Shown here: piece after piece, positions 1 through 64,000 of the stretch
How the letters are laid out: each line of letters opens with the position of its first letter
How positions within the stretch are numbered: position 1 is the first letter of the stretch
IMG/VR virus record: IMGVR_UViG_3300021426_003004
Coordinates: 6,973 to 70,972 of that record
Length of the DNA stretch: 64,000 nt
Strand: one strand, 5' to 3'
Source of the DNA: a virus
Taxonomy: Duplodnaviria > Caudoviricetes
Made by a program: the position numbers and the translations under genes
Notes under the pieces: model-generated
Told to the model about the DNA's origin: nothing
Database searches by the model: none
The model's input: the letters and a program-made list of their open reading frames with translations, nothing else

Positions 1-2
1 AA

Positions 3-185
3 AACAAACTGAAGGAAATACGGGCAGAGAAAGGCCTGTCTCAGAGTGAGCTGGCTGAAATGGTCGGTGTTTCCCGTAATACAATCAGTTCGATAGAAAC
101 AGGTCAATTCTGTCCAACTGCGAAACTGGCATTAATCCTCTGTATTGCATTGGATAAGAAATTTGAGGATGTATTTTTCTTCTGA
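3..185 (+). CDS. XRE/Cro-family HTH transcriptional regulator (5' truncated by window edge)
   Basis: Own translation, not in ORF track: NKLKEIRAEKGLSQSELAEMVGVSRNTISSIETGQFCPTAKLALILCIALDKKFEDVFFF*. Confidence 0.85.
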   Translation, partial: NKLKEIRAEKGLSQSELAEMVGVSRNTISSIETGQFCPTAKLALILCIALDKKFEDVFFF

Positions 186-203
186 TTTCAAAAACCTATA
201 CAC

Positions 204-230
204 AGCGTCGTCCACACGGGCGGCGCTTTC
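204..230 (+). terminator. Hairpin after XRE gene, probable terminator
   Basis: AGCGTCGTCC-acac-GGGCGGCGCT followed by a short T tract. Confidence 0.45.
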
Positions 231-257
231 ATTATGCCTTTAAGGAGGTGACTTCCC

Positions 258-3200
258 ATGATCTGCGTTTATCCTGCTGACTGCACCGACTTCTCTACGA
301 ACGGTAACGGCACCATCGAGCCGACTTCCGCGCTGGTGACGGAAACCCTGAACGGAGAATACGAACTGCAGCTTGTACATCCGATCGATGAAGCGGGTAA
401 ATGGCAGCGACTGGTAGAAGGCTGTATCCTCCGTGCTCCTGTTCCTGCCGCAACAACTCCCCGGGTGCACTTCACCGCGCCGGGTGATGACAGCGGCACG
501 GAGATCTACAGGATCAATACCGACTTTGCCGGAGCGGAAACCCGGAAAGGAACCCTAAACCTACGTGCTGGTCCCGGCAGGAACTATAAGATCCTCGCGG
601 CCTACAAAAACACCCTGACCGTGCAGGTAATCGCGAAAACAAATGCCTCCTGGTACGAAGTGACCGCCCCTGATGGGAAGCACGGATACATGGACACCAC
701 CTATCTGGTATTCGATCATCAGGAAGGTTCCGCTTCTGAAGCTGTTTCCTCTGTGGTAGAGGAACGCCAGCTCCGGGACCAGCCTTTCCGGATCTATCGG
801 ATTGTTCCTGACCTGGATAAAATCACAGTGTACGCCCGGCATGTGTTCTATGATCTGCTGGACAACATGATCAAAAGCTACAAGCCTTCATCCTCTGCGG
901 TGGGGGCTTCCGTTGTACAGACCGTATCTTCTTCCTGCCTGTCCGAGCATGACTTTACCTTCTATTCTGACCTGGACAGCACAGCGGAGGATGTGGAGTT
1001 TGAGAATGTGAACCCCGTGGACGCCATCCTCGGTGAAGGCGGTGTCGTGGAGAAATATGCCGGAGAGCTCACCCGGGATTGGTGGGATGTTTTCGTCGTG
1101 AAACGGGTTGGACAGGACAGCAACGTACAGATCCGGCAGGCGAAGAACCTGCTGGGCATCTCCTATGATATCGACCTGACCGACGTAGTCACCCGGATCA
1201 TGCCGACCGGTGAAGACGCTGACGGGAACGTGCTGTATCTGCCGGAACTGTATATCGACAGTCCGCTGATCGATACCTACACCCATCCGAAATGGATTCA
1301 TCTCCCGGTTTCCGAAGCCAAGGAAGATACTGACGGCGATGACGCAAAAACCAAAGCGGAGTGCTATACCCTTATGCGTGATGCGGCACAGGCCCAATTC
1401 GATGCCGGGTGTGATGTTCCGACTGTCACGCTGGACGTCAGTTTCATCAACTGCGCCGAAACGGAAGAATATGCGGAATACGGTTTCCTGCAGAACATCT
1501 TCCTCGGTGATGCTGTCAGGGTGATCGCACCTCGGATCGGGGTCTGGGTATCCATGCGGATGACGCAGTATACCTATGACTGTTTGACCCGGAAATACAC
1601 TCAGATGACCCTCGGCACAGTAGCGGATACCGTGGAGGGAAATACGATCTCTGCCCGGCAGCTCCCCAGCGGGATCATCACGGGAAGCAAACTGGCAATC
1701 AACTCTGTCGGCTCCGGTGCCCTGCAGAATGGTTCCGTCGGCTCTCTGCAGATAAAGATGGCGGCGATTGAAACTGCCCACATCGAGGATGCGGCAATTA
1801 CCAAAGCCAAGATCGGACAGGCCGCGATCGGCACGGCCCAGATCGAGGATGCCGCTGTTACAAAGGCGAAGATCGGCAACGCTGCCATTGGAACCGCCCA
1901 GATCGAGGACGCTGCCATTACGCAGGCCAAGATCGGACAGGCGGCGATCGGTACTGCCCAGATTGAGGACGGCACGATCACTTCGGCGAAAATCGGCTCT
2001 GGAGAGATTCAGACTGCCAATATTCATGACGGCGCGATTACTCACGCCAAAATCGGACAAGCAGCCGTGGAGACTGCCAACATCAAAGACGCTGCTGTGG
2101 ACACGGCACAAATCAAAGATGCCGCGATCACCAATGCCAAAATCGGCGGTCTGGCTGTGGGTACGGCTAATATACAGGATGCGGCAATCGTTGCGGCAAA
2201 GATACTTGACGGTGAAATTGTCACTGCGAAGATCGCCCAACTGGCAGTGACAGAAGGCAAGATCGCTGACCTGGCTGTCACCACGGCGAAGATCGCTCAG
2301 GCGGCAATCACCAACGCCAAGATCGCAAACGCGGCTGTAGACACAGCACAGATCGCTTTGGGTGCGATCACAACCGCGCTGATCGCGCAGGGTGCTATCG
2401 GTACCGCCCAGATCGCGGACGCTTCCATTACCGCTGCGAAGGTTGTCTCTCTGAACGCTGACGTTATCACTTCCGGCACGCTGGCCACAGAGCGCCTGAT
2501 CATCACAGGAGCGAACGGGATCATATACGAGATCAACGCTGAAGCGTCTGGCCTTTCTGTACAGGAGCTTCAGGACCAGAAATACCAGGAGCAGATCAAC
2601 GGCACGGTCATTGTTGCACGGTCGATCACAGCACAGCAGATTGCTGCCGCTACAATTACCGCAAACGAGATCCTTGCCGCCACGATTACCGGTGATAAGA
2701 TTGCCGCAGCGACCATTGAGGGCAGCAACATCAAAGCCGGAGCCATCACGACGAGTCACGTTTCCTCCAACTTTGGCCAGACCCTTGACCTGTCCAGCAA
2801 TACCGGGATCAACCAGACTGTTCAGCAGATCTATACGGATATGAATGCTGCCATTGCGGCAGCGGGTGGCGGGGAGATCATTGTCGGCACTCAGGTTTCC
2901 AGTACCAGCGCGTGGACCGGTGTGGCGTCTTTCTCCCAGCTTACGGACGGACAGCAGATCGTATACTGGCTGCCTGTCGCGCCAACATCCTCAAACGTCA
3001 CGCTGGAACTGACATTGTCAGATAATTCCACGACCGGCGCAATTCCGGTGTATTACAGCGGCACAACCCGGCTGACGAACCATTACGCTGCCGGTAACGC
3101 CATCCGGCTGATCTATAAGGTGAATGCCCCGATTGACGGAAGCACCTATACCGGCTGGTGGGCAGACGCCAATTACGACAGCGGCAATACCTATGACCGG

Positions 3201-4574
3201 ATCAAGTTCGGCAATTCCGTCGTCTGCAAGCAGAATATCACGTGGGCCATGCTTATCGTTGGTGATGACACCGGGTACTGGAACCTTGCTGGCGGCAGTG
3301 TTTTCAATGTCGACCATCCGATCCTGTATCCTTCCTCCAACGGAGCGGCGGGATATTACCTGTCCAATGTGTACCTCTGCTATCCGACCATCAGCCTGCG
3401 GACGGTGACCGGCGATAGTTCCTTTGCTGTCACAGCCCGAAAAACAGTGTACCTGGTCGGAACTCTGAGCGGAAAAATGTTCACGGTACGGGGCACGAAC
3501 TGGCTGACGACAAATCCAACGGATGATACCGAAACGCTATCCTTCATTTCCCTCGGGTATATGTACAACACTTACCAGATGTACCTGTACCCGGAGCATC
3601 CAATCTACCGGATGAAGAATGGTGTACTGACCGCTGTTTCCCAGATGGCGTATGAGGCCTATGAGGCCATCGACAATCTGGAGATCGGCGGCAGGAACTA
3701 CCTGTTGAAGTCCGGGGATGAAGCGGTTACCAGTAATGACCTGATCGTCCGGTATGCCCTTTCCGAACCGATGGTAGAAGGCGAAGTATACACGCTTACT
3801 TTGTGTGTTTCTTCGTTGGATCTGTCCGAGATTGACGTCTATACGGCTGATGGGCATGTTCTACTTGAGAGCATCAGCCTTGATACTTCAGCGACTTCGG
3901 AAATCGTGCATGCCACCTTCATGGCGGAGTACACCACCGGGTATACCCCTGAGGATGATCCGAACAACGCTGATATTCTGATCAAACGTTCTCCGACAGG
4001 AATGAGCTCTCCGGAAGACTTCACGATCCATTGGGCAAAGCTGGAGAAAGGCAACCGGGCAACCGACTATACTCCAGCGCCTGAAGATACAGACGAGGCG
4101 ATGGAACTGAAGCTGGCTTCTGTCCGTGCCCAGATCAGTACGGAAGCGGACAGTATCCGGCAGGAGGTTCAGGCGAACTACGCCCTTGCCAGCGATATGT
4201 CGCAGGTCAGGACACAGCTGAGTACCCTGTCCGAGCAGACGGAGGATAACTTCACTTGGTCCGTGACAAGGATCAACCAGCTGGAGGAAGACCTGGAGAA
4301 TGCCCATGAGGCAACGGAAGAAGAACTGGCCATCATCCGTACCTACATGACCTTCGGGGATAACGGCCTGATCATTGGGAAAACCGGAAACCCGTTTACC
4401 TTCCGGGTTGTGAATGACAGGCTGGCATTCTACATGAATGACACCGAGGTCGCTTATCTGAGCAACAACAAACTGTATGTCACACAGGCCGAGATCCTGA
4501 CGAAGCTGATCATCGGTAAGTTTGCCTTTGTCCCGCAGACGAACGGCAACATGTCCATTGTTTACAACGGGTAA
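258..4574 (+). CDS. Phage tail spike / minor structural protein (prophage tail endopeptidase-like N-terminus, SH3b insertion, 5/10-residue repeat region, carbohydrate-binding-like insert)
   Basis: 1438 aa; strong RBS AAGGAGGTGA; N-terminal EETLNGEYELxLxHP-like and QPFRIYRI motifs; SH3b LNLRAGPG..WYEV..GYM; GGRNYL..KLEKGNRATDYTPAPED insert; upstream of DUF859-like gene and lysis cassette. Confidence 0.85.
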   Translation: MICVYPADCTDFSTNGNGTIEPTSALVTETLNGEYELQLVHPIDEAGKWQRLVEGCILRAPVPAATTPRVHFTAPGDDSGTEIYRINTDFAGAETRKGTLNLRAGPGRNYKILAAYKNTLTVQVIAKTNASWYEVTAPDGKHGYMDTTYLVFDHQEGSASEAVSSVVEERQLRDQPFRIYRIVPDLDKITVYARHVFYDLLDNMIKSYKPSSSAVGASVVQTVSSSCLSEHDFTFYSDLDSTAEDVEFENVNPVDAILGEGGVVEKYAGELTRDWWDVFVVKRVGQDSNVQIRQAKNLLGISYDIDLTDVVTRIMPTGEDADGNVLYLPELYIDSPLIDTYTHPKWIHLPVSEAKEDTDGDDAKTKAECYTLMRDAAQAQFDAGCDVPTVTLDVSFINCAETEEYAEYGFLQNIFLGDAVRVIAPRIGVWVSMRMTQYTYDCLTRKYTQMTLGTVADTVEGNTISARQLPSGIITGSKLAINSVGSGALQNGSVGSLQIKMAAIETAHIEDAAITKAKIGQAAIGTAQIEDAAVTKAKIGNAAIGTAQIEDAAITQAKIGQAAIGTAQIEDGTITSAKIGSGEIQTANIHDGAITHAKIGQAAVETANIKDAAVDTAQIKDAAITNAKIGGLAVGTANIQDAAIVAAKILDGEIVTAKIAQLAVTEGKIADLAVTTAKIAQAAITNAKIANAAVDTAQIALGAITTALIAQGAIGTAQIADASITAAKVVSLNADVITSGTLATERLIITGANGIIYEINAEASGLSVQELQDQKYQEQINGTVIVARSITAQQIAAATITANEILAATITGDKIAAATIEGSNIKAGAITTSHVSSNFGQTLDLSSNTGINQTVQQIYTDMNAAIAAAGGGEIIVGTQVSSTSAWTGVASFSQLTDGQQIVYWLPVAPTSSNVTLELTLSDNSTTGAIPVYYSGTTRLTNHYAAGNAIRLIYKVNAPIDGSTYTGWWADANYDSGNTYDRIKFGNSVVCKQNITWAMLIVGDDTGYWNLAGGSVFNVDHPILYPSSNGAAGYYLSNVYLCYPTISLRTVTGDSSFAVTARKTVYLVGTLSGKMFTVRGTNWLTTNPTDDTETLSFISLGYMYNTYQMYLYPEHPIYRMKNGVLTAVSQMAYEAYEAIDNLEIGGRNYLLKSGDEAVTSNDLIVRYALSEPMVEGEVYTLTLCVSSLDLSEIDVYTADGHVLLESISLDTSATSEIVHATFMAEYTTGYTPEDDPNNADILIKRSPTGMSSPEDFTIHWAKLEKGNRATDYTPAPEDTDEAMELKLASVRAQISTEADSIRQEVQANYALASDMSQVRTQLSTLSEQTEDNFTWSVTRINQLEEDLENAHEATEEELAIIRTYMTFGDNGLIIGKTGNPFTFRVVNDRLAFYMNDTEVAYLSNNKLYVTQAEILTKLIIGKFAFVPQTNGNMSIVYNG
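1680..2760 (+). repeat. Coding tandem repeats with 5/10-aa period (TAQIEDAAIT KAKIGQAAIG) in the tail spike
   Basis: Visible in the translation and as degenerate DNA repeats (gcccagatcgagga, aagatcgg); boundaries approximate. Confidence 0.85.
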
Positions 4575-4594
4575 TACCGGGAAAGGAGAAGCCC

Positions 4595-6847
4595 ATGGCA
4601 ACGACTGTCAATTATTCCGCGACGCTGGTCACTCGGAAAACCAATTATTCCTCGAACGGCAGCTCAAACAGCGCGGCGCAGGAATTCTATGAAGCCGGTT
4701 CAAACAACGTTGGTATCATCTGCTTTTCCGGCATGAACCTTGCGAATAAGGTCATACAGGAAATCATCTTCACCATTACGGCAAAGAAAGCCGGTTACGG
4801 CGAAGGCAGCACGAAAACGGTATATCTCCGGAAGGCAAACTACCAGAACAGTATTGCCTCCGGGGTGACCGGTTCCGGCTATGTCGCTGATGCGCTGGGA
4901 ACCTTCACCGGGCACTTCTACGGCAATACATCAGCCTATGAGCTGACCGGATCGCTGTACAACGCCGTCGCGGCTTATCTTGCTGCCGGGAACAACACGT
5001 TCACGATTTACAATCCCAACCCCAGCGCGTCGGCACAGGGCTATTCCTATAACTACCTGTCCTGGTCGGATGTCGTCATCACGGTGACGTATGAGGAAGC
5101 AGCCTCCCAGCCGAGCACCTCTGCCGCAACAGTCGCCATGGGTAGTGCAGTAACAATCTATACCAACCGCCCGAGTTCCGCTGTGACACACACAATATCC
5201 TACTGGTTCGGGAATACCAGCGGTGCGATCGCGACGAATGTCGGGGCTTCCGTTTCCTGGACTCCGCCTTTGTCGCTGGCAAGCCAGATCCCGAATGCCA
5301 CCAGCGGCGTGTGCACGATCACCTGTAACAGCTTTGTCAATGGAACGCTAACGGGAACACGAACGTGCACGATCACACTCACTGTCCCGTCAAGCGTTGT
5401 TCCGACCATATCCGCTGTAGCAGTGGACGATACGAACAGCACAGTTAAAACACGGATCGCAGCTTACGTGAAGAGCCTGAGCAAGCTGTCTGTGTCGATC
5501 ACGGCAGCAGGTGCCCGGGGCAGTACCATTTCTTCTTACCGCACAACACTGGATGGCGTGACCTATACAGCGGCATCTTTCACTGCGACGAAAGTGCTAT
5601 CGGCGGCTGGTTCCCTGACGCTTACGGTCACGGTTACGGACAGCCGTGGCCGGACAGCAACATATAGCACCACCATCACGGTGCTGGATTACGCCTATCC
5701 GTCGATCAGCCGTTTCACTGCCGAGCGCTGCAACAGTGGCGGCACAGCGGCACAGGTGGACGGCAACAAAGTCCGGTATAACCTGACAGGCAGTGGCTCC
5801 GCACTGAATAACCGGAACACACTCACCTGCACCGTCTATTACAAGCTGTCGACAGCATCGGCATGGACGCAAGCGGAGACTGTAACGCATTCTTCCTATG
5901 CTCTCAGCCAGACGAACAAGCTGATGAGCCAAACCTTTGATCCTTTGTACAGCTACAATTTGAAGGTTACGGTTTCGGACTACTTCTACTCAGTGGAGCA
6001 GATCATCAGTATCGGCACGAAGCAGGTGTTGCTGGACTTCCTTTCCAACGGCAACGGCATCGGTATTGGGAAGGTTGCGGAAACTAATGGCTACATCGAC
6101 TGCGGCTGGCCGCTGAAGCTGAGCACACCGCTGGCAATTGCTTACGGAGGCACGGGCTCGGTGAATGCCAATGCGGCGATCGCCAATCTCGGCGGCGTGA
6201 AGAAGTCCGGGGATACCATGACCGGAAACTTGAACATTCAGGGAACCCTGTATCCGTCACTGTGCCTATTGCCGACACAGGACGGCCAGACGAACCGGAT
6301 CGTGTTCGAGGGCAGTTATGTGGGTGCGGCATCCTTTGCCGCATGGGAGGACAGCACCGGCAATAATCGCCGGATGCTGGAAGTCCGGACAAAGGCCTAT
6401 GCGGCCAGTCTGGACAATGCGGTGATGGTCCGTGTCTGCGATGGCGGTACCTGGGGAAACTACCGGGTCTATCATGAGGGCATGGAAACCGTGATTCCGC
6501 TTTCAAAGGGAGGAACAGGCGGTACTTCCGCAGCGACAGCCCGGTCGAAAATCGGAGCCAACAATGCCAGCAACCTGACCACAGGCACACTGCCAGCGGC
6601 ACGGCTGCCTTTCAAAATCCAGTATGGGCAGACCAGCGTGACCGGTGTTGCGTGGACAACGGTTAGCCTGACAGCCGGGTTTACCGCAACCCCGACGATC
6701 ATTGTGTCGTATGCTGGCAACCCAACCTCCAGCGGTATTGCGGTGCTGAAAACCGGAAGTGAATCCACGACCAGCTTCCAGGTCTGTATGGCTGGATCCT
6801 CCGGTTCCGGCACACGGAAAGTGAACTGGATCGCGATCGGTACCTGA
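4595..6847 (+). CDS. DUF859-like siphophage minor structural/tail fibre protein with C-terminal small beta-sandwich (lectin-like) tip
   Basis: 750 aa, Ser/Thr-rich beta protein; SQIPNATSG..TITC, VTDSRGRT and GIGIGKVAE motifs; C-terminus KIQYGQ..VNWIAIG. Confidence 0.75.
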   Translation: MATTVNYSATLVTRKTNYSSNGSSNSAAQEFYEAGSNNVGIICFSGMNLANKVIQEIIFTITAKKAGYGEGSTKTVYLRKANYQNSIASGVTGSGYVADALGTFTGHFYGNTSAYELTGSLYNAVAAYLAAGNNTFTIYNPNPSASAQGYSYNYLSWSDVVITVTYEEAASQPSTSAATVAMGSAVTIYTNRPSSAVTHTISYWFGNTSGAIATNVGASVSWTPPLSLASQIPNATSGVCTITCNSFVNGTLTGTRTCTITLTVPSSVVPTISAVAVDDTNSTVKTRIAAYVKSLSKLSVSITAAGARGSTISSYRTTLDGVTYTAASFTATKVLSAAGSLTLTVTVTDSRGRTATYSTTITVLDYAYPSISRFTAERCNSGGTAAQVDGNKVRYNLTGSGSALNNRNTLTCTVYYKLSTASAWTQAETVTHSSYALSQTNKLMSQTFDPLYSYNLKVTVSDYFYSVEQIISIGTKQVLLDFLSNGNGIGIGKVAETNGYIDCGWPLKLSTPLAIAYGGTGSVNANAAIANLGGVKKSGDTMTGNLNIQGTLYPSLCLLPTQDGQTNRIVFEGSYVGAASFAAWEDSTGNNRRMLEVRTKAYAASLDNAVMVRVCDGGTWGNYRVYHEGMETVIPLSKGGTGGTSAATARSKIGANNASNLTTGTLPAARLPFKIQYGQTSVTGVAWTTVSLTAGFTATPTIIVSYAGNPTSSGIAVLKTGSESTTSFQVCMAGSSGSGTRKVNWIAIGT

Positions 6848-6853
6848 TGAATC

Positions 6854-6882
6854 ACCGCCTTGTCCACCCAGGGCGGTTTTTT
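6854..6882 (+). terminator. Rho-independent terminator
   Basis: ACCGCCTTG-tccacc-CAGGGCGGT plus T run. Confidence 0.65.
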
Positions 6883-6910
6883 CATATCAAAAAATAAGGA
6901 GGAAGATCCA

Positions 6911-7372
6911 ATGCGTGATTTTTCGATTGACCTGATCTGGGCAAAGATTCAGGTGGCCATCACCGCTGTGGGCGGATGGATTGGCTGGTTTCTGGGAGGT
7001 GTGGACGGTATGCTGATTGCCCTGATTGTGCTCATGGCGCTGGATTATCTCTCTGGCGTTATGTGCGCCATCGCGGATAAGAAGCTGTCCAGCGCCGTTG
7101 GCTTCAAAGGCATCTGCAAAAAGGTGCTGATCCTGATGCTGGTCGGAGTGGCCAACATCATCGACGTACACGTGGTCGGAACCGGGGCTGTCCTGCGGGG
7201 AGCCGTCATCTGCTTTTACCTGAGCAATGAAGGCCTGAGCCTGCTGGAGAACGCTGCCTACCTGGGACTGCCTATCCCTGACAAGCTCCGGGAGATCCTT
7301 GCCCAGCTGCACGAACGTTCCAAGAAGGAAGCCGAGCCGACCGATAAGGGCGAAGGTGATCAGGATGCTTGA
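6911..7372 (+). CDS. Phage holin (toxin secretion/phage lysis holin family)
   Basis: MRDFSIDLIWAKIQ..DYLSGV..KKLSSAVGFKGICKK..FYLSNEGLSLLENAAYLGLPIP; TM helices; start chosen at ATG 6911 after RBS. Confidence 0.9.
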   Translation: MRDFSIDLIWAKIQVAITAVGGWIGWFLGGVDGMLIALIVLMALDYLSGVMCAIADKKLSSAVGFKGICKKVLILMLVGVANIIDVHVVGTGAVLRGAVICFYLSNEGLSLLENAAYLGLPIPDKLREILAQLHERSKKEAEPTDKGEGDQDA

Positions 7373-8135
7373 TGCGAAAAAGCTGATCGCCTCCGTAGAA
7401 GAATGCCTCGGCTGGCCCTATGTCTCCCCGGGAACAAACGATTCCCGGGGGATTGACTGTTCCGGCCTGTTCGTGAAGGCATACCGGGACCAGGGTGACA
7501 GCATTTATCACGGCAGCAACACGATCTACAGGAAATACTGCTCTGAAAAGGGCAAACTGACGAACGTTTCCCAGCTGAAGCCCGGTATGGCAGTATTCAA
7601 ATGGAACGCGAACACCCCGGAGAAGTTCGATGACGGCCTCGGCGATTTCCAGCACATCGGCCTTGTCACCAGTGTGAATCCGCTCCGGATTGTCCACGCT
7701 TCCTCTGCTGCCGGGTGCGTCACGACCGATACGAAGCTCGGGAAATGGGCATACTGGGGCTGGCTAAAGGATGTAGCCAAGGGTGACAGCCTGCCGCCCA
7801 CTCCCGCTGAACCGACGGAAGGAGATGAAGAACCTATGGCTGAATTCGCCACTGTGATCGCGGATAGCGGTTCCACAGTGAACATGCGCACGAAGGCAAA
7901 GAGCACGGCTGCCCTGGTGGAGCGTGTGCCTCTCGGTGCCCGGGTAGAGGTTCTGGGAACCTGTGGCTCCTGGACAAAGGTGAAGTTCGGTTCTCGAACT
8001 GGCTACATGATGACGAAGTTCCTGATCGCAGAGGGCGACCAGGAACCTGACGAGGATCTGACACTTGAAGAACGGGTCACCCGGCTGGAAAAGCGGGTGG
8101 CCATGCTGGAAGCATACGATGACGCGGTCGGATGA
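7365..8135 (+). CDS. Endolysin: NlpC/P60-like cysteine peptidase plus SH3b cell-wall-binding domain
   Basis: GIDCSGL (Cys) and HIGLV (His); C-terminal VNMRTKA..WTKVKFGSRTGYMMTKFL; overlaps holin stop. Confidence 0.85.
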   Translation: MLDAKKLIASVEECLGWPYVSPGTNDSRGIDCSGLFVKAYRDQGDSIYHGSNTIYRKYCSEKGKLTNVSQLKPGMAVFKWNANTPEKFDDGLGDFQHIGLVTSVNPLRIVHASSAAGCVTTDTKLGKWAYWGWLKDVAKGDSLPPTPAEPTEGDEEPMAEFATVIADSGSTVNMRTKAKSTAALVERVPLGARVEVLGTCGSWTKVKFGSRTGYMMTKFLIAEGDQEPDEDLTLEERVTRLEKRVAMLEAYDDAVG

Positions 8136-8141
8136 CTGCCT

Positions 8142-8175
8142 GGCCTTGCAGAACAATCTGCAGGGCCGTTTTTTT
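8142..8175 (+). terminator. Rho-independent terminator ending the lysis module
   Basis: GGCCTTGCAG-aacaat-CTGCAGGGCC plus T7. Confidence 0.75.
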
Positions 8176-8186
8176 ATTTTTCACTA

Positions 8187-8215
8187 TTGACAACGAATTA
8201 TGTATGACATATAAT
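8187..8215 (+). promoter_or_regulatory. Consensus sigmaA promoter of maltodextrin operon 1
   Basis: TTGACA (8187-8192), 17-nt spacer, TATAAT (8210-8215). Confidence 0.85.
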
Positions 8216-8220
8216 TTGCT

Positions 8221-8236
8221 GTGCAAGCGGTTGCAT
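8221..8236. promoter_or_regulatory. LacI-family/cre-like operator O1
   Basis: GTGCAAGCGGTTGCAT palindrome with central CG, at the predicted transcription start. Confidence 0.8.
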
Positions 8237-8255
8237 GATTTCGCGAGGGAGGTGG

Positions 8256-9254
8256 ATGAAGATGGCAGTCACAATCAGTGATGTGGCGAAGCTCGCTGGT
8301 GTCAATTCATCTACCGTGTCCCGTGTTATAAATGGAAAAGCCTCTATTACTCAGGAAACAAAAGATCGGGTTCATGCGGCTATGAAAGAACTCGATTTTC
8401 ATCCGAACTCACTGGCTAGAAGCCTTGCCAGCGGGTTGTGTGGTGCTATTGGGGTTGTTGTTGACGCACGTGATGCAGAAGCTTTCAGCAACTTCTTCTT
8501 CAGCCGAAGCCTTTTTGCGATTGAGCAGGTGGCTCAGGAAAAAGGATATCAGGTTATTATCGCAAATGGTGCACAAAGCAAAGGACGGACCATTGAGAAC
8601 CTGATGAAGGAACGGAAAGTTGACGGGCTGATTCTTCCCCCAACAACAGTCAATCCTTCCCTGATGGAGACAATCGGTGATTTCCCCTATGTCGTTCTAG
8701 GAACACCTGATACTCTGCGCGGCGCAACCTGCTGGGTCGATAATAATAATGAGCAGGGATCAGATCTGGCGGTTCATCATCTTCAAGAACAGGGTTATCA
8801 GCATATTGCTTACCTTGGTGGAAATCAGAAACGCGGTTTTACCATTCGCCGGGTTCGCGGCTACAAGAAAGCAATTACCGGTGGGGAACTTGTTATTCCT
8901 ACAGATGGAACAACTGAAAACGCCTATTCTGCAGTGCTGGAGATTCTGGAAAAGAAAGATCGTCCGGATGCATTTGTCTGCAATGATAATATGGCCGCCT
9001 TTGGTCTGCTAAAGGCTTGTAGAAAACTTAAGATTCAGATTCCATCTGAAATGGGAATCGTTGCTTTTGATAATTATCCTCTTGCAGAGTATACTGATCC
9101 GCCTCTCACGATTGTTGATATTGATACCGGTATGCTAGGAGATCAGACGGCACAATTACTGTTCCGTAGAATTGATAAACGGTGTGGGAATCAGCAAATT
9201 ATGCTTTCCACGAATTTGATTGTCAGAGAATCATCAGAAAGGCTGGCGAAATAA
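8256..9254 (+). CDS. LacI-family transcriptional regulator
   Basis: VTISDVAKLAGVNSSTVSRVIN HTH, hinge PNSLARSL, sugar-binding domain; start at 8256 or 8262. Confidence 0.95.
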   Translation: MKMAVTISDVAKLAGVNSSTVSRVINGKASITQETKDRVHAAMKELDFHPNSLARSLASGLCGAIGVVVDARDAEAFSNFFFSRSLFAIEQVAQEKGYQVIIANGAQSKGRTIENLMKERKVDGLILPPTTVNPSLMETIGDFPYVVLGTPDTLRGATCWVDNNNEQGSDLAVHHLQEQGYQHIAYLGGNQKRGFTIRRVRGYKKAITGGELVIPTDGTTENAYSAVLEILEKKDRPDAFVCNDNMAAFGLLKACRKLKIQIPSEMGIVAFDNYPLAEYTDPPLTIVDIDTGMLGDQTAQLLFRRIDKRCGNQQIMLSTNLIVRESSERLAK

Positions 9255-9255
9255 G

Positions 9256-10926
9256 ATGAAAACATCTGCCATACGGCACCTTTCTTTTTACCCGTTCGTG
9301 CAACCGCTTGCACGGAACCGCGCTCAATTTATGCTCGATGCTGCATATCGGGATCTCTCTGACGTAGAATTGATTTGGTGGAAGAGAACAAGTCCCGAAA
9401 CCCGGCACACAGTTCCTATGGCAGTCAGGTATGAGGATCGTAATATTACACAGTGGACAGCGTGTGCTGATTTTTCAGAAGAGGCCCACTATATCAAATA
9501 TGCCTTCAAACTAACAGATACAGAAGGAAAAATATGCTGGCTGAACTCTTTGGGTGTTCAGGATACGTTTATTTTGGAAGGAAGCTACGAAATCCTTCAG
9601 ATCAATGATACAGACATCGTCTCTGTTCCGGAATGGACAGAAGGATGCATCTATTATCAGATTTTCCCGGAGCGTTTTGCCAAAGGATCTGAAGAAAGGA
9701 ATGACCTTGCAGCCTGGGATTCTGCCCCCACGCGTGACAACTACATGGGAGGAACGCTGTCCGGAATCACTGACAAGATTCCATACCTGAGTGATTTGGG
9801 CGTGGGATGTATTTATCTGAATCCAATTTTCCTGGCGGATTTTAATCACAAATATGCCACTACGGATTATTTCCAGATCGATCCGTTGTTTGGAACAGAA
9901 CAGGATCTGATTTTTCTGGTTGATATAGCTCATCGGAACGGAATCAAAATCATTCTTGATGGCGTTTTCAATCACGTTGGTATTCATTTTGCACCCTTTG
10001 AAGATCTGGTTCGAAATGGCGAAGACAGTCAATACAGGGAGTGGTTCTATCCCAAACGCTTCCCGATTGAAAACACACCGGAATGCTATGAATGTGTGGG
10101 CGATTATCCATACATGCCGAGGCTGAACGGTGCTAATTCGGATGTCAGAAAATATGTACGGGATGTCCTTCTGTACTGGCTGGATCATGCCCATATTGAC
10201 GGATGGCGCTTTGATGTTGCGGATGAACTGGATCGTCATGCTGTCACCTGGTGGCGGGAAGAAGTCAAGAAGAAATATCCGGATGCAGTTCTCCTGTGCG
10301 AAACATGGGGAGACGCATCAAACATGCTTGGGCCGGATGGCTTCGATTGTGCCATGAACTATCTGTTCAGGGACACGATGATTGACTATTTTGCACATGG
10401 CTCGATTACTGAAAGTATTTTTAGTAATCGTCTGATGAACATGCTGATGCGTTATCCGGATCAGATGAATATGGCTATGTATAACTGCCTTGGCAGTCAT
10501 GACACAGCGCGTTTCCTGACAGAATGCGGGAATGAAAAATGGAAATTGAAACAGGCGATGGCATTTCAGATGCTCTTCCTTGGTTCGCCTGCAATTTATT
10601 ATGGCGATGAACTCGGTATGACCGGCGAAAATGATCCCGGTTGCCGGGGAGGAATGATCTGGGAACACCCGGATCAAAACCTGCTCACCTGGGAAAAGGA
10701 ACTGGTGCAGGTTCGAAAAGAACATGAGGCTGTCCGAAAAGGATCATATGAACCGCTGATTACGGACGATCAGACACATCTGTTCGCTTTTAAGCGTTCT
10801 TTGGGCTCTGATTACGTGATTGCTGTATTTAACTCGGGCGAAACTTCCCATCATCTGGACTTCACGGAAGCGGAGGAATCAGTCGACGTTCAGCCGCATT
10901 CCGTTAAGATCATAACGAAATCTTAA
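9256..10926 (+). CDS. GH13 neopullulanase/cyclomaltodextrinase-like alpha-glycosidase (cytoplasmic)
   Basis: YQIFPERF, DGVFNH, MPRLN, GWRFDVADE, CETW, GSHD; catalytic D/E/D intact; no signal peptide. Confidence 0.92.
   Translation: MKTSAIRHLSFYPFVQPLARNRAQFMLDAAYRDLSDVELIWWKRTSPETRHTVPMAVRYEDRNITQWTACADFSEEAHYIKYAFKLTDTEGKICWLNSLGVQDTFILEGSYEILQINDTDIVSVPEWTEGCIYYQIFPERFAKGSEERNDLAAWDSAPTRDNYMGGTLSGITDKIPYLSDLGVGCIYLNPIFLADFNHKYATTDYFQIDPLFGTEQDLIFLVDIAHRNGIKIILDGVFNHVGIHFAPFEDLVRNGEDSQYREWFYPKRFPIENTPECYECVGDYPYMPRLNGANSDVRKYVRDVLLYWLDHAHIDGWRFDVADELDRHAVTWWREEVKKKYPDAVLLCETWGDASNMLGPDGFDCAMNYLFRDTMIDYFAHGSITESIFSNRLMNMLMRYPDQMNMAMYNCLGSHDTARFLTECGNEKWKLKQAMAFQMLFLGSPAIYYGDELGMTGENDPGCRGGMIWEHPDQNLLTWEKELVQVRKEHEAVRKGSYEPLITDDQTHLFAFKRSLGSDYVIAVFNSGETSHHLDFTEAEESVDVQPHSVKIITKS
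9298..9313. promoter_or_regulatory. Second operator O2 inside the 5' end of the GH13 gene, inverted copy of O1
   Basis: GTGCAACCGCTTGCAC; 15 nt are the exact reverse complement of 8221-8235. Confidence 0.65.
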
Positions 10927-10939
10927 GGAGGAAGATCCC

Positions 10940-12184
10940 ATGCGTACCCGTACCAAATTGCTGGCTGCACTGTTGGCATGTCTGATGATCCTGACCGTTG
11001 GTTCTGCCTTCGCTGAGGGCGAAACTGTTACGATCAATTTCTGGCATCATTACAGCGCTCAATCTGCTGAAAACGAAACCCTGATGAATGTCCTGATTCC
11101 TGCTTTTGAAGCTGAAAATCCCGGAATCAAAGTGAACGCTGTCTCTCATGAATGGGCCGAACTGCATGACAAGGTGCTGGTCAGCGCAAAGAGCAACGCG
11201 CTGCCTGACGTGGCCCGTTGTGACATTGCCTGGCTGCCCGAATTCCAGAAGATGGGCATCCTGGTAGCCCTTGATGAAGAAATGCCCGATTTCGCCGAGG
11301 TAAGCGGCAAACTGCTTGACAGCGCCATGTCCACCAGCGTGATTAGCGGTCATAACTATGCTCTGGCTCTGAATACGAACAGCAAGATCGTATTCTACAA
11401 CAAAGCCATGCTGGAAGAAGCCGGAGTACAGGTTCCCACTACCATGGATGAGTGGGTTGAAGCCGTGAAGAAGCTGTCTGGCGAAAACGCCAATGGTCAG
11501 CAGGTCTGGGGCTGGAACGAGCCTGCTCTGGCTGGCTGGAACATCTGCCCCTTCATCTGGAGCTTTGGTGGAAGCCTGACGAACGAAGATCAGACTGTAG
11601 CAACCGGCTACATCAATGGACCCGCTACTGTTAAAGCTGTTGAAACCTTTGCTGAACTGGTAAAAGAAGGTGGCATCACCGGGTTCAATTCTGGTGATAT
11701 CCCCATGACGGATGGTTTTGGTACTGGCCGTTATGCCATGATGCTTGAAGGCCCCTGGAAGTCTGCTGAACTGGCCGGTGCATACCCGGATGTTGCCTAC
11801 GGCACTGCGCCGATTCCCGCCGGTGAAGGTGGAAGCATTTCCGTACTGGGCGGCGAAGACATCGCTATGTTTAATTCCGCGAATAAGGAAGCTGCCTGGA
11901 AGTTCATGCAGTTCATGACCAGCGAATTTGCTGAGACTGAGATGGCCAAGTGCGGACAGATTCCCGTAAACAAAGCTGCTCTGGAAAGTGAAACTGTGAA
12001 GGCTGCGGATTATGCTCCTTTCATTGAGGCGATCCAGACCGCAAAAGCCCGTCCTACAGTCGCTGCCTGGAGTGAGATGGACAACGATCTGACGGTTGCT
12101 ATGACCGCTGTTGTGACAGGTGAAAAGACTGCTCAGGAAGCCATGGATGAGCTGGCTGCTAAGTGGGATGAACTCCTGAAATAA
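10940..12184 (+). CDS. Carbohydrate ABC transporter substrate-binding protein
   Basis: Signal peptide ending AFA-E; TVTINFWH, PDVARCD, GRYAMMLEGPW, LGGEDIAMF. Confidence 0.92.
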   Translation: MRTRTKLLAALLACLMILTVGSAFAEGETVTINFWHHYSAQSAENETLMNVLIPAFEAENPGIKVNAVSHEWAELHDKVLVSAKSNALPDVARCDIAWLPEFQKMGILVALDEEMPDFAEVSGKLLDSAMSTSVISGHNYALALNTNSKIVFYNKAMLEEAGVQVPTTMDEWVEAVKKLSGENANGQQVWGWNEPALAGWNICPFIWSFGGSLTNEDQTVATGYINGPATVKAVETFAELVKEGGITGFNSGDIPMTDGFGTGRYAMMLEGPWKSAELAGAYPDVAYGTAPIPAGEGGSISVLGGEDIAMFNSANKEAAWKFMQFMTSEFAETEMAKCGQIPVNKAALESETVKAADYAPFIEAIQTAKARPTVAAWSEMDNDLTVAMTAVVTGEKTAQEAMDELAAKWDELLK

Positions 12185-12194
12185 CCATTGACCC

Positions 12195-12225
12195 TGTGGC
12201 GGGGCAGGCTATCTGCTCCGCCACA
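12195..12225 (+). other. Intercistronic hairpin between the binding-protein and permease genes (mRNA stabiliser or attenuator)
   Basis: TGTGGCGGGGCAG-gctat-CTGCTCCGCCACA. Confidence 0.6.
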
Positions 12226-12243
12226 CTTTCCGGAGATGAGTAC

Positions 12244-13128
12244 ATGATCACAAAATCCCGTTTGAATCGAACTCAGCTGATCGCCTTGCTTTTGCCAGGC
12301 CTTTTGCTGTTTGCTGCCTTCACGGTATATCCGATAATCCGCCTGTTCTGGATGAGCCTGTGTGATATGAGCTTCTCCTCAATGCTTACACAGCCTTTCA
12401 ACGGGATCGAAAACTATAAAGAAGTATTTCAGGATCAGACTTTCTGGACGGTGTTTGTAAACAGTATCGTTTATACACTCATCACTGTTCCAGGGCAGAT
12501 GGCAATCGGTCTGCTTACCGCGATTCTGCTGAACGGGATCAAACGATTCAGCGTAACATTCAGAGTGATCAACTATCTTCCGGTTGTTACATCATGGGTA
12601 ATCGCTTCATTGGTATTCCGCTATATTTTCAACACGGAAGGACTCCTGAACTATTTCCTGTGGAAGGTTGTCGGAATAACCTCATCAAACATACGTTGGC
12701 TTGATACTCGCTGGGGCGGGATCAGTGTGGCTATGATTCTGGGCATTTGGAAAGGCATCGGCTGGAATATGGTTATTTTCCTGGCTGCTCTGCAGCAAGT
12801 GCCGCAGGATCTTTATGAAGCATCGGAGATTGATGGATGCGGGGCATGGGGCAAATTTGTTCACGTCACACTGCCCGGTATAAAGGGAACAATATTGTTT
12901 GCATTGATCGAACTGACAATCGGTGGATTTAACGTCTTTACTTCAATCAAAATGATTACTGGAGGAAAACCGGCACATCAAACCGATACTCTTCTAACCT
13001 GGATGTACTATAAAGCATTTAGCACCGGCAAGTTCGGATACGCAGCGGCTCTGAGTTTTGTGATGGCATTTAGCCTTGGCCTGTTGGCGATCGTGCAGTT
13101 CCGTATGATGCGGAACCGTGATAATTAA
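12244..13128 (+). CDS. Carbohydrate ABC transporter permease (MalF-type)
   Basis: Multiple TM helices; EAA loop LYEASEIDGCGAWGKFVHVTLP. Confidence 0.92.
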   Translation: MITKSRLNRTQLIALLLPGLLLFAAFTVYPIIRLFWMSLCDMSFSSMLTQPFNGIENYKEVFQDQTFWTVFVNSIVYTLITVPGQMAIGLLTAILLNGIKRFSVTFRVINYLPVVTSWVIASLVFRYIFNTEGLLNYFLWKVVGITSSNIRWLDTRWGGISVAMILGIWKGIGWNMVIFLAALQQVPQDLYEASEIDGCGAWGKFVHVTLPGIKGTILFALIELTIGGFNVFTSIKMITGGKPAHQTDTLLTWMYYKAFSTGKFGYAAALSFVMAFSLGLLAIVQFRMMRNRDN

Positions 13129-13140
13129 GGAGGTGCCGTC

Positions 13141-13992
13141 GTGAAAAGCCTGAATGGAGTGAAAATCCGAGGCATGATCCTACGGTATTTCCTTCTTGCA
13201 CTGGGAACTGTAATCTTTACTTTGCCGATGATCTATATGATTTCGACATCACTGCGTCCTAATGGTGCGCTTTATGAATATCCTCCTCGCTTCTTCCCCA
13301 AGTGGGAAGCCCTGACGCTGGAGAACTATGGATATATTCTCAACCAAAGCAAATTCTATGTGAACTTTCTGAATTCAGCTTTTGTTTCACTATCTACGAT
13401 CACTCTGGCAGCAGCAGTCTCTTCCGCGATGGCGTTTGTCCTTGGAAAATTCAAACTGAAGGTAAACAAACTTATCTTCGGTTTCATCATTCTAACCATG
13501 ATCATACCCGGTACAACAATGATCGTTCCCCAGTTTGAACTGGCGACAAAACTGAATCTTGTAAATCAGTTGTGGGGATTGATTCCGTTTTATGTGGCAT
13601 GGGTAATTCCGTTCTCCACCTTCATGATCAAGGGCTTTATGGAGAATATTCCCGGCGAGATCATGGAGGCATCCTGGATTGACGGGGCAAGTGTATGGAC
13701 AGTCTATACCAGAATTGCCCTTCCGCTTGCTTCTCCGGCCATTGCCTCTGTCAGCATTTTTAACTTTTTGACCGCATGGGAAGAATATCCGTGGGCCAAC
13801 ACAGTTATCAATGATACAAGTAAGAGAACGCTTCCTATTGCGATTGCGGGTTTCTTTGGTCAACATCAGTTTACACAATGGGGATATGTATTTGCTATGT
13901 CGGTTCTGACATTGATTCCTGTTGTACTGATCTTTATCCTGTGCCAGAAGTTCTTCGTGCAGGGGTTGACTGCTGGAAGTGTAAAAGGTTAA
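13141..13992 (+). CDS. Carbohydrate ABC transporter permease (MalG-type)
   Basis: EAA loop IMEASWIDGASVWTVYTRIALP; C-terminal FFVQGLTAGSVKG. Confidence 0.92.
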   Translation: MKSLNGVKIRGMILRYFLLALGTVIFTLPMIYMISTSLRPNGALYEYPPRFFPKWEALTLENYGYILNQSKFYVNFLNSAFVSLSTITLAAAVSSAMAFVLGKFKLKVNKLIFGFIILTMIIPGTTMIVPQFELATKLNLVNQLWGLIPFYVAWVIPFSTFMIKGFMENIPGEIMEASWIDGASVWTVYTRIALPLASPAIASVSIFNFLTAWEEYPWANTVINDTSKRTLPIAIAGFFGQHQFTQWGYVFAMSVLTLIPVVLIFILCQKFFVQGLTAGSVKG

Positions 13993-14016
13993 GGATACTG
14001 CGGTCGGCTAACCGTC

Positions 14017-14053
14017 AGGCCTTGTGGAGTTGAATCCATGGGGCCTCTTTTTT
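14017..14053 (+). terminator. Rho-independent terminator of operon 1
   Basis: AGGCCTTGTGGA-gttgaa-TCCATGGGGCCT plus T tract. Confidence 0.7.
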
Positions 14054-14180
14054 CGTTTTGGGGAGAAATACAGTGCTATATCTTTCATTTCTAATCCTGT
14101 TTTTCTGATATGCACTGCTTTATCCTATAACCGTACCGAATGACCGGTACATACGAAACGACAAAACGGAGGAAAGAAAA

Positions 14181-14354
14181 ATGCTGCGTCTGCTTGGTAT
14201 CCTGACCCTGGGGAACATGATCTTTGGTGGCCACCGCTGCCATTGCCATCATCACCGCCATGGCAGCTTCCTGGGCAGAGGCCTTCTGCTCGGAACGCTG
14301 CTCGGACTGTTCGTGAGCCGTGCGAATCAGACTCGCACCGAGGAGGAGGTATAA
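14181..14354 (+). CDS. Small His/Cys-rich membrane peptide (57 aa), not in ORF track
   Basis: RBS GGAGG; MLRLLGILTLGNMIFGGHRCHCHHHRHGSFLGRGLLLGTLLGLFVSRANQTRTEEEV*. Confidence 0.55.
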   Translation: MLRLLGILTLGNMIFGGHRCHCHHHRHGSFLGRGLLLGTLLGLFVSRANQTRTEEEV

Positions 14355-14365
14355 CAGTGTTTGAC

Positions 14366-14533
14366 ATGAATAAGAGCGTTGATCGCCGCCAGGTACTGAC
14401 TGTACTTGGAATTATCCTGATTCTCTCCTGCATCCCGACTTTTCTGGTACTGTTTACTCAGCTTGCCGGGAGAATGCTTCCCAGCATCCTGATCGGTATA
14501 GCTTTGTACTTCATCTTTCTGCGGAAGAAATAA
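14366..14533 (+). CDS. Small two-TM membrane protein (55 aa)
   Basis: RBS GGAGGAGG; MNKSVDRRQVLTVLGIILILSCIPTFLVLFTQLAGRMLPSILIGIALYFIFLRKK. Confidence 0.55.
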   Translation: MNKSVDRRQVLTVLGIILILSCIPTFLVLFTQLAGRMLPSILIGIALYFIFLRKK

Positions 14534-14628
14534 TCCGCACCCGTAATAACAGAAACGGGGACAGGCTTTCACATATGGGGCAGGATCCGTTTCCTGCCCT
14601 GCCTTTGTTTTGAGAGGAGACGTAACTC

Positions 14629-14943
14629 ATGAAGAAGATCTTCAGTCGCCCGAGCATCTTGCCGGATCGCACGAACCATTATGATGAGCACGGACATAAA
14701 ATTGGTTACAGCCGCCCCAGCTTATTCGGCACTTACACCAACCATTATGATGAGCATGGCCATAAAGTAGGACACAGCCGGGAAGGCTTGTTCGGAGCAA
14801 TCCATTATGATGAAAGTGGTCACAGGGTTGGCAGATCCCATGAAAGCATTCTGGGTTATCAGAACCATTACGATAATCATGGCCATAAAGTCGGATACAC
14901 CCGAGATACGCTGTTGGGGAAGACCACTCGAATAAAGAAATAA
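14629..14943 (+). CDS. His-rich repeat protein with four HYDxxGHxxG units
   Basis: RBS GAGAGGAG; four ~21-aa repeats; followed by a terminator. Confidence 0.75.
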   Translation: MKKIFSRPSILPDRTNHYDEHGHKIGYSRPSLFGTYTNHYDEHGHKVGHSREGLFGAIHYDESGHRVGRSHESILGYQNHYDNHGHKVGYTRDTLLGKTTRIKK

Positions 14944-14944
14944 A

Positions 14945-14977
14945 CGGCTATCTGGATCAAATCCGGTAGCCGCTTTT
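14945..14977. terminator. Hairpin between convergent genes, probable bidirectional terminator
   Basis: CGGCTATCTGGAT-caa-ATCCGGTAGCCG. Confidence 0.65.
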
Positions 14978-15046
14978 GTTGTTTAGCCAGAAATCATTTT
15001 TTCAATAAAAACGGGGACTTGCCTGATCAATGAACTTTATTATCTA

Positions 15047-16045
15047 TCAGGTTGATTGGCGCTCAATAATCTTTGGTATTGTACAGTAGCTTTGTGTTTG
15101 GAGCTCAGGCATTCGGATTTTTCGAAGAATAAAGCGAGCTGCTTCCTGTCCCATGTCGTACATATCTGCCTCAATAGCAGTTAGCTGTGGTTGGGTAAGC
15201 ATAGCAAAAGGATAATTATCAAAGGTCATAATCGCAATATCCTTTGGGACCTGAAGACCTTTATGTCTTATCACCTGCAGGCAAGCCATAGCCAGATAAT
15301 TGTTTGTGCAAAGCAGAATATCCGGTCGTTCCGGCATTGACAGACATTGTTCAGCTAACAGCAATCCGGATTCATATGTGCTGTCTCCGTATAATGTCGT
15401 AAAGGTGAGTTCCTCTTCCTCAAACATCTGAAGCATGCCATTTCTACGGGCGGCTGAAATCTTGTCGGTTTCCTTTTCGCCCATGAGATATACCATATGG
15501 CGATATCCTTTATCCAAAAGATAACTTGCTGCTTTTTGCCCCGCTTGTTCATGGTTCACATCCATCCAGCTGATCGATGTGGAAAAATCCGGTTTTCCGA
15601 TAACAAGATGAGGTAAAGAAAGATGACTAAGCATTCCAGCCAGAGGCTTGCTCAGGATTGCCGCATGAATAATGACGCCATCTGCCTGTTCCTGAATCAT
15701 CATTTCACGGATCATCTGTGGGGCATCCTTTGTTGTCGCGTGCTTTATCAGCATAGCATAGTTTTTTTCATCCAGATATTGAGAAATCCCCGTCATTATT
15801 TCAAACATATGCGGGTTTTCAAATGCAACGTTCCTGTGCAGATCTGTGATGAATAATACGCTACCGCTTCTTTGACGGGCAAAGCTGCGTGCACGGGCAT
15901 TAGGTCGATAATCCATTTTTTCTGCTAATGACAGGATACGAGCCTTTGTTTCTTCTGAAACAGCATAATGATCGTTCAGTGCCCGTGATACCGTTGCAAT
16001 AGATACCCCTGCCGCTTCTGCCAGGTCATAAATCGTGCTTGCCAT
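15047..16045 (-). CDS. LacI-family transcriptional regulator
   Basis: STIYDLAEAAGVSIATVSRALN HTH; YRPNARARSF hinge. Confidence 0.95.
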   Translation of the reverse strand: MASTIYDLAEAAGVSIATVSRALNDHYAVSEETKARILSLAEKMDYRPNARARSFARQRSGSVLFITDLHRNVAFENPHMFEIMTGISQYLDEKNYAMLIKHATTKDAPQMIREMMIQEQADGVIIHAAILSKPLAGMLSHLSLPHLVIGKPDFSTSISWMDVNHEQAGQKAASYLLDKGYRHMVYLMGEKETDKISAARRNGMLQMFEEEELTFTTLYGDSTYESGLLLAEQCLSMPERPDILLCTNNYLAMACLQVIRHKGLQVPKDIAIMTFDNYPFAMLTQPQLTAIEADMYDMGQEAARFILRKIRMPELQTQSYCTIPKIIERQST

Positions 16046-17753
16046 GGTTCACGCTCCTTGTAACAACGTAACCCTTTGGCATAAGTAAATCACACGTACA
16101 GTTCTTTTTCAATAGAACATCACCTGAAGCAGACAATGCAACGGAAGAATTACCCGGATTGACAGCAATCTCAATACGCTCGTCATTCCATTTCCGTGCA
16201 TAGCGGAATAACATCCCGGTTGCTTCTATTGTTTCAAATGCACCATGAGTCAGCGCTTTATTATCTTTCCGCAGGGCAATGAATTTTTGATAGATCTCTG
16301 ACAGCGAAGAATGATCGTTCCATGGCATTGGCATCCGGTATTCTTTTTCTGTCATGCCTGTCATTCCTTTTTCATCTCCATAGAAAACACAAGGCATGCC
16401 GATGAATGTCATCTGAAAAAGAATGGCCAGTTCCATTTTGTCGAGGTCTCCCTGGCAAAGTGATAAAAACCTGCAGGTGTCATGTCCGTCCAGGAGATTC
16501 AGCTGGGCCGGAAGCATCTGTTTTTTGTACCGCATCAGCAGACTGGACAGTCGGAAATCAAACTCCGGTGCGGTCAGGATATTCTCCGCAAAATACTGCG
16601 TGCAGAATCTGCGGAAATCATAGTTCATTGCTCCATCAACCATATCCCCGGTCATATAGTGCTCAGAGTTCTCCCATATTTCTCCGATAATCACTGCCTC
16701 CGGCTTTTCGCTTTTGACTGCCTGCCTGAAAGCACGAAGAAAGCCATCATCCACTTCATTGGCCACATCCAGCCGCCAGCCATCCACATCATACTCCCGA
16801 ATCCAGAATCGTCCTATATCGCAAAAGTAATCCCGGAGTGATGGACAGGCGGTATTCGTTTTGGGCATGTTGGCCACATATGCAAAACAGGTATAAGCCG
16901 GTTCCGCTTTCCCCTGTGGCAGTATCAGCGGCTCTGGAAGACTGTAAAACCATTCGTAATATGGGGATTCTTTTCCGTTTTTCAGCACATCCTGAAATGA
17001 AAAATGATTCCAGCTGACATGGTTGAAGACGCCGTCAACAATGACCCGAATACCTTTTTCATGTGCTTCCTGTACCAATCTACTGAAGTCCTTATCCGTG
17101 CCAAAGCAGGGATCAATATGTTTATAATCCATCAGGTCATATTTGTGATAAGCACCTGCAACAAAAGTTGGATTCAGGTAAAGGCAGTTAAATCCAAGTC
17201 TTTTGATATAATCCAGGTTTTCGCGGATACCGTTGATGGTTCCCCCGTAATTTGTGACAGATGAAAATCCATTATAGGATTCTGCTTTTCCCACTTTGCT
17301 TATGTGCTCTTTTCCGTCCGCAAAACTGTCAGGGAAAATATTATAAACCACAGCATTCTTAACCCATTCGGGTACAGATGCCAAATCTGCTTTATGGTTG
17401 AAAGGATACTGGAAGAATTCACTGCGCTCAATGTGAGCATCCTTTTTCTCAAAGCATTCTCCCGCATAGCGGCATTGTATATGTCCGTCATCAAGCAGGA
17501 AGTAATAAGCGATTCGTTCCCATTCCGTTTCCAGAATGATTTCATACCAGTCATATAACAGGTCCGAACGCACCATCGGCATGTTCAATGCTGTAAACGA
17601 CAATTCGGGTGCCATATCAGCACGATCAGCATAGAAAAACGTTACCTGCTTCAAGTCACCTTTGCCGGTCCGCAAGCGAAAGACAAAATGCGTTTCATCG
17701 AGTGGATGCGCATATTCGCTCATGGGCCTGTGGAGGATGGAAGCATAGTTCAT
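16026..17753 (-). CDS. GH13 neopullulanase/cyclomaltodextrinase-like alpha-glycosidase (cytoplasmic)
   Basis: N-terminal FRLRT domain, YNIFPDSF, DGVFNH, MPKTN, GWRLDVANE, GEIW, DGHD. Confidence 0.92.
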   Translation of the reverse strand: MNYASILHRPMSEYAHPLDETHFVFRLRTGKGDLKQVTFFYADRADMAPELSFTALNMPMVRSDLLYDWYEIILETEWERIAYYFLLDDGHIQCRYAGECFEKKDAHIERSEFFQYPFNHKADLASVPEWVKNAVVYNIFPDSFADGKEHISKVGKAESYNGFSSVTNYGGTINGIRENLDYIKRLGFNCLYLNPTFVAGAYHKYDLMDYKHIDPCFGTDKDFSRLVQEAHEKGIRVIVDGVFNHVSWNHFSFQDVLKNGKESPYYEWFYSLPEPLILPQGKAEPAYTCFAYVANMPKTNTACPSLRDYFCDIGRFWIREYDVDGWRLDVANEVDDGFLRAFRQAVKSEKPEAVIIGEIWENSEHYMTGDMVDGAMNYDFRRFCTQYFAENILTAPEFDFRLSSLLMRYKKQMLPAQLNLLDGHDTCRFLSLCQGDLDKMELAILFQMTFIGMPCVFYGDEKGMTGMTEKEYRMPMPWNDHSSLSEIYQKFIALRKDNKALTHGAFETIEATGMLFRYARKWNDERIEIAVNPGNSSVALSASGDVLLKKNCTCDLLMPKGYVVTRSVNHGKHDL

Positions 17754-17759
17754 AATGAT

Positions 17760-18614
17760 TTATCCTTTCGTAGCGCCGCCGGTCACACCGGCAACATAGT
17801 ATTTCTGCAGGCGGATAAATAACAGGACGATCGGAATAGCCACTACAACAGAACCCGCACAGAACACAGTGTAATACTGATAGATGTTGGCCTTATCAAC
17901 CATTGTATAAAGGCCTTTGGCAACCGTGTAGTTGTTGTAATTGTCCTTCATGATCACGGAAACAAAGATGAAATCCACCCACGGAGCAATGAAGGCGTTG
18001 ATCGCGGTGTTTACTACAATGGGCTTGGAATTCGGCAGGATGATCTTCCAGAAGATGGTATGTCTCGATGCCCCGTCCAGTGTGGCTGCTTCGTCCAGGG
18101 ACTTCGGAATCGTATCAAAGAACCCCTTGGCTATGTAGTAATTCAGTGCCGCGCCGCCAGAATACACAAGAATCAGAGCAAGGAGTGTTTGATCCAGTCC
18201 GATTGCTTTCATAAAATGATAGATGGCAATCATGCTCATGAAGCCCGGGAACATACCCAGAATCAAGCAGATATTCATGATTGTTTTCCGGCTTTTAAAG
18301 CGGAGCCGGGAATAAACATATGCAACCATCAGTGTTAAGATGGTTGTTATCACGCAGCAGCATACCGCCACGAACAGGGTGTTCATAAACCAGCGGGGGA
18401 AATTGAACAGACGCGTATCGGTAAACAGCCGTGTGTAATTGTCAAAAGTAAATGCTTTGGGCCAGAGATAGGGCGTATAGGCTCCAGGCTCTTTTCGAAA
18501 GGAGGAAATCAGGAGCCAGAAGACCGGCAGCATCCATAGAATGGAAAGTACAGTCAGAAGCGTATGCAAGCCAATGGATGCACGGAGTTTTCTCATGTTC
18601 GTATGCTTTTTCAT
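17760..18614 (-). CDS. malG: Maltose/maltodextrin ABC permease MalG-type
   Basis: KGFFDTIPKSLDEAATLDGAS EAA loop; RLRFKSRK; C-terminal GVTGGATKG. Confidence 0.88.
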   Translation of the reverse strand: MKKHTNMRKLRASIGLHTLLTVLSILWMLPVFWLLISSFRKEPGAYTPYLWPKAFTFDNYTRLFTDTRLFNFPRWFMNTLFVAVCCCVITTILTLMVAYVYSRLRFKSRKTIMNICLILGMFPGFMSMIAIYHFMKAIGLDQTLLALILVYSGGAALNYYIAKGFFDTIPKSLDEAATLDGASRHTIFWKIILPNSKPIVVNTAINAFIAPWVDFIFVSVIMKDNYNNYTVAKGLYTMVDKANIYQYYTVFCAGSVVVAIPIVLLFIRLQKYYVAGVTGGATKG

Positions 18615-19951
18615 TGGAACATGTCCTCCTTCTTCACAGCGCCTGTACGGTTATAGACGGTTAGAGAACAAACGGAGACAATCATGAAGATGAAAATGCC
18701 AATTGTTGAGGCGAGTGCGTAATCGTGTTGATCCACCGTCAGCTTGTAAAGCCAGGTAACAAGCAGATCTGTTTTTCCGGCCTGGTAATAGTCAAGGCTT
18801 GCCGGGCCTCCAGCGGTAAGCAGATAAATCACGTTGAAATTGTTGATATTCCCAACAAAGGTTGTAATGGTAGCCGGTGCTGTTACGAAGACCATATACG
18901 GGAGTGTAATGCTCATAAAGCGCCGGATAGGCCCCGCTCCATCAATCGAAGCGCTTTCGTACAGCTCTTCTGGCACATTCATCAGCACACCGGAAAAGGT
19001 CATCATGGTATATGGAATACCAATCCACATATTGATCACGATCACAACGATCCGTGAAAGCGTCACATCAGTCAGGAATGGCAGAGGCGTTTTGATCCAG
19101 CCCAGCTTCATGAGCGCGACGTTGATCGCGCCGGACGGTTCCAAAGCTCGGGAAATCAGCAGGAGGCTGACAAACTGCGGAATGGCGATCGGAATCATGA
19201 ACCATGTACGCCACATCTTTTTCAGCCTGACCAGTTTGTTATTGATGATGATTGCTAGAATCATCCCAAAGATGTAGTTGGTGAACGTGGCAAAGATGGC
19301 CCAGACAATCGTCCAGCCGAGAATGCCCATGAACGTGCGGGTTTTCGTCTCGTTGCCCAGAAAAATATCTGTGACGTTTTGCATTCCTGTCCATGTGAAC
19401 AGGTTTCCCGGCGGTTGATGATTTGCGTCGAAATTTGTGAAAGCAATCAGGATCATGAAAATGATCGGCAGAACGGTAAACAGGATCAGCGTTGTCATCG
19501 GCGCTGACAAAAGCGTGATATGAAAGCGGTCATTCAATAAGGATGAAGCGTCCTGCTGAAGAGAAGGTATCTCTTTCCCTGCTTTTTCCAGCTGATACAG
19601 ATGTGAAGCGCTCTTCAGATTAATAACCCACAAGCAGATAAAGATTATGGTCACAGCAACGGTCAAAACACTGAACAGCAGAATCAGCATGCTGTTATCT
19701 CCGGGCACTCGCTGATAGATCTGCAATTCTTCGTTCCAGACTTTCAGCTGAGCATTTTCTCCCAGCGTAAGAATATGGCTCAGATATTTCCAGCCAAAGC
19801 CAAAGAAGAACAGGAAAAATAGGCCTTCTGCCGCTAGGTACATCAGTCCCTTGACGATCTGGCCACGCTTTATACAGCCAAGACCCATTACCAGGCAGGA
19901 GCCTTTTACCCAGATATCACCCTGAGCAAATTCCTTCCAGAACCGCTTCAT
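18611..19951 (-). CDS. malF: Maltose/maltodextrin ABC permease MalF-type
   Basis: AFTNFD..HQPP, WTG..N, LYESASIDGA EAA loop, TDLLVTWLYKLT. Confidence 0.88.
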   Translation of the reverse strand: MKRFWKEFAQGDIWVKGSCLVMGLGCIKRGQIVKGLMYLAAEGLFFLFFFGFGWKYLSHILTLGENAQLKVWNEELQIYQRVPGDNSMLILLFSVLTVAVTIIFICLWVINLKSASHLYQLEKAGKEIPSLQQDASSLLNDRFHITLLSAPMTTLILFTVLPIIFMILIAFTNFDANHQPPGNLFTWTGMQNVTDIFLGNETKTRTFMGILGWTIVWAIFATFTNYIFGMILAIIINNKLVRLKKMWRTWFMIPIAIPQFVSLLLISRALEPSGAINVALMKLGWIKTPLPFLTDVTLSRIVVIVINMWIGIPYTMMTFSGVLMNVPEELYESASIDGAGPIRRFMSITLPYMVFVTAPATITTFVGNINNFNVIYLLTAGGPASLDYYQAGKTDLLVTWLYKLTVDQHDYALASTIGIFIFMIVSVCSLTVYNRTGAVKKEDMFQ

Positions 19952-19974
19952 ATGTTATCCTCCGAATGCCGGAA

Positions 19975-20000
19975 AAGGCTGCCGAGTTCCCGGCAGCCTT
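19975..20000 (-). other. Intercistronic hairpin between the binding-protein and permease genes
   Basis: AAGGCTGCCG-agttcc-CGGCAGCCTT perfect 10-bp stem. Confidence 0.6.
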
Positions 20001-20014
20001 CTCCAAACGAACGA

Positions 20015-21187
20015 TTATTGTCCAACAGTCTGGGCTACCCACTGATCCAGCAGAGGCTGAATATCAACTGTAGGATCGGCGATCAGTGCATTGCCGAAAG
20101 CCGTAGCAGGAGTCCAGAAGTCCCCGATGATCAACTGGGTCACAGCATAATCACTCTGCGCAGCCAGTGCAGACAGGGCCGGATCAGAGGCAATCGCTTC
20201 ACTCTTTGCTGCATTGATGTTGGAAGGACCATAGCCGCGAACTTCGAAGCGGCGGAGCTGGCTTTCTTCGCTGGTCAGGAACTCAGCCAGGTTCATTGCT
20301 TCAATCGGATAAGCGCTCTGTGTATTGACGCCGAGGATCTTACATCCGCCGAAAGAACCCATCTGTACCTGCTCTCCGTTTACCGTGAAGGTCGGAAGCT
20401 TGGCAGCGGCATAATTGTCGCCAAGGCGTTCCTTGATTGCGTCAGCGACCCAGGTTCCGCACACACCGGCGCATACAGTATCGCCAATGGTGCCGGTCAG
20501 AATATTCTGGTCACCGGGCAGGAATGCCGGATGAGCGCACAGGGCAGCAACTGCTTTAGCAGCCTCAAGGCCTTTTTCATTGTTGAAATCACAGACCTGT
20601 TTTCCATCTTCATCCAGAGTGATGGTGCAGCCATTTCCAAGGAAGAAAGAAGCGAGATACCAGCCATTTGCCACGTCAAAGTTGAACTGTTTTCCAGCTT
20701 TTTCTGCGGCGGCAAGAATTCCATCCAGAGTTTTTACGTCTTCTTCGGACAGTACGGACTTATCATAGAAGAGGAAGTATCCGTTGTCAGCAGTCATAGG
20801 ATAGCCCAGCAGGGTACCCTTATAGGTAGCCGCATTTACAGAGCCCTGGCTGTTGGCAGCTACAATCTCATCATGGTTGCGGGTCACTTCGTACAGTGCG
20901 TCAGCCATAGCCAGACGGATTAGCTGATCATCCGGATAGACAAACACATCGGCAGCAGCGGCGGGATCTTCCAGATAACGTGCACTGGCATCAGCGGTTC
21001 CGACAACGCCGTACTGGAAGTTGTAGTTGTTTTCCGGATGCGCGGCGGCATATGCCTCGCACAGTTCCTTGAGCAGTTCCTGATCGTCCTGTCCATCCCA
21101 GACTTTCAGGGTGATGTCCTCTGCAAATGCGGCAAAAGCCGTGCAGCACAGGATCACTGCCAGCATCACAGCAACAAGCTTTTTCAT
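20015..21187 (-). CDS. Maltose/maltodextrin-binding protein (MalE-like)
   Basis: Signal peptide ending AFA-E; ADVFVYPDDQL, GYPMTADNGYFLFYDK, AAKLPTF, GSFGGCK. Confidence 0.9.
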   Translation of the reverse strand: MKKLVAVMLAVILCCTAFAAFAEDITLKVWDGQDDQELLKELCEAYAAAHPENNYNFQYGVVGTADASARYLEDPAAAADVFVYPDDQLIRLAMADALYEVTRNHDEIVAANSQGSVNAATYKGTLLGYPMTADNGYFLFYDKSVLSEEDVKTLDGILAAAEKAGKQFNFDVANGWYLASFFLGNGCTITLDEDGKQVCDFNNEKGLEAAKAVAALCAHPAFLPGDQNILTGTIGDTVCAGVCGTWVADAIKERLGDNYAAAKLPTFTVNGEQVQMGSFGGCKILGVNTQSAYPIEAMNLAEFLTSEESQLRRFEVRGYGPSNINAAKSEAIASDPALSALAAQSDYAVTQLIIGDFWTPATAFGNALIADPTVDIQPLLDQWVAQTVGQ

Positions 21188-21240
21188 GGGGTGTTACCTC
21201 CTCGTTTTTTCAGCCATATCAGGCTGTTGTTTCTAGCTGC

Positions 21241-21269
21241 ATTATGGCTACTTTCTGAAAAATGGTCAA
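21241..21269 (-). promoter_or_regulatory. SigmaA promoter of maltodextrin operon 2
   Basis: On the minus strand TTGACC, 17-nt spacer, CATAAT. Confidence 0.7.
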
Positions 21270-21280
21270 CGTAAATTAGC

Positions 21281-21292
21281 GTAAGCGCTTAC
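21281..21292. promoter_or_regulatory. LacI-family operator of operon 2
   Basis: Perfect palindrome GTAAGCGCTTAC, 11 nt upstream of the -35. Confidence 0.75.
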
Positions 21293-21326
21293 ACAAAAAA
21301 AGAGCATGGAATATTTAGTTGCAAAA

Positions 21327-21353
21327 TTATAAAACTTCCTGACTTTTGGGCGT
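21327..21353 (+). promoter_or_regulatory. Class I element-specific bipartite motif, copy 1
   Basis: TTATAAAAC-ttcctg-ACTTTTGGGCGT; same motif and spacing at 47850, 47932 and 50909. Confidence 0.7.
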
Positions 21354-21390
21354 GAGTAGTCAAACGATCAAACGATTGGAGGACTGCTCG

Positions 21391-21795
21391 ATGACGACCC
21401 AAGAGAAACAGATGATTGCCAGTCTCAGCGAAAATGGACTGGGGTACAGGAAAATTGCCGCACAGATCGGAATTTCCGAAAACACGGTTAAATCCTATCT
21501 GAAGCGAATGACCGCCGCAGATGATCAGAAAGAACCTGATCAGCCAGCGGCGGTTTTTTCATGCCCGCAGTGCGGTGAAGAAATCAGGCAGATCCCGGGA
21601 CGGAAAGCAAAGAGATTCTGCTCAGATTCCTGTCGGTATAAATGGTGGAATTCTCATCCAAATCAGCTTCGGCGTGAATCGCTCCGGGAATCCACGTGCC
21701 CCGTCTGCGGGAAGATCTTCTCGGCCTATGGCAGCCGTAACCGGAAATACTGCTCTCATGATTGCTACATCCGTGACCGATTCGGGGGTGAGTAA
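21391..21795 (+). CDS. HTH plus two Zn-finger protein (recombinase-cluster accessory)
   Basis: GYRKIAAQIGISENTVKSYLKR HTH; CPQC..FCSDSC and CPVC..YCSHDC. Confidence 0.8.
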   Translation: MTTQEKQMIASLSENGLGYRKIAAQIGISENTVKSYLKRMTAADDQKEPDQPAAVFSCPQCGEEIRQIPGRKAKRFCSDSCRYKWWNSHPNQLRRESLRESTCPVCGKIFSAYGSRNRKYCSHDCYIRDRFGGE

Positions 21796-22133
21796 TGATG
21801 GAATTGACGAAGCAGGAGTTTCAGAATGAATGCCTTTTTTCGGTCACGATGAGTCATGTACGAAGCATGCTGAAGAAGGGCCTGATTTCCCAAGATGAAT
21901 ACTGCCAGATGCGCGACAAAATGAAGCAGAAATACCATCCTGTTTCTGACGGATTAATTTCCGAATCAGACTTGCAAGCTGCCGAAAACAGAGGATTAAT
22001 ACGACGTAACGAATCCACTGTGGAGGTTGCGCATGAAGCTGTCAAAACACGAGTTCCGGCGGGAGTGCCATTACACCCTGACCATGATTCAGACGAGAAG
22101 GATGCTGATGGAGAGAACAATCTCCAACCGTGA
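21795..22133 (+). CDS. SHOCT-like small protein, paralogue 1
   Basis: MLKKGLISQDEYCQMRDKMKQKYHPV; C-terminal extension overlaps paralogue 2. Confidence 0.65.
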   Translation: MMELTKQEFQNECLFSVTMSHVRSMLKKGLISQDEYCQMRDKMKQKYHPVSDGLISESDLQAAENRGLIRRNESTVEVAHEAVKTRVPAGVPLHPDHDSDEKDADGENNLQP

Positions 22134-22281
22134 ATACTGGAGGATGGACCGGAAAATGAAGATGAAATACAAGCCGGTTTCTGACGGCCTGATCCTCGAA
22201 TATAACTTGACTAATTCCCAGGAGCGAGCGTCAATGCAACGTGGAAAGGAGGGACAACATGTCGACCGTAAAACGGATTGA
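22033..22281 (+). CDS. SHOCT-like small protein, paralogue 2
   Basis: RBS GGAGG; MLMERTISNREYWRMDRKMKMKYKPVSDGLI, clearly similar to paralogue 1. Confidence 0.65.
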   Translation: MKLSKHEFRRECHYTLTMIQTRRMLMERTISNREYWRMDRKMKMKYKPVSDGLILEYNLTNSQERASMQRGKEGQHVDRKTD

Positions 22282-23467
22282 AACCAGACAGATCAAACAG
22301 TTCCAGCGGAAAAGAGTGGCGGCTTATGCACGTGTTTCTGTCGATACAGAGCAGCTGATGCATTCACTGTCCGCGCAGGTTAGTTACTACAGCAATCTGA
22401 TTCAGGGAACGCCAGAATGGGAGTATGTCGGTGTTTACATTGATGCGGGCATCACCGGTACAGACACAAAGCCGCGTGAGCGCTTTCAGGAGATGATTGC
22501 TGATTGTGAAGCAGGAAAGATTGACATCATCCTGACGAAGTCTATATCCAGGTTTGCCAGAAATACGGTTGATCTGCTGGCGACAGTTCGCCATCTGAAA
22601 GAACTGGGCGTGGAGGTGCGCTTTGAGCGTGAACACGTGAACACCTTCACTTCGGATGGCGAGGTGATGCTTTCCATTCTGGCTAGCTTTGCCGAACAGG
22701 AAAGTATCAGTCTATCGCAGAACATCAAATGGCGAGTGCGAAAAAACTATGAGCAAGGCAAACCACACGCCCATCTGAAGCTATATGGATATCGCTGGGA
22801 AGGCGATGAACGAGTAATCGAACCGGACGAAGCAGAAGTCGTCCGGTATATTTTTGCTGAGTATCTTTCCGGGAAGTCCTTTCGGGAAATTGCAACAGAA
22901 CTGGATGAAAAGGAGATAAGAAGCGTCCGAGGAACAAAGCATTTTTCTCCGCAGACTCTCCGAAAAATGATCAGCAACGAAGAATACACAGGGTGCCAGA
23001 TCTACCAGCAGGTCTATGCATACAAGCCTCACAAGCAGAGGATCAACTACGGGGAGCTTCCAAAGTACCGTGTGGACGATCATCACGAGGCAATCATAGA
23101 TCCGGACACCTTTGCCGCCGCTCAGGCAATGCGGAAGGAACGCGGCAAGGATCAGCTTCATGAGAAGAGAAACCCCAGTGCCTACAGCGGGATGGTCTGG
23201 TGCGGGAAGTGCGGGTCAAAGGCTTTCATGCACAGCACCGCGCAGGGCCAGTTCCGGTATTGGACATGTGATGCCAGGAGAAGCAAAAAGAGCTGCGACT
23301 GCAAGAACTGGCGGGATGAGGAACTGATGGCTGCTGTGCAGACGGCTATTGGAGAGGAAGAAATCGTGCACAAACTGAAGCGACAGGTCGAACGGATCGT
23401 CCTGTTCGATGATCATCTGGAACTTGAAATGACTAACGGGAGGAAACGTTCATGGCAAAAAAGGTAA
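22259..23467 (+). CDS. Large serine recombinase 1 (resolvase + recombinase + Zn ribbon)
   Basis: VAAYARVS catalytic Ser, DAGITGT, TKSISRFARNT, YGY, CGKCG..WTC. Confidence 0.93.
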   Translation: MSTVKRIETRQIKQFQRKRVAAYARVSVDTEQLMHSLSAQVSYYSNLIQGTPEWEYVGVYIDAGITGTDTKPRERFQEMIADCEAGKIDIILTKSISRFARNTVDLLATVRHLKELGVEVRFEREHVNTFTSDGEVMLSILASFAEQESISLSQNIKWRVRKNYEQGKPHAHLKLYGYRWEGDERVIEPDEAEVVRYIFAEYLSGKSFREIATELDEKEIRSVRGTKHFSPQTLRKMISNEEYTGCQIYQQVYAYKPHKQRINYGELPKYRVDDHHEAIIDPDTFAAAQAMRKERGKDQLHEKRNPSAYSGMVWCGKCGSKAFMHSTAQGQFRYWTCDARRSKKSCDCKNWRDEELMAAVQTAIGEEEIVHKLKRQVERIVLFDDHLELEMTNGRKRSWQKR

Positions 23468-25026
23468 GGGTCATACCGGCAACAATCGACAGGACCACAT
23501 CGGCACCGATCAGTAGCGGGACGAAACGGAAGGTCGCCGGATATGCACGGGTTTCCACAGAACTGGAAGAACAGCAATCTAGCTACGAGGCCCAGGTCAG
23601 TTACTACACGAACTACATCCAGAGCCGAAATGACTGGGAGTTCGTCAGGGTTTACACAGATGAAGGAATCTCCGCTACCAGCACAAAACACCGGGAAGGC
23701 TTTCAGCAGATGGTGGAGGATGCGCTGGACGGCAAGATCGATTTGATCGTAACGAAGTCGGTCAGCCGCTTCGCTCGGAATACTGTAGACAGCCTGACCA
23801 CCATCCGGAAACTGAAGGAGCACGGAACGGAGGTCTACTTCGAGAAAGAAAACATCTGGACATTCGATTCCAAGGGCGAACTCTTGCTGACCATTATGAG
23901 CAGCCTGGCTCAGGAAGAAAGCCGGAGCATTTCCGAGAACGTGCGCTGGGGCCAGCGGAAGAGAGCAGCTGACGGAAAGTACAGCCTTGGGTACGCTCAC
24001 TTCCTCGGATATGACAAAGGGCCTGACGGAACACCGGTTGTCAACAAGGAGCAGGCAGTTGTTGTCCGAAAGATTTATGGCCTGTTTCTGGAAGGGTACT
24101 CCTACAACAAGATCGCAAAAATCCTGACAGAAGAAGGCATACCGACACCAGCGGGTAAGAAGAACTGGCGGGATGTGACGGTTGCAGGAATCCTGACGAA
24201 CGAGACCTATATGGGTGACAAAATCCTTCAGAAGACATACACGCTAGACTTCCTGCATAAGACGCCCATCAAGAACCAAGGTCAGGTCCCCATGTACCAC
24301 ATCGAGCAGGATCACGAGGCGATCATTCCCCCGGAGACCTTCAAACGAGTCCAGGATGAGATTCTCCGGAGAAAGAACAGGCCGCTCCAAGGCCAGACCA
24401 TTTTCTCGGGGAAGATCTTCTGCGGATGCTGCGGGGCAACCTTCGGGCCTAAGGTTTGGCACAGCAATGACAAATATCGCCGGGTTATCTGGCAATGCAA
24501 TAACAAGTACAAGGGAACCAAGATTTGCCGGATGCCGCATCTGTACGAGGACAGGATTGAAGCAGACTTCCTGAAGGTCTGCCGGAAGCTTTCCATTGAT
24601 CGGGACGAGATCATCACCAACCTCCGTGAATTGCAGACCCTTGTCGGCGGGACGGAGGAACTGGAAAAGGAGCGTGCAGAATTGGAGATTGAAAGGAACC
24701 TTCTCGCAGACAGACTGCAGGCCCTGATCGACCGGAATGCCAAAGAGGCGCAGGATCAGGTGAAGTACATCAAGCAGTACGATGAGCTTTCCGGAAAGTA
24801 CAAGCAGGCGGAGGAAAAGCTGACCAGGCTGGATACTCGCATCCGGGATAAGGAAATGCGGAACCGTCGGATTGCGGATTTCATCGATGCGGTTGAGCAG
24901 ATGCCCGATACGGTTTCAGAGTTCAGCACCGAGCTCTGGGCAACGCTGATCGACCAGGTGACGGTTTACGGGAAAAAGGATGTCCGCTTTACGCTGAGCA
25001 CCGGCGAAGAGATCCAGGTTGACTGA
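23452..25026 (+). CDS. Large serine recombinase 2 (integrase) with Zn ribbon and coiled coil
   Basis: VAGYARVS, DEGISAT, TKSVSRFARNT, CGCCG..WQC, long coiled coil. Confidence 0.95.
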   Translation: MAKKVRVIPATIDRTTSAPISSGTKRKVAGYARVSTELEEQQSSYEAQVSYYTNYIQSRNDWEFVRVYTDEGISATSTKHREGFQQMVEDALDGKIDLIVTKSVSRFARNTVDSLTTIRKLKEHGTEVYFEKENIWTFDSKGELLLTIMSSLAQEESRSISENVRWGQRKRAADGKYSLGYAHFLGYDKGPDGTPVVNKEQAVVVRKIYGLFLEGYSYNKIAKILTEEGIPTPAGKKNWRDVTVAGILTNETYMGDKILQKTYTLDFLHKTPIKNQGQVPMYHIEQDHEAIIPPETFKRVQDEILRRKNRPLQGQTIFSGKIFCGCCGATFGPKVWHSNDKYRRVIWQCNNKYKGTKICRMPHLYEDRIEADFLKVCRKLSIDRDEIITNLRELQTLVGGTEELEKERAELEIERNLLADRLQALIDRNAKEAQDQVKYIKQYDELSGKYKQAEEKLTRLDTRIRDKEMRNRRIADFIDAVEQMPDTVSEFSTELWATLIDQVTVYGKKDVRFTLSTGEEIQVD

Positions 25027-25448
25027 TGCACCCCATACGGTCACACGATGCACCCCACTCAGTAGGTCTTGCACCTATTTGCACCCCAGAAAGGCGAGTG
25101 GGGTGCATCGTTTACTTGTATCGACCGTGCCATTCCCGGGTTCCTAAACATGGAGAAATTGATACAATGCAAAAACGGCCCGGAGCCTTTGAAATCAAAA
25201 GGTCTGCGGGATTCGAGTCCGTCCTCGGCTGTAATTTTGATTGTCGAAAAGGGCTGTATTTCATGGAGATCTAGGCAAATGGGTGCATACCAGCACACGA
25301 AGCCAAACGGTCACACGATACCGGAAATGAATCGTGTGACCGTACAGTGGGAACGTGTGATAGTTTGCCGGGAATCGTGTGACAGTAGGGTGCTTCAATC
25401 GAAGCGGCCTTTTTTCGGCCCTTTTTGGCCCGACGTGCCGCTTGCACC
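25027..25448. repeat. Repeat-rich non-coding junction (TGCACC iterons, ACGGTCACACGAT direct/inverted repeats), candidate att/crr region
   Basis: TGCACC at 25027, 25049, 25070, 25080, 25443; GGTGCA at 25102, 25282; ACGGTCACACGAT at 25037 and 25307, inverted at 25331, partial inverted at 25374. Confidence 0.75.
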
Positions 25449-25524
25449 ACGCAGGTCGGGTTTGTGCTCAACCCAGGCTGGTGAGGGGCAACAGAGGCGG
25501 ACGTGTGGGAGAACAATGCAATCC

Positions 25525-26193
25525 TTATTTTCCAAGCCTGTGCCGGAGATCGTTGAGAGGCTCTCCCTTGTACGTGAAGAACTTCGGTCCGGCAATTGAA
25601 TACTTTTTCCCTGAGAGCATTTTTGCAAGAGCAGTGAGAGACAGGGTTTCACCGTTATAAGAAACCCTGCGATCATCAACTACTGTCGCTTTTAGTTCAG
25701 TGTTGCTGATGAAAGCGATTTCTTCACCGGGCAGGATGCCGCACTCGCCGAACGAGAAGTTGGATAGACGTTCGGAAGATTCAGTGTCTATCTCCTTCGC
25801 TGTTTCCTCTGCTTTTTTGTCTGCTTCAGTTGGAGTAGCCAACTTCAGTTTATCCGCGCACCCATGGATCTCGGCTATTGCTTCCAGAATGGAATAAGCA
25901 TCCTCTGGAGACATAGCATAGAATTCTCTCACACGCTGTTTGCCGTTGAAACTCTCAATGGATCGAAGGTTGGGATTTAACTTGTCAATGATACTGTGGA
26001 TCTTCAAATCGGACAGTCGTGAGCTGACTTCGTAGGTTGCATAGACCCGGAAGGCAAAAGGAATGCATTCGCTGCGGTTTAATTGATGAAGACGATGATC
26101 CATATTGTCAGCATAGCCGATTTTCACATAGTCAGGGAAGGATGGATTGGTCAGAATATAGATGACGCCTTTACATTCATCATTCTTGTCCAT
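25525..26193 (-). CDS. GIY-YIG (T5orf172-like) nuclease with C-terminal RAMA-like domain
   Basis: GVIYILTNPSFPDYVKIG..R..L..EFY; C-terminal GEEIAF..ATV..VSYNGETLSLTALA..GPKFFTYKG. Confidence 0.8.
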   Translation of the reverse strand: MDKNDECKGVIYILTNPSFPDYVKIGYADNMDHRLHQLNRSECIPFAFRVYATYEVSSRLSDLKIHSIIDKLNPNLRSIESFNGKQRVREFYAMSPEDAYSILEAIAEIHGCADKLKLATPTEADKKAEETAKEIDTESSERLSNFSFGECGILPGEEIAFISNTELKATVVDDRRVSYNGETLSLTALAKMLSGKKYSIAGPKFFTYKGEPLNDLRHRLGK

Positions 26194-26204
26194 GCGCGAC
26201 CTCC

Positions 26205-29201
26205 TTACTGGAAAGCACCGCTGACAAAGCCACGGAACATTGTCACAGCCATGGCTTGCATGACAGCACGGTATTTTTTAGGATCGGTAAACAATGTACG
26301 GAAGGTGTCTTCGCTTTCTTTGTAGGATTGCTGTGCTACTTCACCAAAGATCTTCGGGAAGGTGCTTTCTTCAAAGATCTGCTCACCATCATGCGTTGCA
26401 GACACCTGAAGCTTTTTATTCGTTTTCATCTTTTCCATCAGGATGCCAACAAGAATGCGATCGCCTTCGGTGATGTCACCGGCAAAATTCTCGTTAAACC
26501 GTTCAATGACTTCATCAATTGGACTTTTCTGTTCTTTGCGGGGAACAGCGCTCTTTTGAGTAGCAGGTTCATATGCGCCGCCCTTGTTTTTATCGAGCGC
26601 AATGGTGCCAGAGAATGTTTCCTGAAGCTTGTAATACTCTAGCTTGACCTTGTCATCCAAATCCCATTTCTGAACCTTGTCAGGCGGGATAAGATGCAAC
26701 AGATAACTACAGAAGACGTATTCCTTATGGAGTTGCTCGTCGAACATTCTGACAATCTGCGTGATGTAGTTGTACCACTTTACCAGACTACGGAGTTGCC
26801 TGCGGAATTCATATCGTTTTTGTTCATCAAGATCATTATACCGCTGTGCGACAGGAAGCAATGCATTGGTAACCCTAGCCTGAATGACCCCACTATTCTT
26901 TTTATTCTCAGGATTAAAATTGATCTGCGTTACAGTTTCAATGTCTTCATCAGTATAGACCCCGAAGTCACGAAGTTCCTTTTGAGTCTTGTATATTAGA
27001 TCAACATTAATCTCCTGCTCGAGAATGGTCTCTGTGTAGAACTTTTGGAAAGAATCGCGGATTTCTTCATCAGTGTTTACAAAGTCCAGAACGTATGTAT
27101 CGATTTTACCTTCGCAGGTACGGTTTAGCCTACTGATGGTCTGCACAGCTTTAACGCCATGAAGCTTTTTATCAATAATCATGGTATGCAGATATCTTTC
27201 ATCAAAGCCTGTCTGGTACTTTTCTGCAACGACAAGGACGTCGCCATGATCATGGAATTGTGCTTTTGTCTGCGTATCCGAGAAACCATTCATATTGCTT
27301 TCGCTATACTTTATGCCATCTTCTTCCGAGACTTCACCAGAAAACGCAATCATAACCTGAAGGGCATCGTATTTGTTGTCTTTAATGTACTTGTTGATCG
27401 CCTGGAAATACCTGACTGCAGCAAGGCGGGAAGCAGTGACAACCATCATCTTTCCTTTTCCGTTTATGGCTTTGCTGGTAACATCACGGAATGTTTCAAC
27501 AATAATTGCTGCCTTTTGCTGGATGTTATACGGATGAAGTTCCGCATAACGCTTAATCAGTTTCATTGCCTGTGACTTGGGTACATCAGGATTGTCTTCA
27601 ATAGCTTTAGCAATTTTATAACAGGTCTTGTAGGTCGTATAGTTCTGAAGAACATCGAGGATGAACCCTTCTTCGATGGCCTGTTGCATGCTGTAGATGT
27701 GGTAGGGATAGAATTTCCCATCATCATGTTCCACTCCAAAGATCTCCAATGTTTGGTCTTTTGGAGTTGCAGTGAAAGCATAGAAACTTAGGTTTTTGTG
27801 CTTGCCTGCACTTACCAGTTCACGGACAAGAGCATCATTTTTCAGATCAAATTCGTCTTCGGTTTTCTGCTCCAATTCTGCATATTCTTTAAGTGCGTCG
27901 GTAGTGTCAGCCAATGCGACTTTTAGCTTCATTGCACTTTGCCCGGTCTGGCTGCTGTGTGCTTCATCGACAATGATGGCGAATGACTTTCCTGTTGGAT
28001 CATCAACAAGTTCGTAAATAACTGGGAACTTTTGTAGCGTTGTGACAATGATGCGACGACCGTCGTTGATTGCTTTGAGCAAGTCTTTGGAACTCTTTTT
28101 ATCGTCGATTAGCACAACGCTACCGAGAGCGTGATCGAAACCGTTGATCGTAGCCTGCAATTGTGCGTCCAGGACTTTTCTATCTGTGACAATAATCACT
28201 GAATTAAAAACTGCCTTGTTATTCTTGTCGTGCAGGCTGGCAAGACGATATGTAGTCCAGGCAATGCTGTTTGATTTACCCGAACCGGCACTGTGTTGTA
28301 TAAGATAATTATTCCCTGGGCCGTTTTCTCGCGTATCATTGATAAGCTTCGTTACAACATCCCACTGGTGATAACGAGGGAAGATGATTCTCTTTTCTTC
28401 TTTATCATAGCTGATAAACTTTTGAAAGATATCCAGTAAGCTGTCTTTATTCCAGATTTTCTTCCAGAGGTATGAGGTGACATAGTCATTTTCAGCAGGT
28501 GGGTTTCCAGCACCACCAACTTCTCCAGCACCGTTGGAACCTTGGTTGAACGGAAGGAACAGGGTGTTAGTGCCATCAAGTTTGGTGGTCATTGCTGCTT
28601 CATACAGATCAACAGCAAAATACACCAATACACGATGGTTAAACTGGAAAACAGGTTCTCTCTTATCACGGTCAATCATCCACTGCGTTTTTGCGTTATC
28701 GATGGTTTGACCTGTCAGCTGATCTTTCAGTTCAATCGCAACAACAGGAATGCCGTTAATCATTAGAACAACATCCACGCTGTTGTGATTTGTAGGATTT
28801 GAGCTGTAATGCCATTGACGGACGCAATGACAAATATTCTGATCATAGTGGATTTGTGCCAACTGGTTCAATTCGGATTCGGGCTTAAAGTAACACACTT
28901 TGAACTCTTGCCCACGATGACGAAAACCATGACGCAGAACATTTACAAGACCATCCAACTGAACTGCAGCTTCAAATGCCTGGTAAAACTTTCTCTTCGG
29001 ATCACTCTTGCAACGTTTAACAAACTGAAGCCAGGTGACTTTTTGAGTGGTTTCGACAAAATGGCAAAGGGTATCAATGTCCAGCCCCATTTCACGGCTG
29101 TTTTGAAAGCTGGAATCAGTTGCAGCTTGCCATTTGCCTTCGTGGGTTAGATATGTAACTATGTCAGTTTCAAATTGTTTTTCATTATTCGGCATAGTCA
29201 T
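26205..29201 (-). CDS. hsdR: Type I restriction enzyme R subunit
   Basis: [17 protein letters not shown] nuclease motif, HSAGSGKS Walker A, IVDEAH, FTATPK, YQTGFD. Confidence 0.95.
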
Positions 29202-29632
29202 TCCCCCTCATATCTTATAATAAAATAGGGACTCATGCTGTGACGAGAAGCGTTGGAAAGGACAGTTCCTGAAGACCGAACAAAACATTTAGATAAAACA
29301 CCGGGATCAGCTTTTTCGAACCGGATTACTTTTAGCCAGGAACCACAGCGATTCGCTTGATTTATGTAATATGACGGGAATTCGTTGAGAGGAGGAGTGT
29401 CGCTCGATATATCTTCAATGTAAGCCCAGTATCGATTAGCTGTTCCACTGTGAATGAGAAGGACTTTTGGAGTTTCAGCGCTCAGTATCATCTCTCGAAT
29501 CGGCTTTGAAACGGAGGAACCAAATTTTCCATACCAGACATATCCATTCTGCTGTATAACGGCTTCATGAGCTTTTATTGTACCACAATCTGGAGCAAGA
29601 TTGTTTGTGAAGCGCAGTGCAATCGTGTCCAT
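29198..29632 (-). CDS. Hypothetical 144-aa protein inside the type I R-M operon (possibly PUA-like fold)
   Basis: 4-nt overlap with hsdR, 1-nt gap to hsdS; aromatic motif [17 protein letters not shown]. Confidence 0.7.
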
Positions 29633-29633
29633 C

Positions 29634-30914
29634 CTAAAACACCTCCTTCTTCCCAGTTATGGTTTCATATATTAATGAGTTTTTGTAGGTCTCCAAATCA
29701 GACAGTAAGCTTTCTTTCTGAGCGATAGACCAATCAATCTCTTTTGTTTTTGCATCAAGGAACTCAACAATCCTGTTTTGACTTGCCAAGTCCGGTTGAA
29801 TAATGATAAAGGAACTCATTTTTTCTTGCGACATGGTTGGAATGGTTCCTCCTGTCACAATACCATCTACCTGACGTTTCAGGAACGGAGTTTGCATATA
29901 ATAGCAGAAGTATTTATGGTTCATAGTAATGTTTTTAAACACAACAAGCTGAGGATTCAAAGTAGCAGCGGTTGGAAGTTCATCAATATAAGCAGTTTTT
30001 CCGTAGGAAGCTCCCGTTTTTACCATGATTACGTCCCCAACGGATAACATTATTTCCGGGCTTTCGTTATACTTATCCCATGAGATATATGTGCACTTTT
30101 TCAGATCGAGTTTGCCATCTTTCATGTTCGACGGGCTAAGAGATATTGCACCATTTCCTTTTTCTACTATGTCAGCAGTAGTGTATCCCCTAAAACCAAT
30201 GCGTCCAAATATTTGAGCAACATATTTGATCTTTGATATCGAAAAACCGGATGGTAATTTCCCTATCCAAGAGATATTACAATCTTCAAAAGCTGTAGCT
30301 TGATCAACGCCGTTTTTTACTGCAGTAGTAATCACGGACAACTTCAGTTTTTTATAATCCTCAATACTTTCCCTTGTTTCCTGAATTAATGCATCTATTT
30401 CTTTACAGGTCTTATCTAAATATTCATTAATGGAACTCAGCCGGTCATAAGGCGGGATAGCAATTTTTATAGGCTTTATTTCATCATAAGTTAAACCTTG
30501 ACGGACTCCAGCCCCCATGCCATAAAAACCTTTTTTGATATCAAATGCATGAAGAGCATAGTAAAGGAATTTAGATAAGGAATCGTTTGGCCTAATAGTC
30601 GTATATGCTGAAGTGATAATCCCTCTTTCAGTTGCCAAACCAACGCGTAGACTCGTATGATCATTTTGCAAATCCGTTAAACGCAGAACTATATCGCCTG
30701 ATTCTATTATATTATATCCATCGAATGAAGCAGGTAGAAGACCGTTGTTTGTTTCAATATCCTTTCTCTTTATTTTTCCGTAGCTCAAGGAGAGTAAATT
30801 AGTTTCAAGGAGGTCTTTATTCTTGTTCTTGACCTGACTTGCGACTTGTGACAGGGATTTTATTTGCCAGTCATCCGGGATGCTGCAAATCCACGGCACA
30901 TAAGAATCTTTCAT
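29634..30914 (-). CDS. hsdS: Type I R-M specificity subunit (two TRDs)
   Basis: IPDDWQ, GAGVRQGL, IPP conserved spacer, second TRD GGTIPTM..P..Q..IVEFLD. Confidence 0.93.
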   Translation of the reverse strand: MKDSYVPWICSIPDDWQIKSLSQVASQVKNKNKDLLETNLLSLSYGKIKRKDIETNNGLLPASFDGYNIIESGDIVLRLTDLQNDHTSLRVGLATERGIITSAYTTIRPNDSLSKFLYYALHAFDIKKGFYGMGAGVRQGLTYDEIKPIKIAIPPYDRLSSINEYLDKTCKEIDALIQETRESIEDYKKLKLSVITTAVKNGVDQATAFEDCNISWIGKLPSGFSISKIKYVAQIFGRIGFRGYTTADIVEKGNGAISLSPSNMKDGKLDLKKCTYISWDKYNESPEIMLSVGDVIMVKTGASYGKTAYIDELPTAATLNPQLVVFKNITMNHKYFCYYMQTPFLKRQVDGIVTGGTIPTMSQEKMSSFIIIQPDLASQNRIVEFLDAKTKEIDWSIAQKESLLSDLETYKNSLIYETITGKKEVF

Positions 30915-32704
30915 TAGGCATTTCCTCCAAAGAGACGATTTAATGAATCTAACAGAGCTTTTTCTCTACTTATAATCCTGGAGGTAATAGATTCAACATC
31001 TTCAAGTTCTTGATATTCGTAGAAAATTCTTGTAAAAGGTATTTCGTATCCTTCTTTTGTTTTTGTTTTATCAACCCAAGCTTCAGGATTGTATGGCTTA
31101 ATTTCTCTTTCGAAATATTCATCTAGATCATCATCGAGAGGAACATTTTCAGTGCTTCGTTTTGAAGCATCAGGCACGGGTTGTCCTTTTTTCAGAACTT
31201 TTTTTCCATCTTCGTCTTTTAACGGCGTTTCTATTGTTATTTTTGAATACCCCAGTGAATAGCTGTCAAGAAGCCTTGCCTTTACACATACTTTATTTCC
31301 GCTTTCAGTAGTGCCGTTATACTCCTTGCTACAATATTCACCGTATGCTTTAACTATTAGTTCTCTACATTTATCGGAAATCTTTACTCGTTTATTTCCT
31401 ATATTTTTTCTTAGTGTTTCACTACAACTGCTGGCATCGATCAACAAAACCTTGCCAGGAGAACGAGTGGGCTTACTCTTATCAACAATCCAGATATATG
31501 TTGCAATGGCTGTATTGTAGAAACTGTCGTTCGGGAGCTGAACTATTGCATCAAGCCAATCACGCTCAATGATGTATTTCCTTATTTCACTTTGACCACT
31601 GCCTGCGTCACCAGAGAACAATGAAGATCCATTTTGAATAATTGCCATCTTGCCTGATTGCGACTTGAGTTTAGCAATGCCATTTAGCAGGAAGAGCATC
31701 TGCCCATCACTCTTTGGCGGAAGGCCGGGCTCAAATCTACCTTCGGGGCCTTTTTTATACTCGCTTTCAACTTCTTCCGCTTCTCTTTTCCAATCAATAC
31801 CGAATGGCGGATTGCTAATAACATAATCGAACTGATAGCCTTTAAACTGATCAGCAGAAAGGGTGTCTCCAAATTTCATGTTATCAGGATCACCACCATG
31901 GATCATAGTATCTGCAACAGCGATGCCCATGGTAAAAGGATTGATTTCTTGACCAAAGGTTTGAACATCAGCATTTTCATCTAGTAGACGTAGACGTTCC
32001 TCCATACAGGTGAGCATCTGACTGGTACCCATCGTCATATCATAGACGGTGCAATGGATGCCTTCTCCTTTGTCTTCCATGCCTCCGTTAGTCAGAAGGA
32101 GATCGCACATCAAATATATAATATCGCGGCTGGTAAAATGAGCTCCTGCTTCTTCGTTATATGATTCAGAAAAACGCTGAACCAGATTTTCAAAAATGTA
32201 TCCCATATCCACAGTGGAGATTCTATCGGGCCCCATGTTCAGATTCTCCGCACAGAAGTCTACAATTACCTGATAAAGGCATCCAGCTTCTACCATGCGA
32301 TCAATCTGCTGATAAAAATTCATCCGGGATAGGATTTGTTGAACGTTCTGGGAAAAGCCTGCCAAATAATCGCGGAAATTGTCCTCAATGTTCTCGGGGT
32401 CAGACAGAAGGGTCGGGAAAGTAAACTTACTGGTATTGTAGAACTGATAACCAGCAGCTTCCTTCAAGAATCCATCTTTTAGATCGCCGAACCCCTTATA
32501 TTTTTCATTGGCGGTGAGAATGGCTTCATGCTTAGGGAGCAGACAGTCGTGAAACCGCTTAATAACGCACATGGGCAGAATGACCAGACCGTATTCATGC
32601 GGTTTAAATGCTCCAAAAAGAGAGTTTGCAGCATTCCAGATTAGATTTGCGTTTTCTTGGGCGCGAAGCCCGACCTCGTTGATTCTTTCTTCACTGGTTG
32701 ACAT
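30914..32704 (-). CDS. hsdM: Type I R-M N6-adenine methyltransferase subunit
   Basis: YDMTMGT motif I variant, SNPPFG motif IV, GAHFTSRDII; start at ATG 32704 behind GGAGGAG. Confidence 0.95.
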   Translation of the reverse strand: MSTSEERINEVGLRAQENANLIWNAANSLFGAFKPHEYGLVILPMCVIKRFHDCLLPKHEAILTANEKYKGFGDLKDGFLKEAAGYQFYNTSKFTFPTLLSDPENIEDNFRDYLAGFSQNVQQILSRMNFYQQIDRMVEAGCLYQVIVDFCAENLNMGPDRISTVDMGYIFENLVQRFSESYNEEAGAHFTSRDIIYLMCDLLLTNGGMEDKGEGIHCTVYDMTMGTSQMLTCMEERLRLLDENADVQTFGQEINPFTMGIAVADTMIHGGDPDNMKFGDTLSADQFKGYQFDYVISNPPFGIDWKREAEEVESEYKKGPEGRFEPGLPPKSDGQMLFLLNGIAKLKSQSGKMAIIQNGSSLFSGDAGSGQSEIRKYIIERDWLDAIVQLPNDSFYNTAIATYIWIVDKSKPTRSPGKVLLIDASSCSETLRKNIGNKRVKISDKCRELIVKAYGEYCSKEYNGTTESGNKVCVKARLLDSYSLGYSKITIETPLKDEDGKKVLKKGQPVPDASKRSTENVPLDDDLDEYFEREIKPYNPEAWVDKTKTKEGYEIPFTRIFYEYQELEDVESITSRIISREKALLDSLNRLFGGNA

Positions 32705-34070
32705 TTCTGTGTCTCCTCCTATTATATGTTCTCGGTTTGATGTTGTGCAGGACGGCGAGATTTTCATTAACCTGCCTTAAACTAATGTTCTCCATCAGTT
32801 TCTCACCGTCATCTTGTTCCTGATCAAAATTGGCGAACAGTATACGTGCTCGCAACACTTCTGGTTGTGATCCGTCAAAAGTCTCGATCAGCTGGTTGAA
32901 AGCCCCAACCTCTTGATATAGGGATGATGGCAACTCATCCTGATGAAGTCTTCCGGCGACAAGGTAGTCTTTGAAATAGAGAACACACTCTTCTGTAGGC
33001 CTCAATATTTTTTCGCTTTCCGCAGGGATTAGCTGTGCCCAATTGAACAAGTCGGAGTAGTCCCAATCCCGGTCAATCAGGTATCCCAGAGACTGAACAT
33101 GATCAAATGCGTCCTGTAATGGTTGCCGTTTCCGAAGGAAGGAATCAACCCACTGCTTGTCACGTTCTGCGGCAGGGAAAGCTATAGGTGCTTGATGCAG
33201 CATCTTTCTCTCCCGGCTTGTCAGATTGTGATAGTTTGTCGTTATGAAGTCGCGGTAGTCAGTCAGTGCTGATTCGTATAAAAACCATCCAGGTACGTAT
33301 ACCTGCTTTTCCGGATAGTATGCCTTCAGTATTTCAGCGACTAACTGGCTACAGGAAATAACAAAAGAAGAAATTTTGTCTCGGTCATACTTCGATAAAG
33401 ATTCTACGATTGCGTCAGTCCCGACTTGCGCAACGACATCCAGGACCTTCGCTTCTGTGTTATCACAGTCAAGCAGGATAGTGAAAACCTGTTTTTGTGT
33501 ACTGGAAATGAAAATGCCGATGACGGACGGTGTGTGCAGAGTACCGTTGGATTCAATGTTATACTTCGCGTTCTTACTTTCATACCAGCTACGAAATGTA
33601 TTTCCCAGTGCCTGTGCTGTCACAGAAAACGGTATCCGTTCAGAAAGCCGACGATAAGACATATTCATGACCGATACAGCTACGGCATCATAGAACCGAT
33701 AGGTTCCTTTTGAGCTAGTATCAGCAAAGGTGATCGGCGGTGTGAATACATGCCTGCATTCCGGATTGGTGCAGCGGTACTTGCTGAATACGAAGGTTAG
33801 TTCGTCAAAGATATATTTCGCATCACCCAGAGGGATCGCATCATTATATATGTGCGTTTTTGATTCTTTGCGTTCGATATTCTTCTGATGACAGAGGGGG
33901 CACTCATTCGGTTCAACCGCCAGGCATGCAACAAAGTGGTTCTCGTCGCCGGTTCCGGATGCTACCCGCAGTTCGGGGAGACGAAGCTCCTGAGTGCGAG
34001 CGTCGTCAAACTGGTCAATCTTGCGCTTTCTACCCAACAGCCTCACCGCCTTTCCCTCTGCGGGGTGCAA
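32691..34070 (-). CDS. ISL3-family transposase homologue with Zn finger and HTH kept but DDE residues lost
   Basis: CPLC..C..C; IGIFI in place of IxxDE, VISC in place of xDM, YPEKQVYVPGWF in place of FPxAxIxxDxFH, terminal RARI; ORF unbroken; stop overlaps hsdM start. Confidence 0.7.
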   Translation of the reverse strand: MHPAEGKAVRLLGRKRKIDQFDDARTQELRLPELRVASGTGDENHFVACLAVEPNECPLCHQKNIERKESKTHIYNDAIPLGDAKYIFDELTFVFSKYRCTNPECRHVFTPPITFADTSSKGTYRFYDAVAVSVMNMSYRRLSERIPFSVTAQALGNTFRSWYESKNAKYNIESNGTLHTPSVIGIFISSTQKQVFTILLDCDNTEAKVLDVVAQVGTDAIVESLSKYDRDKISSFVISCSQLVAEILKAYYPEKQVYVPGWFLYESALTDYRDFITTNYHNLTSRERKMLHQAPIAFPAAERDKQWVDSFLRKRQPLQDAFDHVQSLGYLIDRDWDYSDLFNWAQLIPAESEKILRPTEECVLYFKDYLVAGRLHQDELPSSLYQEVGAFNQLIETFDGSQPEVLRARILFANFDQEQDDGEKLMENISLRQVNENLAVLHNIKPRTYNRRRHRNVNQ

Positions 34071-34087
34071 GTCTATCGTGTGATTGT

Positions 34088-34116
34088 AGTATACAGAAAA
34101 AAAGAGGGCCTGTCCA
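34088..34116 (-). promoter_or_regulatory. SigmaA-like promoter for the ISL3-like/hsdMS-X-R/GIY-YIG operon
   Basis: Minus strand TGGACA, 17-nt spacer, TATACT. Confidence 0.6.
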
Positions 34117-34288
34117 TCGTTTCCCCCTGCTTATTTTACAGATAACGCAAATTTGTTATTTTGTTTTTAATATCCCCCTACAATCTTTACAGATAATAAC
34201 AAGGTTAATCATAAACGCCGTGGTATAATATTAGTGTCGCAAGGTGATTATACCAAATTTATGGCGACGAAGAAAGGATTCAGAGCCT

Positions 34289-34492
34289 ATGAAAGAAAAC
34301 GATGTCCGTCCCACCACCTACAAGTGCCCGCTGGCAGACAAGTGCACACTGAAGAAGCACTGCCACATTCTGAAGACGGCGGCACCTCTGACAGAACCAG
34401 TTCCGGTCCTGTTCCTCTGTCCGGAGGCAGGAAAGGACGAGAACGGAAAGAAGCGTGAGAGGGTCATTGTAGTGGGCGGTAAGGCCGCCTGA
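34289..34492 (+). CDS. Small Cys/His-rich hypothetical protein
   Basis: MKENDVRPTTYKCPLADKCTLKKHCH..LCP; RBS AAAGGA. Confidence 0.5.
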   Translation: MKENDVRPTTYKCPLADKCTLKKHCHILKTAAPLTEPVPVLFLCPEAGKDENGKKRERVIVVGGKAA

Positions 34493-34811
34493 TCGTAGGT
34501 TCCGATACCCCGTTGAGTTGCTCGCAGGAAAGCCACTTGGATGCGCTAAGCTGCAGAACCCATCGACAGGACAGAAAGTCCGGTGATGTGTCTGCAGTAC
34601 ATCCAAGTGGCTTTTCTTGTCTCCGGAAGAAATTTTTTCCGGCTGGAGGTTCAATTTCGGGGTCATTTTTTGCTTCTACCTTATGGGGGGGAGCTTTTCG
34701 GAAAGGAGGGGTTGTGTTCATCGGCTTTCAGTAGGGGGATTTCTTTTCTGTCCTTTCAGTAGGAGTGAAGTTCTCCTGAGTCACTGTTTCCCTTGTACCG
34801 TCACGATCTAA

Positions 34812-35012
34812 CCGGTCGCTCCGGCGACGATCTGACGGGAAGACCCATCACCCAGCGCAGGGGATGGTTGGTCGGACCTGAAGCAGTCCGGTTGGCTCCC
34901 GGATGACTACCACTTCAGGGAAGACCAAAAAGCGCCAGTGAGTAGTCCGCTGGCCACACCACACAGACGGAGTGATCCGTGGGTGGGTGGCCACTGAGTG
35001 GATTGCTGGCCC
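34812..35012 (+). ncRNA. Candidate structured RNA upstream of the sigma-like gene
   Basis: Run of hairpins including ACGGA-GTGA-TCCGT (GNRA loop) nested in GGCCAC..GTGGCC and closed by GCCAGT..GCTGGC with G-U pairs on the + strand. Confidence 0.45.
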
Positions 35013-35062
35013 ACGAGATCTACTCCGTCTCAGAAAAATCTGAGATTAAGGAGTAGACCTTC

Positions 35063-35752
35063 ATGAAAATTAACGAAAATTATATCGTATTCCCCGACGG
35101 AACAGATGAATCCGCAAACTTTCGCGGTGAAACTTTCACTACTGACAGCGGCGAAACCATGTATTTCGCACCGCTCAGAGTTCAGACAGACGATGACCTG
35201 AAGGCCTTCGGTGTTGGAAAGGAAGCCCGCTGGACGCTGCCTTTCGGAAAAAGCTCGGTGAAATACAAGGTTCTGTATTTCCTGACGCCGAGAGAGGAGC
35301 TGGCTGAGGAATTTTGGGAAAAAATCAACACCCAGCATTCGAAGGACAATCGGAAGCGCAGGTGTATGATTCCCGGAAAGCTGAAGCCGCTGATCGTTTG
35401 CCCGGACTGCAATTCATGTGCCCACTGTCCGTATCCGGAATACAGGGACAAGCACGAAGCCCGGGAGATCAGCTACAACGACAAGCTCAACGCCCAGAAG
35501 ATCACACCCAGAGAAAGCCCGGAAATCCGGAAGCTGGAACTGACGTGGATGATCCAAGGCGCTTGCCGGAAGATGGATGAGCAGAATCCGCTGTTTGCGA
35601 AGGCGATCATCCTGAAGGAGTACAACGGTTATACGGTTCCTGAAATTGCCCAGATGCTTCACTGCACCGAATACGACGTTCGGTATTACTTGCGTCGGGC
35701 GGTGGAAATCGGGAAAGAATTCAAGCGGGAGTACTACCGTCGGGACGATTAA
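35063..35752 (+). CDS. Sigma-70 region 4-like transcription factor with Cys4 motif
   Basis: RCMIPG..CPDCNSCAHC; C-terminal GYTVPEIAQMLHCTEYDVRYYLRRA HTH. Confidence 0.75.
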   Translation: MKINENYIVFPDGTDESANFRGETFTTDSGETMYFAPLRVQTDDDLKAFGVGKEARWTLPFGKSSVKYKVLYFLTPREELAEEFWEKINTQHSKDNRKRRCMIPGKLKPLIVCPDCNSCAHCPYPEYRDKHEAREISYNDKLNAQKITPRESPEIRKLELTWMIQGACRKMDEQNPLFAKAIILKEYNGYTVPEIAQMLHCTEYDVRYYLRRAVEIGKEFKREYYRRDD

Positions 35753-35760
35753 TCAAAACG

Positions 35761-35793
35761 GCGGCACCGGAGCCATACGCTCTGGTGCCGCCA
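35761..35793. terminator. Hairpin between convergent genes
   Basis: GGCGGCACCGGAGC-cata-CGCTCTGGTGCCGCC. Confidence 0.65.
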
Positions 35794-35807
35794 GTAACAG
35801 CGATTTA

Positions 35808-36356
35808 TTATTTCAGCTTCAGTCCGTCTTTGAAGGCGTTTCCGACGATTTCCCCAACAACCCGATATGCATTGAAGGACGGATCAAAGATAATCGGTTT
35901 CAGTTTGCCCAGATCTACTTTCCCGTCTGTCAGAATGCTTTCATCCGCCTGCGACGCGACGATTTCTCCGATGACGTACCCGGTTTCAGGGTCCCAGGAC
36001 TTGACTTTGCACTCCAGTGTCAAAGGATACTCCTCGATGATCGGTGCGTTCACGTGCTGGCTCTTGTGGACATGGCACCCAGCTTTTTCAATTTTGTTTA
36101 CCTTTTTGCCGGTCTCTACACCGAAGTAGTCGGAAATCAGCATGGTATCTACTGTGCCATAGGCAACAGTGAAAGCGCCGGTCTTCTCAAAGTTATCGGT
36201 AGTCTTATGCTTGCTCAACATTATAGTGATTTCATTCATGTCGCTCTGCATGGCCCATGCAGCGTTCATGGCATTCGGTACGCCGTTCTCATCATATGTG
36301 CCGATAATGAATACGGCTTCCGGAGTGATGACTGACTTGTTTCCTGCGAATTCCAT
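35808..36356 (-). CDS. Flavin reductase-like FMN-binding protein
   Basis: PEAVFIIGTYDENGVPNAMNAAW, HKTTDN, APIIEEYPLTLECKV, GEIV. Confidence 0.9.
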   Translation of the reverse strand: MEFAGNKSVITPEAVFIIGTYDENGVPNAMNAAWAMQSDMNEITIMLSKHKTTDNFEKTGAFTVAYGTVDTMLISDYFGVETGKKVNKIEKAGCHVHKSQHVNAPIIEEYPLTLECKVKSWDPETGYVIGEIVASQADESILTDGKVDLGKLKPIIFDPSFNAYRVVGEIVGNAFKDGLKLK

Positions 36357-36622
36357 AAGGTGTAACCTCCTTCTGTCATGCGAGCCTGAGCTCGTCCAGG
36401 GTGTAGCGGATCACTTCGTCAACGGAATCCTCCTCATCCTGCGCTGTCAGCTTGGAGAGCCAAGGATGGGATTCCTCCCATGTGGGTTCTGTTGCTGCGG
36501 GGGTGGTTGTCTCCTCATTCATTGGTCGTTTGGCTCCTTCTGTGCTGGTCTAAACCGCTACAGATTGTAGCCGCCAACGGGAGAAAATACAATATCCATT
36601 TTGGTTCTTTTGCTGTCTGTTT

Positions 36623-37897
36623 TCAGGGCATAATATGACGGAAAAGCTGATATACGATCTTTTTCACTTCTGGATCAGCAAAACCGGCATACCGGAACCG
36701 CATGGCATACAGCAAATAAGGGATGATGGCAAAGCAGAGGATTGTCTCGCTGTCAAAGGTAATCTTGGCATCCCCATGAATAATTTCATTACGTACTTTC
36801 TTAATCCGTTCTGCGACCTTTGGTATGTCATAGGTTATTTTATTATACGCGAAGAGTTCCTTAGCTACTTCGCTGATGCAAGGGTCATGATCAGTAAGCG
36901 CGGTTTCCAGCTTCAGCCGTAGCTCTGTTTGTTGCTTCTTGGCAGGGACCCCCTGCAGATATATCTGCTTGTATTCCCATTCGAATGCGCTAGAAAGAAG
37001 CAGGATTCTGCTGGCGGTCATCCGCCGGGAATCTACGCTGCTCTCTGGAATGTGCCACGTATAGATTGTGTTGTCAGATAGCCCTTGCAGGACGCTTTCG
37101 ACTCCGTCTGCTATAAGTTCGATCGGAATCAAAAAATGAAACTTGGTATTCTTATTGTTCTCTGCATGGATTTCGTTCAGCCATGGTGCATCGAAGATTC
37201 CGCTGGAGAAGCGACGTCCTTTATCTGTTTCAGTGTGGATTGTGACATTCCGGACGTTAACATTCTGCCTGTAGCAGAGATACTGAACAAACGCTTTTCC
37301 AATCCTTACGAGTTTCGTTATGATCTCAAAATCCTCAGTTTGCTTGAAGGAGAAGTGCAATACGCTCTGAATTGTTAACGGGTTATCGTCGTGATTGAAA
37401 TGCTGGGCATAATAGCAAACGGCAGAGACATCCACTCCATCACAGGAAAAATGCCAGATTCTGCTTGAATGGTTTTTGCCTACTGAAACTGCGTTGCTGT
37501 GTTCTTCATCAGGTTTGAAATCATAAGAATATGCTTGCCGCACAGGGAAAATGTAATTCAATTCGTCAATCTCAAAGGAGAGTGCGCAGATCCCGGGCTG
37601 GTTGTAATATTGCTTTTGGTATTCGATGAATTGTTGTACTGTCAGGATTTGCTCGTTGTTCCGAAAACTTATATGCCGAACATCAATGAAGGCAATTCGA
37701 TGCCCGTCAGGGAAGCAAGACCCCCAGATGACAGGGATTGTATTGCCATCCAGTATAGCTTTATAAAAATCACCTGTTGGAGTCATTGGCATTGCAGGGT
37801 CAACCGTGCGTTTTTCCCAGATTACCAGTTCATAATCACTAAAGCTGAACAGATACTCTTTTTCCTGATAATTCAGGAAGCCGTTAATCGTTTCCAT
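36623..37897 (-). CDS. ApeA-like HEPN-domain protein (predicted anti-phage RNase)
   Basis: 424 aa; beta-rich N-terminus; LLLSSAFEWEY helix and RNEIIH (RxxxxH) motif near the C-terminus. Confidence 0.7.
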   Translation of the reverse strand: METINGFLNYQEKEYLFSFSDYELVIWEKRTVDPAMPMTPTGDFYKAILDGNTIPVIWGSCFPDGHRIAFIDVRHISFRNNEQILTVQQFIEYQKQYYNQPGICALSFEIDELNYIFPVRQAYSYDFKPDEEHSNAVSVGKNHSSRIWHFSCDGVDVSAVCYYAQHFNHDDNPLTIQSVLHFSFKQTEDFEIITKLVRIGKAFVQYLCYRQNVNVRNVTIHTETDKGRRFSSGIFDAPWLNEIHAENNKNTKFHFLIPIELIADGVESVLQGLSDNTIYTWHIPESSVDSRRMTASRILLLSSAFEWEYKQIYLQGVPAKKQQTELRLKLETALTDHDPCISEVAKELFAYNKITYDIPKVAERIKKVRNEIIHGDAKITFDSETILCFAIIPYLLYAMRFRYAGFADPEVKKIVYQLFRHIMP

Positions 37898-37911
37898 TCT
37901 TTACGTCCTCC

Positions 37912-39291
37912 TTAAGGGGAAGGTTCAGCGTCCATGATGACGATATATCCTTCTGAAAACTCGCGGAAAGTCTGGTTAACATCGTCAACAACATCATGCA
38001 GTTCTTCGATAAGCACGCCTTCGACATACCGCCGCCGAAGCTCGGGTTTCTCAATCAGAACCCACTTCAGTTGAGAATAAGAATACTTCGCAAACGCGAT
38101 CCACTGTGGGTAATTTATGGCCATCGGATTCTTGGTGAAAAGCACCTTCCCGGCGTTAACTGCTGTTGCCGCAGTGTGGCCGATGAAAAGCATGGTGGCC
38201 AGTTTTGGATGCTTTTCCCTATTCAGCGAGATCGGAATCGAATCTTTTATTGCGTTTCCTTCCTTGATGCGCTTTATGGCATACCCGATCCGGACAATCA
38301 CTTCGGAGATCATGACAGGGATGGACATGGAGCAGAAATGAATAAAATCATAGCCCTCGTAATACATTCCCTGCACGATTTCCGCGATTGTCTGATGCTC
38401 ATCTCCGATATCGCCGAACTGGAATAGATTGAATAGCGCCATGAGGGGTGCCGGTAGCCCCATGTCGGTGTTGATATCGGTTTTCAGATGAAGGAATTGT
38501 TTGGCTATTGCTGCAAACAGGTTTGTTTCTCTGCGATCGGCATACCCCTCCACAACTTGGACGACCAGCTTGCCCTTTTTGTCTATCGTTGTCATGGTGC
38601 CTTTCATAATATCAAGGACGCCAACTATGAATCCAAGCAGTGGATCATGACCAAGTGAAAGCAGACGATGGTAATAAGCGGACAAGCCTTCGACATGTTC
38701 TTGCGTGTGCCGGTTGTCTTGAGCGTCATAAGGCGTCTTACTTTCATGCCTGACCGCCAGCTTATCCATTTCTTCCTTGGGATATTTCTTTTCGAAGTGT
38801 TCTCGTATGTAATCAGCCAGCTTTCCAGCTTTTAGTCCGCCGGGAGTCTTCTTCGGTATGCCAACGAGGAGGATGTCCATTGCTGCGCTGAGAAGACCGG
38901 CAACGACGCTGATGGTAACGTCAATAGCATCAAGCCTATGAACCATATCGTATTCACGGTTCAGTTGCCTGATGGCGAGAGTGTTCTCCGTCAATTCGTC
39001 GGCTGTGAACAGATCCTCCAGTTCGGTATGGGCATAGCAAGCCTGCTCTGCTTCTCTGCAGAGTTCTGCCCAGGAAGGGATGATCATAACCGGTTTCTCA
39101 GACGGAACCGCGATTTCCACCTTTTGCGGAGTGTACCCCAGCGATCGGAGCAGATCTTCCGATTCAGAGATCGATTTATCTACCTCAGCCGTATCCGGAA
39201 AGTGGATTTCCTTCAGCCGGTCGTCCTGATGCTTCAGCACGTCGTTAATCTGCTGTTCGGTTTCAGTATAACGATATTTTCCCATGCTCAT
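37912..39291 (-). CDS. Hypothetical 459-aa protein with YHRLLSLGHDP motif and hydrophobic segments
   Basis: 4-nt overlap with the upstream gene; hydrophobic stretches ISVVAGLLSAAMDILLV and PLLGFIVGVLDI. Confidence 0.8.
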   Translation of the reverse strand: MSMGKYRYTETEQQINDVLKHQDDRLKEIHFPDTAEVDKSISESEDLLRSLGYTPQKVEIAVPSEKPVMIIPSWAELCREAEQACYAHTELEDLFTADELTENTLAIRQLNREYDMVHRLDAIDVTISVVAGLLSAAMDILLVGIPKKTPGGLKAGKLADYIREHFEKKYPKEEMDKLAVRHESKTPYDAQDNRHTQEHVEGLSAYYHRLLSLGHDPLLGFIVGVLDIMKGTMTTIDKKGKLVVQVVEGYADRRETNLFAAIAKQFLHLKTDINTDMGLPAPLMALFNLFQFGDIGDEHQTIAEIVQGMYYEGYDFIHFCSMSIPVMISEVIVRIGYAIKRIKEGNAIKDSIPISLNREKHPKLATMLFIGHTAATAVNAGKVLFTKNPMAINYPQWIAFAKYSYSQLKWVLIEKPELRRRYVEGVLIEELHDVVDDVNQTFREFSEGYIVIMDAEPSP

Positions 39292-40667
39292 TTCCCCAGG
39301 TCTGCTTTCAGGTCATGGATGGCTCTTTGAAGTAAAACATTCAGGCTCTGCAGGTAGTCGATACGTTCCTTTGACGCATCGGCTTCTTCCTTCAGGGCTC
39401 TGATAATTGCCTCGTGTTTTTTGATGGCTTCCTTATACAACCGCTCCTTCTCTTGCTGGAACCTTTGGTTCCTAATGTGCGAAGCAATGCCATAACCTGC
39501 GGCACCAAGTGCAGCAACTGGGGCGGCCAGAACAAAGACTCCTGCTGCCATTCCTCCACCGACAAGAGCTCCAGCTGCCGCCAATGCGGAGGTAATTCCT
39601 GCTGCAGAAAGCCCAACAACGCCTAGCCCATACAAGGCGGCAAAGGAACCAACCCCACCAAGTCCAGCACCAATAACTGCTCCAAGGACATCGGCTATTG
39701 GACTGTCAGCAATTACTCTGTTCTTATCTTCAACAGCAACAGCAGCTTCATTCACGACATTCACTACGTGCTGGAGTGATTCGGTGTTCTTGAAATTGAT
39801 CTCCTTTTTTGAAGATTCTTTTTTATTCTCTCGTTTTACTGTGGAACTCTTTGGCTCTTTGGGACGGAACCCTTTATCTTCAACGATGCCATATTTTTCC
39901 TCGAAGTCCGTAACGATCTGAATCTGATCTGCGTCGAGATACTGTAAAGCCGTTTCTCTGATCTCCGGGGGTATCCCATAGAACGCTTCAGCAATACTGC
40001 CTGCCATAGCGGCAATTGTATCGCTATCGCCGCCAATGGAGATGGCGTTACGGATTGCATCCTCAAAAGAATCTGACTCGAGGAATGCCTGTATTGCCTG
40101 AGGTACGCTTCCCTGGCATGACACATCAAAGCCGTACTTGGCCCGGATAGAGTGAAGGGTAAAGCTCAGCGGATAGTAGTTCTCTTCGATATGCTTCTTT
40201 ATTTCTTCCTTTTTTGCTCCATTCCGTGCCAGATACACTGCAGCAGTGATGGCGCGGGCACCTTTCATTCCTTCAGGGTGATTATGGGTCACTGCCGTAA
40301 CCTTGTCTGACAGGCGGAGGGCGTTTTCTAAGGATGCACCTGCCCATCCACAGGGGGATACTCTCATCCCGGCACCATTGCCCCAGCTGTTATATGGATG
40401 CGGGTCCGAAGAATGAATCCAAGCCAGAAAGCGTCCGCCATATCCGTATGGATATCTTCTCCCCAGGTCTCTCATGGAAATCACAGCGTTTGCGGGCAAT
40501 TGGGACCAATTGTTGCCGCACTTCAGTATTCCCTGCGCGATTGCCAACGTCATGGTGCTGTCGTCGGTTGGTCTGCAGCCCTCTGCAAAAAGCTCAAACG
40601 ATTTGTCCTTGTGATTATCGTGCTCAAATCGTGAACCTACGATATCGCCTATAATTGCACCTAACAC
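39288..40667 (-). CDS. ADP-ribosylglycohydrolase (DraG/ARH) fused to a glycine-zipper TM plus coiled-coil domain
   Basis: GAIIGDIVG, PTDDS, SWGNGAGMR, THNHPEG, GGDSDTIAAMAG; C-terminal GAGLGGVG..AAAGALVGGGMAAG and a charged coil. Confidence 0.88.
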   Translation of the reverse strand: MLGAIIGDIVGSRFEHDNHKDKSFELFAEGCRPTDDSTMTLAIAQGILKCGNNWSQLPANAVISMRDLGRRYPYGYGGRFLAWIHSSDPHPYNSWGNGAGMRVSPCGWAGASLENALRLSDKVTAVTHNHPEGMKGARAITAAVYLARNGAKKEEIKKHIEENYYPLSFTLHSIRAKYGFDVSCQGSVPQAIQAFLESDSFEDAIRNAISIGGDSDTIAAMAGSIAEAFYGIPPEIRETALQYLDADQIQIVTDFEEKYGIVEDKGFRPKEPKSSTVKRENKKESSKKEINFKNTESLQHVVNVVNEAAVAVEDKNRVIADSPIADVLGAVIGAGLGGVGSFAALYGLGVVGLSAAGITSALAAAGALVGGGMAAGVFVLAAPVAALGAAGYGIASHIRNQRFQQEKERLYKEAIKKHEAIIRALKEEADASKERIDYLQSLNVLLQRAIHDLKADLGK

Positions 40668-40669
40668 AG

Positions 40670-42649
40670 TTAATTCTCACCTCCAGCGTTCAGTAGAGCT
40701 AGGAGGCCATTTGCCTCTTCAATGATCTTTTTGATATCGAATGGAGACATGCTGAGGAATTTATGTGGCTCGCCCCACGTAGCGGCTATGGTTTCTGCAG
40801 CGGGTTGAAGCAGATGATAAATTGTATTCTGTGTTTCGGAATCAGAAATGCTCTTAGCGGCATGATAGATGCTCTGGAATGCAGCAGGTTCAGCAAAAAG
40901 GTTTTTCTGGGTTTCAACGGCAAGCTGTGTCATTTCCGCATTGTCCGATCTCAGGGTATAGCACAGCAAAGGCAAAGCAGCACAATGGGACACCTTCAGA
41001 TTGTGCCGTTCCTCTGGTGAATAGCTGGACTGGCCGTGCCACTCTCCATCGTCCTCAAAGTGAAGGTTTGTTAACAGGCAACGCAGAAGCTTGGCTGATT
41101 CATCTGTTTCATTTTTAAGTATGCTGATAATTGCTGCCATTTGCTTCTCGTCCGGGACAGCATGCAATTCCACCAACAGATAGTACAATCCATCGCAGTC
41201 CTGGTGTTTAACGCACTCGTTTATGCTATGGGTCAGGAAGATCTGATACGCACGCTCGTCTTTGAACAGCACACCGACTTTGTAGAACTCAGTCCATGCG
41301 GATGAGTAGCAAGACGTGTTTTCCAAGTGGAAATAGGCCCAATGCGGTATGCAAGGATACCCTTGCTCAACATAGATCTTCATCAGCTTTATATCGCCGG
41401 TGCTCAGAAGCCATCTGACGGTATCCGCATATTGAAAATCCTTTTGATTAAGCTGAGTGAGAATCTTTTTTACGAGAGAAATTTCACCGGACTTATAAAG
41501 GACATCAAGTGCAGTGTCATGCCATGAAACAGTATCCTTATACTTTAGTAGTTTCTTCATGGTTTCCGGGTCAAGGTTTTTAGCTGTTTCATCAATGATA
41601 AAGAACGGTGTGCCAGCATTAAGAAGCTTGAAGGCATAATCTGGCCGATTGGCTCTGAATGCCTGACCAACGAGGTACTCGTTCCAGAAACTTTTAGGAT
41701 TAAAGCCAGATTTCAAGCATAATGCAAAGACCGAGTCAAGGCCGCTGTCAATGACGAAAGACATGATCCCCTGATTCTTTCCATTGACCATAACTGCACG
41801 GTTGACATCAGCGCCGTTCTTCAGCAGGTATTCTGCCATTGCGATATCTTTTCGGCTGATTGCATTAAACAGAGCTTGAACCAGATCATCGGGTTGCAGC
41901 GAAGAACGGGGAATATGACGCAATTCGCGCTGTACCGTTTTAATATCACCATTTTCAGCAGCAAGATTGATAGTCTGAAGTCGGTTGCTCTTTTCTGCAC
42001 CTGTTAGACGACTCTGAGCTTCTGTTACCAGCTGATCGTAATGATAATAGGTTGTGGCATCAACCATAGAGAACAACGCCAATAATGGTTCGGCATCTTC
42101 TGCTTTCAAATACCGTGGATTTGCTTGCCAGAATTCCTTACGGGTCAGGATATCAAGATAGGCATGCGAGATATCAATAGCTTTTGCAATTCGCGCACAG
42201 GAGATGGAGGACTCGTTTCCTTTCTTATCAGCGAAGGTGATGGCTCTTTTCGTAACCTTTGTGACCTTCCATCCGCCCGGCAACTTTTCGCCATCAGCTT
42301 TTTTGATTAGCTGATCCAGTTCTTCTTCTGCTGTGCTGATTGTGCAGAGCGAGAGGGCGCTGGCGAGTTTCTTTTCATCGAAAGGCGTCAGTTCAGCATC
42401 CCGGGTTACCGGTTTTCCGTGGCCCTGTGTAAGGTCGTACACTTTGTAGTACTTCATATCATTTACACGGCCATTTTCGTCAAGGAATACCTGCAGATTC
42501 ACGCGAACGTTGGTATTGTAATTGTCATCATATGGGTAATACCCGTTTCCGGAGAAATACTCCGAAAAATGCTCGTTCGTCTTCCTATAATAAAATGGCG
42601 CGAACCAGCCATCTCCCATTTCAAAAGAAGCCAAGTCCAACTTTGCCAT
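40670..42649 (-). CDS. Ankyrin-repeat-containing protein (659 aa)
   Basis: LAAENGDIKTV, ALFNAISRKDIAMAEYLLKNGADVN and further degenerate repeats. Confidence 0.7.
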   Translation of the reverse strand: MAKLDLASFEMGDGWFAPFYYRKTNEHFSEYFSGNGYYPYDDNYNTNVRVNLQVFLDENGRVNDMKYYKVYDLTQGHGKPVTRDAELTPFDEKKLASALSLCTISTAEEELDQLIKKADGEKLPGGWKVTKVTKRAITFADKKGNESSISCARIAKAIDISHAYLDILTRKEFWQANPRYLKAEDAEPLLALFSMVDATTYYHYDQLVTEAQSRLTGAEKSNRLQTINLAAENGDIKTVQRELRHIPRSSLQPDDLVQALFNAISRKDIAMAEYLLKNGADVNRAVMVNGKNQGIMSFVIDSGLDSVFALCLKSGFNPKSFWNEYLVGQAFRANRPDYAFKLLNAGTPFFIIDETAKNLDPETMKKLLKYKDTVSWHDTALDVLYKSGEISLVKKILTQLNQKDFQYADTVRWLLSTGDIKLMKIYVEQGYPCIPHWAYFHLENTSCYSSAWTEFYKVGVLFKDERAYQIFLTHSINECVKHQDCDGLYYLLVELHAVPDEKQMAAIISILKNETDESAKLLRCLLTNLHFEDDGEWHGQSSYSPEERHNLKVSHCAALPLLCYTLRSDNAEMTQLAVETQKNLFAEPAAFQSIYHAAKSISDSETQNTIYHLLQPAAETIAATWGEPHKFLSMSPFDIKKIIEEANGLLALLNAGGEN

Positions 42650-42683
42650 GGTTTGACCCTGCCTTTCTCGTCTGTTTACTACG

Positions 42684-42989
42684 TTAGCTTTTTGGCCCTA
42701 ACTCAGCACGCTGGTTGCTGGCAACATAAGTGGCGATCTGCCGGACATGAGTGTTCAACGTCTTCAGGTCGTCATTCCAGCAGGATTCCTCAACCATAGC
42801 CATAGCATTGCCCATCAGGTAGGATGCAGCTGTGTCTGCTATGACATGGAAGTCCTCCAGCTGTTGTGCCAGTGTGTTTTCCTGATTCTTACCGTAGGTC
42901 TTGTTGATATAAGCCTGGATCTCGTTTGCAGCCAGATCATATATCTTCTCAGCGACGGCAGTCAGTTCTGCTTGATGCTTCTTGGTCAT
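42684..42989 (-). CDS. Hypothetical helical protein (101 aa)
   Basis: RBS GGGAG; 4-nt overlap with the SLOG gene. Confidence 0.65.
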   Translation of the reverse strand: MTKKHQAELTAVAEKIYDLAANEIQAYINKTYGKNQENTLAQQLEDFHVIADTAASYLMGNAMAMVEESCWNDDLKTLNTHVRQIATYVASNQRAELGPKS

Positions 42990-43564
42990 TCTGCGATCTC
43001 CCTTATGCTTTCTGCGATTTCGCCAGGTTCCTCTTCTTTTGACTTCCGTTTTCTTTTGGGTTTTGGTTCATAGTTTGGGTTGTTCGTGATAACTTCAATA
43101 CCTTTACCAACAGCATAGTCAATTGTGTTCTTTGTGCCGCCGGGAGCTCCGTTGAAATATGCAATCACACGGTTGCTGTGATTGACCATCCATTCATTCC
43201 TCTGCTGGAATACTCCCTTGTGATAGTGATTGCAGACGGGTACAACCAGATCGGCATTCTTCAGGAGATCACTGTATTGTACCTGCCAGTCAAGGCTCCA
43301 TCTGTTTGAGAAACCAGGCCACGGGGTTGCTGCGATCAAGTGTAGAGACTGGTTGTCAGCTTTTCGCTGCAGAACAATCTGCCCGGCCCAAATATCAACA
43401 CCCATCGCGCAGCCGGAAATGAAGGTTGTATACCCGGCGGCAATGGCGCTGTCGATCTGCTCCGATAGCCATTTTTTCACATTTTCTTCCGATTCATCCA
43501 GCTTCTCTGGGCGATGGCCGGAGAAGCAGCATCGATGAAGACGCTTTTCCTCTTCCGTTGCCAA
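42986..43564 (-). CDS. SLOG-superfamily (YspA/DUF1273-like) protein
   Basis: CCFSGHRP, FISGCAMGVD, QRNEWMVNHS, GGTKNTIDYA. Confidence 0.88.
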   Translation of the reverse strand: MATEEEKRLHRCCFSGHRPEKLDESEENVKKWLSEQIDSAIAAGYTTFISGCAMGVDIWAGQIVLQRKADNQSLHLIAATPWPGFSNRWSLDWQVQYSDLLKNADLVVPVCNHYHKGVFQQRNEWMVNHSNRVIAYFNGAPGGTKNTIDYAVGKGIEVITNNPNYEPKPKRKRKSKEEEPGEIAESIREIAE

Positions 43565-43611
43565 GGGTCAAACCTCCTTCCTCAATCGAGTTAACGGGCT
43601 CAAGTGCCCAT

Positions 43612-43640
43612 ATTATAAGGTATTTTGTCCTTTTTGTCAC
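43612..43640 (-). promoter_or_regulatory. SigmaA-like promoter for the SLOG-to-HEPN operon
   Basis: Minus strand GTGACA, 17-nt spacer, TATAAT. Confidence 0.65.
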
Positions 43641-43710
43641 GTTATCCACAGGGACCACATGAGCCCCAAAACGCAAAAAAGATGCGCCGCCGAAGCGACG
43701 CATAAGAAGT

Positions 43711-45699
43711 CTACTGCTTCTGATAGAAAGGGCATTGGTAACCATCGGCACGAAGATCAATCCCGGGGAGCCAGGGAGGGGTTCGGCCCATTTGCTCACA
43801 GATAGCATCTAAGGAGACCTCCGGGCTGCACTCGATGATCAGTTCGTCGTGAACGTGGCCGACGATCGAACAATAGGACAAGGTCTTCATGGCATAGGCC
43901 AGAATGTCCCGGGAGATTGCCTGGACTATGTTTTCGACGAATTTCGGGCCGTAAGATTCAATCCGGCTCCACTTTTTGTTAGCATCGATCCCCATGTAGG
44001 TGACGGATTCGCCGCCGAATTGGTTCTCACCGATTCGCGGTTTCACATAAGCCAGCCGCCTGCCGGAGGGCAAGTTGATGAACAGCATCCCGTTTCTGGC
44101 GATAAAGGATACGTTGCCGACTCTCGTTTCAGCGTGTTTCTGGATGGTTTCCTTTACGGCTTCATCCACGTCCCACCAGTACCGAACGATGTGCGGATTC
44201 GACTCCCGCCACATGGTGACCAGCGGTTGAAGCTCGTCTTCAGAAAGGCCCATCTCGATGGCTCCCATGGCTTTCAAGGCACCGACGGAGCCGCCGTAAC
44301 CCAAAGCCAACTCTGCGATTTTGCCTTTCTGGCGGAGATGAGAGTTCTGACCGTGCTTCTCAACCGGCACCTTGAACATCTGGCTGGCGGAGGCACAGTA
44401 AATGTCGCCGCCGGTGCGGAAAACTTCTGCTCGCCATTTCTCACCGGCAAGGTGGCTGAGCACCCGAGCTTCGATCGCGGAAAAGTCTGAAACGATGAAC
44501 TTATACCCTGGCCGGGGAACGAAGGCAGTTCTGATCAATTCGGAAAGGACACCCGGCACAGAATCATACAGCCTATCCAGCATGTCAAAGTCACCCTGCT
44601 TCACGAGATCCCGTGCCTGCTCCAGGTCGGGCATGTGGTTTTGCGGCAAGTTCTGCAACTGAATCAGCCGTCCAGCCCAGCGGCCAGTTCGATTCGCGCC
44701 GTAGAATTGATAAAGCCCGTGGCAGCGGCCATCGAAACATACACAGTTCTGCATAGCCTCATATTTCCGGACAGAGCTTTTTGCCAGCTGCAGCCGGAGC
44801 TCCAGCACCTCTGTAAGATCTTCCGGCGCTGTCTGAATCAGCGCCTTTACATCCTTCTTTCCGAGGCTTTCGGTTTCCAATCCGTTCTCGGCGAGATAAT
44901 CCTTCATCTGCATGACGGAGTTCGGATTCGACAAGCCAGTGATCTGCTGCAGGCGGGCGGTCAGGCTGCATTTGGATATCTCGTCAATCCGGAGCGCCTG
45001 CGATACCATTTCCTGATCTACCATGATCCCCCGGTCGTTGATCTGCTGATCCAAATGGTATTCTTCCCAGAGAGAATCCGGAACCGGATACTTGCTGAGC
45101 CGTTCCTGAATCTGCAGTTCCACCTGAACGTCGCGGGCGTTGTATTTCTTGAACAATTCCCATTTTTCCGGAGCATGATACGGAAGGTTCCACGTGCGTC
45201 CGCCATTCGCCTTCGTCGGCTTGCAGGGACAGCAAAAATATTTGATCAGTTCTTTGCCTTCCTTTAGCTTCTGTTCTTCAAAACCAAGCACAGCACCAAC
45301 ACGATCTAGCCCCAGAGGCAGACCGTTGTATGCCGCCCAAACCAGGGTGCACTTCCATCCAGCAGGATCCAGGTATTCCTGAACCGGGTCACCTTCAGTA
45401 CCGTAGGATTTGAAGTGCTCTGGGTGATAACGCTTCAGCCATTCGGAAAGACAGATCCTTTCGAAGGAAGCGTTATAAGCAAATTTCGTCACATTGTTAT
45501 CCGATAACGCAGCCAGAATATCGTCCGGGATGGTATCGTTATTGGCAAGATCATATACTTCGACTGGGCCGTGATTTACGGACACTCCGAACAAAAGCAC
45601 ATCAAAATCAGGATCTTCGGCGTAGCGGTACAATCCGGCCTTTGCGATATCAGCACTGGACCGGGTTTCGAGATCGATGCTGAGCGTTTTTATGTCCAT
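43711..45699 (-). CDS. Phage family A DNA polymerase (3'-5' exonuclease + polymerase)
   Basis: SIDLET, YNASFER, YNARD, DFSAIEAR (motif A), RQKGKIAELALGYG (B), HVHDE (C). Confidence 0.95.
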   Translation of the reverse strand: MDIKTLSIDLETRSSADIAKAGLYRYAEDPDFDVLLFGVSVNHGPVEVYDLANNDTIPDDILAALSDNNVTKFAYNASFERICLSEWLKRYHPEHFKSYGTEGDPVQEYLDPAGWKCTLVWAAYNGLPLGLDRVGAVLGFEEQKLKEGKELIKYFCCPCKPTKANGGRTWNLPYHAPEKWELFKKYNARDVQVELQIQERLSKYPVPDSLWEEYHLDQQINDRGIMVDQEMVSQALRIDEISKCSLTARLQQITGLSNPNSVMQMKDYLAENGLETESLGKKDVKALIQTAPEDLTEVLELRLQLAKSSVRKYEAMQNCVCFDGRCHGLYQFYGANRTGRWAGRLIQLQNLPQNHMPDLEQARDLVKQGDFDMLDRLYDSVPGVLSELIRTAFVPRPGYKFIVSDFSAIEARVLSHLAGEKWRAEVFRTGGDIYCASASQMFKVPVEKHGQNSHLRQKGKIAELALGYGGSVGALKAMGAIEMGLSEDELQPLVTMWRESNPHIVRYWWDVDEAVKETIQKHAETRVGNVSFIARNGMLFINLPSGRRLAYVKPRIGENQFGGESVTYMGIDANKKWSRIESYGPKFVENIVQAISRDILAYAMKTLSYCSIVGHVHDELIIECSPEVSLDAICEQMGRTPPWLPGIDLRADGYQCPFYQKQ

Positions 45700-45729
45700 G
45701 CGATCAACTCCTCACAAACAAAAATAAAC

Positions 45730-45755
45730 GGGGTGACGGTGTTACCCGCCACCCC
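45730..45755 (-). terminator. Hairpin/terminator between DUF2815 and pol
   Basis: GGGGTGACGG..CCGCCACCCC, with a T-rich tail on the minus strand. Confidence 0.5.
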
Positions 45756-45765
45756 AGTGAACCGA

Positions 45766-46338
45766 TCAGGACAGGAAGTCTTCGTCGTCATCGTCGTCGG
45801 CGAAGTCATCCTCAGGCCTGCTGTGTCCGCCCAGGGGCGTACCGTCAGCCAGCTTCTGGATGTTGTTCAGGCCGCAGGCGATGCCGCGATTGCCGTTGCT
45901 GTTGAACGCGTAAAAATTGATCGATGCCCGCCCGATGATGCCGGAGTACAGCTCCGAGGTGTCCAGGATGTCCTGCTTGTTGGCATCGACGACACCGGGC
46001 TTCGTGGTCGAATTTGCATTCACGAAGTAGCTGTTCTTGTAGGCTTCGTCGCCTTTGCGGTCCTTATCACCGTCGCGGAGCGGCGTCTTCAGGTCTTCCA
46101 GCGCCGGGACAACCTTGCTGTTACCCTTCAGCTTGGACTGGCCTTCCTCGTAGGCGGCCTTGATGGCAACCTTGATCTTCTCGATGGTGACCGTGTCGCT
46201 CTTGGGAATGATGATGCTCACCGAATACTTCGGGGTGCCGCCGCCCAGCGGGGTCTTGGGTTCGTTGACATTCAGGTAGGACATGATGCATTTTTTGCCC
46301 GTGACAACTTTGCACGGATTCTTGGCGATAGTGTTCAT
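45766..46338 (-). CDS. DUF2815 phage single-stranded DNA-binding protein (T7 gp2.5-like)
   Basis: KYSVSIIIPK, PLRDGD, FYAFNSNGNRGIACGLNNIQK, acidic tail DDFADDDDDEDFLS. Confidence 0.9.
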   Translation of the reverse strand: MNTIAKNPCKVVTGKKCIMSYLNVNEPKTPLGGGTPKYSVSIIIPKSDTVTIEKIKVAIKAAYEEGQSKLKGNSKVVPALEDLKTPLRDGDKDRKGDEAYKNSYFVNANSTTKPGVVDANKQDILDTSELYSGIIGRASINFYAFNSNGNRGIACGLNNIQKLADGTPLGGHSRPEDDFADDDDDEDFLS

Positions 46339-46343
46339 AATAC

Positions 46344-47483
46344 TTATTCTCCTTCATTAAAATCGTTTGCTGCGGAGCTGAACTCGGGACGCTTATCGGT
46401 CACCGGTACCAGCACCGGCTTTCCCTGGGGCTTAACAATCAGCCCCTGTAACAACTCGTCAAACCGCTTTTTACCTAGCTGCTTGGTCATTGCGGTTATC
46501 CCCAGCAGCTTATGTTCGTAAGGCTCGTATCCGGCTTCCGATACGATCTTGGCAACCTCCGCTTCATTGCGGTACTTCCGATTGCTTTTGCCCTCGACCA
46601 GTTTGAAACCGGGGTATTTCGTGCCAGACAGCGCCTGCTCAAGGGCAAACGCTTTGATGTCTTCGGCCCAGGATACCAGGGAATCAATCTGGGGCAGGAT
46701 CTCCGCTATTTCAGCCGTGTCCAACGTGGGCGGGTCAGCAAAATCGTATGCTGCCATCGCCATGTTGTAGTTGGCTCTTTCGCGGCAGACCGCCTTGGCT
46801 TTGCAGAACGTGCAGTGATCACCGGCACAGAAGTCGCCGTCGCCGACATAGGCGAGCTTGGCGATCGGGGCCAGGGTTCCATCTGCCCAGTTCAGCAGGT
46901 CTTCCTTCGTCATTTCGAATGTGTCCACGTTGTCCCTGCGCGGCTGGAAGATCGAGAGCCTGATACGATGAATGTCGTACAGGTCACCGAACGTGTCCAA
47001 GGCACCTAAGGCATAGCACTTCAGCTGACTGTTCCCGGCTCCATCCTCACCAGATGCGCTGACCAGCACGCCAACTCCATATTTGAAATCAACGATGTGC
47101 AGCAGATCATCGGCGACGATGACACAGTCTCCGGTTCCGAAACCGTGCTCGACCCATTTGGAAAAATCCAATGTCTGTTCAACACAGACCAGCGGGTCAG
47201 GGCAGAGTTCCTTTGCCTGAGCGACCTGCTCCATGACGAATGCGGTGTAGGCTTCTGCCGCCTCCTGCATTTCACCGTCATACCAGGTCAGGTCGCCTGT
47301 GGGATCGCGGGTATTCCTGCCGAGTGCTTTCTCCACCAGATACTGGCAGAGAGCGTGGGCATCCGTGCCTTGCTGTGCGTATGGGCTACCTTGATCTTCC
47401 ATCTGAGCGCACAGCTTGGCTGAAGGTGGGCATTTTAGCCATCGTTCACTGGCCGAAGCGGATAGGTATGCATGACTAGGCAT
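46344..47483 (-). CDS. DUF2800 Cas4-like PD-(D/E)XK exonuclease
   Basis: HAYLSASASERWLKCPPS, FGTGDCVIV, DFKYG, QLKCYALG, GDHCTFCKAKAVC. Confidence 0.9.
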   Translation of the reverse strand: MPSHAYLSASASERWLKCPPSAKLCAQMEDQGSPYAQQGTDAHALCQYLVEKALGRNTRDPTGDLTWYDGEMQEAAEAYTAFVMEQVAQAKELCPDPLVCVEQTLDFSKWVEHGFGTGDCVIVADDLLHIVDFKYGVGVLVSASGEDGAGNSQLKCYALGALDTFGDLYDIHRIRLSIFQPRRDNVDTFEMTKEDLLNWADGTLAPIAKLAYVGDGDFCAGDHCTFCKAKAVCRERANYNMAMAAYDFADPPTLDTAEIAEILPQIDSLVSWAEDIKAFALEQALSGTKYPGFKLVEGKSNRKYRNEAEVAKIVSEAGYEPYEHKLLGITAMTKQLGKKRFDELLQGLIVKPQGKPVLVPVTDKRPEFSSAANDFNEGE

Positions 47484-47814
47484 TACCAATCCCCTCAGCT
47501 TTCTTCACGATTTCAGCCAACTTGCCCGGATCCTTGACGTCGGAAAGCTGACTCACACCGAACTCGGCGAGAAGCGTTTTGACCTCAGCCCTGAACCCTG
47601 CCCTGGACTTCTCCGCGAGAACCGCCCGGGTCTCTTCGTAAGTGCGTGTTTCAGCGGGCGCATCTTCCGTAGGTGCCGGAGCCTGTTCGACAGTGGGTTC
47701 GTCCTGCGTGTTCTCCGGAGCCTCTGAACCTTCGAGCCGGGCGGCGAGATCCGCCACGTCAGCGCTCAGCTTCTTCAGCCCCTCAACCAGAACCGTTTTG
47801 TCTTGCTTTGTCAC
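47476..47814 (-). CDS. Conserved phage hypothetical protein preceding DUF2800
   Basis: GTG start behind AAAGGAGG; RAVLAEKSRAGFRAEVKTLLAEFG. Confidence 0.75.
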   Translation of the reverse strand: MTKQDKTVLVEGLKKLSADVADLAARLEGSEAPENTQDEPTVEQAPAPTEDAPAETRTYEETRAVLAEKSRAGFRAEVKTLLAEFGVSQLSDVKDPGKLAEIVKKAEGIGNA

Positions 47815-47849
47815 TGGGATTTCCTCCTTTCTGACGTATTCAGCCATCT

Positions 47850-47876
47850 ACGCCCAGAAGTGATCGGTTTTTATAA
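47850..47876 (-). promoter_or_regulatory. Class I bipartite motif, copy 2
   Basis: Minus strand TTATAAAAA-ccgatc-ACTTCTGGGCGT. Confidence 0.7.
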
Positions 47877-47931
47877 GAGCCGATCAGATTTTTTTCAAAA
47901 TCTTTTCTCTGTGTTCCGATGACAACCACTA

Positions 47932-47958
47932 ACGCCCAGAAGTGGAGGAGTTTTATAA
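47932..47958 (-). promoter_or_regulatory. Class I bipartite motif, copy 3
   Basis: Minus strand TTATAAAAC-tcctcc-ACTTCTGGGCGT. Confidence 0.7.
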
Positions 47959-48042
47959 ACAGCGAACAAACTTTTTTTTCAAAAAGATGGGCACATAAAA
48001 AAGCGACATCCTCTGAGAGATGCCGCCGTATGCCGGTTAGGC

Positions 48043-48897
48043 TTATTCGAAGAACGCTTTGTGGAAGAATTCTTCTTTCTTTAATAGGTCAGGAACGTAG
48101 GTCGCCAGTTTCTCCAACAGATCTTCTGCATTCTGATGATACTGGGGAAACTGTTCTTCCCGGATACCACCTGTGGAATGATACAACCTATCACTGGAGT
48201 CAGCCAGCATTTCCAGTTCCTGCATCATGGACTTGTACTGCTCAGAACCGGTTTGATCTTCAAACAGGATGGCAAGATACTTCATGAGATCCGGAATGAT
48301 CCCGGGATTATCTCGATCGTTATAGTTGGCCAGCGGGGCTACATAGGTCAGGGCCTTATATTGTTCCGCTTCAATATGATCACCAAGGATGTGGACGTAA
48401 TAGACCAGAACAGCGAACGCTTCAGCTTTGCGGTCAAGATCCCCACGTTCAGATGACCAGGGAAGCCAGGAGAAAGTGCCCTCCATGGGAGTAAAGAGCT
48501 TGGCTCGGATTGTGTTTTTCAGGATGGCCTGACGCTCTGTCCAGTGGGAATCCGCAGAATAAGTAACGTTCCATCCTCTATGTGTATAATCCCTGTGAGC
48601 ATAGTTGCTCGTAAAATTGATTTGATCTATAGAGGAAGGAATACCAGGAATCTTATCGTCATTCAGGTTTTTGAGTTCCGTTGTTCCGCTTCCATTATAC
48701 TGGTCTATTGCCAAATATGCGGCATCCTCGATCCGCTGGATGATTTTCCCGGTTGTTGGATGTGTGTCCGAATAATATCGGTCGCGGAAAAGGACATACT
48801 CCAGTTCCTCGTCATGTTCATCACGATCATGGGCGAGGGCTGGTGCTGCCGTTAGTAGCAGCACCAGCGCGAGAAGCAGGCAGATGATTCGCTTCAT
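48043..48897 (-). CDS. Secreted protein, possible Zn-dependent phospholipase C/P1-nuclease-like fold
   Basis: Signal peptide MKRIICLLLALVLLLTAAPALA; mature H1-x4-H6, D43, HRDYTH, VHILGDH. Confidence 0.6.
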   Translation of the reverse strand: MKRIICLLLALVLLLTAAPALAHDRDEHDEELEYVLFRDRYYSDTHPTTGKIIQRIEDAAYLAIDQYNGSGTTELKNLNDDKIPGIPSSIDQINFTSNYAHRDYTHRGWNVTYSADSHWTERQAILKNTIRAKLFTPMEGTFSWLPWSSERGDLDRKAEAFAVLVYYVHILGDHIEAEQYKALTYVAPLANYNDRDNPGIIPDLMKYLAILFEDQTGSEQYKSMMQELEMLADSSDRLYHSTGGIREEQFPQYHQNAEDLLEKLATYVPDLLKKEEFFHKAFFE

Positions 48898-48899
48898 TA

Positions 48900-50723
48900 T
48901 TAATTCACCCTTATGAAGTTGACGCTGTTGTCCCAAACCTTCAGATAATCGTACCAGTTGTTCTTGTGGCCTTCCCAGACCTTCAGGTAGTCATACCACT
49001 CTTTCTTCGAGCCTTCTGCAGTGTATTCGAAGTGAATCGGTTCCTCGCTGGCATCCGGATTCGGAACTATGTCAATCAGGATAGTGGATTCCGGCTCCCA
49101 GACGTGGTTCTTGCCTTCTTCGCTGTTATAGATCGCAACATAGGTGGAGATATCGCCTTCGGTTCCTCTTTCTACCTTGTCCAGCTTCCAATCGGTGAGG
49201 ATGACCGCCTCATCGGCATTCTTTTCCTTCACACTCACGGTAATTGTAGCATTGGGAGACAGGAGGCGAACCGGCAGGACCATGCCTGTGCCGCCGAACT
49301 CGATGTCAGCAGGTTCGGTTGCAGCCTTGTTGGCGGTGTTGAACCAGAACTGATCATCAAGGGCCTCGTTCAGGAACAGGCGGTTTCCATTCGGATGCAG
49401 GATTGTGTCAACCTTGGTTTTATCTGCATCAGAGATCTGCAGTTCACCGGCCAGACCAAACAGAAGCTCGCAGTTCAGGTACAGGGCTTCAGATACCGGG
49501 GCAAACTCGGTCTTCCGGTTTTCCTTCAGCATCTTATTATAATTGTTGATCTGGTCTTTCTGGCTGTTCGTAGCGTCCTTGGGAACAGCGGTCTCTTTTA
49601 CTTTCGCGAGGTAGGTTTCGTTCATGGACTGCTGCTCTTTGACCAGATAATTCACATTATCCAGAACAATGTTGTAGGCCTTCTGCAGATATGCTTTGTC
49701 AGAAGTCTTGCCATAAACATCGACATAGGTCTGCGCAGCAAAGTACCGCAGCGCCCAGTCTTTATTCTGGGTGTTCTCGTAGATTGCGTCAGCCCGCTTG
49801 GCTGCATATTCCGCATACTCTTCTTCGGAATACACCTGCTCGGCAGAGGCAATGGCGAGGGGCAGGACTTTGGCATACTCATAATCCCACCGGAACAGGC
49901 GAGCTCCCATCGCTTCGTAGGTAGCGACGGCTTCCAGACAGTTTTTGAACTCACCGTTGTTGTAATAGGCATCTGCGAGAATCAGCCAATACCCGCCGTA
50001 GGATTGGTAGATCTTCTGGTTGGACTCCAGGAACTGGATGCGGGCGACAACATTATCATTGTTCTTCCACTCTACCAGATCAGCGACGGTGCCTTCGGTC
50101 AGGGCCAGTTCGCCGGGAAGACCATAGTCATTCACCATCTTGATCATGTAGCTGAAAGCACCTTTCCGGCTCTCATGGAGAGCAGCGGCTTCTTCATCGT
50201 CCAGTGCCCAGCCTTCCTTCAGGAACTGGAGATCGTTTTCAGCGGTATAGGCAGTGTAGCTGGTGTAGGAGTCAACCGCCATGTAAACGACGGACGCAAT
50301 CAACCGGGCCGGGGTCAGAGAGTGAACTGAGCTCAGAAGCCCCAGCGGATTCGGAACCGCCGCACGGATGGCCTTGGCCTGGTTTTGCTCATAGATGAAC
50401 TGCAGGCGATCCCGCTTTACGTTGACCATCCTGTACTTTTCCATCGTATCCAGCAGGCCGGTCATCTGGCTGAGGGTTCTGCTGTCGACGGCATTCGGGT
50501 AGGTGTTGTTGATCAGGGAAGCATAAGCCTGCTCCATGAACATACGACTGTTTTTCGCGGCATTCGTTTCCTGAGTAAGAACCGTCAGGTGGTTCAACAT
50601 GGCGATAGCGTTCTTCTGCTCATCCGTGAGGGCAGAAGACTCCGCATGCACAGAACCGATCGCTCCCACCATCAGGGCCATGAGGAGTACGATGCTGACA
50701 ACCTGCTTCAGAAACCGTTTCAT
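48900..50723 (-). CDS. Secreted 607-aa protein with helical/TPR-like core
   Basis: Signal peptide ending VHA-E; YWLILADAYYNNGEFKNCLEA TPR-like helices; beta-rich C-terminus. Confidence 0.75.
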   Translation of the reverse strand: MKRFLKQVVSIVLLMALMVGAIGSVHAESSALTDEQKNAIAMLNHLTVLTQETNAAKNSRMFMEQAYASLINNTYPNAVDSRTLSQMTGLLDTMEKYRMVNVKRDRLQFIYEQNQAKAIRAAVPNPLGLLSSVHSLTPARLIASVVYMAVDSYTSYTAYTAENDLQFLKEGWALDDEEAAALHESRKGAFSYMIKMVNDYGLPGELALTEGTVADLVEWKNNDNVVARIQFLESNQKIYQSYGGYWLILADAYYNNGEFKNCLEAVATYEAMGARLFRWDYEYAKVLPLAIASAEQVYSEEEYAEYAAKRADAIYENTQNKDWALRYFAAQTYVDVYGKTSDKAYLQKAYNIVLDNVNYLVKEQQSMNETYLAKVKETAVPKDATNSQKDQINNYNKMLKENRKTEFAPVSEALYLNCELLFGLAGELQISDADKTKVDTILHPNGNRLFLNEALDDQFWFNTANKAATEPADIEFGGTGMVLPVRLLSPNATITVSVKEKNADEAVILTDWKLDKVERGTEGDISTYVAIYNSEEGKNHVWEPESTILIDIVPNPDASEEPIHFEYTAEGSKKEWYDYLKVWEGHKNNWYDYLKVWDNSVNFIRVN

Positions 50724-50908
50724 GGGTACCTACCTCCTACGAGAATAATTTCTTGATCATAGTATACCGCCGAACAGATGACTATTACATGACGAGTTCG
50801 GCGAAATAGGGCCGCGTAATTTTCACCTGCAGGCCCCAAACCATAACGATCACGTCAACCAGAGAATTATACCACGCCAGTCTTTTTTCGACAAATTTCA
50901 TATTCCGT

Positions 50909-50935
50909 TTATAAAACCGGTCGACTTCTGGGCGT
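50909..50935 (+). promoter_or_regulatory. Class I bipartite motif, copy 4
   Basis: TTATAAAAC-cggtcg-ACTTCTGGGCGT, 33 nt before the ATG at 50969. Confidence 0.7.
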
Positions 50936-50968
50936 AAGCGGGCAGAACGATGAAAGGAGCTGCCCGCC

Positions 50969-51322
50969 ATGGACACGCGAAACAGGGACTCACCGGTTGT
51001 TTATATCTGTTCCCGTTACTCAGGAAACATCGAGAGAAACACAGACCTAGCCCGCCGATACAGCCGCTTGGCTGTGGAGCGAGGGTGTGTTCCGCTGACT
51101 CCGCACCTGCTGCTACCACAGTTCTTATCGGAAGAAACGGAACGGGAGAAGGCAATCAGCCTGGATCTCCGCTTCCTCGGTCTTTGTCAGGAACTGTGGG
51201 TTTGCGGTCCGGATGTCAGCGAAGGCATGCGGCGCGAGATCGATTGCGCTGCCGAAATGAAAATACCCATCCGATATATCAAGGAGGAAGAAATCTTATG
51301 TATGCAATTACCGAAGGCGTAG
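50969..51322 (+). CDS. DUF4406-like (nucleoside 2-deoxyribosyltransferase-like fold) phage protein
   Basis: VYICSRYSG, PHLLLPQFL, CQELWVCG..SEGMRREI. Confidence 0.8.
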   Translation: MDTRNRDSPVVYICSRYSGNIERNTDLARRYSRLAVERGCVPLTPHLLLPQFLSEETEREKAISLDLRFLGLCQELWVCGPDVSEGMRREIDCAAEMKIPIRYIKEEEILCMQLPKA

Positions 51323-51630
51323 CCAAGATCAACGGAGAGATCGTTGATACCTTTGAGCGGGAGATCAGCGACGGAAGGACTGCTCTTGAGGTGGAAGCCG
51401 GAACGACCGGTTTCGTCGGCGAAGATTGCCGAAATGCGGGAGGCCGCACTTACATCGGCATCAACTGTATCTGCGGCGACTTCTACTTCGAGCCGGTGAA
51501 GAACGACAACGGCCAGATCTCCGGAATCAAGATCGCCTGCTGCGGGGATGACGGTCTGGACAGCATCCTGAAAGCGCTCGGCTTTGTGATGCAGGCGCTG
51601 ACCGACCAGGTCAACGAGATCGATGACTAA
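51298..51630 (+). CDS. Conserved phage hypothetical protein
   Basis: RBS AAGGAGG; LEVEAGTTGF..GGRTY motif. Confidence 0.7.
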   Translation: MYAITEGVAKINGEIVDTFEREISDGRTALEVEAGTTGFVGEDCRNAGGRTYIGINCICGDFYFEPVKNDNGQISGIKIACCGDDGLDSILKALGFVMQALTDQVNEIDD

Positions 51631-51690
51631 ACTGCGAAGGCAGGTCTGTGTGATACAGGCCTGCCTGATTCATTTTTGGAGGTCAATCTA

Positions 51691-52584
51691 ATGGCAATTA
51701 CTTCATTAATGGTAAAGGGTCTGGCTATCAGCCCGGAAGCCATACAGCGCAATGTCGATGAATGGGAACGCCGTGGCAGAAACTGGCAGGGTGTGGACCG
51801 CTTTGAAATGACAGAACAGCAGATGATCTCCGTTGTTGAAAAGCTATACGACACGGACTACTTTTCTTCAACTTATCTGATGTCTCCGTCCATTCCAGAG
51901 TTCGCGGTTCTCATTCAGGAGCCGGACGATTATGTGAACACCTATGTTTGCTTTCGTCGGACGCTGCTGAAGGAGGGCGACATTCTGACGGATGATCAGG
52001 ATGGCCTTCAGAAAACGGTAACGCCTGTTATCGACGCATACGTGTACGCCAATAACAAAGGCACCTTATGCAATATCGTCATCACACTAGGCAGATGCGA
52101 GCTCAGGCGGGAGGGCCATATGATGCCCTGTACGGCACAGGTCTTGTCGTATACCCACCGTGATCCCATGACGGAATATATGCTGGAACGCCCTGAGGAT
52201 TTGCGGGACTTCATGCGCAATGTGAAGTCCATTTACCTTGCGATTCAGATGCTTTCACTGGAACGGCCTGAAGTCTTCGTTACGAAGACGGAAAAGGTAA
52301 CGCATCAGGAAACCATCCGGAAGAAGGGACGGTACAAGAAGGTCAACAAGACCAAGCTCGTCAAGGTGACTCGGGTTTCGGAGGAAGCGCTGAACGCGAT
52401 TGAATCCCATAGCATCCGTACGTTTACCTGCCCCTGCTGGGGTGTCGCCGGTCACTGGCGCACATACAAATCGGGGAAAAAGATCTGGATTAATCCTTAC
52501 CGCAAGGGCAAGCAGAGATCGAACCCTGCTGCCTATACCCCCAAAGTATATCAACTTCCAGAGGAGGAAGCCGCTTATGTTTGA
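51691..52584 (+). CDS. Hypothetical phage protein with C-terminal WGVAGHWRTYKSGK motif
   Basis: RBS GGAGG; basic C-terminal region; overlaps primase start. Confidence 0.7.
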   Translation: MAITSLMVKGLAISPEAIQRNVDEWERRGRNWQGVDRFEMTEQQMISVVEKLYDTDYFSSTYLMSPSIPEFAVLIQEPDDYVNTYVCFRRTLLKEGDILTDDQDGLQKTVTPVIDAYVYANNKGTLCNIVITLGRCELRREGHMMPCTAQVLSYTHRDPMTEYMLERPEDLRDFMRNVKSIYLAIQMLSLERPEVFVTKTEKVTHQETIRKKGRYKKVNKTKLVKVTRVSEEALNAIESHSIRTFTCPCWGVAGHWRTYKSGKKIWINPYRKGKQRSNPAAYTPKVYQLPEEEAAYV

Positions 52585-54847
52585 TATCTATTTTGCCGAT
52601 TGCCTCGGGCGGGAGAACAACTGTCTCTATCCGCACAAGGCTACAATTACCGACGCTGAATCACTCGCGCAGGCAGTCAGTCATGATTATGTCTGCGCAC
52701 GCTACAAGAACAATTACCGTAACAACACCAACTTCGAAGAGAGCGATTGCCTCGCTTGGGAATTCGATAACGACCATTCCGAGAATCCGGAAGACTGGAT
52801 TGAGCCGAAGAAGCTAGCGGAGGAATTCCCGGATGTGCCGATAGGCATCCATTACAGCAGGCATCATATGCTGCAGAAGGGTGACAAAGGCCCCAGGCCC
52901 AGGTTCCACGCTTTCATGATGATCAAGCGCACCACAGACGGCGCTGCCTACAGCGCACTGAAGAAGAAAATGTACTCGCTGTTTCCCTTTGCAGATACCA
53001 ATGCGCTGGACGCTGCTCGATTCTTCTTCGGTACGAAAGACCCGAAGACGGAGTTCTTCCCGGGCACGAAAACGCTGGATGAATTCCTTGAAGAGGCTGA
53101 CTTCGACGAGGATATGAACCAGGGCAGCTACGGCAGCCGGGTGATTAAAGAAGGAAGCCGGAACTCCACCATGAGCCGGTTTGCCGGGAAACTGGTCAAG
53201 CGGTTCGGCTGGAACATCACAACGCACAGTATCTTCATGGAGGAAGCAACAAAGTGTGACCCTCCGTTGCCGGACGCTGAGCTCGATCGGATTTGGCAGA
53301 GCGCACGGAAGTTCGAGAAGACGGTCTCTGAACAGCCCGGATACATTCCTCCGGAGAAGTTCAATGCCGCGATTCCAATGGGCGAGCTTGGCTCCCTGAA
53401 ACCGAGCGATTATTCCGATATCGGTCAGGCGAAAGTACTGAAGCGGGAGTATGGCGACGAGCTTGCTTTCCATCCGGGCACAGATTTCCTGCACTACGAC
53501 GATACAGTCTGGAACGAATCCAAAGAGGAAGCCTACGGTGCAACCGAAGAGTTCCTTGACCTTCAGCTGGCTGATGCTCAGCTCATGGTTTTTCAAGCCC
53601 GGGAGGCTTTCCTGCGGGCAGGCGGCGATGAGGAAGCGCTCGGCGGCAGCAAGAAGGCTGCGGCAAAACTCAACGAGGAAATGCTGGAACTGCTTCTCGC
53701 ATACCTGTCGGCGCGGGCATACGAGGCGTTCGTCATGAAGCGCCGGGACGCGAAGTACATCAATGCGGTCATGACTACGGTGAAACCGCTGGTGCTGATC
53801 AAACTGGAACAGCTGAACCACGATCCATTGCTCCTGAATACGCCGTCGGCAACCTACAACCTGGCTGAAGGCCTTGAAGGCCGGAGGGAACATCGAGCGG
53901 ATGATTTCTGCACGAAGATCACAGCGGTTGATCCGGGTGACAAGGGCAAAGAGCTCTGGCTGGATGCCCTGAACAAGACTTTCCAGAACGATCAGGAGCT
54001 GATTGACTATGTTCAGGAAGTTGTCGGTTTGGCTTCGGTCGGCAAAGTCTATATGGAAGCAATGATTATAGCCTACGGCGGCGGGCGAAACGGTAAATCC
54101 ACCTTCTGGAATACGATTTCCCGAGTCCTGGGCTCCTACAGCGGCGATGTGTCCGCAGACACACTGACTGTTGGCTGCCGCCGGAATGTGAAGCCGGAAA
54201 TGGCTGAACTGAAAGGCGTCAGACTGGCGCTGGCAAAGGAACTGGAGGAAGGCATGCGGATGAACACCAGTGTGGTGAAGCAGCTGACCTCTACCGACCA
54301 GATTTTCGGTGAGAAAAAGTTCTGCAAGCCCGCGCATTTCACACCTTCTCATACTTTGGTTCTCTACACAAACCATTTACCTCGTGTCGGCGCGACCGAT
54401 GACGGAACCTGGCGGCGATTGATTGTGATTCCCTTCACAGCGGTATTCACAGGGAAGAAGGATCACAAGAATTACGCCGATTTCCTGTTCGAGAACGCTG
54501 GTCCCTACATCCTGAAATGGATTATTGAAGGGGCACAGCGCATCATCAGTAAAGGTTACCACTTGACGAACCCGTCGGTTGTGCAGGAAGCAATCGACGC
54601 TTACCGCAACCAGAATGACTGGATGGAAGATTTCCTGGAGGATTGCTGTGAACTGGGACCGACGTACAGCTGTAAGTCTGGCGAACTGTACCAGGAATAC
54701 CGCGCCTACTGTCTGCGCATGGGCGAGTTTGCCCGGAGCACTTCTGATTTCTACACCGAGCTTGATAAACGCGAGTTTGAGCGGAAGAAGACGAAGGCCG
54801 GAATGGTGATCAAGGGCCTGCAACTGAAGCAGGATTTCAGCGATTGA
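52577..54847 (+). CDS. Phage/plasmid P4-family primase-helicase (primase domain, PriCT-1, D5-like SF3 helicase)
   Basis: HYSRHH, RPRFH, EGSRNSTM (PriCT), GGGRNGKSTF Walker A, TNHLP, WRRLIVIPF. Confidence 0.93.
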   Translation: MFDIYFADCLGRENNCLYPHKATITDAESLAQAVSHDYVCARYKNNYRNNTNFEESDCLAWEFDNDHSENPEDWIEPKKLAEEFPDVPIGIHYSRHHMLQKGDKGPRPRFHAFMMIKRTTDGAAYSALKKKMYSLFPFADTNALDAARFFFGTKDPKTEFFPGTKTLDEFLEEADFDEDMNQGSYGSRVIKEGSRNSTMSRFAGKLVKRFGWNITTHSIFMEEATKCDPPLPDAELDRIWQSARKFEKTVSEQPGYIPPEKFNAAIPMGELGSLKPSDYSDIGQAKVLKREYGDELAFHPGTDFLHYDDTVWNESKEEAYGATEEFLDLQLADAQLMVFQAREAFLRAGGDEEALGGSKKAAAKLNEEMLELLLAYLSARAYEAFVMKRRDAKYINAVMTTVKPLVLIKLEQLNHDPLLLNTPSATYNLAEGLEGRREHRADDFCTKITAVDPGDKGKELWLDALNKTFQNDQELIDYVQEVVGLASVGKVYMEAMIIAYGGGRNGKSTFWNTISRVLGSYSGDVSADTLTVGCRRNVKPEMAELKGVRLALAKELEEGMRMNTSVVKQLTSTDQIFGEKKFCKPAHFTPSHTLVLYTNHLPRVGATDDGTWRRLIVIPFTAVFTGKKDHKNYADFLFENAGPYILKWIIEGAQRIISKGYHLTNPSVVQEAIDAYRNQNDWMEDFLEDCCELGPTYSCKSGELYQEYRAYCLRMGEFARSTSDFYTELDKREFERKKTKAGMVIKGLQLKQDFSD

Positions 54848-54865
54848 CCAAAAAACACATGCCTC

Positions 54866-55038
54866 GACCTGCACCGACCTGCACCTTTTCAAGTCCCAGA
54901 AGCCTTATGGCATAAGGATTTCTTTATAGGGTGCAGGTCGGTGCACCTCATTTCATAACCCTTCTATAGAGAGAAAAAAATCTGGCCAAAAAAAGTCCCT
55001 ATAGGAGGGTACTGAAAAGACCTGCACCGACCTGCACC
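54866..55038. repeat. Iteron array, probable replication origin
   Basis: GACCTGCACC x2 (54866-54885), inverted copy plus GGTGCACC (54930-54947), x2 (55019-55038); AT-rich spacer; CCTTATGGCATAAGG dyad at 54903. Confidence 0.75.
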
Positions 55039-55073
55039 TTTTTGATTAATTCGTGATGAAGGAGCGTCCTTAA

Positions 55074-55352
55074 ATGCGAGAAAAACAGATTGAGCAGCGC
55101 CTTGTCAAGGCCGTAAAGGCCCGGGGCGGGCTGTGTCCCAAACTGGTATCTCCCGGGACTGATGGAATGCCGGACAGAATGGTGCTGCTTCCGGATTCCC
55201 ACATGGGCTTTGTGGAAGTGAAAGCTCCCGGGGAGAAACCGCGACCGCTGCAACAACGGCGGCATGAGCAACTACGGGAACTGGGATATAAGGTTTCAGT
55301 TCTCGACGACCCTGAACAAATCCCCCCAATCCTGGACGAGATACGGAGGTGA
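55074..55352 (+). CDS. VRR-NUC domain nuclease
   Basis: MREKQIEQRL, GMPDRMVL, FVEVKAPG..PRPLQ. Confidence 0.92.
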   Translation: MREKQIEQRLVKAVKARGGLCPKLVSPGTDGMPDRMVLLPDSHMGFVEVKAPGEKPRPLQQRRHEQLRELGYKVSVLDDPEQIPPILDEIRR

Positions 55353-55693
55353 TCGTGATGCCCAGCGTGATTCAACTGAAGTCAGGCAAGACCGAAACGG
55401 TCTTTGATTTGGAAGATCTCCTGCGGCTGGTGGAGCAGCACATGGGCGATGAGACTCGCCGCCTGCTGGAAGAACTTAACGCCCCGGAGGATGACGCCGC
55501 CGAGTATATTGCCGACCTGGAGAAGGAAAACCAGCGGCTCCGGGATCACCACCATGGGGTGATGACGGAACTGCGGTCTCTGTCCGAGACGGAAGCCCAG
55601 CTGATTCAGGAGAAGGAAATTGATCGGAAAGCCCTGTCCACGGTGGTGGGCAAGATCGGAACAATCACATGGAGAGAAGTCAATGTGCGATGA
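55349..55693 (+). CDS. Hypothetical coiled-coil phage protein
   Basis: 4-nt overlap with VRR-NUC; RBS GGAGG. Confidence 0.65.
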   Translation: MIVMPSVIQLKSGKTETVFDLEDLLRLVEQHMGDETRRLLEELNAPEDDAAEYIADLEKENQRLRDHHHGVMTELRSLSETEAQLIQEKEIDRKALSTVVGKIGTITWREVNVR

Positions 55694-55922
55694 AGGATAT
55701 CACGAACTGGCGAAGGCGATCATCCTGCAGGCAATCAAGGATTTCGAACCGGCCTATCTGTGGCTGAAAAAGCACCCGGAGGATGAGTGGGCGGGAAAAC
55801 GGGTACGGGAGATCACGGAGTTCTTCTGCAGCGAGTATTTCTGCCTGCTGTCTGAAATGGATGGTCCCCGGCTGCTGAAACAAATCATTTATAAGCTTGA
55901 TACGAAAGGACGAATCAAATGA
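55683..55922 (+). CDS. Conserved phage hypothetical protein
   Basis: YHELAKAIILQAIKD..EFFCSEYF..LSEMDG; 4-nt overlap with SNF2. Confidence 0.7.
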   Translation: MCDEGYHELAKAIILQAIKDFEPAYLWLKKHPEDEWAGKRVREITEFFCSEYFCLLSEMDGPRLLKQIIYKLDTKGRIK

Positions 55923-57298
55923 AAAGAACCGACTTATATGAATACCAACACTACTGCGTTGACTTCCTGAAATCACATCCGGAAGCAATGCTGATCCTCG
56001 AAATGGGCTTAGGCAAGTCAGCTATATCCCTGACAGCGATTCTGGATCTGATGTTTGATCGGTTTGACGTCGGAAAGACACTGGTGATCGCTCCATTACG
56101 AGTTGCCAGAACGGTATGGCCTGAAGAACGTGAGACCTGGGAGCACGCTTCCTTCCTGCAGATGTCCGTCATGGTTGGCGATGCGAAACAGCGTGCCGCT
56201 GCCCTGCGGGCACAAGCTGACGTGTACGTGATCAACCGGGACAATGTGAAATGGCTGACGGATTATCTGGAGAAGCACAATATGCCATGGCCATTTGACA
56301 TGGTGGTGATTGACGAGCTTAGCAGCTTCAAAAATCACCAGAGTCAGCGCTGGCGGGCACTGCGGAAGGTGCGTCCGTATATCAAACGGATCGTTGGTCT
56401 GACCGGAACACCGGCCAGCAACGGCTTACTGGATCTGTGGGCGGAGACGTACCTGATCGATAAAGGTGTGCGGCTGGGGCAGTTTATCACCCGGTACCGT
56501 GAAGCGTATTTTAAACCGGCAGGCATGAATCCGTACACCGGAGTGGTTTACAACTATGTGCCGCGTCCCGGGGCGGAGGAACTGATCTATCAGAAGATCG
56601 CGGACATCTCCGTGTCTATGAAGGCGAAGGACTACCTGCACATGCCGGAATGCCTGACCGTCACCCACAATGTGGAGATGGACCCGGAAGAACGGAAACT
56701 GTATGACTCCATGAAGGAAGATCTCCTGGTGGATGTCGAGGGAGACACACTGACAGCGGATAATGCCGCTGCCTTGTCCAATAAACTCCTGCAGATGGCA
56801 AACGGTGCGGTCTACAATTCCGATAAGGAAGTGAAGCCGCTCCACGAGAAGAAGCTGGAAGCCCTGTTTGATCTGATTGAACAGGCAAACGGACAGAGCG
56901 TGTTGGTGTGTTACTGGTACAAGCATGACCATCAGCGGATTCAGGAATACCTGACCGCAAAGGGAGTGCCGACCCGGGATCTGAAGTCCGATCAGGATAT
57001 TGCCGACTGGAATGCTGGCAAGATTCCTGTGGCTCTGATCTCACCGGCCAGCGCCGGGCATGGCCTGAACATTCAGAAAGGCGGACACATCATGATTTGG
57101 TTTTCGCTGGTGTGGTCGCTGGAACTGTACTCCCAGACCAACGCCCGTCTCTGGCGGCAAGGGCAAAATGAAGTGGTGACCATCCACCACATCGTGATGA
57201 AGGACACTGTTGATGAGAATGTGCTTTCCGCACTGAAACGGAAAGACACCACGCAGCAGAGCCTGATCGATGCGGTGAAGGCCCACCTGACAATCTGA
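55919..57298 (+). CDS. SNF2-like (DEAD/H) phage helicase
   Basis: LEMGLGKS, IAPLRVA, VIDELSSFK, LTGTP, AGHGLNIQ, ARLWRQGQ. Confidence 0.93.
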   Translation: MKRTDLYEYQHYCVDFLKSHPEAMLILEMGLGKSAISLTAILDLMFDRFDVGKTLVIAPLRVARTVWPEERETWEHASFLQMSVMVGDAKQRAAALRAQADVYVINRDNVKWLTDYLEKHNMPWPFDMVVIDELSSFKNHQSQRWRALRKVRPYIKRIVGLTGTPASNGLLDLWAETYLIDKGVRLGQFITRYREAYFKPAGMNPYTGVVYNYVPRPGAEELIYQKIADISVSMKAKDYLHMPECLTVTHNVEMDPEERKLYDSMKEDLLVDVEGDTLTADNAAALSNKLLQMANGAVYNSDKEVKPLHEKKLEALFDLIEQANGQSVLVCYWYKHDHQRIQEYLTAKGVPTRDLKSDQDIADWNAGKIPVALISPASAGHGLNIQKGGHIMIWFSLVWSLELYSQTNARLWRQGQNEVVTIHHIVMKDTVDENVLSALKRKDTTQQSLIDAVKAHLTI

Positions 57299-57344
57299 GT
57301 CAATCTCAATGGCAATCCGAGAAACACTATTATTTTCGGAGGTT

Positions 57345-57812
57345 ATGCCTATGAGTATCATGTGGAAGTATCTCGACAAACGGACCGCGACGATTGCGGC
57401 ACTGAAGGATTTCAAAAGCATGCAGTTCATCATCAAGAACTCCGGCGAGGAAATCAAGGGTGCCTATGAAACCATGGCAGGCGTCACCAGTCCCAAGTGG
57501 GATGGGATGCCGAAAGCCCATAATCCTACCGCCGGGGAAGACCGGATGCTGAAAGCGATCGAGGAAATCGATGTGCTGCGGGAACGCTACCGGCAGGCGG
57601 TCGAATTCATGAACTGGTTCATGCCCGCGTGGGAGCAGCTTTCTGAGGAGGATCAGTTTTGTTTGGAAACTTTCTATGGGGATTCCAAATCTTACGGAAG
57701 CGGCGCTGCCAGCTATATTGCCGAGTACCTGCATGTGGAACAGGCAACGGCATACCGGCATAAGAACCGGGCGTTGGATCGGTTAACTGTCCTGTTGTAT
57801 GGGAAAGGGTAA
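57345..57812 (+). CDS. Phage transcriptional regulator (ArpU/DUF1492-like)
   Basis: DGMPKAHNP, WFMPAWEQLSEEDQFCLETFY, C-terminal HTH with ALDRLTVLLYG. Confidence 0.7.
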   Translation: MPMSIMWKYLDKRTATIAALKDFKSMQFIIKNSGEEIKGAYETMAGVTSPKWDGMPKAHNPTAGEDRMLKAIEEIDVLRERYRQAVEFMNWFMPAWEQLSEEDQFCLETFYGDSKSYGSGAASYIAEYLHVEQATAYRHKNRALDRLTVLLYGKG

Positions 57813-57933
57813 TGTCCAATTTATGATAATATTCCCCGTCCCGAATGTGTTATTATGATATCATGGAAAATCGTGAAGGCCCGTCAGGCACAGTACCTGG
57901 CGGGTTTTCCTTTTCCCCCGAAGGAGGAACGCT

Positions 57934-59001
57934 ATGCTTTTTACATCTGAACAGGTGTCCGCTGGACACCCTGACAAAATCTGTGACCAGATTTCTGACG
58001 CTATTCTGTCTGATTGCCTGAGCCATGACCTGCAGTCCCGTGTGGCTATCGAAACCCTGATCAAGGACAACCACGTGACGGTTGCAGGGGAGATCACCTC
58101 CGACCACGAGCCAGATGTGCATGACCTGGTTCGGAAGGTACTGGCTGTCCGGGAGCCGGAGATCAGGGACACCTTTGATCTGACGGTTCATATTTCGAAG
58201 CAGTCCGGCGATATCGCTTTGGGCGTTGATCGCAAAGGCGCAGGCGACCAGGGCATGATGTTTGGCTATGCCACCAACGAAACACACAAAATGCTGCCGC
58301 TTCCTTTTGTTCTTGCAACCGAAGCAATTCAGTATCTGCAGCAGGGAGAGTATCCACAGCTGCTGCCTGATGCCAAGAGCCAGGTGTCTTTCGATTACCG
58401 GAAACACAGGATCGATACCTTCTTGATCAGCACCCAGCATCGGGAAGATGCCAAGACCGAGGATATTCAGGAGATCTGCAAGCACATCATGCATAAGATC
58501 GCTGACGCCTATGGCCTGAACCAGGATTTCCGGGTCTTGATCAATCCAACCGGACGATTCGTGACCGGCGGCAGCTTTGCCGATTCCGGAGTGACCGGAA
58601 GAAAGATCATCGCGGATACGTACGGAGGCGCAGCGCACCACGGAGGCGGTGCTTTCAGCGGAAAAGATCCGACGAAGGTCGACCGGGCAGCAGCGTACAT
58701 GGCCCGTCGGATTGCAAAGGATGTGGTTCGTGACGGAATGGCTGGAAAGTGCGAGGTGCAGCTGGCCTATGCCATCGGGATTGAAGAGCCGGTCAGCGTC
58801 TGTGTGAACACCTTCCGTTCCGGCATGGTGCCTGTGAGGTACATTGAGAAGTGGATTCGAAAGAACTATGACCTGACGCCGGAAGGCATCATTGATTTCC
58901 TTGGCCTGCGACATGTGGATTATACCTATACCTCTACGCTGGGACACTTCTGGCGGCAGTGGATGCCGTGGGAGAACGATAGCAAACCTTATGGAAAATA
59001 A
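57934..59001 (+). CDS. metK: S-adenosylmethionine synthetase (phage-borne)
   Basis: FTSEQVSAGHPDKICDQISD, GAGDQGMMFGYA, GVTGRKIIADTYGG, GGGAFSGKDPTKVDR. Confidence 0.95.
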   Translation: MLFTSEQVSAGHPDKICDQISDAILSDCLSHDLQSRVAIETLIKDNHVTVAGEITSDHEPDVHDLVRKVLAVREPEIRDTFDLTVHISKQSGDIALGVDRKGAGDQGMMFGYATNETHKMLPLPFVLATEAIQYLQQGEYPQLLPDAKSQVSFDYRKHRIDTFLISTQHREDAKTEDIQEICKHIMHKIADAYGLNQDFRVLINPTGRFVTGGSFADSGVTGRKIIADTYGGAAHHGGGAFSGKDPTKVDRAAAYMARRIAKDVVRDGMAGKCEVQLAYAIGIEEPVSVCVNTFRSGMVPVRYIEKWIRKNYDLTPEGIIDFLGLRHVDYTYTSTLGHFWRQWMPWENDSKPYGK

Positions 59002-59023
59002 TCCGCTGGAAGCATTGAAATTG

Positions 59024-59055
59024 CTTGACTTTATGACCTTTTAGAGTGAGTAATG
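59024..59055 (+). promoter_or_regulatory. Class II bipartite promoter-like motif (further copies at 21971, 22206, 61154-61185 minus, 61481-61512 minus)
   Basis: CTTGACT, 13-nt spacer, GAGTG-AGTAATG. Confidence 0.55.
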
Positions 59056-59084
59056 TCCTACCAAAATCGAAGGAGGTATGGACC

Positions 59085-59930
59085 ATGACCGTAACTACCA
59101 ACACGACCGACCGCAAAGCGCTGGCTAAAGCCATGGCTGATGAACTGGGTACAACCGCTAAGTACATGGGGCCGCCCACATTTGGATACCAGGTTGGCGA
59201 CTACACTGTCGACCGGGACGGCAACATCGAGGGAGAAGATTTCGGAGCTCTGCAGGATTTCCTGACCCGGATCGGCTGTTTCCCGGAAGAGGAAGCTGCC
59301 CCGGCGGAGGAGCAGACGGAACCTGAACCCGAAACGACTGGGACGGTGGATCAGGTGAGCATTTCGGTACCCGCTGACGATTTGACAGCGCTGCAGTTGA
59401 AGAATCTGATCTTCATGCTGTACACCAAGCAGTACCTGATCGGAAAGATGACCGGCGGCGATCAGCTGAGCATCCCGGATACCTTAATCGCAAGACTGAT
59501 GGAGCAGACCCCGGAAACCACAGCGGATTTCATTCCTCTGCTGGATACCGCTAAGGAAGATGGCCTGACCGGATTTGATTTCGCAGACGGAAAGATCACC
59601 GTCACCTACCAGGCACATCCGGATGAGCCGGAACGGAACATGGTGTACGCCATGTTGACCGCCCGGATTCTGAAAGCGGCAAAGGAAGCGACCCGGGTTT
59701 TCCCGGAGCGTCAGGAACCCGCAAACGAGAAGTACTTCGCCCGTGCATGGCTGATGCGGATCGGGTACGGCGGTACTGATTCCAAAGCGGAGCGGAACCT
59801 TCTGCTGAAGCACCTGAAGGGGCACAGCGCTTTCCCGAACGACGATGCGGCTGAGAAGCACAAGGAGAAGTACGCGGCGATCCGGAAAGAGAAAAAGCTG
59901 GCGGCGCAGGAGGTGTCCTCCAATGACTGA
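59085..59930 (+). CDS. Conserved phage protein of the family often labelled 'virulence-related protein'
   Basis: RKALAKAMADELGTTAKYMGPPTFGYQVGDYTVD; NEKYFARAWLMRIGYGG..RNLLLKHLKGHSAF. Confidence 0.7.
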   Translation: MTVTTNTTDRKALAKAMADELGTTAKYMGPPTFGYQVGDYTVDRDGNIEGEDFGALQDFLTRIGCFPEEEAAPAEEQTEPEPETTGTVDQVSISVPADDLTALQLKNLIFMLYTKQYLIGKMTGGDQLSIPDTLIARLMEQTPETTADFIPLLDTAKEDGLTGFDFADGKITVTYQAHPDEPERNMVYAMLTARILKAAKEATRVFPERQEPANEKYFARAWLMRIGYGGTDSKAERNLLLKHLKGHSAFPNDDAAEKHKEKYAAIRKEKKLAAQEVSSND

Positions 59931-60450
59931 TGTCCAGAAGGCCCTTGCTGATTTGAAAGCCCGGCAGGAAGCCGGAGAACAGATGCCTTGCCCCCGGTGC
60001 GGGAAGGACACGATGAAGCCTGCCCTGTGCACGAACGCACTGAGCCGGGTTGCCGATGGGATCTTCGTGTGTGACGATTGCGGAACACAGGAAGCCCTAC
60101 TGGCATTCATGCAGAACCCAATGCCCGTGGATGAATGGGCATTTCTGAACCCTGATTTGCCCGATGTCGATTTCAAAGATCTCCCGGGCAAAGCAGTCTG
60201 GGAACAGATTCGGATGGATCACGGCCCGGCGCTGATCAGTATTTTCAAGCGCTGGACACAGGAACAGCCGGGAGCGGATTTCAAACCGTACCGCCGGGAA
60301 GCTATGAAACGCTGTCCCGGACTGACACAGATTTGGGACCGGCCTTTCCAAGCCATGTATGAAGTTTCTGATGGCCAGCTGATCCTGCGATTCAGGAACA
60401 CTGACGACGGTGTTGAGCTGACGGCAGACCTGATGGAAAACGACAAGTAA
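59923..60450 (+). CDS. Zn-finger hypothetical protein
   Basis: CPRCG..NALSR..VCDDCGTQEAL. Confidence 0.7.
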   Translation: MTDVQKALADLKARQEAGEQMPCPRCGKDTMKPALCTNALSRVADGIFVCDDCGTQEALLAFMQNPMPVDEWAFLNPDLPDVDFKDLPGKAVWEQIRMDHGPALISIFKRWTQEQPGADFKPYRREAMKRCPGLTQIWDRPFQAMYEVSDGQLILRFRNTDDGVELTADLMENDK

Positions 60451-60675
60451 GCCCCGGCGGATTTAGGAGCGGAGCAGCCAAGCGCTGCCCCGCCTTTTTC
60501 TGCGTTTGTCGCGGGCTGTCTGCCGCCTCTGGTTCATCGGTCGAATGAAAACCCGATCGCCAGCCGTGGCGGGCAACGTGGGCAAACGTGGCGGGAACAA
60601 GGAAAGCCGCCTCCGATTTGGAAGCGGCTGTAATTGTGTGCCCCTGCGGGCCTATTTCCCTGGTTGTGAAGGTCC

Positions 60676-61119
60676 TCACCAAGCGTATCCCCGGGCGATG
60701 CTTCTTTCCAGCGCTGGCTTCAGAACCGTCTTGATTTGGGAGCCGAGGCCGAGTTTGCGGTAGGCATCGGCGATGCCTTCGTAGTACTGCGTGTGCGGCG
60801 GTGATTTCCGGATCATCTTCATCAGGTAGATCATGCCTTCGACCATTGTGCCGTCATTCATGTGTACCCACCAGCGATCCTTGATGTAGTAGCTGGGGTA
60901 TCCTTCGTAGCGATCCAGCATCTGTTCATCCCGCTTGTTGATTTCCCAGACAGCGACCGGTACGCGATTCCGCTGATCACCGGTTTCTTCGACTGTGGCG
61001 TGGAGGTAGAACTCCAACCGGGCTCCGCTGATGTACCCGGTGCCGATCAGCTTGGCCTCCGGGCAGCGAACAGCCATCTGTTCCTGGACCATGTTTGATC
61101 CATAAGCGATGTATTTCAT
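60676..61119 (-). CDS. Gamma-glutamylcyclotransferase (AIG2-like) family protein
   Basis: MKYIAYGSNM..QMAVRCP, VPVAVWEI..LDRYEGYPSYY. Confidence 0.9.
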   Translation of the reverse strand: MKYIAYGSNMVQEQMAVRCPEAKLIGTGYISGARLEFYLHATVEETGDQRNRVPVAVWEINKRDEQMLDRYEGYPSYYIKDRWWVHMNDGTMVEGMIYLMKMIRKSPPHTQYYEGIADAYRKLGLGSQIKTVLKPALERSIARGYAW

Positions 61120-61187
61120 AGCGCCTCCTGATTCAAGAGCCTGTGGCTCGTTTCTATCTTCACCCTTTTCAGGGGAAAACGCAAGTG

Positions 61188-61439
61188 TCAATCGTTGACT
61201 GTGTATTCGTACAGGTCAGCCATGTCGAGAACCGTAACCCGGTAATCCGGGCGGTAGCCGAACGGATCGCGTTCGTACAGTTCGTACTTGTCGATTTCAG
61301 AGCTGACACAATCTTCGATGAACTCCGCCCGGGCATCGCTGTCCGGGAACCGGATCTGATTGTCTTCTTCCAGTTCGGTTGCCGCCTGATCGATGTAGTA
61401 GCGGATGTCAGCGTCGGTAATAACTGCGGTGATCTTCAT
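61188..61439 (-). CDS. Small acidic hypothetical protein (83 aa)
   Basis: RBS GAAGGAGG; MKITAVITDADIRYYIDQAA. Confidence 0.65.
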   Translation of the reverse strand: MKITAVITDADIRYYIDQAATELEEDNQIRFPDSDARAEFIEDCVSSEIDKYELYERDPFGYRPDYRVTVLDMADLYEYTVND

Positions 61440-61545
61440 TCGAAAGCCTCCTTCTTGATTTGAAAGCCCTGCGGGCTGTCCATCCATCACTCTGCCGCCG
61501 CCGGAAGTCAAGTGAATGTGTACTTCCGGCGGCGCTTTTTCCTGG

Positions 61546-61749
61546 TTAATCTGCGTACTCGATTTCCAAGACTCCATCGTCGCCGGGATTGATCGCTGTG
61601 ATGCTTTTCATCATCAGGTCGAAGTGGATGTCGCCGGAAACTGTGCTGTCGAAAACCGTGACGGTCTCGTCGCCGCCGAGGTATTTCAGGATTCGAACCG
61701 GGGCGTTGAAGTTGAACTCGGGGTTGTTGAGAAGCTCGTGGATGTACAT
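61546..61749 (-). CDS. Small hypothetical protein (67 aa)
   Basis: RBS AAGGAGG; MYIHELLNNPEF. Confidence 0.65.
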   Translation of the reverse strand: MYIHELLNNPEFNFNAPVRILKYLGGDETVTVFDSTVSGDIHFDLMMKSITAINPGDDGVLEIEYAD

Positions 61750-61767
61750 TCTGATTCCTCCTTGATT

Positions 61768-61995
61768 TCAAAGCTGTGCCCGAAGGCGAAGGGTGATGTT
61801 GCTGATTTCCCGGGGAGTCATCCCGGTTATCTCCAGATCGTTCCGACCGTTGATGGTCGCCATCAGGATTTCGAAGAGCTCGATTTGGAAGCTGGCGGCG
61901 TGGTTGTCCGGGTCTTCCATCCGGAACTGTGCCCAGTCCCGCTTCAGGTCTGCGACCGTGTATTCCCGGTCGTCGTTCAGGTCGATGAACCTCAT
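61768..61995 (-). CDS. Small hypothetical protein (75 aa)
   Basis: RBS AAGGAGG; MRFIDLNDDREYTV. Confidence 0.65.
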   Translation of the reverse strand: MRFIDLNDDREYTVADLKRDWAQFRMEDPDNHAASFQIELFEILMATINGRNDLEITGMTPREISNITLRLRAQL

Positions 61996-62010
61996 GGTGC
62001 GTACCTCCTT

Positions 62011-62084
62011 CTTGATTTGGGAGCCTGTGGCTCCGGGCGAGGGTTCCCAGCAGGAGCCCTCAACCGGAACCGCCCGGCGGCGGT
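62011..62084 (-). repeat. Three-hairpin intergenic repeat, copy C
   Basis: Plus strand CTTGATTTGGGAGCCTGTGGCTCC..AGGGTTCC..GGAGCCCT..ACCGCC..GGCGGT. Confidence 0.8.
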
Positions 62085-62094
62085 ACCGTGTGCG

Positions 62095-62688
62095 TCAGCG
62101 GATGGTGAAGTACTTACCCTTGGCTCTGATTTCAAAGCTGCGCTTGCCGCCTTTGCCCCAGACCCGGGTCATCTTTTCGATGTCTTCCAGCTTGCAGGTC
62201 TTCATCTTGGGCTGTTTCCGGAGCCAGCGCAGGGCGATCGATTTGTAAGCGTCGCCGACTTCCTCCCGGCGGGTCTCTTCGTGTGCCTTGTAGCGTTCCC
62301 ACTGGAGCTTACTGATCCGGCGGCCTTCTTCCATGTCGGTGTACCAGCTGTGGTTGCGGTTGCCGCCGATCCAAGCCCACTCGATTTGGAAGCGTGGCTC
62401 GAGGCGGTTGTTCCAAACGGTGCCGTCCCAGTTGTCGTAGACCCGTGTGTCCGGTGCGGCCTTTCCGACCGTCAGGCAGATGGTGTCGCCGTTGTACCCG
62501 TCCTCGTCCCGTGCCCAGCGGTGTTCCCGGGTCAGAAGAACCCGGAGGATTTCAGAGCCGTTGGTCAGGTCGATGTGTGCGATCTCGCCTTGGCTCCCGT
62601 TCATGGTGTCCGGGAAAATGGTGTACCCCTGATTCAGGAGCTCGGTGACCTTCTGGGTGTAGATGTTGCGGATATCCTGCTTTTTCAT
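62095..62688 (-). CDS. Hypothetical protein (197 aa)
   Basis: RBS AAGGAGGG; MKKQDIRNIYTQKVTELLNQGY. Confidence 0.7.
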   Translation of the reverse strand: MKKQDIRNIYTQKVTELLNQGYTIFPDTMNGSQGEIAHIDLTNGSEILRVLLTREHRWARDEDGYNGDTICLTVGKAAPDTRVYDNWDGTVWNNRLEPRFQIEWAWIGGNRNHSWYTDMEEGRRISKLQWERYKAHEETRREEVGDAYKSIALRWLRKQPKMKTCKLEDIEKMTRVWGKGGKRSFEIRAKGKYFTIR

Positions 62689-62717
62689 GGTGTGCCCTCC
62701 TTGGCGCTGTGCGCCTG

Positions 62718-62793
62718 TTGATTTAGGAGCCTGTGGCTCCGGGTGAAGGCTCCCGATTCGAAAGCCCTCAACCGGAACCGCCGGTGTGGCGGT
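62718..62793 (-). repeat. Three-hairpin intergenic repeat, copy B
   Basis: Plus strand TTGATTTAGGAGCCTGTGGCTCC..AAGGCT..AGCCCT..ACCGCC..GGCGGT. Confidence 0.8.
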
Positions 62794-62800
62794 GGGCGGC

Positions 62801-63064
62801 TTACCAGATCCCGCCCGTCCGGGTCAGGTGTGCCGCCCGATCCAGATTCAGGAGCTCGGCGGCGACCTGTTCCTCGGTCAGGGAGCCGAGGGTGCAGACC
62901 CGCTTGCTGTCCCGGAAAACGAACCAGCTGTGCCCGGTGACCCCTTGCCGAGCCCAGTGATACTCGGTTTCGTCGTAGGGGTGGATGCTGGAAACGCAGG
63001 GTGTGCCCGTGCGGGGGTCGGTCTTGATTCCAAAGCGCTGGCGGTCGACGGTGATGGTCTTCAT
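62801..63064 (-). CDS. Hypothetical protein (87 aa)
   Basis: RBS AAAGGA; MKTITVDRQRFGIKTDP. Confidence 0.65.
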   Translation of the reverse strand: MKTITVDRQRFGIKTDPRTGTPCVSSIHPYDETEYHWARQGVTGHSWFVFRDSKRVCTLGSLTEEQVAAELLNLDRAAHLTRTGGIW

Positions 63065-63094
63065 GGTGTGTTCCTTTCCGGGCAAAAAGCCCTG

Positions 63095-63169
63095 CTTGAT
63101 TTAGGAGCCGTGTGGCTCCCGGGAAGGTTCCCGATCTGGGAGCCCTCCGGGGAACCGCCCAGCGGCGGT
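63095..63169 (-). repeat. Three-hairpin intergenic repeat, copy A
   Basis: Plus strand CTTGATTTAGGAGCCGTGTGGCTCC..AAGGTTCCC..GGGAGCCCT..ACCGCC..GGCGGT. Confidence 0.8.
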
Positions 63170-63187
63170 CGGTGTGTGCCCGCCGGA

Positions 63188-64000
63188 TCAGGAAGCCCGG
63201 CGGGTGGTCTCGGCACCGTTCCTCCAAGCGGCGTTCCCGGGCAGGTGCTTCAGGAGGTGTGTCCGGGCGGTCTTGAACTCGTCGCCGTTCAGCCCCAGCC
63301 GGAGGAGCCAGCACCGGAAGGTGTAGGCGGGGTTGTCGGTTTCCGGGCGGCGGGGGCTGGCGCTGGCGACCGTCAGGGCTTGGTGGGAAATCGCAAGGCA
63401 AAGCTGGATGTACCCCTTGACCTCCCCGGCGTGGAGGGTCGAGTTGAAAGCCCGGAACTCGATGGTGCCCTTCTGCCAAACGGCGTGGAGGTTCAGGAGG
63501 TGGTACCGGGAGGGGTCGTAGTGCTGGTGTGCGTGCCATTCCCAGTTCCGGTCGTCGTACCAAATCCGGGCAAGCTCCTCGGAGGAGGTCGGCTTCCGGC
63601 GGTTCAGGGTGGCGAGGAAGTCGGGGTCGACGGGCTGGCACCACCGTTCCCGGCGGGCGGGGGAAATCTGCAGGGCTTGGGTCAGGAGGTCTTCCTTGGC
63701 GTTCACCAAGTTGACCAAGTTGCGCAGGGTGCGGGGGGTGTGGCTCCCCAGCCCGACGTGCACGTGGATGCCGCAGGAGGGGTCGGCGTGTGCCCCCGCC
63801 GCCCGGAGCGCCCGGACGCAGGCCTGCACCGTTTCGAGGTCTTCCCAGCGGCACACCGGGGTGACGAACTCTGTGCCTTGGTCCCGGGGTCCGGCGATGC
63901 TCCCGTCGGAAACGCACTTCCAGCGGCGGCCTTCCCGGTCGATGGCGACCCAAGCGTCGTAGGAACCGCCTTCGTGGCGCACCTCGGCGGTGTAGATCGG
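63188..64000 (-). CDS. Putative amidoligase (COOH-NH2 ligase type 2 / Amidoligase_2), 5' end beyond the window
   Basis: SDGSI, EFVTP, SCGIHVHVG, RYHLLNL, TIEFRAFNSTLH. Confidence 0.9.
   Translation of the reverse strand, partial: PIYTAEVRHEGGSYDAWVAIDREGRRWKCVSDGSIAGPRDQGTEFVTPVCRWEDLETVQACVRALRAAGAHADPSCGIHVHVGLGSHTPRTLRNLVNLVNAKEDLLTQALQISPARRERWCQPVDPDFLATLNRRKPTSSEELARIWYDDRNWEWHAHQHYDPSRYHLLNLHAVWQKGTIEFRAFNSTLHAGEVKGYIQLCLAISHQALTVASASPRRPETDNPAYTFRCWLLRLGLNGDEFKTARTHLLKHLPGNAAWRNGAETTRRAS

Follow-up and report, generated by a model that had tools for sequence, protein, structure and literature searches.

A catalytically dead ISL3 transposase relative heads a type I restriction-modification operon and may control it

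The C proteins of type II restriction-modification (R-M) systems, such as C.PvuII and C.AhdI, are Xre-type HTH dimers of ~80-100 aa, which bind C-boxes arranged as inverted repeats and are encoded ahead of the endonuclease gene. WYL proteins are repressors that sense ligands. Type I systems, by the usual view, are controlled post-translationally and, to our knowledge, no dedicated transcription factor of a type I R-M system is known. Among regulators of transposon origin, the TldR proteins are nuclease-dead relatives of TnpB, derived from IS200/IS605 and IS607 elements, which act as RNA-guided transcription repressors. The reuse of DDE transposases as regulators is well known in eukaryotes but rarely documented in bacteria.

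We analyzed a 64,000-nucleotide stretch of a viral record, referred to as the window. The genes for HsdM, HsdS and HsdR are all present, which meets the criterion for a type I R-M system (Table 1). The cassette is ordered as follows: a gene resembling ISL3 transposases (the ISL3-like gene), hsdM, hsdS, optional small genes, and hsdR. A sigma-like gene was also observed nearby, at 35063-35752. In our preferred reading, to which we assign a probability of ~0.5, the ISL3-like protein derives from a transposase and controls the hsd operon in a sequence-specific manner. Binding and regulation are inferred here, and we have no binding, expression or phenotype data.

Table 1. Coordinates of features at the hsd locus, numbered from the first nucleotide of the window.
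Feature	Coordinates	Strand	Details
T5orf172 / PDC-S57 gene	25525..26193	minus	last of the co-oriented block
hsdR	26205..29201	minus	998 aa; Pfam HSDR_N/ResIII; PADLOC REase_I 1.9e-39
PUA-like accessory gene	29198..29632	minus	144 aa; between hsdS and hsdR
hsdS	29634..30914	minus	426 aa; Pfam Methylase_S; PADLOC Specificity_I 4.4e-86
hsdM	30914..32704	minus	596 aa; Pfam N6_Mtase/HsdM_N; PADLOC MTase_I 1.2e-211
Overlap of ISL3-like stop and hsdM ATG (32704)	32691..32704	minus	14 nt, read from the sequence
ISL3-like gene, transposase-derived, catalytically dead	32691..34070	minus	longest ORF 459 aa from TTG
All-helical C-terminal part	32694..33230	minus	LRARILF motif; codons of the basic RRR tail carry the hsdM Shine-Dalgarno
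RNase H-like core	33231..33533	minus	~residues 172-272
N-terminal DNA-binding part	33537..34046	minus	~residues 1-170 of the 451-aa form; beta/zinc ribbon, then three-helix HTH
Promoter-like site, sigma-70 type	34088..34116	minus	TGGACA-17-TATACT
Promoter-proximal repeat copy	34123..34140	minus	TGTAAAATAAGCAGGGGG; ends 6 nt before -35
Distal repeat copy	34174..34191	minus	TGTAAAGATTGTAGGGGG; 51 bp upstream of the proximal copy
Divergent Cys-rich ORF	34289..34492	plus	67 aa; kept beside the ISL3-like gene in the close clade

The ORF of the ISL3-like gene is intact, with no stops and no frameshifts. The true start is likely GTG 34046 (giving the 451-aa form on record) or TTG 34037, the start called in the relatives L049, L001 and L002, instead of the first TTG of the ORF. 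Alignments, the secondary structure of the model and fold matches all placed the domains in the ISL3 order, with a zinc ribbon and HTH followed by an RNase H-like core and a helical C-terminal part. The zinc ribbon cysteines are C49, C52, C92 and C97. The N-terminal DNA-binding part is the best conserved in the family, in which C49, C52, C92 and R117 are invariant.

The ISL3 families concerned are NF033550 of NCBIfam and Zn_ribbon_ISL3, HTH_Tnp_ISL3 and DDE_Tnp_ISL3 of Pfam. NF033550 matched residues 55-333 of the ISL3-like protein (E 2.3e-7), with a score of 30.2 bits that fails the curated cut-off of 180 bits, and a Pfam scan of the window's protein gave zero matches. NF033550 was matched by 35/35 aligned relatives and PF01610 by 24 of the 35; the relatives too scored under the NF033550 cut-off, with the exception of P0067, a true transposase (290.8 bits). 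Six true ISL3 transposases were used to build an HMM, which aligned with residues 21-325. PDB sequence searches, with the single protein and with a profile, returned nothing useful. In a Foldseek search of the PDB, the AF2 model (pLDDT 91.2) had the ISCth4 transposase as its top match (E 5.8e-8), and ISCth4 (PDB 6xg8) aligned with nearly the whole chain (VIA Z 13.2, 310 residues, rmsd 4.8 Å, 11% identity). We infer from sequence and predicted fold that the ISL3-like gene descends from an ISL3-family DDE transposase, keeping its fold and its zinc-ribbon/HTH module.

The catalytic positions were assigned by alignment with the six true ISL3 transposases. In the window protein, D1 is replaced by F179 (IGIFI), D2 by S231 (VISC), and the Asp of the DxFH motif by P252 (VPGWF). 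The E column was ambiguous, as it fell on E377 or Q378 depending on the alignment. Relatives do not conserve this column, and the E-helix motif has lost its N+3 and K/R+7 positions. The protein does not have a complete D, D, E triad. Moreover, the D1 column was acidic in 0/35 family members, compared to 6/6 true ISL3 references. The active site of the ISL3-like protein has been lost, and because the first catalytic Asp is gone family-wide, the protein is no longer able to cut DNA. The initial annotation, made from sequence alone, had described a 459-aa ORF without frameshift or stop, ISL3 architecture end to end including a terminal RARI, and replaced acidic positions, and had proposed that loss of the triad be checked by alignment. 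The first two claims held, with LRARILF found at the C-terminus, and the triad loss was confirmed, D1 being missing in 35/35 members; the replacements held for IGIFI, VISC and VPGWF, while the E position remains ambiguous.

ISL3 insertion sequences are recognized by GGCTCTT-type terminal inverted repeats with a target duplication, a hallmark that the ISL3-like gene did not meet. An inverted-repeat search found no convincing terminal inverted repeats flanking the gene or the operon. The best inverted pair around the operon (27 nt, 70%, at 25079/34044) was judged a chance match because it overlaps a terminator-like hairpin. The same tool recovered the 30-nt GGCTCT... pair of a true ISL3 element in L006. 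The virus record contains one copy of the ISL3-like gene, and four genomes (G001, G002, G020 and G399) also carry one copy each, before hsdM wherever the position was readable. A search of 399 Clostridia genomes gave three strong single-copy matches and then a score gap from 307 to 142 bits, below which were multi-copy true ISL3 elements. The ISL3-like gene is not part of an insertion sequence.

The ISL3-like family is rare, forming 68 clusters at 50% identity with members from gut Clostridia and from the phages of these hosts, and its members are labeled "transposase" in public records. No relative was found in IMG/VR with a close-clade alignment, or in GenBank phages and PLSDB plasmids with tblastn, and a related-locus scan of genomes yielded only 2 loci. 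The tree was based on a quick search only; the "ClosISL3" rows L021, L027 and L034 (branches > 3.5), which are probably not the transposase ORFs of those loci, were ignored. The reading frame is intact in all family members. The dN/dS of the ISL3-like gene was 0.06-0.18 overall, with each of three regions at 0.30 or less. The next gene was hsdM in 13/13 loci where it could be read, at ISL3-like protein identities of 21-95%. Hence the gene, present in single copy, is under purifying selection and invariably linked to hsdM in the readable loci. A dN/dS below 1 and linkage to hsdM had both been put forward in the initial annotation as checks, and both were passed, the latter down to 21% identity. 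A decaying, functionless IS relic that came to lie upstream of hsdM by chance would account for the lost catalytic residues and the weak score against the ISL3 model. Nevertheless, this explanation is all but excluded by the intact frames, the low dN/dS, the position kept in distant relatives, and the high-confidence predicted fold.

The -35 and -10 hexamers of the promoter are kept in relatives at 48-51% protein identity. The repeats of the window are two direct copies of a bipartite motif, TGTAAA-N7-GGGGG, and every locus examined had two direct repeats at the promoter, 39-52 bp apart, which corresponds to 4-5 helical turns and the same face of the DNA. The TGTAAA-N7-GGGGG pattern matched twice in the 64 kb, both times at the promoter, versus 0.13 matches expected. 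Within the intergenic region, conservation is concentrated in the repeats, the -35 and the -10, and the repeat variant tracks the protein clade. The repeats were not found in six related hsd operons without the ISL3-like gene; among the loci compared, the paired repeats occur only where the ISL3-like gene occurs. The place of the proximal repeat differs by clade. In the window it is upstream of the -35, in L009 and L011 it overlaps the -35, and in L047, L048 and L053 it directly adjoins the -10. We also asked whether the bipartite motif might be what the R-M enzyme recognizes; this was ruled out, since the repeats do not follow HsdS, and loci sharing one motif have HsdS proteins only 26-30% identical. 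A sigmaA-like promoter just upstream and the lack of IS terminal repeats had both been noted earlier, and both observations held.

The protein and its two sites could also be seen as one end of a non-autonomous element, in which an active ISL3 transposase would move or target the hsd cassette in trans. The cassette does occur in differing contexts (a phage, beside a relaxase, and chromosomal contigs), and the end-binding module of the transposase is kept. However, the only two copies of the motif in the 64 kb are both direct and on one side, neither an inverted counterpart beyond hsdR nor terminal inverted repeats were found, the family is single-copy, and the recombination we observed is homologous mosaicism. 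We regard this mobility remnant as very unlikely. The block formed by the small ORF, the repeats and the DNA-binding domain is 94-98% identical to those of L052 and L049, with diverged sequence downstream. This block has recombined onto the diverged sequence, with a breakpoint near 33450, by homologous mosaicism and not by transposition, which lends support to the controller reading. The cassette is a mobile type I R-M unit of gut Clostridia, their plasmids or ICEs, and their phages.

The 14-nt overlap with hsdM is the same in L009, L011 and L013, and an overlap of 11-20 nt is conserved among relatives. The hsdM Shine-Dalgarno, AGGAGG, falls within the RRR codons of the ISL3-like tail. The earlier claim that the stop overlaps the ribosome-binding site and start of hsdM by 14 nt was correct, and we infer from the overlap that the two genes are likely translationally coupled. 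A promoter-like site at 32749..32721 was rejected as an internal hsdM promoter; its -10 is only 0-1 nt from the hsdM Shine-Dalgarno, and therefore its transcript would be without a ribosome site.

Translational coupling is also compatible with an accessory subunit, which is the main rival explanation and remains possible. The ISL3-like protein would use its RNase H-like and helical parts to join either HsdM/HsdS/HsdR or just HsdM and would alter the action of the enzyme. It might, for example, bring the enzyme to certain DNA, gate restriction, or sense proteins that counter restriction; something else would then bind the promoter repeats, or they would reflect a side function. Besides the conserved overlap, this explanation is supported by purifying selection on the two thirds of the protein that do not bind DNA and by the invariable linkage to hsdM in 13/13 loci. 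On the other hand, across the same loci HsdM (64-83% identity) and HsdR (58-85%) are far more conserved than the ISL3-like protein (21-51%). Between the window and L049, dN was 0.022 for the ISL3-like gene and 0.12 for hsdM, and therefore the two genes have different histories. Related operons with HsdM 50-62% identical also manage without the ISL3-like gene. In consequence, the enzyme does not need the ISL3-like protein, and no co-evolving interface is apparent.

The slot before hsdM has varied content in related operons. In L056 it holds a WYL-WCX regulator, before an HsdM 62% identical to that of the window, whereas in others it holds Xre-type HTH genes (read from DNA, unscanned), AbiEii, or an ATPase_2/DUF234 protein. 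The latter two are consistent with an independent defense or guard function, in which the role of the dead transposase would be to detect or bind DNA entering the cell, such as phage or IS ends, or else phage proteins, and to work alongside R-M, like other genes nested in type I operons, without regulating the operon. The fast evolution of the ISL3-like protein relative to the hsd genes and the other accessory genes of the operon (PUA-like, T5orf172/PDC-S57) also point this way. Nevertheless, we consider a guard unlikely, as the protein has no effector domain, its sole enzymatic site is dead, PADLOC gives no match for it, and its co-occurrence with the promoter repeats is left unexplained.

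We favor the controller over the subunit because the operator-like repeats are specific to loci with the ISL3-like gene, and regulators occupy the same slot in related operons. In the controller model, the ISL3-like protein would bind both promoter repeats via its retained end-binding domain, by analogy with a transposase binding its own terminal repeats and promoter. Once bound, it would govern transcription across the hsd operon and perhaps also that of the divergent small gene. This control could be positive or negative; autorepression would be more likely in clades with the proximal repeat over the -10/-35 region. The protein would be a functional counterpart of the type II C proteins and of the BrxR-like WYL regulators found at the head of other defense operons. 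The initial annotation had proposed an exapted transposase acting as a DNA-binding controller or an accessory subunit; exaptation is supported, and the choice between the two roles is our inference.

We must also note several points against the controller. With the place of the proximal repeat varying by clade, no uniform mode of control is evident. A pure regulator has no obvious need of a 280-residue RNase H-like core and helical domain, and these parts are under purifying selection (dN/dS 0.03-0.30). Driving M, S and R from a single promoter is not in itself enough to delay restriction as a classical controller does. It is possible that another factor binds the repeats, e.g. the product of the sigma-like gene, or that the repeats and the gene were co-inherited through common descent alone. 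A bolder reading, that the whole DDE-transposase-derived family consists of dedicated controllers of type I cassettes, whose former end-recognition domains read paired operators, also rests on inferred binding, and we lean slightly against it.

If this bolder reading is correct, type I systems would have their first described dedicated controller, and bacteria a case of a DDE transposase turned transcription factor. A built-in transcription factor would also change the view of how type I systems are established from phages or plasmids entering a naive cell. Our literature searches, which paired ISL3 with hsd genes or looked for transposase-like genes within type I operons, turned up incidental co-mentions only, so the earlier remark that no example of this pairing was described stands within that scope. 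The example is clean and can be tested, since both the protein family and the DNA motif are defined. Moreover, the "transposase" label misnames a component of a defense operon and makes IS elements look more numerous than they are in gut Clostridia and their phages.

Compared with known systems, the ISL3-like protein shares domain order, length (~420-460 aa) and fold with ISL3 transposases (ISPpu12, ISKpn25, IS1165, IS1251), and its CxxC...CxxC zinc ribbon, HTH and C-terminal (L/F)RAR(I/M)L motif align with theirs. Unlike them, the family has lost D1 throughout and is single-copy, without terminal repeats, at a fixed place before hsdM; the window protein also lacks D2, the DxFH Asp and the E-N-K helix motif. 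ISCth4, despite the fold match, is an active enzyme of another IS family, IS256, and its DDE site is complete. The layout of type II C proteins, including the mobile R-M context, is met, as the gene is the first of its operon, overlaps the next gene by 14 nt, and has two repeats at its own promoter. However, the repeats are direct and not inverted, the protein has ~450 aa and a transposase fold, a domain scan gave no HTH_3 / Xre match, and the gene precedes hsdM of a type I system. WYL regulators of the BrxR/CapW type occupy the same slot, immediately before the first enzyme gene, but the ISL3-like protein is of unrelated fold and origin and has no evident ligand-binding domain. Finally, TldR is a bacterial precedent for a catalytically dead transposon nuclease reused to control neighboring genes; unlike TldR, the ISL3-like protein derives from a DDE transposase and would read DNA through protein domains.

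Taken alone, the protein encoded by the ISL3-like gene matched the NCBIfam ISL3 transposase model only weakly (E 2.3e-7, 30 bits; model cut-off, 180 bits), and a Pfam scan of it returned no match. Its relatives formed 68 clusters, nearly all of 430-460 aa, when HMMER was run exhaustively against 1.84 billion representatives; the ISL3 model was matched by 35/35 full-length family members tested, and PF01610 by 24/35. The AlphaFold2 model from the 35-sequence alignment was confident (pLDDT 91.2, pTM 0.86): a beta/zinc-ribbon domain is followed by an HTH of three helices, then by an RNase H-like core whose five strands span 175-250, and the C-terminal part is helical. Among solved structures, the ISCth4 transposase of the IS256 family matched best (VIA Z 13.2 over 310 residues; Foldseek E 5.8e-8), ahead of Hermes, the P element transposase and retroviral integrase cores. 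ISL3-annotated clusters were also returned by an ESM Atlas feature search. The zinc-ribbon residues C49, C52 and C92 and the HTH residue R117 are invariant in the family, and the protein retains the LRARIL motif.

Catalytic columns were located with six true ISL3 transposases (ISPpu12, ISKpn25, IS1165, IS1251, one from E. faecium, and P0067, which clears the model cut-off at 291 bits), by a MAFFT alignment and an HMM that agreed with each other. The ISL3-like protein has F179 for the first catalytic Asp (GIDE), a column acidic in 0/35 family members. In place of the second Asp (xMDM), the protein's clade has Ser (S231), and P252 replaces the DxFH Asp. The helix bearing E, N+3 and K/R+7 is unconserved, with E377 or Q378 found there according to the alignment used. 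The protein is a catalytically dead transposase fold. The initial annotation had described, from sequence alone, an ISL3 architecture (Zn finger, HTH, RNase H-like core, RARI) with the acidic residues replaced in IGIFI, VISC and VPGWF; the architecture held by family profile, alignment and model, and the replacements held at all three motifs, the catalytic triad being lost. We also observed that Asp is still present at the second column in 28/35 family members, though the first Asp is always lost.

Within the virus record of 70,972 bases, the gene belongs to a tight co-oriented block on the minus strand, comprising the ISL3-like ORF, hsdM, hsdS, a PUA-like gene, hsdR and a T5orf172/PDC-S57 gene.

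Coordinates of the cassette, its upstream region and its neighbours in the window
Feature	Position	Strand	Remarks
T5orf172/MUG113 gene	25525-26193	minus	PADLOC candidate system PDC-S57, E 2.3e-99
hsdR	26205-29201	minus	
PUA-like gene, 144 aa	29198-29632	minus	between hsdS and hsdR
hsdS	29634-30914	minus	
hsdM	ATG 32704, end 30914	minus	
ISL3-like ORF	32691-34070	minus	459 open codons from TTG 34070
Promoter-like TGGACA-17-TATACT	34116-34088		follows proximal repeat
Proximal repeat copy	34123-34140		TGTAAAATAAGCAGGGGG
Distal repeat copy	34174-34191		TGTAAAGATTGTAGGGGG
Cys-rich ORF, 67 aa	34289-34492	plus	CPLADKC...HCH...LFLCPE; divergent from ISL3-like gene
Sigma-70 region 4 match protein, 229 aa	35063-35752	plus	adjoins cassette; also neighbours it in the contig of the relative P0004

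The reading frame is intact, without stop or frameshift, as first annotated. The recorded form of the protein (P0002) starts at GTG 34046 and has 451 aa, and relatives start at the equivalent of TTG 34037. Direct sequence reading showed that hsdM takes its Shine-Dalgarno sequence from the tail codons AGG AGG AGA of the ISL3-like gene and that the stop TGA (32693-32691) falls 14 nt within hsdM; the claimed 14-nt overlap with the hsdM RBS and start held exactly. The T5orf172/PDC-S57 gene starts 11 nt past hsdR, and the P0004 contig also has one after hsdR. The slot between hsdS and hsdR varies: PUA-like in the window, PUA-like plus DUF4357 in the P0004 contig, DUF4357 only in L001, and neither in L009, L013 and L014.

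In all loci with a readable next gene (the window, the P0004 contig, L001, L002, L009, L010, L011/L012, L013, L014, L047, L048, L049/L050 and L053), hsdM lies directly downstream of the ISL3-like gene, followed by hsdS and hsdR as the contig permits. These loci cover 95% down to 21% identity to the window's protein, with gene overlaps of 0-20 nt (exactly 14 nt in L009, L011 and L013). The cassette sits in a phage in the window, adjoins a relaxase in L013, and occurs on chromosomal MAG contigs of a Clostridia bacterium and an Acetatifactor; members are publicly named "transposase", from Lachnospiraceae, Ruminococcus and Caudoviricetes. The ISL3-like gene thus has a fixed place at the head of a mobile type I cassette, translationally coupled to hsdM. 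On the metagenome contigs L011 and L012, several very large DUF4379 proteins and a DUF2130 protein adjoin the cassette upstream.

The gene occurs once in the virus record, and an inverted-repeat search around it and the operon found nothing credible, in line with the initial annotation; the same search did recover a 30-nt GGCTCT-type pair flanking a true ISL3 in L006. Against 399 species-representative Clostridia genomes, the family profile gave three strong single-copy matches (307-374 bits), then a gap, with multi-copy true IS elements only from 142 bits downward. Nei-Gojobori dN/dS among close relatives was 0.06-0.18, well below 1 (0.03-0.30 in each of three regions, the dead core included; 0.055 for hsdM). 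Given the single copy, the lack of credible ends, the profile gap and the dN/dS, the gene is under selection for some function other than transposition. A mobility function is very improbable, and a functionless relic, contradicted by the conserved linkage and dN/dS, is practically ruled out. In a quick maximum-likelihood tree, the true transposases formed one supported clade, with the family outside it in several deep clades; a single origin of the family is neither excluded nor demonstrated.

All loci examined carry, upstream of the ISL3-like gene, a bipartite motif of ~20 bp, with GG(G/T)GG at its end, in two direct copies spaced 39-42 or 50-52 bp, i.e. four or five helical turns, the proximal copy abutting or overlapping the core promoter. 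In the 64-kb window, TGTAAA-N5-9-GGGGG matches nowhere but at the two copies (0.13 matches expected). In intergenic alignments of relatives at 48-88% protein identity, the invariant islands are formed by the promoter hexamers (-35 and -10), both repeats and a short ACGATA block, and the spacer between the repeats is freely variable. The promoter initially annotated just upstream held as a promoter-like site. Paired same-face repeats always accompany the gene, at the sole evident promoter of the operon, and are absent from six related hsd operons without it (HsdM 43-62% identical). At 34220-34258, in the interval separating the distal repeat from the small ORF, two extended -10 elements (TGGTATAAT on each strand) face each other, the minus-strand one being conserved in the closest relatives only.

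The motif variant tracks protein clades: GTAAA...GGGGG in the clade of the window's protein, GTGTTAAG...GGGGG in L009, GTCCAA...GGTGG in L010, GTAAAGCAAGTGGTGG (several copies having degenerate (G/A)TGG cores) in L011, L013 and L014, and TTTGGTGG(C/T)A in L047, L048 and L053. HsdS is just 26-30% identical between loci with a common motif; the motif does not track HsdS, and we therefore rejected it as the enzyme's own target. Nucleotide identity of the window to L052/L049 stays at 94-98% across the divergent small ORF, the repeats and roughly the first 200 codons of the ISL3-like gene, and falls to 70-92% downstream of a sharp recombination breakpoint at ~33450 inside the gene; a single recombination block therefore carries both the repeats and the DNA-binding domain. 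The L049 hsdM is as diverged from that of the window as the L001 hsdM.

We propose that the retained end-binding module (zinc ribbon and HTH) would recognise the two promoter repeats, and that the bound protein would set hsd transcription, possibly together with that of the divergent small gene. The Cys-rich ORF, without a match in a Pfam scan, is conserved at 59% identity in L001 and L002 and is also found in the P0004 contig and in L049, L051 and L052; at this position, loci further removed carry different small ORFs (58-113 aa), again transcribed divergently. The 229-aa sigma-70 region 4 protein is another candidate reader of the promoter region.

The initial annotation had offered a DNA-binding controller or an accessory subunit. 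The main rival, a physical subunit of the R-M enzyme, remains possible and is the less favoured. It is weakened because the ISL3-like protein evolves much faster (21-51% identity across the same loci, against 64-83% for HsdM and 58-85% for HsdR), because the gene histories are separate (dN of 0.022 against 0.12 for hsdM, window versus L049), and because close hsd operons exist without the gene. In such operons (HsdM 43-62% identical), the position ahead of hsdM is taken by a WYL-WCX regulator (L056, genome G155), a divergent Xre-type HTH gene (L057, G002), an ATPase_2/DUF234 protein with an Mrr-like end (L059, G398), AbiEii (L060, G249) or an Xre-type HTH after a DUF2326 gene (L061, G127), both Xre-type genes being read from DNA without a domain scan. 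The controller reading is inferred, and we hold it at a probability of ~0.5 and no higher, because there is no evidence of binding, clades differ in where the proximal repeat sits with respect to the core promoter, a simple regulator would have no obvious use for the conserved core and tail (280 residues), and a single promoter for M, S and R gives no restriction delay by itself. That the protein instead acts separately, as a guard or sensor, seems unlikely.

Literature searches on ISL3 together with hsd genes, or on type I operons containing transposase-like genes, gave incidental co-mentions only; PADLOC has no model for the protein, and no relative was found among GenBank phages or PLSDB plasmids. 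The protein differs from true ISL3 transposases in model score, triad, IS ends and copy number. The gene would combine an exapted transposase with an R-M controller, each of a known kind and the controller role being as likely as not, in a pairing without precedent in the literature searched. By analogy, such a controller may be likened to the C proteins of type II systems, from which it differs in fold, and to the WYL regulators of other defence operons.

What the first reader, a model, noticed from the sequence alone, without database searches (positions are those of the whole stretch)
36623..43640. Candidate new NAD/ADP-ribose-linked defence system: SLOG, small helical protein, ankyrin protein, ARH-TM fusion, HRxxxxGHDP protein, HEPN RNase
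Seen: six co-oriented genes behind their own sigmaA-like promoter (43612-43640), with gaps or overlaps of -4, 34, 2, -4 and 14 nt, inserted just downstream of the phage polymerase. Established: SLOG domains bind nucleotide ligands (the ThsA SLOG senses an ADP-ribose-derived signal in Thoeris); ARH enzymes remove ADP-ribose; ankyrin repeats act as protein sensors; ApeA-type HEPN proteins are abortive-infection RNases; glycine-zipper TM domains are typical membrane effectors. Inference: a multi-component system in which ADP-ribosylation state or an ADP-ribose signal gates membrane and RNase effectors, protecting the lysogen from other phages. I do not recognise this combination as a named system. 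It may also be two or three adjacent independent modules.
Basis: partly seen in the sequence, partly recalled or inferred. Interest (0 to 1): 0.85.

Follow-up and report, generated by a model that had tools for sequence, protein, structure and literature searches.

The report
Phage defence-cargo island, ARH-fused Bunzi variant
The six genes are real, but they are a patchwork of independent cargo genes in a variable spot of a rumen phage, not one new six-part defence system; the notable piece is a relative of the known Bunzi anti-phage pair whose membrane protein has gained an ADP-ribose-removing enzyme domain.

Summary
Observation confirmed. Six co-oriented minus-strand genes (36623-43564) sit behind a terminator and a strong promoter-like site just after the phage PolA gene.

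The single six-gene system is not supported:
- The ARH-TM protein plus the 'GHDP' protein is a Bunzi-like pair. The second is a BnzB homologue (PADLOC E 1.9e-63). In 100 of 104 related loci BnzB sits just after a short (mostly 174-234 aa) membrane protein matching only the C-terminal part of the ARH-TM protein. None of those loci has the other four genes.
- 80 loci of the HEPN family and 53 loci with SLOG homologues lack all the other genes.
- In related phages, different restriction and Abi systems follow SLOG, so SLOG anchors a cargo hotspot.
- Near-identical phages lack ANK alone, ARH-TM to HEPN, or ANK to HEPN.

What is new is the catalytically intact ARH domain fused to the Bunzi-type membrane partner (at least 17 protein clusters). 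The HEPN gene belongs to an uncharacterised beta-barrel-plus-HEPN family and is not an ApeA orthologue.

This scan has already found TerB-less Bunzi-like pairs on other DNA. None of the earlier notes shown mentions the ARH-fused form on other DNA.

The parts
43682..43703 (-). Terminator-like hairpin directly after the PolA stop codon; it separates the replication module from the cargo cluster
   Evidence: 9-bp stem, 6 G-C pairs, followed by a T run.
43612..43640 (-). Sigma-70/SigA-like promoter match in front of the SLOG gene
   Evidence: GTGACA, 17 nt, TATAAT, 11 of 12 matches; the only strong match in 35500-44500. Consensus match only.
42986..43564 (-). YpsA-family SLOG protein (192 aa). It is a conserved phage backbone gene that anchors a variable cargo hotspot, not a component of the downstream modules
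   Evidence: Pfam YpsA 6e-21. B. subtilis YpsA structure 2nx2 at E 2.6e-4. Homologues of 50-77% identity in 49 viral contigs (53 loci in all, the other four at 32-41% over partial matches), none with the other five genes. Different RM and Abi systems lie downstream.
42684..42989 (-). Small helical protein (101 aa), overlaps the SLOG stop by 4 nt; function unknown
   Evidence: No significant family hit. Identical copy in sister contig L106. Retained in all three indel variants.
40670..42649 (-). Ankyrin-repeat-containing protein (659 aa); a rare lineage-specific family and a separate indel cassette
   Evidence: Ank_2 1.3e-4, residues 222-284. Atlas features nearest ankyrin clusters, 0.92. Only 15 clusters among 5.8 billion proteins. 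A 99.7%-identical bovine-gut contig joins 40663 to 42684 with 24 other bases between, so it lacks this gene.
39888..40667 (-). ARH (ADP-ribosylglycohydrolase) domain, residues 1-260 of the 459-aa fusion protein
   Evidence: PF03747 2.4e-34. phrog_6572 1.3e-54. Aligns to solved ARHs including the TDD and GGDSDT metal-site motifs. T34 D35 D36, G96 N97 G98, H128, H130 and D214 S215 D216 T217 are invariant in 17 fusion proteins.
39291..39813 (-). BnzA-like core, residues 285-459 of the same protein: Gly/Ala-rich hydrophobic stretch (about 324-396) plus charged coiled coil (about 398-459)
   Evidence: PADLOC BnzA 2.7e-5 over the profile's TM part, 314-409 of 544. Hydropathy. 60-74% identical to the short free-standing partner (mostly 174-234 aa) just upstream of BnzB in 100 of 104 loci.
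37912..39291 (-). BnzB-family protein (459 aa), start overlaps the ARH-TM stop by 4 nt; one strong hydrophobic helix (122-147) and a conserved His/Asp-rich core
   Evidence: PADLOC BnzB 1.9e-63, residues 10-424 against profile 46-481 of 504. At least 2511 relatives among the 8000 candidates scored. Invariant H208, G214, H215, P217, D227, H268, D272, D315, E330, R334, H372. Predicted to bind the coiled-coil tail of the upstream protein.
36623..37897 (-). Beta-barrel-plus-HEPN protein (424 aa); an independent candidate abortive-infection RNase
   Evidence: Family of 372 clusters at 50% identity. R369 invariant, N370, H374 and G375 at 90% or more. 12 of 40 relatives hit Pfam HEPN_Apea, and 39 of 40 hit no PADLOC model (one hit PDC-M08B). 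AF2 model pLDDT 88.9: the C-terminal part aligns with HEPN domains of AbiA, Cas13b, HepT and AbiV (Z 5.5-6.3), and the N-terminal part is beta-rich.
36670..40643 (.). Block missing from sister phage contig L106 (deletion from about ARH codon 9 to about HEPN codon 400)
   Evidence: L106 is 96% identical over small+ANK, keeps a diverged remnant of the ARH start and the last ~25 HEPN codons, and has nothing between.

Best explanation
The cluster is a defence/cargo island in a variable hotspot of a temperate rumen phage. It lies between the PolA replication module and a type I R-M operon, and it is built from independent modules.

1. SLOG/YpsA, probably together with the small overlapping gene, belongs to the phage backbone and marks the edge of the hotspot.
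2. The ankyrin gene is a separate, lineage-specific cassette of unknown role.
3. ARH-TM plus the BnzB homologue is a two-gene Bunzi-like membrane module.
4. The HEPN gene is a stand-alone abortive-infection-type RNase of an uncharacterised family.

Proposed working of module 3 (inferred). The Gly/Ala-rich membrane protein is held through its C-terminal coiled coil by the N- and C-terminal helices of BnzB. On infection the pair disturbs the membrane and aborts the infection, as is proposed for Bunzi. The N-terminal position of the membrane partner is a swappable input domain: TerB in canonical Bunzi, absent in the common short form, and here a catalytically intact ARH. No ADP-ribosyltransferase was found among the six cluster genes. 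The ARH therefore most likely acts on ADP-ribose marks placed by an invading phage's transferase. It would either strip inhibitory marks from the module or couple such marks to its activation.

Shown: gene models, homologies, conserved pairing, the fusion and its conserved catalytic residues, indel variants, and a predicted interface. Inferred: anti-phage function, membrane action, the ARH substrate, and independence of the HEPN gene.
For: - **Context.** Tail genes, a serine integrase, type I R-M, PolA/SSB/DUF2800 and primase-helicase place the cluster in a temperate phage.
- **Bunzi link.** BnzB HMM E 1.9e-63; the BnzA HMM hits the TM part at 2.7e-5.
- **Conserved pair.** A short A partner lies directly upstream of BnzB in 100 of 104 loci, with a 4- or 7-nt overlap in about 30 of them. 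No other conserved neighbour was found except serine recombinases and an HTH gene.
- **No co-occurrence.** SLOG, small, ANK and HEPN were not found within 10 kb in any of the 104 loci. No cluster partner was found in 80 HEPN-family loci or 53 SLOG loci.
- **Hotspot.** Downstream of SLOG in related phages lie type II R-M plus AbiU, type I R-M or type IIG enzymes.
- **Indel variants.** L106 lacks 36670-40643. A 99.7%-identical contig lacks only ANK, and another skips 36483-42690.
- **The fusion is real.** 17 protein clusters carry it, including a 558-aa form with 208 members, all with invariant ARH metal-site residues. Contigs of identical length (15318, 6136 and 10945 nt) carry both a fusion and a BnzB relative.
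- **Predicted complex.** Tail (residues 285-459) with BnzB: score 0.63, best of 3 controls 0.00. That mark was reached by 58 of 80 solved complexes and 2 of 110 mismatched pairs. The runs agree in at least 76% of contacts, and the partner's pLDDT is at least 44.
- **Variable partners.** BnzB homologues pair with a TerB-type BnzA in G068, the short form in G532 and PDC-M09A in G482.
- **Precedent.** ARH systems without a cognate transferase have been proposed to act on virus-made ADP-ribose marks (Iyer et al. 2022, PMC9503650).
Against: - No experiment shows defence for this variant. A lactococcal Bunzi homologue gave no protection against the phages tested (PMC11381338).
- The BnzA match is weak and covers a low-complexity Gly/Ala-rich segment, so homology of the A partner rests mainly on conserved position.
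- ARH-TM, BnzB and HEPN are present or absent together in every near-identical variant seen. A functional link of HEPN to the pair in this lineage is therefore not excluded.
- The BnzB fold could not be modelled (pLDDT 44), so its biochemical activity is unknown.
- The rest of the window was not scanned for ADP-ribosyltransferases.
Confidence: 0.7

Rival explanations
1. Three-gene system: in this lineage the ARH-fused Bunzi-like pair has recruited the HEPN RNase as a second effector or as its executioner. ARH-TM, BnzB and HEPN would then work as one unit, while SLOG, small and ANK are unrelated.
For: There is a 14-nt gap and the same strand. The three genes are lost together in L106 by one deletion that spans exactly this block. 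They are contiguous in contigs from four independent rumen/gut runs.
Against: 100 of 104 Bunzi-like loci have no HEPN homologue within 10 kb. 80 of 80 HEPN-family loci have no BnzB, TM or ARH homologue. A single deletion removing two adjacent modules is equally likely. The co-presence is seen only in near-identical phages, so it is one evolutionary event.
Confidence: 0.15
2. Counter-defence reading: ARH, and perhaps SLOG and ANK, serve the phage against host immunity. ARH would remove ADP-ribose marks made by host systems, and SLOG would degrade cADPR-type signals. They would not protect the lysogen, and the membrane anchor would only localise the enzyme.
For: Viral YpsA-like SLOG and ARG domains have been proposed as counter-defence enzymes (PMC9503650). 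Close ARH homologues are common stand-alone genes, found in about 70 of 401 Bacillota genomes.
Against: The anchor is not generic. It is the specific, conserved partner of BnzB, a protein of an experimentally supported defence system. The same hotspot carries R-M and Abi systems in related phages, which fits lysogen protection.
Confidence: 0.1
3. One reading: one six-component NAD/ADP-ribose-linked system in which SLOG senses a signal, ANK senses a protein, ARH sets the ADP-ribosylation state, and the membrane and HEPN proteins are effectors.
For: There is a single strong promoter-like site and tight spacing. Two of the six proteins (SLOG and ARH) belong to ADP-ribose-related families.
Against: No co-occurrence of any two modules was found outside this lineage in 237 related loci. 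SLOG precedes unrelated defence systems elsewhere. Natural variants lack ANK alone or the last three or four genes. Two of the genes are Bunzi-like.
Confidence: 0.04

Closest known systems
Bunzi anti-phage system (BnzA + BnzB; Millman et al. 2022, bioRxiv 10.1101/2022.05.11.491447)
   Same: A BnzB-family protein (E 1.9e-63) is encoded directly after, and overlapping, a membrane protein whose TM segment matches the BnzA profile. It is a two-gene module carried on mobile elements. The mechanism is unknown and is proposed to involve the membrane.
   Different: The membrane partner has no TerB domain, which is the feature the literature uses to describe BnzA. It carries a catalytic ARH domain at that position instead. 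Only about a fifth of the BnzA profile is matched.
TerB-less short Bunzi-like pairs (a glycine-zipper protein of mostly 174-234 aa plus a ~453-aa BnzB-like protein), widespread in gut Bacillota and found repeatedly by this scan
   Same: The BnzB protein is 58-67% identical. The partner's TM and coiled-coil core is 60-74% identical. Gene order and overlap are the same.
   Different: Here, and in at least 17 related protein clusters, the short partner is extended N-terminally by an ARH domain of about 260 aa. No fused form was seen in the 104 fetched loci, the IMG/VR scan or 401 Bacillota genomes.
ApeA and other HEPN abortive-infection RNases (ApeA: bioRxiv 10.64898/2026.01.26.701840; AbiV, HepT)
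   Same: A C-terminal HEPN domain with the conserved R-N-x3-H-G motif. Relatives hit Pfam HEPN_Apea. It is a single gene on mobile elements next to recombinases and R-M genes.
   Different: It is 424 aa with beta-rich N-terminal domains, whereas ApeA is about 580 aa with all-alpha N-terminal and Mid domains. There is no hit to the PADLOC ApeA model. No activity, ligand or oligomer is known.
YpsA (B. subtilis SLOG protein; PMC6459960) and viral YpsA-like SLOG domains (PMC9503650)
   Same: Same Pfam family and the same size; it matches the YpsA structure sequence. It is a stand-alone SLOG, as is typical of phages.
   Different: It is phage-encoded and no function has been tested. Here it is notable only as the conserved gene bordering a defence-cargo hotspot.
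ARG/ARH-centred systems without a cognate transferase, predicted to counter viral ADP-ribosylation (Iyer, Burroughs, Aravind 2022, PMC9503650)
   Same: An intact ARH with no ADP-ribosyltransferase found among the six cluster genes, which suggests action on marks made by an outside enzyme.
   Different: Those systems are built around Nudix/WYL regulators, phosphatases and chaperones in other phyla. Here the ARH is fused to a Bunzi-type membrane protein.

Membership tests
Bunzi (BnzA/BnzB) | BnzB-family protein | tested here: met
   PADLOC PDLC03834 E 1.9e-63, residues 10-424 against profile 46-481 of 504.
Bunzi (BnzA/BnzB) | BnzA carries a TerB domain | tested here: not met
   The Pfam scan at E up to 0.1 finds only PF03747 (ARH) plus two chance-level hits, and no TerB. 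The short partner in L005 has no Pfam domain. A TerB-region BnzA match does exist next to BnzB in G068.
Bunzi (BnzA/BnzB) | BnzA transmembrane segment | tested here: inconclusive
   PDLC03833 E 2.7e-5 over residues 331-429 against profile 314-409 of 544. Short partners give 1.4e-7 to 2.6e-4. The segment is Gly/Ala-rich, so composition may contribute.
Bunzi (BnzA/BnzB) | Membrane partner and BnzB adjacent and co-oriented | tested here: met
   4-nt overlap in the window. Same order in 100 of 104 loci.
Bunzi (BnzA/BnzB) | Protects against phage | not testable with these tools
   Needs cloning and phage challenge.
ApeA | HEPN domain with Rx4-6H catalytic motif | tested here: met
   R369 is invariant and H374 is at 90% or more in 40 family members. 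The C-terminal domain aligns with HEPN structures at Z 5.5-6.3.
ApeA | Match to the ApeA-specific models | tested here: not met
   Pfam HEPN_Apea scores 17.9 bits, below the 24.4 cutoff, although 12 of 40 relatives match it. Neither the protein nor any of 40 relatives hits a PADLOC ApeA model.
ApeA | All-alpha N-terminal and Mid domains preceding HEPN (bioRxiv 10.64898/2026.01.26.701840) | tested here: not met
   The AF2 model (pLDDT 88.9) has beta-strand domains over residues 1-240. Paper section read.
Thoeris | SLOG fused to an effector (ThsA) plus a TIR protein (ThsB) | tested here: not met
   The SLOG protein is a 192-aa stand-alone YpsA-family protein. No TIR or ThsA/ThsB hit appears among the six proteins.
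ART-ARH pairs (DraT/DraG, Tre1/Tri1, DarT/DarG3-type) | Catalytic ARH domain | tested here: met
   PF03747 2.4e-34. The metal-site motifs align with solved ARHs and are invariant in 17 fusions.
ART-ARH pairs (DraT/DraG, Tre1/Tri1, DarT/DarG3-type) | Cognate ADP-ribosyltransferase encoded next to it | tested here: not met
   None of the six cluster proteins hits an ART family in Pfam, NCBIfam, PHROGs or PADLOC. The rest of the window was not scanned.

The most novel reading that the evidence does not exclude
The ARH domain makes a Bunzi-type membrane module respond to ADP-ribosylation. The module would be switched on, or kept switched on, when an invading phage's ADP-ribosyltransferase marks it or a host target. 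In this phage lineage the adjacent beta-barrel-HEPN RNase would act as a coupled second effector. This would be the first defined trigger logic for any Bunzi-family system, and an example of immunity that reads a viral ADP-ribose mark.
Probability: 0.12. Interest if true: 0.75.

Novelty: new variant of a known kind. Interest (0 to 1): 0.45.

Why it matters
Bunzi is a validated anti-phage system with no known mechanism. This locus shows three things about its core:
- The conserved unit is BnzB plus a small glycine-rich membrane protein.
- The two are predicted to dock through a coiled-coil tail.
- The N-terminal position of the membrane partner is a swappable input slot (TerB, nothing, or ARH).

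An intact ARH in that slot gives a concrete, testable idea for what such modules sense or resist, namely ADP-ribosylation by phage enzymes. The locus also flags two further leads: a sizeable uncharacterised HEPN family, and a SLOG-anchored hotspot that could be mined for defence genes in rumen and gut phages. For the scan, the result corrects an over-reading: tight co-oriented spacing behind one promoter in a phage hotspot does not make one system.

Tried and rejected
The contigs of the closest relatives (P0008, P0009, P0127-P0148, P0247, P0397-P0409) could not be fetched. Pairing in the fused clade therefore rests on matching contig lengths only.
- **Megablast** of the 7.2-kb cluster against 50,697 phage records: no match.
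- **Viral-contig scans.** The scan with the HEPN protein found no relative. The 40-sequence HEPN alignment was too diverse to scan with. Two scans with the ANK protein and family found only L106.
- **Search for fused forms.** No full-length ARH-TM fusion was found in IMG/VR or in 401 Bacillota genomes using P0136. This is 'not found in those searched', not absence.
- **BnzB structure.** The AF2 model was poor (pLDDT 44), so no fold search was made. The profile against PDB sequences found nothing. The ESM Atlas returned only unnamed clusters.
- **HEPN structure.** Foldseek against PDB gave nothing at E up to 0.001. The family profile against PDB sequences gave only chance-level hits.
- **The genome search** could not draw relatives for a virus record.
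- **Terminator after HEPN.** No terminator-like site was found downstream of HEPN. The 266-nt spacer folds only slightly better than shuffles (z -2.35).
- **Identities considered and rejected.** ShosA for SLOG: the PADLOC hit of 2e-5 covers only the shared DprA/SLOG-like part. PDC-M72A for ANK: 1.3e-3, over the ankyrin region only.


Full report
**Observation**

The window is part of an IMG/VR virus record of 70,972 bases, estimated 71% complete. Directly after the PolA stop there is a terminator-like hairpin (43703-43682). It is followed by the only strong promoter-like match in the region (43640-43612, 11 of 12 positions).

The surroundings are those of a temperate phage:
- tail genes at 258-6847;
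- a large serine integrase at 23452-25026;
- a type I R-M operon at 26205-32767;
- PolA, an Enc34-type SSB and DUF2800 at 43711-47489;
- primase-helicase and SNF2 helicase beyond 52400.

Logan contigs place near-identical DNA in bovine, sheep and rumen metagenomes from at least 12 studies.

**What the six proteins are**

| Gene | Coordinates | Identity | Key evidence |
|---|---|---|---|
| SLOG | 42986-43564 | YpsA-family SLOG | PF06908 6e-21; YpsA structure 2nx2 E 2.6e-4 |
| Small | 42684-42989 | Unknown, 101 aa | No significant hit in four libraries |
| ANK | 40670-42649 | Ankyrin-repeat-containing, weak | Ank_2 1.3e-4, below cutoff; Atlas features 0.92; only 15 clusters in 5.8 billion proteins |
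| ARH-TM | 39288-40667 | ARH domain (1-260), linker, hydrophobic stretch, coiled coil | PF03747 2.4e-34; TDD and GGDSDT motifs align with solved ARHs |
| BnzB-like | 37912-39291 | BnzB homologue of Bunzi | PADLOC E 1.9e-63 over nearly its whole length |
| HEPN | 36623-37897 | Beta-barrel-plus-HEPN | Family of 372 clusters; Rx4H motif |

The ARH-TM protein has a ~72-residue Gly/Ala-rich hydrophobic stretch followed by a ~60-residue charged coiled coil. The membrane part of this protein gives a weak hit to the transmembrane part of the BnzA profile (2.7e-5). Millman et al. describe Bunzi as a two-gene system whose BnzA has a TerB domain and transmembrane helices. Later papers still give no mechanism.

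The HEPN protein belongs to a family of 372 clusters at 50% identity. R369 is invariant, and N370, H374 and G375 are conserved in at least 90% of members. Twelve of 40 relatives match Pfam HEPN_Apea. The only PADLOC hit among the 40 was one relative matching PDC-M08B.

A confident model (pLDDT 88.9, pTM 0.90) shows beta-rich N-terminal domains and a C-terminal helical domain. The C-terminal domain aligns with the HEPN domains of AbiA, Cas13b, HepT and AbiV at Z 5.5-6.3. These Z values are modest. They count only together with the motif. Canonical ApeA is larger and all-alpha before its HEPN domain, so this protein is not an ApeA orthologue.

**Do the genes belong together?**

I fetched 104 loci that encode relatives of the BnzB-like protein: 80 from species genomes and 24 from viral contigs.
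- In 100 of them a short protein (mostly 174-234 aa) sits directly upstream. It corresponds only to residues ~287-459 of the ARH-TM protein. In about 30 loci it overlaps BnzB by 4 or 7 nt.
- None of the 104 has a homologue of SLOG, the small protein, ANK or HEPN within 10 kb.
- Clustering all flanking ORFs found no other conserved partner. The only recurrent neighbours were serine recombinases and an HTH gene.

In the other direction:
- 80 metagenome loci of the HEPN family contain no BnzB, TM-core, ARH, ANK or SLOG homologue. Their commonest neighbour is again a serine recombinase.
- 53 viral contigs with SLOG homologues (49 of them at 50-77% identity) contain none of the other five genes.
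- Downstream of SLOG those phages carry a type II R-M plus AbiU, other type II enzymes, type I R-M or a type IIG enzyme.

SLOG is therefore the conserved gene at the edge of a defence-cargo hotspot, not a sensor dedicated to these neighbours.

**Natural variants of this phage**

- Contig L106 is 96% identical over small+ANK. It jumps from about codon 9 of the ARH gene to the last ~25 codons of the HEPN gene. This is a deletion scar that removes ARH-TM, BnzB and HEPN.
- A 99.7%-identical bovine-gut contig joins 40663 to 42684 with 24 other bases between. It lacks only ANK and places the small gene right before ARH-TM.
- Another contig skips 36483-42690, that is, ANK through HEPN.

The cluster is thus a mosaic. 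ARH-TM, BnzB and HEPN are always present or absent together in these few close variants. That leaves room for a lineage-specific link between the HEPN gene and the Bunzi-like pair.

**The ARH fusion**

Full-length fusions exist in six clusters of 75-97% identity. More distant forms of 528-578 aa (including P0145, 529 aa, 53-54% identity) carry a longer linker. One of these, P0136, has 208 member sequences. Its tail is 91% identical to a free-standing short partner in Enterococcus camelliae.

In 17 fusion proteins the ARH metal-site residues are invariant, which indicates an active enzyme. Contigs of identical length carry a fusion and a BnzB relative (15318 and 6136 nt; 10945 nt for a long-linker form). 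This is suggestive but indirect.

Close ARH homologues are otherwise common stand-alone genes, found in about 70 of 401 Bacillota genomes. Some are fused to HsdM methylases.

BnzB homologues pair with different membrane partners: a TerB-type BnzA in G068, the short form in G532 and a PDC-M09A protein in G482.

**Predicted contact**

The tail of the fusion (residues 285-459) was folded with the BnzB-like protein.
- Score 0.63; best of 3 controls 0.00.
- That mark was reached by 58 of 80 solved complexes and 2 of 110 mismatched pairs.
- The runs agree in at least 76% of contacts. The partner's pLDDT is at least 44, and its own fold is uncertain.
- The interface joins the coiled coil (about 398-453) to the N-terminal (5-111) and C-terminal (416-446) helices of BnzB.

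This supports binding but does not show it.

**Mechanism**

Most likely (about 0.7) this is a cargo island of independent modules. For the Bunzi-like module I infer the following:
- a membrane-acting abortive or exclusion function that protects the lysogen;
- the membrane partner held by BnzB through the coiled coil;
- an exchangeable N-terminal input domain on the membrane partner.

No transferase was found among the six cluster genes. The ARH therefore probably acts on ADP-ribose marks made by an incoming phage's enzyme. This is the logic Iyer et al. proposed for other ARH systems. The HEPN protein most likely acts alone as an infection-triggered RNase.

Rivals are a three-gene ARH-TM/BnzB/HEPN unit (about 0.15), a counter-defence role for ARH and SLOG (about 0.10), and the six-gene system (about 0.04).

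**Novelty and limits**

The pair belongs with Bunzi by its BnzB protein but fails the TerB criterion, so I call it a Bunzi-like variant rather than a member. This scan has already reported TerB-less Bunzi-like pairs on other DNA several times. The ARH-fused form was noted only for this stretch. The preprints and papers I read describe BnzA only as TerB-bearing.

Noticed in passing
L124:8511-14433; L127:4795-7659; L129:9989-12358; L139:8561-11941; L143:11266-14208; L144:8922-11255: In phages with a SLOG homologue (50-59% identity), the genes right after SLOG are different defence systems: type II MTase plus REase plus AbiU, type II REases, type I HsdR, or a type IIG enzyme. A conserved SLOG gene appears to mark a defence-cargo hotspot in these gut/rumen phages. 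Two large ORFs at this position in L137 (629 and 517 aa) hit nothing in PADLOC.
   Followed up: partly
P0207, P0212, P0214, P0221, P0223; L049:5410-7533: The same ARH domain (56-63% identity) is also found fused to HsdM-type N6-methylase domains. In L049 an ARH match lies directly before an HsdM match, 3 kb from a Bunzi-like pair. ARH seems to be a promiscuous add-on to defence proteins in Bacillota mobile elements.
   Followed up: no
L015:9619-10014 and about 45 of 100 Bunzi-like loci (A-to-B gap of 230-510 nt): About half of the short Bunzi-like loci carry an extra ORF of about 115-131 aa between the membrane partner and BnzB. In G001 it is 46% identical to the coiled-coil tail of the partner, so it is a paralogue of that tail. 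The window's ARH-fused form lacks it.
   Followed up: partly
L267:3416-5952 (genome G482): The best BnzB match among 301 Bacillota genomes (E 6.5e-108) overlaps by 4 nt a downstream 366-aa protein that matches the PADLOC candidate PDC-M09A (4e-73). A PDC-S32 protein lies upstream. BnzB-family proteins therefore occur in more than one named or candidate system.
   Followed up: partly
window 35808-36356 (-) and 35063-35752 (+): A flavin-reductase-like gene (PF01613, 1.5e-15) follows the HEPN gene after 266 nt on the same strand. It is absent from L106. A gene with a sigma-70 region 4 match lies on the other strand.
   Followed up: no
L002:8600-9106 and 21 other Bunzi-like loci: An XRE-type HTH_3 protein (about 169 aa) lies directly upstream of the short membrane partner in 22 of 104 loci. 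It is a possible regulator of the pair. It is not present in the window.
   Followed up: no
L183:10001-19094; L219; L182; L212: Distant HEPN-family members (about 25% identity) also sit within a few kb of PolA/SSB/DUF2800 modules that are 47-67% identical to the window's. The same kind of element therefore carries this HEPN family at the same general place, in other arrangements.
   Followed up: no
P0149-P0197: Streptococcus suis genomes encode many 614-701-aa proteins with this ARH domain (52-54% identity) followed by a long Gly/His-rich repeat region (weak SBSN_GxHH_rpt match). Their function is unknown.
   Followed up: no

Follow-up and report, generated by a model that had tools for sequence, protein, structure and literature searches.

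Bunzi is an experimentally reported anti-phage system in which BnzA combines a TerB domain, two transmembrane (TM) helices and a lipid-interacting domain (Millman 2022, bioRxiv 10.1101/2022.05.11.491447), and the TerB type of protein was originally connected with stress and with resistance to tellurite (bioRxiv 10.1101/2022.05.11.491447). In type II Thoeris, ThsA also carries two TM helices, together with a Macro domain whose catalytic Asp is lost, and it needs ThsB, a TIR-domain protein producing His-ADPR (10.1101/2024.01.03.573942, PMC11204291).

We analyzed a window of 64,000 nucleotides from a temperate phage (positions 6,973 to 70,972 of IMG/VR record IMGVR_UViG_3300021426_003004, a record that is 71% complete). 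By homology, two adjacent genes of this window, referred to here as gene A and gene B, make up a Bunzi-family locus that belongs to a TerB-less clade and carries an ADP-ribosylglycohydrolase (ARH) head. The features of the locus are the following:

43612 to 43703, minus strand: terminator-like hairpin followed by a sigma-70-type promoter, after the DNA polymerase gene (consensus scan, pattern match only).
40680 to 40684, minus strand: Shine-Dalgarno-like GGAGG, 12 nt ahead of the gene A GTG (read from the sequence).
39288 to 40667, minus strand: gene A, GTG start, 459 aa, protein P0001 (open reading frame as initially described).
39888 to 40667, minus strand: ARH head, gene A residues 1-260 (PF03747, PHROG 6572, structure match and conserved motifs).
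39795 to 39887, minus strand: Lys/Glu/Ser-rich flexible linker, gene A residues 261-291 (pLDDT <50 at 262-287).
39291 to 39794, minus strand: BnzA-type membrane module, gene A residues 292-459 (PADLOC BnzA, BLASTP and hydropathy).
39288 to 39291, minus strand: ATGA overlap of the gene A stop with the gene B start, a translational coupling (read from the sequence).
37912 to 39291, minus strand: gene B, ATG start, 459 aa, protein P0002 (BnzB homologue).

The TGA of gene A (39290-39288) overlaps the ATG of gene B (39291-39289) by 4 nt, the junction reading GGGGAAATGAGC, and at other loci the two genes show the same overlap or are separated by gaps of a few nt. Homologues of gene A begin at an equivalent M-(L/I)-G-A-I-(I/V)-G-D. 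Upstream of the pair, the terminator-like hairpin (43703-43682) has a 9-bp stem in which 6 pairs are G-C, with a T run behind it, and the promoter-like site (43640-43612, GTGACA-17-TATAAT) is near consensus, with 11 of 12 positions matched. These two elements likely mark the start of a six-gene unit that codes for a SLOG protein, a 101-aa protein, a 659-aa protein, ARH-BnzA, BnzB and a 424-aa protein. The unit comes after the phage replication genes and, because the A/B cassette shares their strand, its expression in the lysogen stays putative when judged from the sequence. The pair is also a further case of temperate-phage defence cargo adjoining a type I R-M system.

Within gene A, Pfam ADP_ribosyl_GH (PF03747) spans residues 1-232 with an E-value of 2.4e-34 and 119.7 bits against a cut-off of 26.2 bits, and the phage ARH family PHROG 6572 spans residues 1-256 (E 1.3e-54). 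The predicted structure of the head has a pLDDT mostly above 85, and its closest solved chain is Lmo0067 (8za7, E 1.2e-11), for which a literature search found nothing. In ARH3 and DraG, the binuclear metal site and the catalytic Glu are marked by the motifs GxxxGDxxGxxxE, (S/T)DD and GGDxDT. The head has E15 (in GDIVGSRFE), T34-D35-D36 and D214-S-D216-T217, and the E15, TDD and DSDT motifs are kept in 15 of the 16 ARH-fused cluster representatives; in the lineage of P0032, D35, D214 and T217 are gone although the ARH fusion is retained. Together, these data identify the head as a compact ADP-ribosylglycohydrolase with complete metal-binding and catalytic motifs, which is apparently active. 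Since the NCBIfam equivalogs DraG (E 6.7e-16, 58 bits against a 337-bit cut-off) and Tri1 (E 1.4e-11, 44 bits against 490) both score far under their cut-offs, the head is neither DraG nor Tri1. Residues 1-260 are wholly taken by the ARH domain and no TerB match was found in gene A. The linker that follows varies in both length and sequence among aligned homologues, from none to roughly 250 additional residues.

From their similarity to known proteins, the last 170 residues of gene A form a BnzA membrane module. It begins with a conserved helix (residues 295-313), continues with a hydrophobic glycine-zipper region (residues 318-396, nt 39480-39716) and ends in a helical hairpin of coiled-coil type (residues 392-457). 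The PADLOC BnzA profile (PDLC03833) matched gene A with an E-value of 2.7e-5 (residues 331-429 on profile positions 314-409 of 544) and the module is 28% identical to residues 253-420 of canonical BnzA (E 2e-5), a likeness that is weak, confined to about 100-170 residues and located in a low-complexity, compositionally biased Gly/Ala-rich region. Headless relatives match the same profile with an E-value of 5e-9 over positions ~310-454, and in an alignment of 33 homologues with differing heads the module has 45 invariant columns. Other matches of P0001 were discarded as lying under any threshold and in biased regions, namely LeoBC and mREase_II in PADLOC (each E 0.004) and DUF5305 and EIID-AGA in Pfam.

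The initial annotation, made from the sequence alone, had already read much of this architecture. Its ARH domain of about 260 aa with intact TDD and DSDT agrees with Pfam, PHROG and the motifs, and its Lys/Glu-rich linker corresponds to residues 262-287, which are rich in Lys, Glu and Ser and have a pLDDT below 50. The hydrophobic hairpin and coiled coil that it proposed are recovered as a Gly/Ala-rich hydrophobic stretch in the hydropathy profile (residues 318-396) and as two long C-terminal helices in the predicted structure (residues 392-457). It had also placed downstream a 459-aa protein with the motif YHRLLSLGHDP, whose start overlaps the stop of gene A; P0002 is present as such, with the 4-nt ATGA overlap read above.

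For gene B, the relationship to Bunzi extends over most of the protein. The PADLOC BnzB profile (PDLC03834) matched it with an E-value of 1.9e-63 (residues 10-424 on positions 46-481 of 504), and BLASTP aligned it at 26% identity (E 7e-23) with a canonical BnzB that sits 9 nt after a full-length canonical BnzA. A search at E<=1e-3 gathered a family of 943 clusters at 50% identity. Gene B has the motifs HRxxSLGHDP (within YHRLLSLGHDP) and HLxxD, and residues D189, H208, H215, D216, H268 and D272 are invariant in a 42-member alignment; D216 is replaced in canonical BnzB (SLAHAP). The AF2 model of gene B (pLDDT 93.2) is all-helical with a single family-conserved TM-like helix at residues 125-143. 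Foldseek of this model against the PDB gave no match at E<=0.001, a profile search against PDB sequences gave none under E 0.1, and the ESM Atlas returned unnamed clusters only. The best VIA-align hit in wide mode was a designed helical protein (Z 8.4 over 100 residues), which is within helical-bundle noise. Thus, no enzymatic or pore-forming fold was recognized in gene B by Foldseek, VIA-align or the PDB profile search. We considered whether the H...HD...H...D pattern is HD-like and dropped this idea for want of fold support.

We then considered how the two genes are distributed, using for the genome scan an alignment of 10 closer sequences. First, the module gene lies directly upstream of BnzB at each of the 80 loci retained from species-representative genomes and in 26 of 27 further viral contigs. 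Second, the pair is found on 491 plasmid records and 28 IMG/VR records, and relatives of gene B that are 58-67% identical are spread patchily across Bacillota, Actinomycetota, Bacteroidota and Chloroflexota. One pair lies beside a type III CRISPR/Csm6 locus and a SLFN-type helicase, another adjoins RelB/YafQ, and the pairs of IncHI2 plasmids adjoin HipA. In S. suis, the fused pair occupies a fixed chromosomal site next to polA, outside prophages. Third, the pair travels without its neighbours in the window, so that the two genes are the unit. The neighbours of an 87%-identical relative pair differ from those found here, the extra genes of the six-gene unit are kept only in near-identical phages, and in a sister phage the genes for the 101-aa and 659-aa proteins are present while the pair is missing; no relatives of P0004 were found in IMG/VR. 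The six-gene set is not supported as an obligatory functional unit on these grounds, the extra genes being absent around the 87%-identical and other fused pairs.

The N-terminal part of the module gene is variable. The commonest form is headless and has about 175-200 aa, while other forms carry an ARH, a Macro, an HTH (HTH_3), a Sel1 or an unknown head. When proteins of 252 aa or more are clustered, 57 of the 121 clusters are ARH-fused, including some from complete Streptococcus suis genomes. The fused Macro (Pfam Macro, E 1e-48) is of the MacroD/YmdB type, with its NAAN and GGGVDG...H motifs intact. Erasers also occur as separate genes: a Macro gene lies directly upstream of BnzA at four loci (L064, L030, L127 and L137) and 32 nt downstream of BnzB at another (L134), loci of the S. 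mitis group have, 0.5-2 kb downstream, an unfused ARH that belongs to the same subfamily (46-50% identity), and an ARH is divergently transcribed beside the headless pairs of L009 and L010. Most pairs have no eraser within 4 kb. A quick tree of the C-terminal modules has an unresolved backbone, from which ARH fusion events are not countable.

These observations bear on three points raised by the initial annotation. It had allowed that the fusion might be an assembly artefact or a lost stop codon, absent from homologues; instead, many metagenomes, as well as complete S. suis genomes, contain fused forms (452-713 aa), and the artefact was rejected. Stand-alone homologues of residues 290-459, for which it had advised a search together with their neighbours, turn out to be abundant as headless pairs, beside BnzB. 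Finally, its view that the C-terminal domain and the GHDP protein form a two-component membrane module stands as regards the autonomy of the pair, but the known identity of that pair as Bunzi had escaped it.

Taking our observations together, we lean towards the view that this phage-borne Bunzi-family pair is a membrane chassis with an exchangeable ADP-ribose input head, serving as an anti-superinfection accessory cassette. Gene B and the module at the C-terminus of gene A (170 residues) would make up the constant, membrane-associated chassis, which is probably a stoichiometric complex since the genes are adjacent and translationally coupled. By analogy with membrane-acting abortive-infection effectors, we infer that the triggered chassis would damage or depolarize the membrane or otherwise arrest the cell, and that this action could protect the lysogen population from superinfecting phages. 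The N-terminus of BnzA would be an exchangeable cytoplasmic head, here an ARH that the flexible linker would tether at the inner face of the membrane. As an input or regulatory module, the head would recognize an ADP-ribosyl mark, or else a small molecule derived from ADP-ribose, that is produced at the time of infection; it would probably turn this ligand over as well, and would couple the recognition event to the chassis. The ARH is dispensable for the basic function, since most family members are headless. Nor is a head that acts purely as a receptor the simplest interpretation, since catalytic residues are retained in the ARH and in the fused Macro, unlike in the Macro of Thoeris. The recurrent association with ARH and Macro and the conserved catalytic residues are consistent with a module that detects or counters phage ADP-ribosyltransferases, as the initial annotation had tentatively suggested, and fit sensing and erasing alike.

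A more specific and tentative proposal, which we regard as possible and no more, is that reversible ADP-ribosylation, or a ligand derived from ADP-ribose, controls the Bunzi-family module. A phage-modified BnzA or BnzB, or a guarded host protein, might then be read or reset by the tethered hydrolase. This proposal is suggested by the recurrence of erasers that are fused to the pair, adjacent to it upstream or downstream, or divergent from it.

Several other explanations were weighed. The ARH head could be the output rather than the input, the chassis positioning or activating a membrane-tethered eraser that strips early phage ADP-ribose marks, such as those of injected Alt-like transferases, so that takeover is blocked and the cell survives. 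In its favour, 15 of the 16 ARH-fused clusters retain the catalytic and metal-binding residues and the MacroD/YmdB-type fused Macro has intact motifs, and the tether would plausibly put the enzyme near the site of DNA or protein injection. However, the majority of pairs are headless, which implies that the chassis has a function of its own, the HTH and Sel1 heads are non-enzymatic, and the P0032 lineage is still fused without D35, D214 and T217. We consider this explanation rather unlikely.

An improbable alternative is a toxin-antitoxin arrangement, in which the chassis would make or depend on an ADP-ribose-linked toxic modification, with ARH or Macro as an antidote in cis or in trans, as in DarG-DarT and Tri1-Tre1. 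The varied placement of the erasers (fused, adjacent on either side or divergent) is one often seen with antidotes, but a majority of pairs has no eraser within 4 kb. Likewise, an enzymatic or metal-binding role of BnzB is suggested by the invariant D189, H208, H215, D216, H268 and D272, yet the all-helical BnzB resembles no ADP-ribosyltransferase or NADase in fold or sequence, and canonical BnzB does not keep D216.

We also give little credit to a phage counter-defence role, in which the ARH would destroy Thoeris-type signals or reverse DNA or RNA ADP-ribosylation of the DarT or CmdT type, the membrane part serving only for localization. Such a role would suit a locus in a phage genome, in a unit placed after the replication genes, with a head matched by a PHROG family of stand-alone phage ARHs. 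It fits poorly with the occurrence of the same fusion and partner in non-prophage chromosomes (S. suis, at polA) and beside CRISPR-Cas, and with BnzB belonging to a system reported to defend bacteria; moreover, such an enzyme would need no coupled partner of 459 aa whose identity stays at 58-67% in four phyla. Finally, a non-immune mobile module for membrane maintenance, stress response or lysis timing, as the early link of TerB-type proteins to stress and tellurite resistance and the fixed chromosomal site in S. suis might suggest, is very improbable in view of the patchy distribution driven by horizontal transfer over four phyla, the enrichment of the pair on phages, plasmids and defence islands, and its homology to a validated defence system.

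Returning to the reading that we prefer, a membrane chassis with an exchangeable head, its significance is threefold. First, the conserved core of the Bunzi family is the membrane hairpin and coiled coil of BnzA together with BnzB, and not TerB, the BnzA N-terminus being swappable. Because the BnzA match reaches only 21 bits, current annotation tools probably miss the TerB-less clade. Second, ARH and Macro, which are unrelated folds of ADP-ribose hydrolases, are recurrently joined to this core, either fused or as neighbours. This gives a testable lead, in which ADP-ribosylation or ADP-ribose-derived signals would be the input to, or the target of, a membrane defence module. Third, if control by ADP-ribosylation were true, it would offer a first mechanistic handle on Bunzi, and what the defence senses would be an activity of the virus, that of modifying proteins post-translationally, and not one of its molecules.

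Compared with canonical Bunzi, the locus has two adjacent co-oriented genes in the same order, starting with a membrane protein that has a hydrophobic hairpin followed by helices, and its second protein is homologous over its full length, sharing the motifs H-x-L-x-S-L-x-H-x-P and H-L-x-x-D. It differs in that canonical BnzA has 563-604 aa and an N-terminal TerB, whereas an ARH is found here and a Macro, an HTH, a Sel1 or no head in relatives. Since canonical BnzA sequences themselves have no Pfam TerB match at E<0.01, TerB is a remote-homology annotation of the literature. BnzB has 459 aa here against 502 in the canonical system, and phage defence was reported for the TerB type, while the clade described here is known from its genes alone.

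With ThsA of type II Thoeris, the locus shares an ADP-ribose-recognizing domain and a TM pair on one polypeptide, and ThsA is a precedent for a membrane effector gated by an ADP-ribose cue. In ThsA, however, the TM helices are N-terminal and the Macro is C-terminal, whereas the relatives described here have their Macro ahead of the TM region. In the present family the head is an ARH (or an intact Macro) and the partner is BnzB, and we claim no homology. No TIR_2 match was found in the 71%-complete phage record, and the neighbouring genes are without TIR.

Finally, an eraser is also part of DraG-DraT, Tri1-Tre1, DarG-DarT and, as DarG3, of DarHTG (PMC13069673), to which the ARH-fold head with its binuclear metal-site motifs can be likened. 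In contrast to these eraser-transferase pairs, no transferase partner was found here in the operon or in the phage record, the writers ADPrib_exo_Tox and DarT being without a match in that 71%-complete sequence. The head, with about 260 aa, is far more compact than DraG, Tri1 and ARH3, and it is covalently tethered to a membrane hairpin. DraG is regulated by membrane sequestration, which offers a loose parallel to the tethering of the ARH in this locus.

The pair consists of two overlapping genes:

39288-40667, minus strand: gene A (product P0001), an ORF of 459 codons with a GTG start
37912-39291, minus strand: gene B (product P0002), an ORF of 459 codons

P0002 hit no family in the Pfam, NCBIfam or PHROG searches and matches, nearly over its full length, the PADLOC profile of BnzB (E 1.9e-63), the partner of BnzA in the anti-phage system Bunzi. 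For comparison we took canonical Bunzi loci from Bacilli genomes, where a BnzA of 563-604 aa (E about 1e-180 to its profile) is followed after a 9-nt gap by a BnzB of about 500 aa (E about 1e-166). P0002 is 26% identical to one such BnzB (E 7e-23), with the H-x-L-x-S-L-x-H-x-P and H-L-x-x-D blocks inside the alignment. The C-terminal part of P0001 is 28% identical to residues 253-420 of canonical BnzA and gives a weak match to the PADLOC BnzA profile (E 2.7e-5, residues 331-429 on profile positions 314-409), a region that relatives lacking an N-terminal head match at E 5e-9. The BnzB profile match, the alignment with canonical BnzB and the BnzA similarity thus identify the pair, at the level of sequence, as a Bunzi relative with an ADP-ribosylglycohydrolase (ARH) in place of the TerB region; its membership in the family, taken alone, is very probable. 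In the description by Millman et al. (bioRxiv 10.1101/2022.05.11.491447), BnzA is a TerB protein that also has two TM helices and a lipid-interacting domain, with membrane surveillance as its proposed role; we found no later Bunzi mechanism in the literature searched.

The ARH domain and metal-binding residues proposed for P0001 in the initial annotation are well supported, both by Pfam ADP_ribosyl_GH (residues 1-232, E 2.4e-34) and by the phage ARH family phrog_6572 (1-256, E 1.3e-54), and P0001 has E15, T34-D35-D36 and D214-x-D216-T217. The equivalents of these three motifs in ARH3 and DraG build the binuclear metal site and the catalytic Glu. The rest of the proposed architecture was also recovered. 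In the AlphaFold model a confident ARH fold is followed by a linker that is disordered (262-287), a Gly/Ala-rich, poorly modelled segment (318-396) that is hydrophobic by hydropathy, and two long C-terminal helices (392-457); between linker and hydrophobic segment lies a helix conserved among homologues (295-313). By sequence reading, GGAGG lies 12 nt and the upstream gene's stop 2 nt before the start of gene A, and, as had been claimed, genes A and B overlap, sharing an ATGA that holds the TGA of the first and the ATG of the second.

By using P0001 residues 285-459 as query, we found 168 clusters of 252-804 aa. We classified the heads of 121 sequences (the 120 matches listed and P0001): 57 carry ARH, 2 Macro, and 62 another, an unrecognisable or no head. 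The ARH-fused proteins span 452 to 713 aa, and some of them come from complete Streptococcus suis genomes, with polA beside the pair, so that the fusion is real and not the artefact or lost stop codon against which the initial annotation had cautioned. Pfam places the same module under Macro (E 1e-48), HTH_3 and Sel1 heads; in the homologue alignment it is nearly invariant from F292 on whatever the head, with 45 invariant columns, and the N-terminal parts are unrelated. Among species-representative genomes we examined 80 loci (Bacillota, Actinomycetota, Bacteroidota and one Chloroflexota; BnzB 56-67% identical), and in every one of them the module gene is directly upstream of BnzB. Its product there is mostly no longer than about 175-200 aa, and Enterobacteriaceae IncHI2 plasmids have one of 165 aa whose glycine-zipper sequence is the same, so that headless pairs are the prevalent form and ARH-bearing ones a derived minority.

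On the E. coli IncHI2 plasmid CP090249.1 (L022:5250-7140) and in 490 other plasmid records, the 165-aa BnzA-like protein precedes a 462-aa BnzB-like one (about 30% identity); these pairs, present on hundreds of conjugative enterobacterial plasmids, are all annotated hypothetical, and that of CP090249.1 adjoins a HipA toxin-antitoxin pair. In about a quarter of loci (L029, L031, L033, L036, L039, L040, L049, L052, L053, L056, L069, L082, L083, L091, L122-L124, L126, L128, L129), BnzA and BnzB are separated by a third gene of about 100-135 aa. Since it matches the BnzA C-terminal module weakly (E 1e-6 to 1e-12), we regard it as a short paralogue, which has a single hydrophobic segment plus a coiled coil. 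In Streptococcus phage phi-SsuFJNP8_rum (MN270261.1, L019:4367-5004), BnzB is intact, but of the upstream BnzA there remains a 71-aa ORF in which the final 20 residues correspond to the BnzA C-terminus; immediately upstream is a Tet(M) element, and so BnzA was probably truncated by an insertion.

At 50% identity, the BnzB family falls into 943 clusters. A 42-member alignment shows no variation at D189, H208, H215, D216, G224, H268, D272, P282 and M309 and almost none at D121, D124 and D139; the His/Asp cluster among the invariant residues may be a metal site or catalytic centre. The AF2 model, very confident (pLDDT 93.2, pTM 0.84), is mainly helical with a small beta-hairpin region, and fold and sequence searches of the PDB found no convincing relative. 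Helix 125-143 is strongly hydrophobic family-wide and three further helices moderately so, which suggests that BnzB is membrane-associated.

The IMG/VR record (70,972 bp, linear, 71% complete) encodes tail proteins, two large serine integrases, a family A DNA polymerase and a primase/helicase, and is therefore a temperate phage; among annotated phages that have a related pair, the closest infects Acutalibacteraceae. Around the pair we find:

43703-43682, minus strand: terminator-like hairpin (9-bp G+C-rich stem, T run) directly after the DNA polymerase gene
43640-43612, minus strand: putative promoter GTGACA-17-TATAAT, between hairpin and SLOG gene
42986-43564, minus strand: 192-aa YpsA-type SLOG gene, two positions upstream of P0003 (type from Pfam on its 188-aa L002 homologue)
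40670-42649, minus strand: P0003, 659 aa, with sub-threshold ankyrin-repeat matches (Ank_2 E 1.3e-4)
36623-37897, minus strand: P0004, 424 aa, downstream of gene B

The six genes (SLOG, a 101-aa gene, P0003, gene A, gene B and P0004), tightly spaced behind the hairpin and the near-consensus promoter 3' of the polymerase gene, look like a separate transcription unit within the phage early region, down to 36623. Near-identical phage contigs share the neighbours (SLOG, 101-aa and 659-aa genes upstream, 424-aa gene downstream). A six-gene system as obligatory unit is nevertheless not supported, because the pair's neighbours differ elsewhere and occur without it. First, they are entirely different around an 87%-identical pair, a 73%-identical pair adjoins cas1/cas2/csm6 and an SLFN-type helicase, and the S. 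suis pair has yet another neighbourhood. Second, genes A and B are missing from the sister phage L149 (L149:556-2622, IMGVR_UViG_3300028797_005208), where the 101-aa and 659-aa genes are present (97% identity to P0003) and the 424-aa gene is represented by its last 23 codons alone. The unit is gene A plus gene B. Comparison with L149 shows a clean indel, the ARH-BnzA gene, BnzB and most of P0004 having been gained or lost as one block. P0004 has a weak Apea-like HEPN match (residues 302-379, E 0.0044, below cut-off), and in IMG/VR we found relatives of it only in near-identical phages. Other systems have SLOG domains that bind ADP-ribose-type ligands, but the window SLOG gene is not a constant companion of the pair.

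ADP-ribose hydrolases also occur beside the module. A separate Macro gene ends 12 nt before a headless BnzA in L064, a layout recurring in three independent assemblies (L030, L127, L137), and a different Macro gene begins 32 nt after BnzB in L134. In seven S. mitis-group loci, a separate 284-aa ARH lies 0.5-2 kb downstream of the pair; it belongs to the compact subfamily of the fused heads, with 46-50% identity to them, and the Streptococcus cases probably go back to a single evolutionary event. The headless pair in L009 and L010 adjoins another kind of ARH, transcribed divergently, which may be coincidence. Since two unrelated eraser folds recur in fused, upstream and downstream positions, the pattern is hard to explain without a functional link to the module. 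ARH catalytic motifs are kept in 15 of 16 fused clusters; P0032, a 539-aa metagenomic fusion, has lost D35, D214 and T217 (TGD for TDD, KGKDGV for GGDSDT) and retained the fusion, and its head may be a pseudo-enzyme. TIR, ADPrib_exo_Tox and DarT families were not found in the 71% complete phage record. DUF4298 lies near two different ARH-fused pairs and may be an accessory component: in L004 (567-1694, upstream of the pair) it shares a protein with a nucleoside deoxyribosyltransferase-like domain, and a NUDIX gene comes next; in L006 (11147-11434) and L007 (4170-4457) it is a 95-aa gene directly 3' of BnzB.

Bunzi homology, a modular head, an intact ARH site, eraser association, and mobile and defence contexts are what we observe. 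Given the gene coupling, universal adjacency and hydrophobic segments, the BnzA C-terminus and BnzB would form a membrane complex, an effector arresting or killing the infected cell. The ARH head would be cytoplasmic, since P0001 lacks a signal peptide and its hydrophobic hairpin brings the C-terminal coiled coil back to the same side, and it would pass an ADP-ribose-related cue to the complex. Alternatively, the head might be an output eraser or an antidote to a BnzB-made modification, or the locus might serve phage counter-defence or a non-immune function. Towards the full mechanism, a membrane-complex effector fed an ADP-ribose-related cue by its ARH head, we lean slightly.

The Bunzi family itself is known; the ARH head and the wider ARH/Macro association were not found in the literature searched. 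The locus is chiefly of value because it offers a lead to the mechanism of an unexplained defence family. In type II Thoeris, the Macro receptor is without the catalytic Asp (10.1101/2024.01.03.573942), whereas the Macro fused to the Bunzi-like module retains MacroD-type motifs. Canonical Bunzi has a TerB region on BnzA, whereas the pair described here has an ARH there instead.
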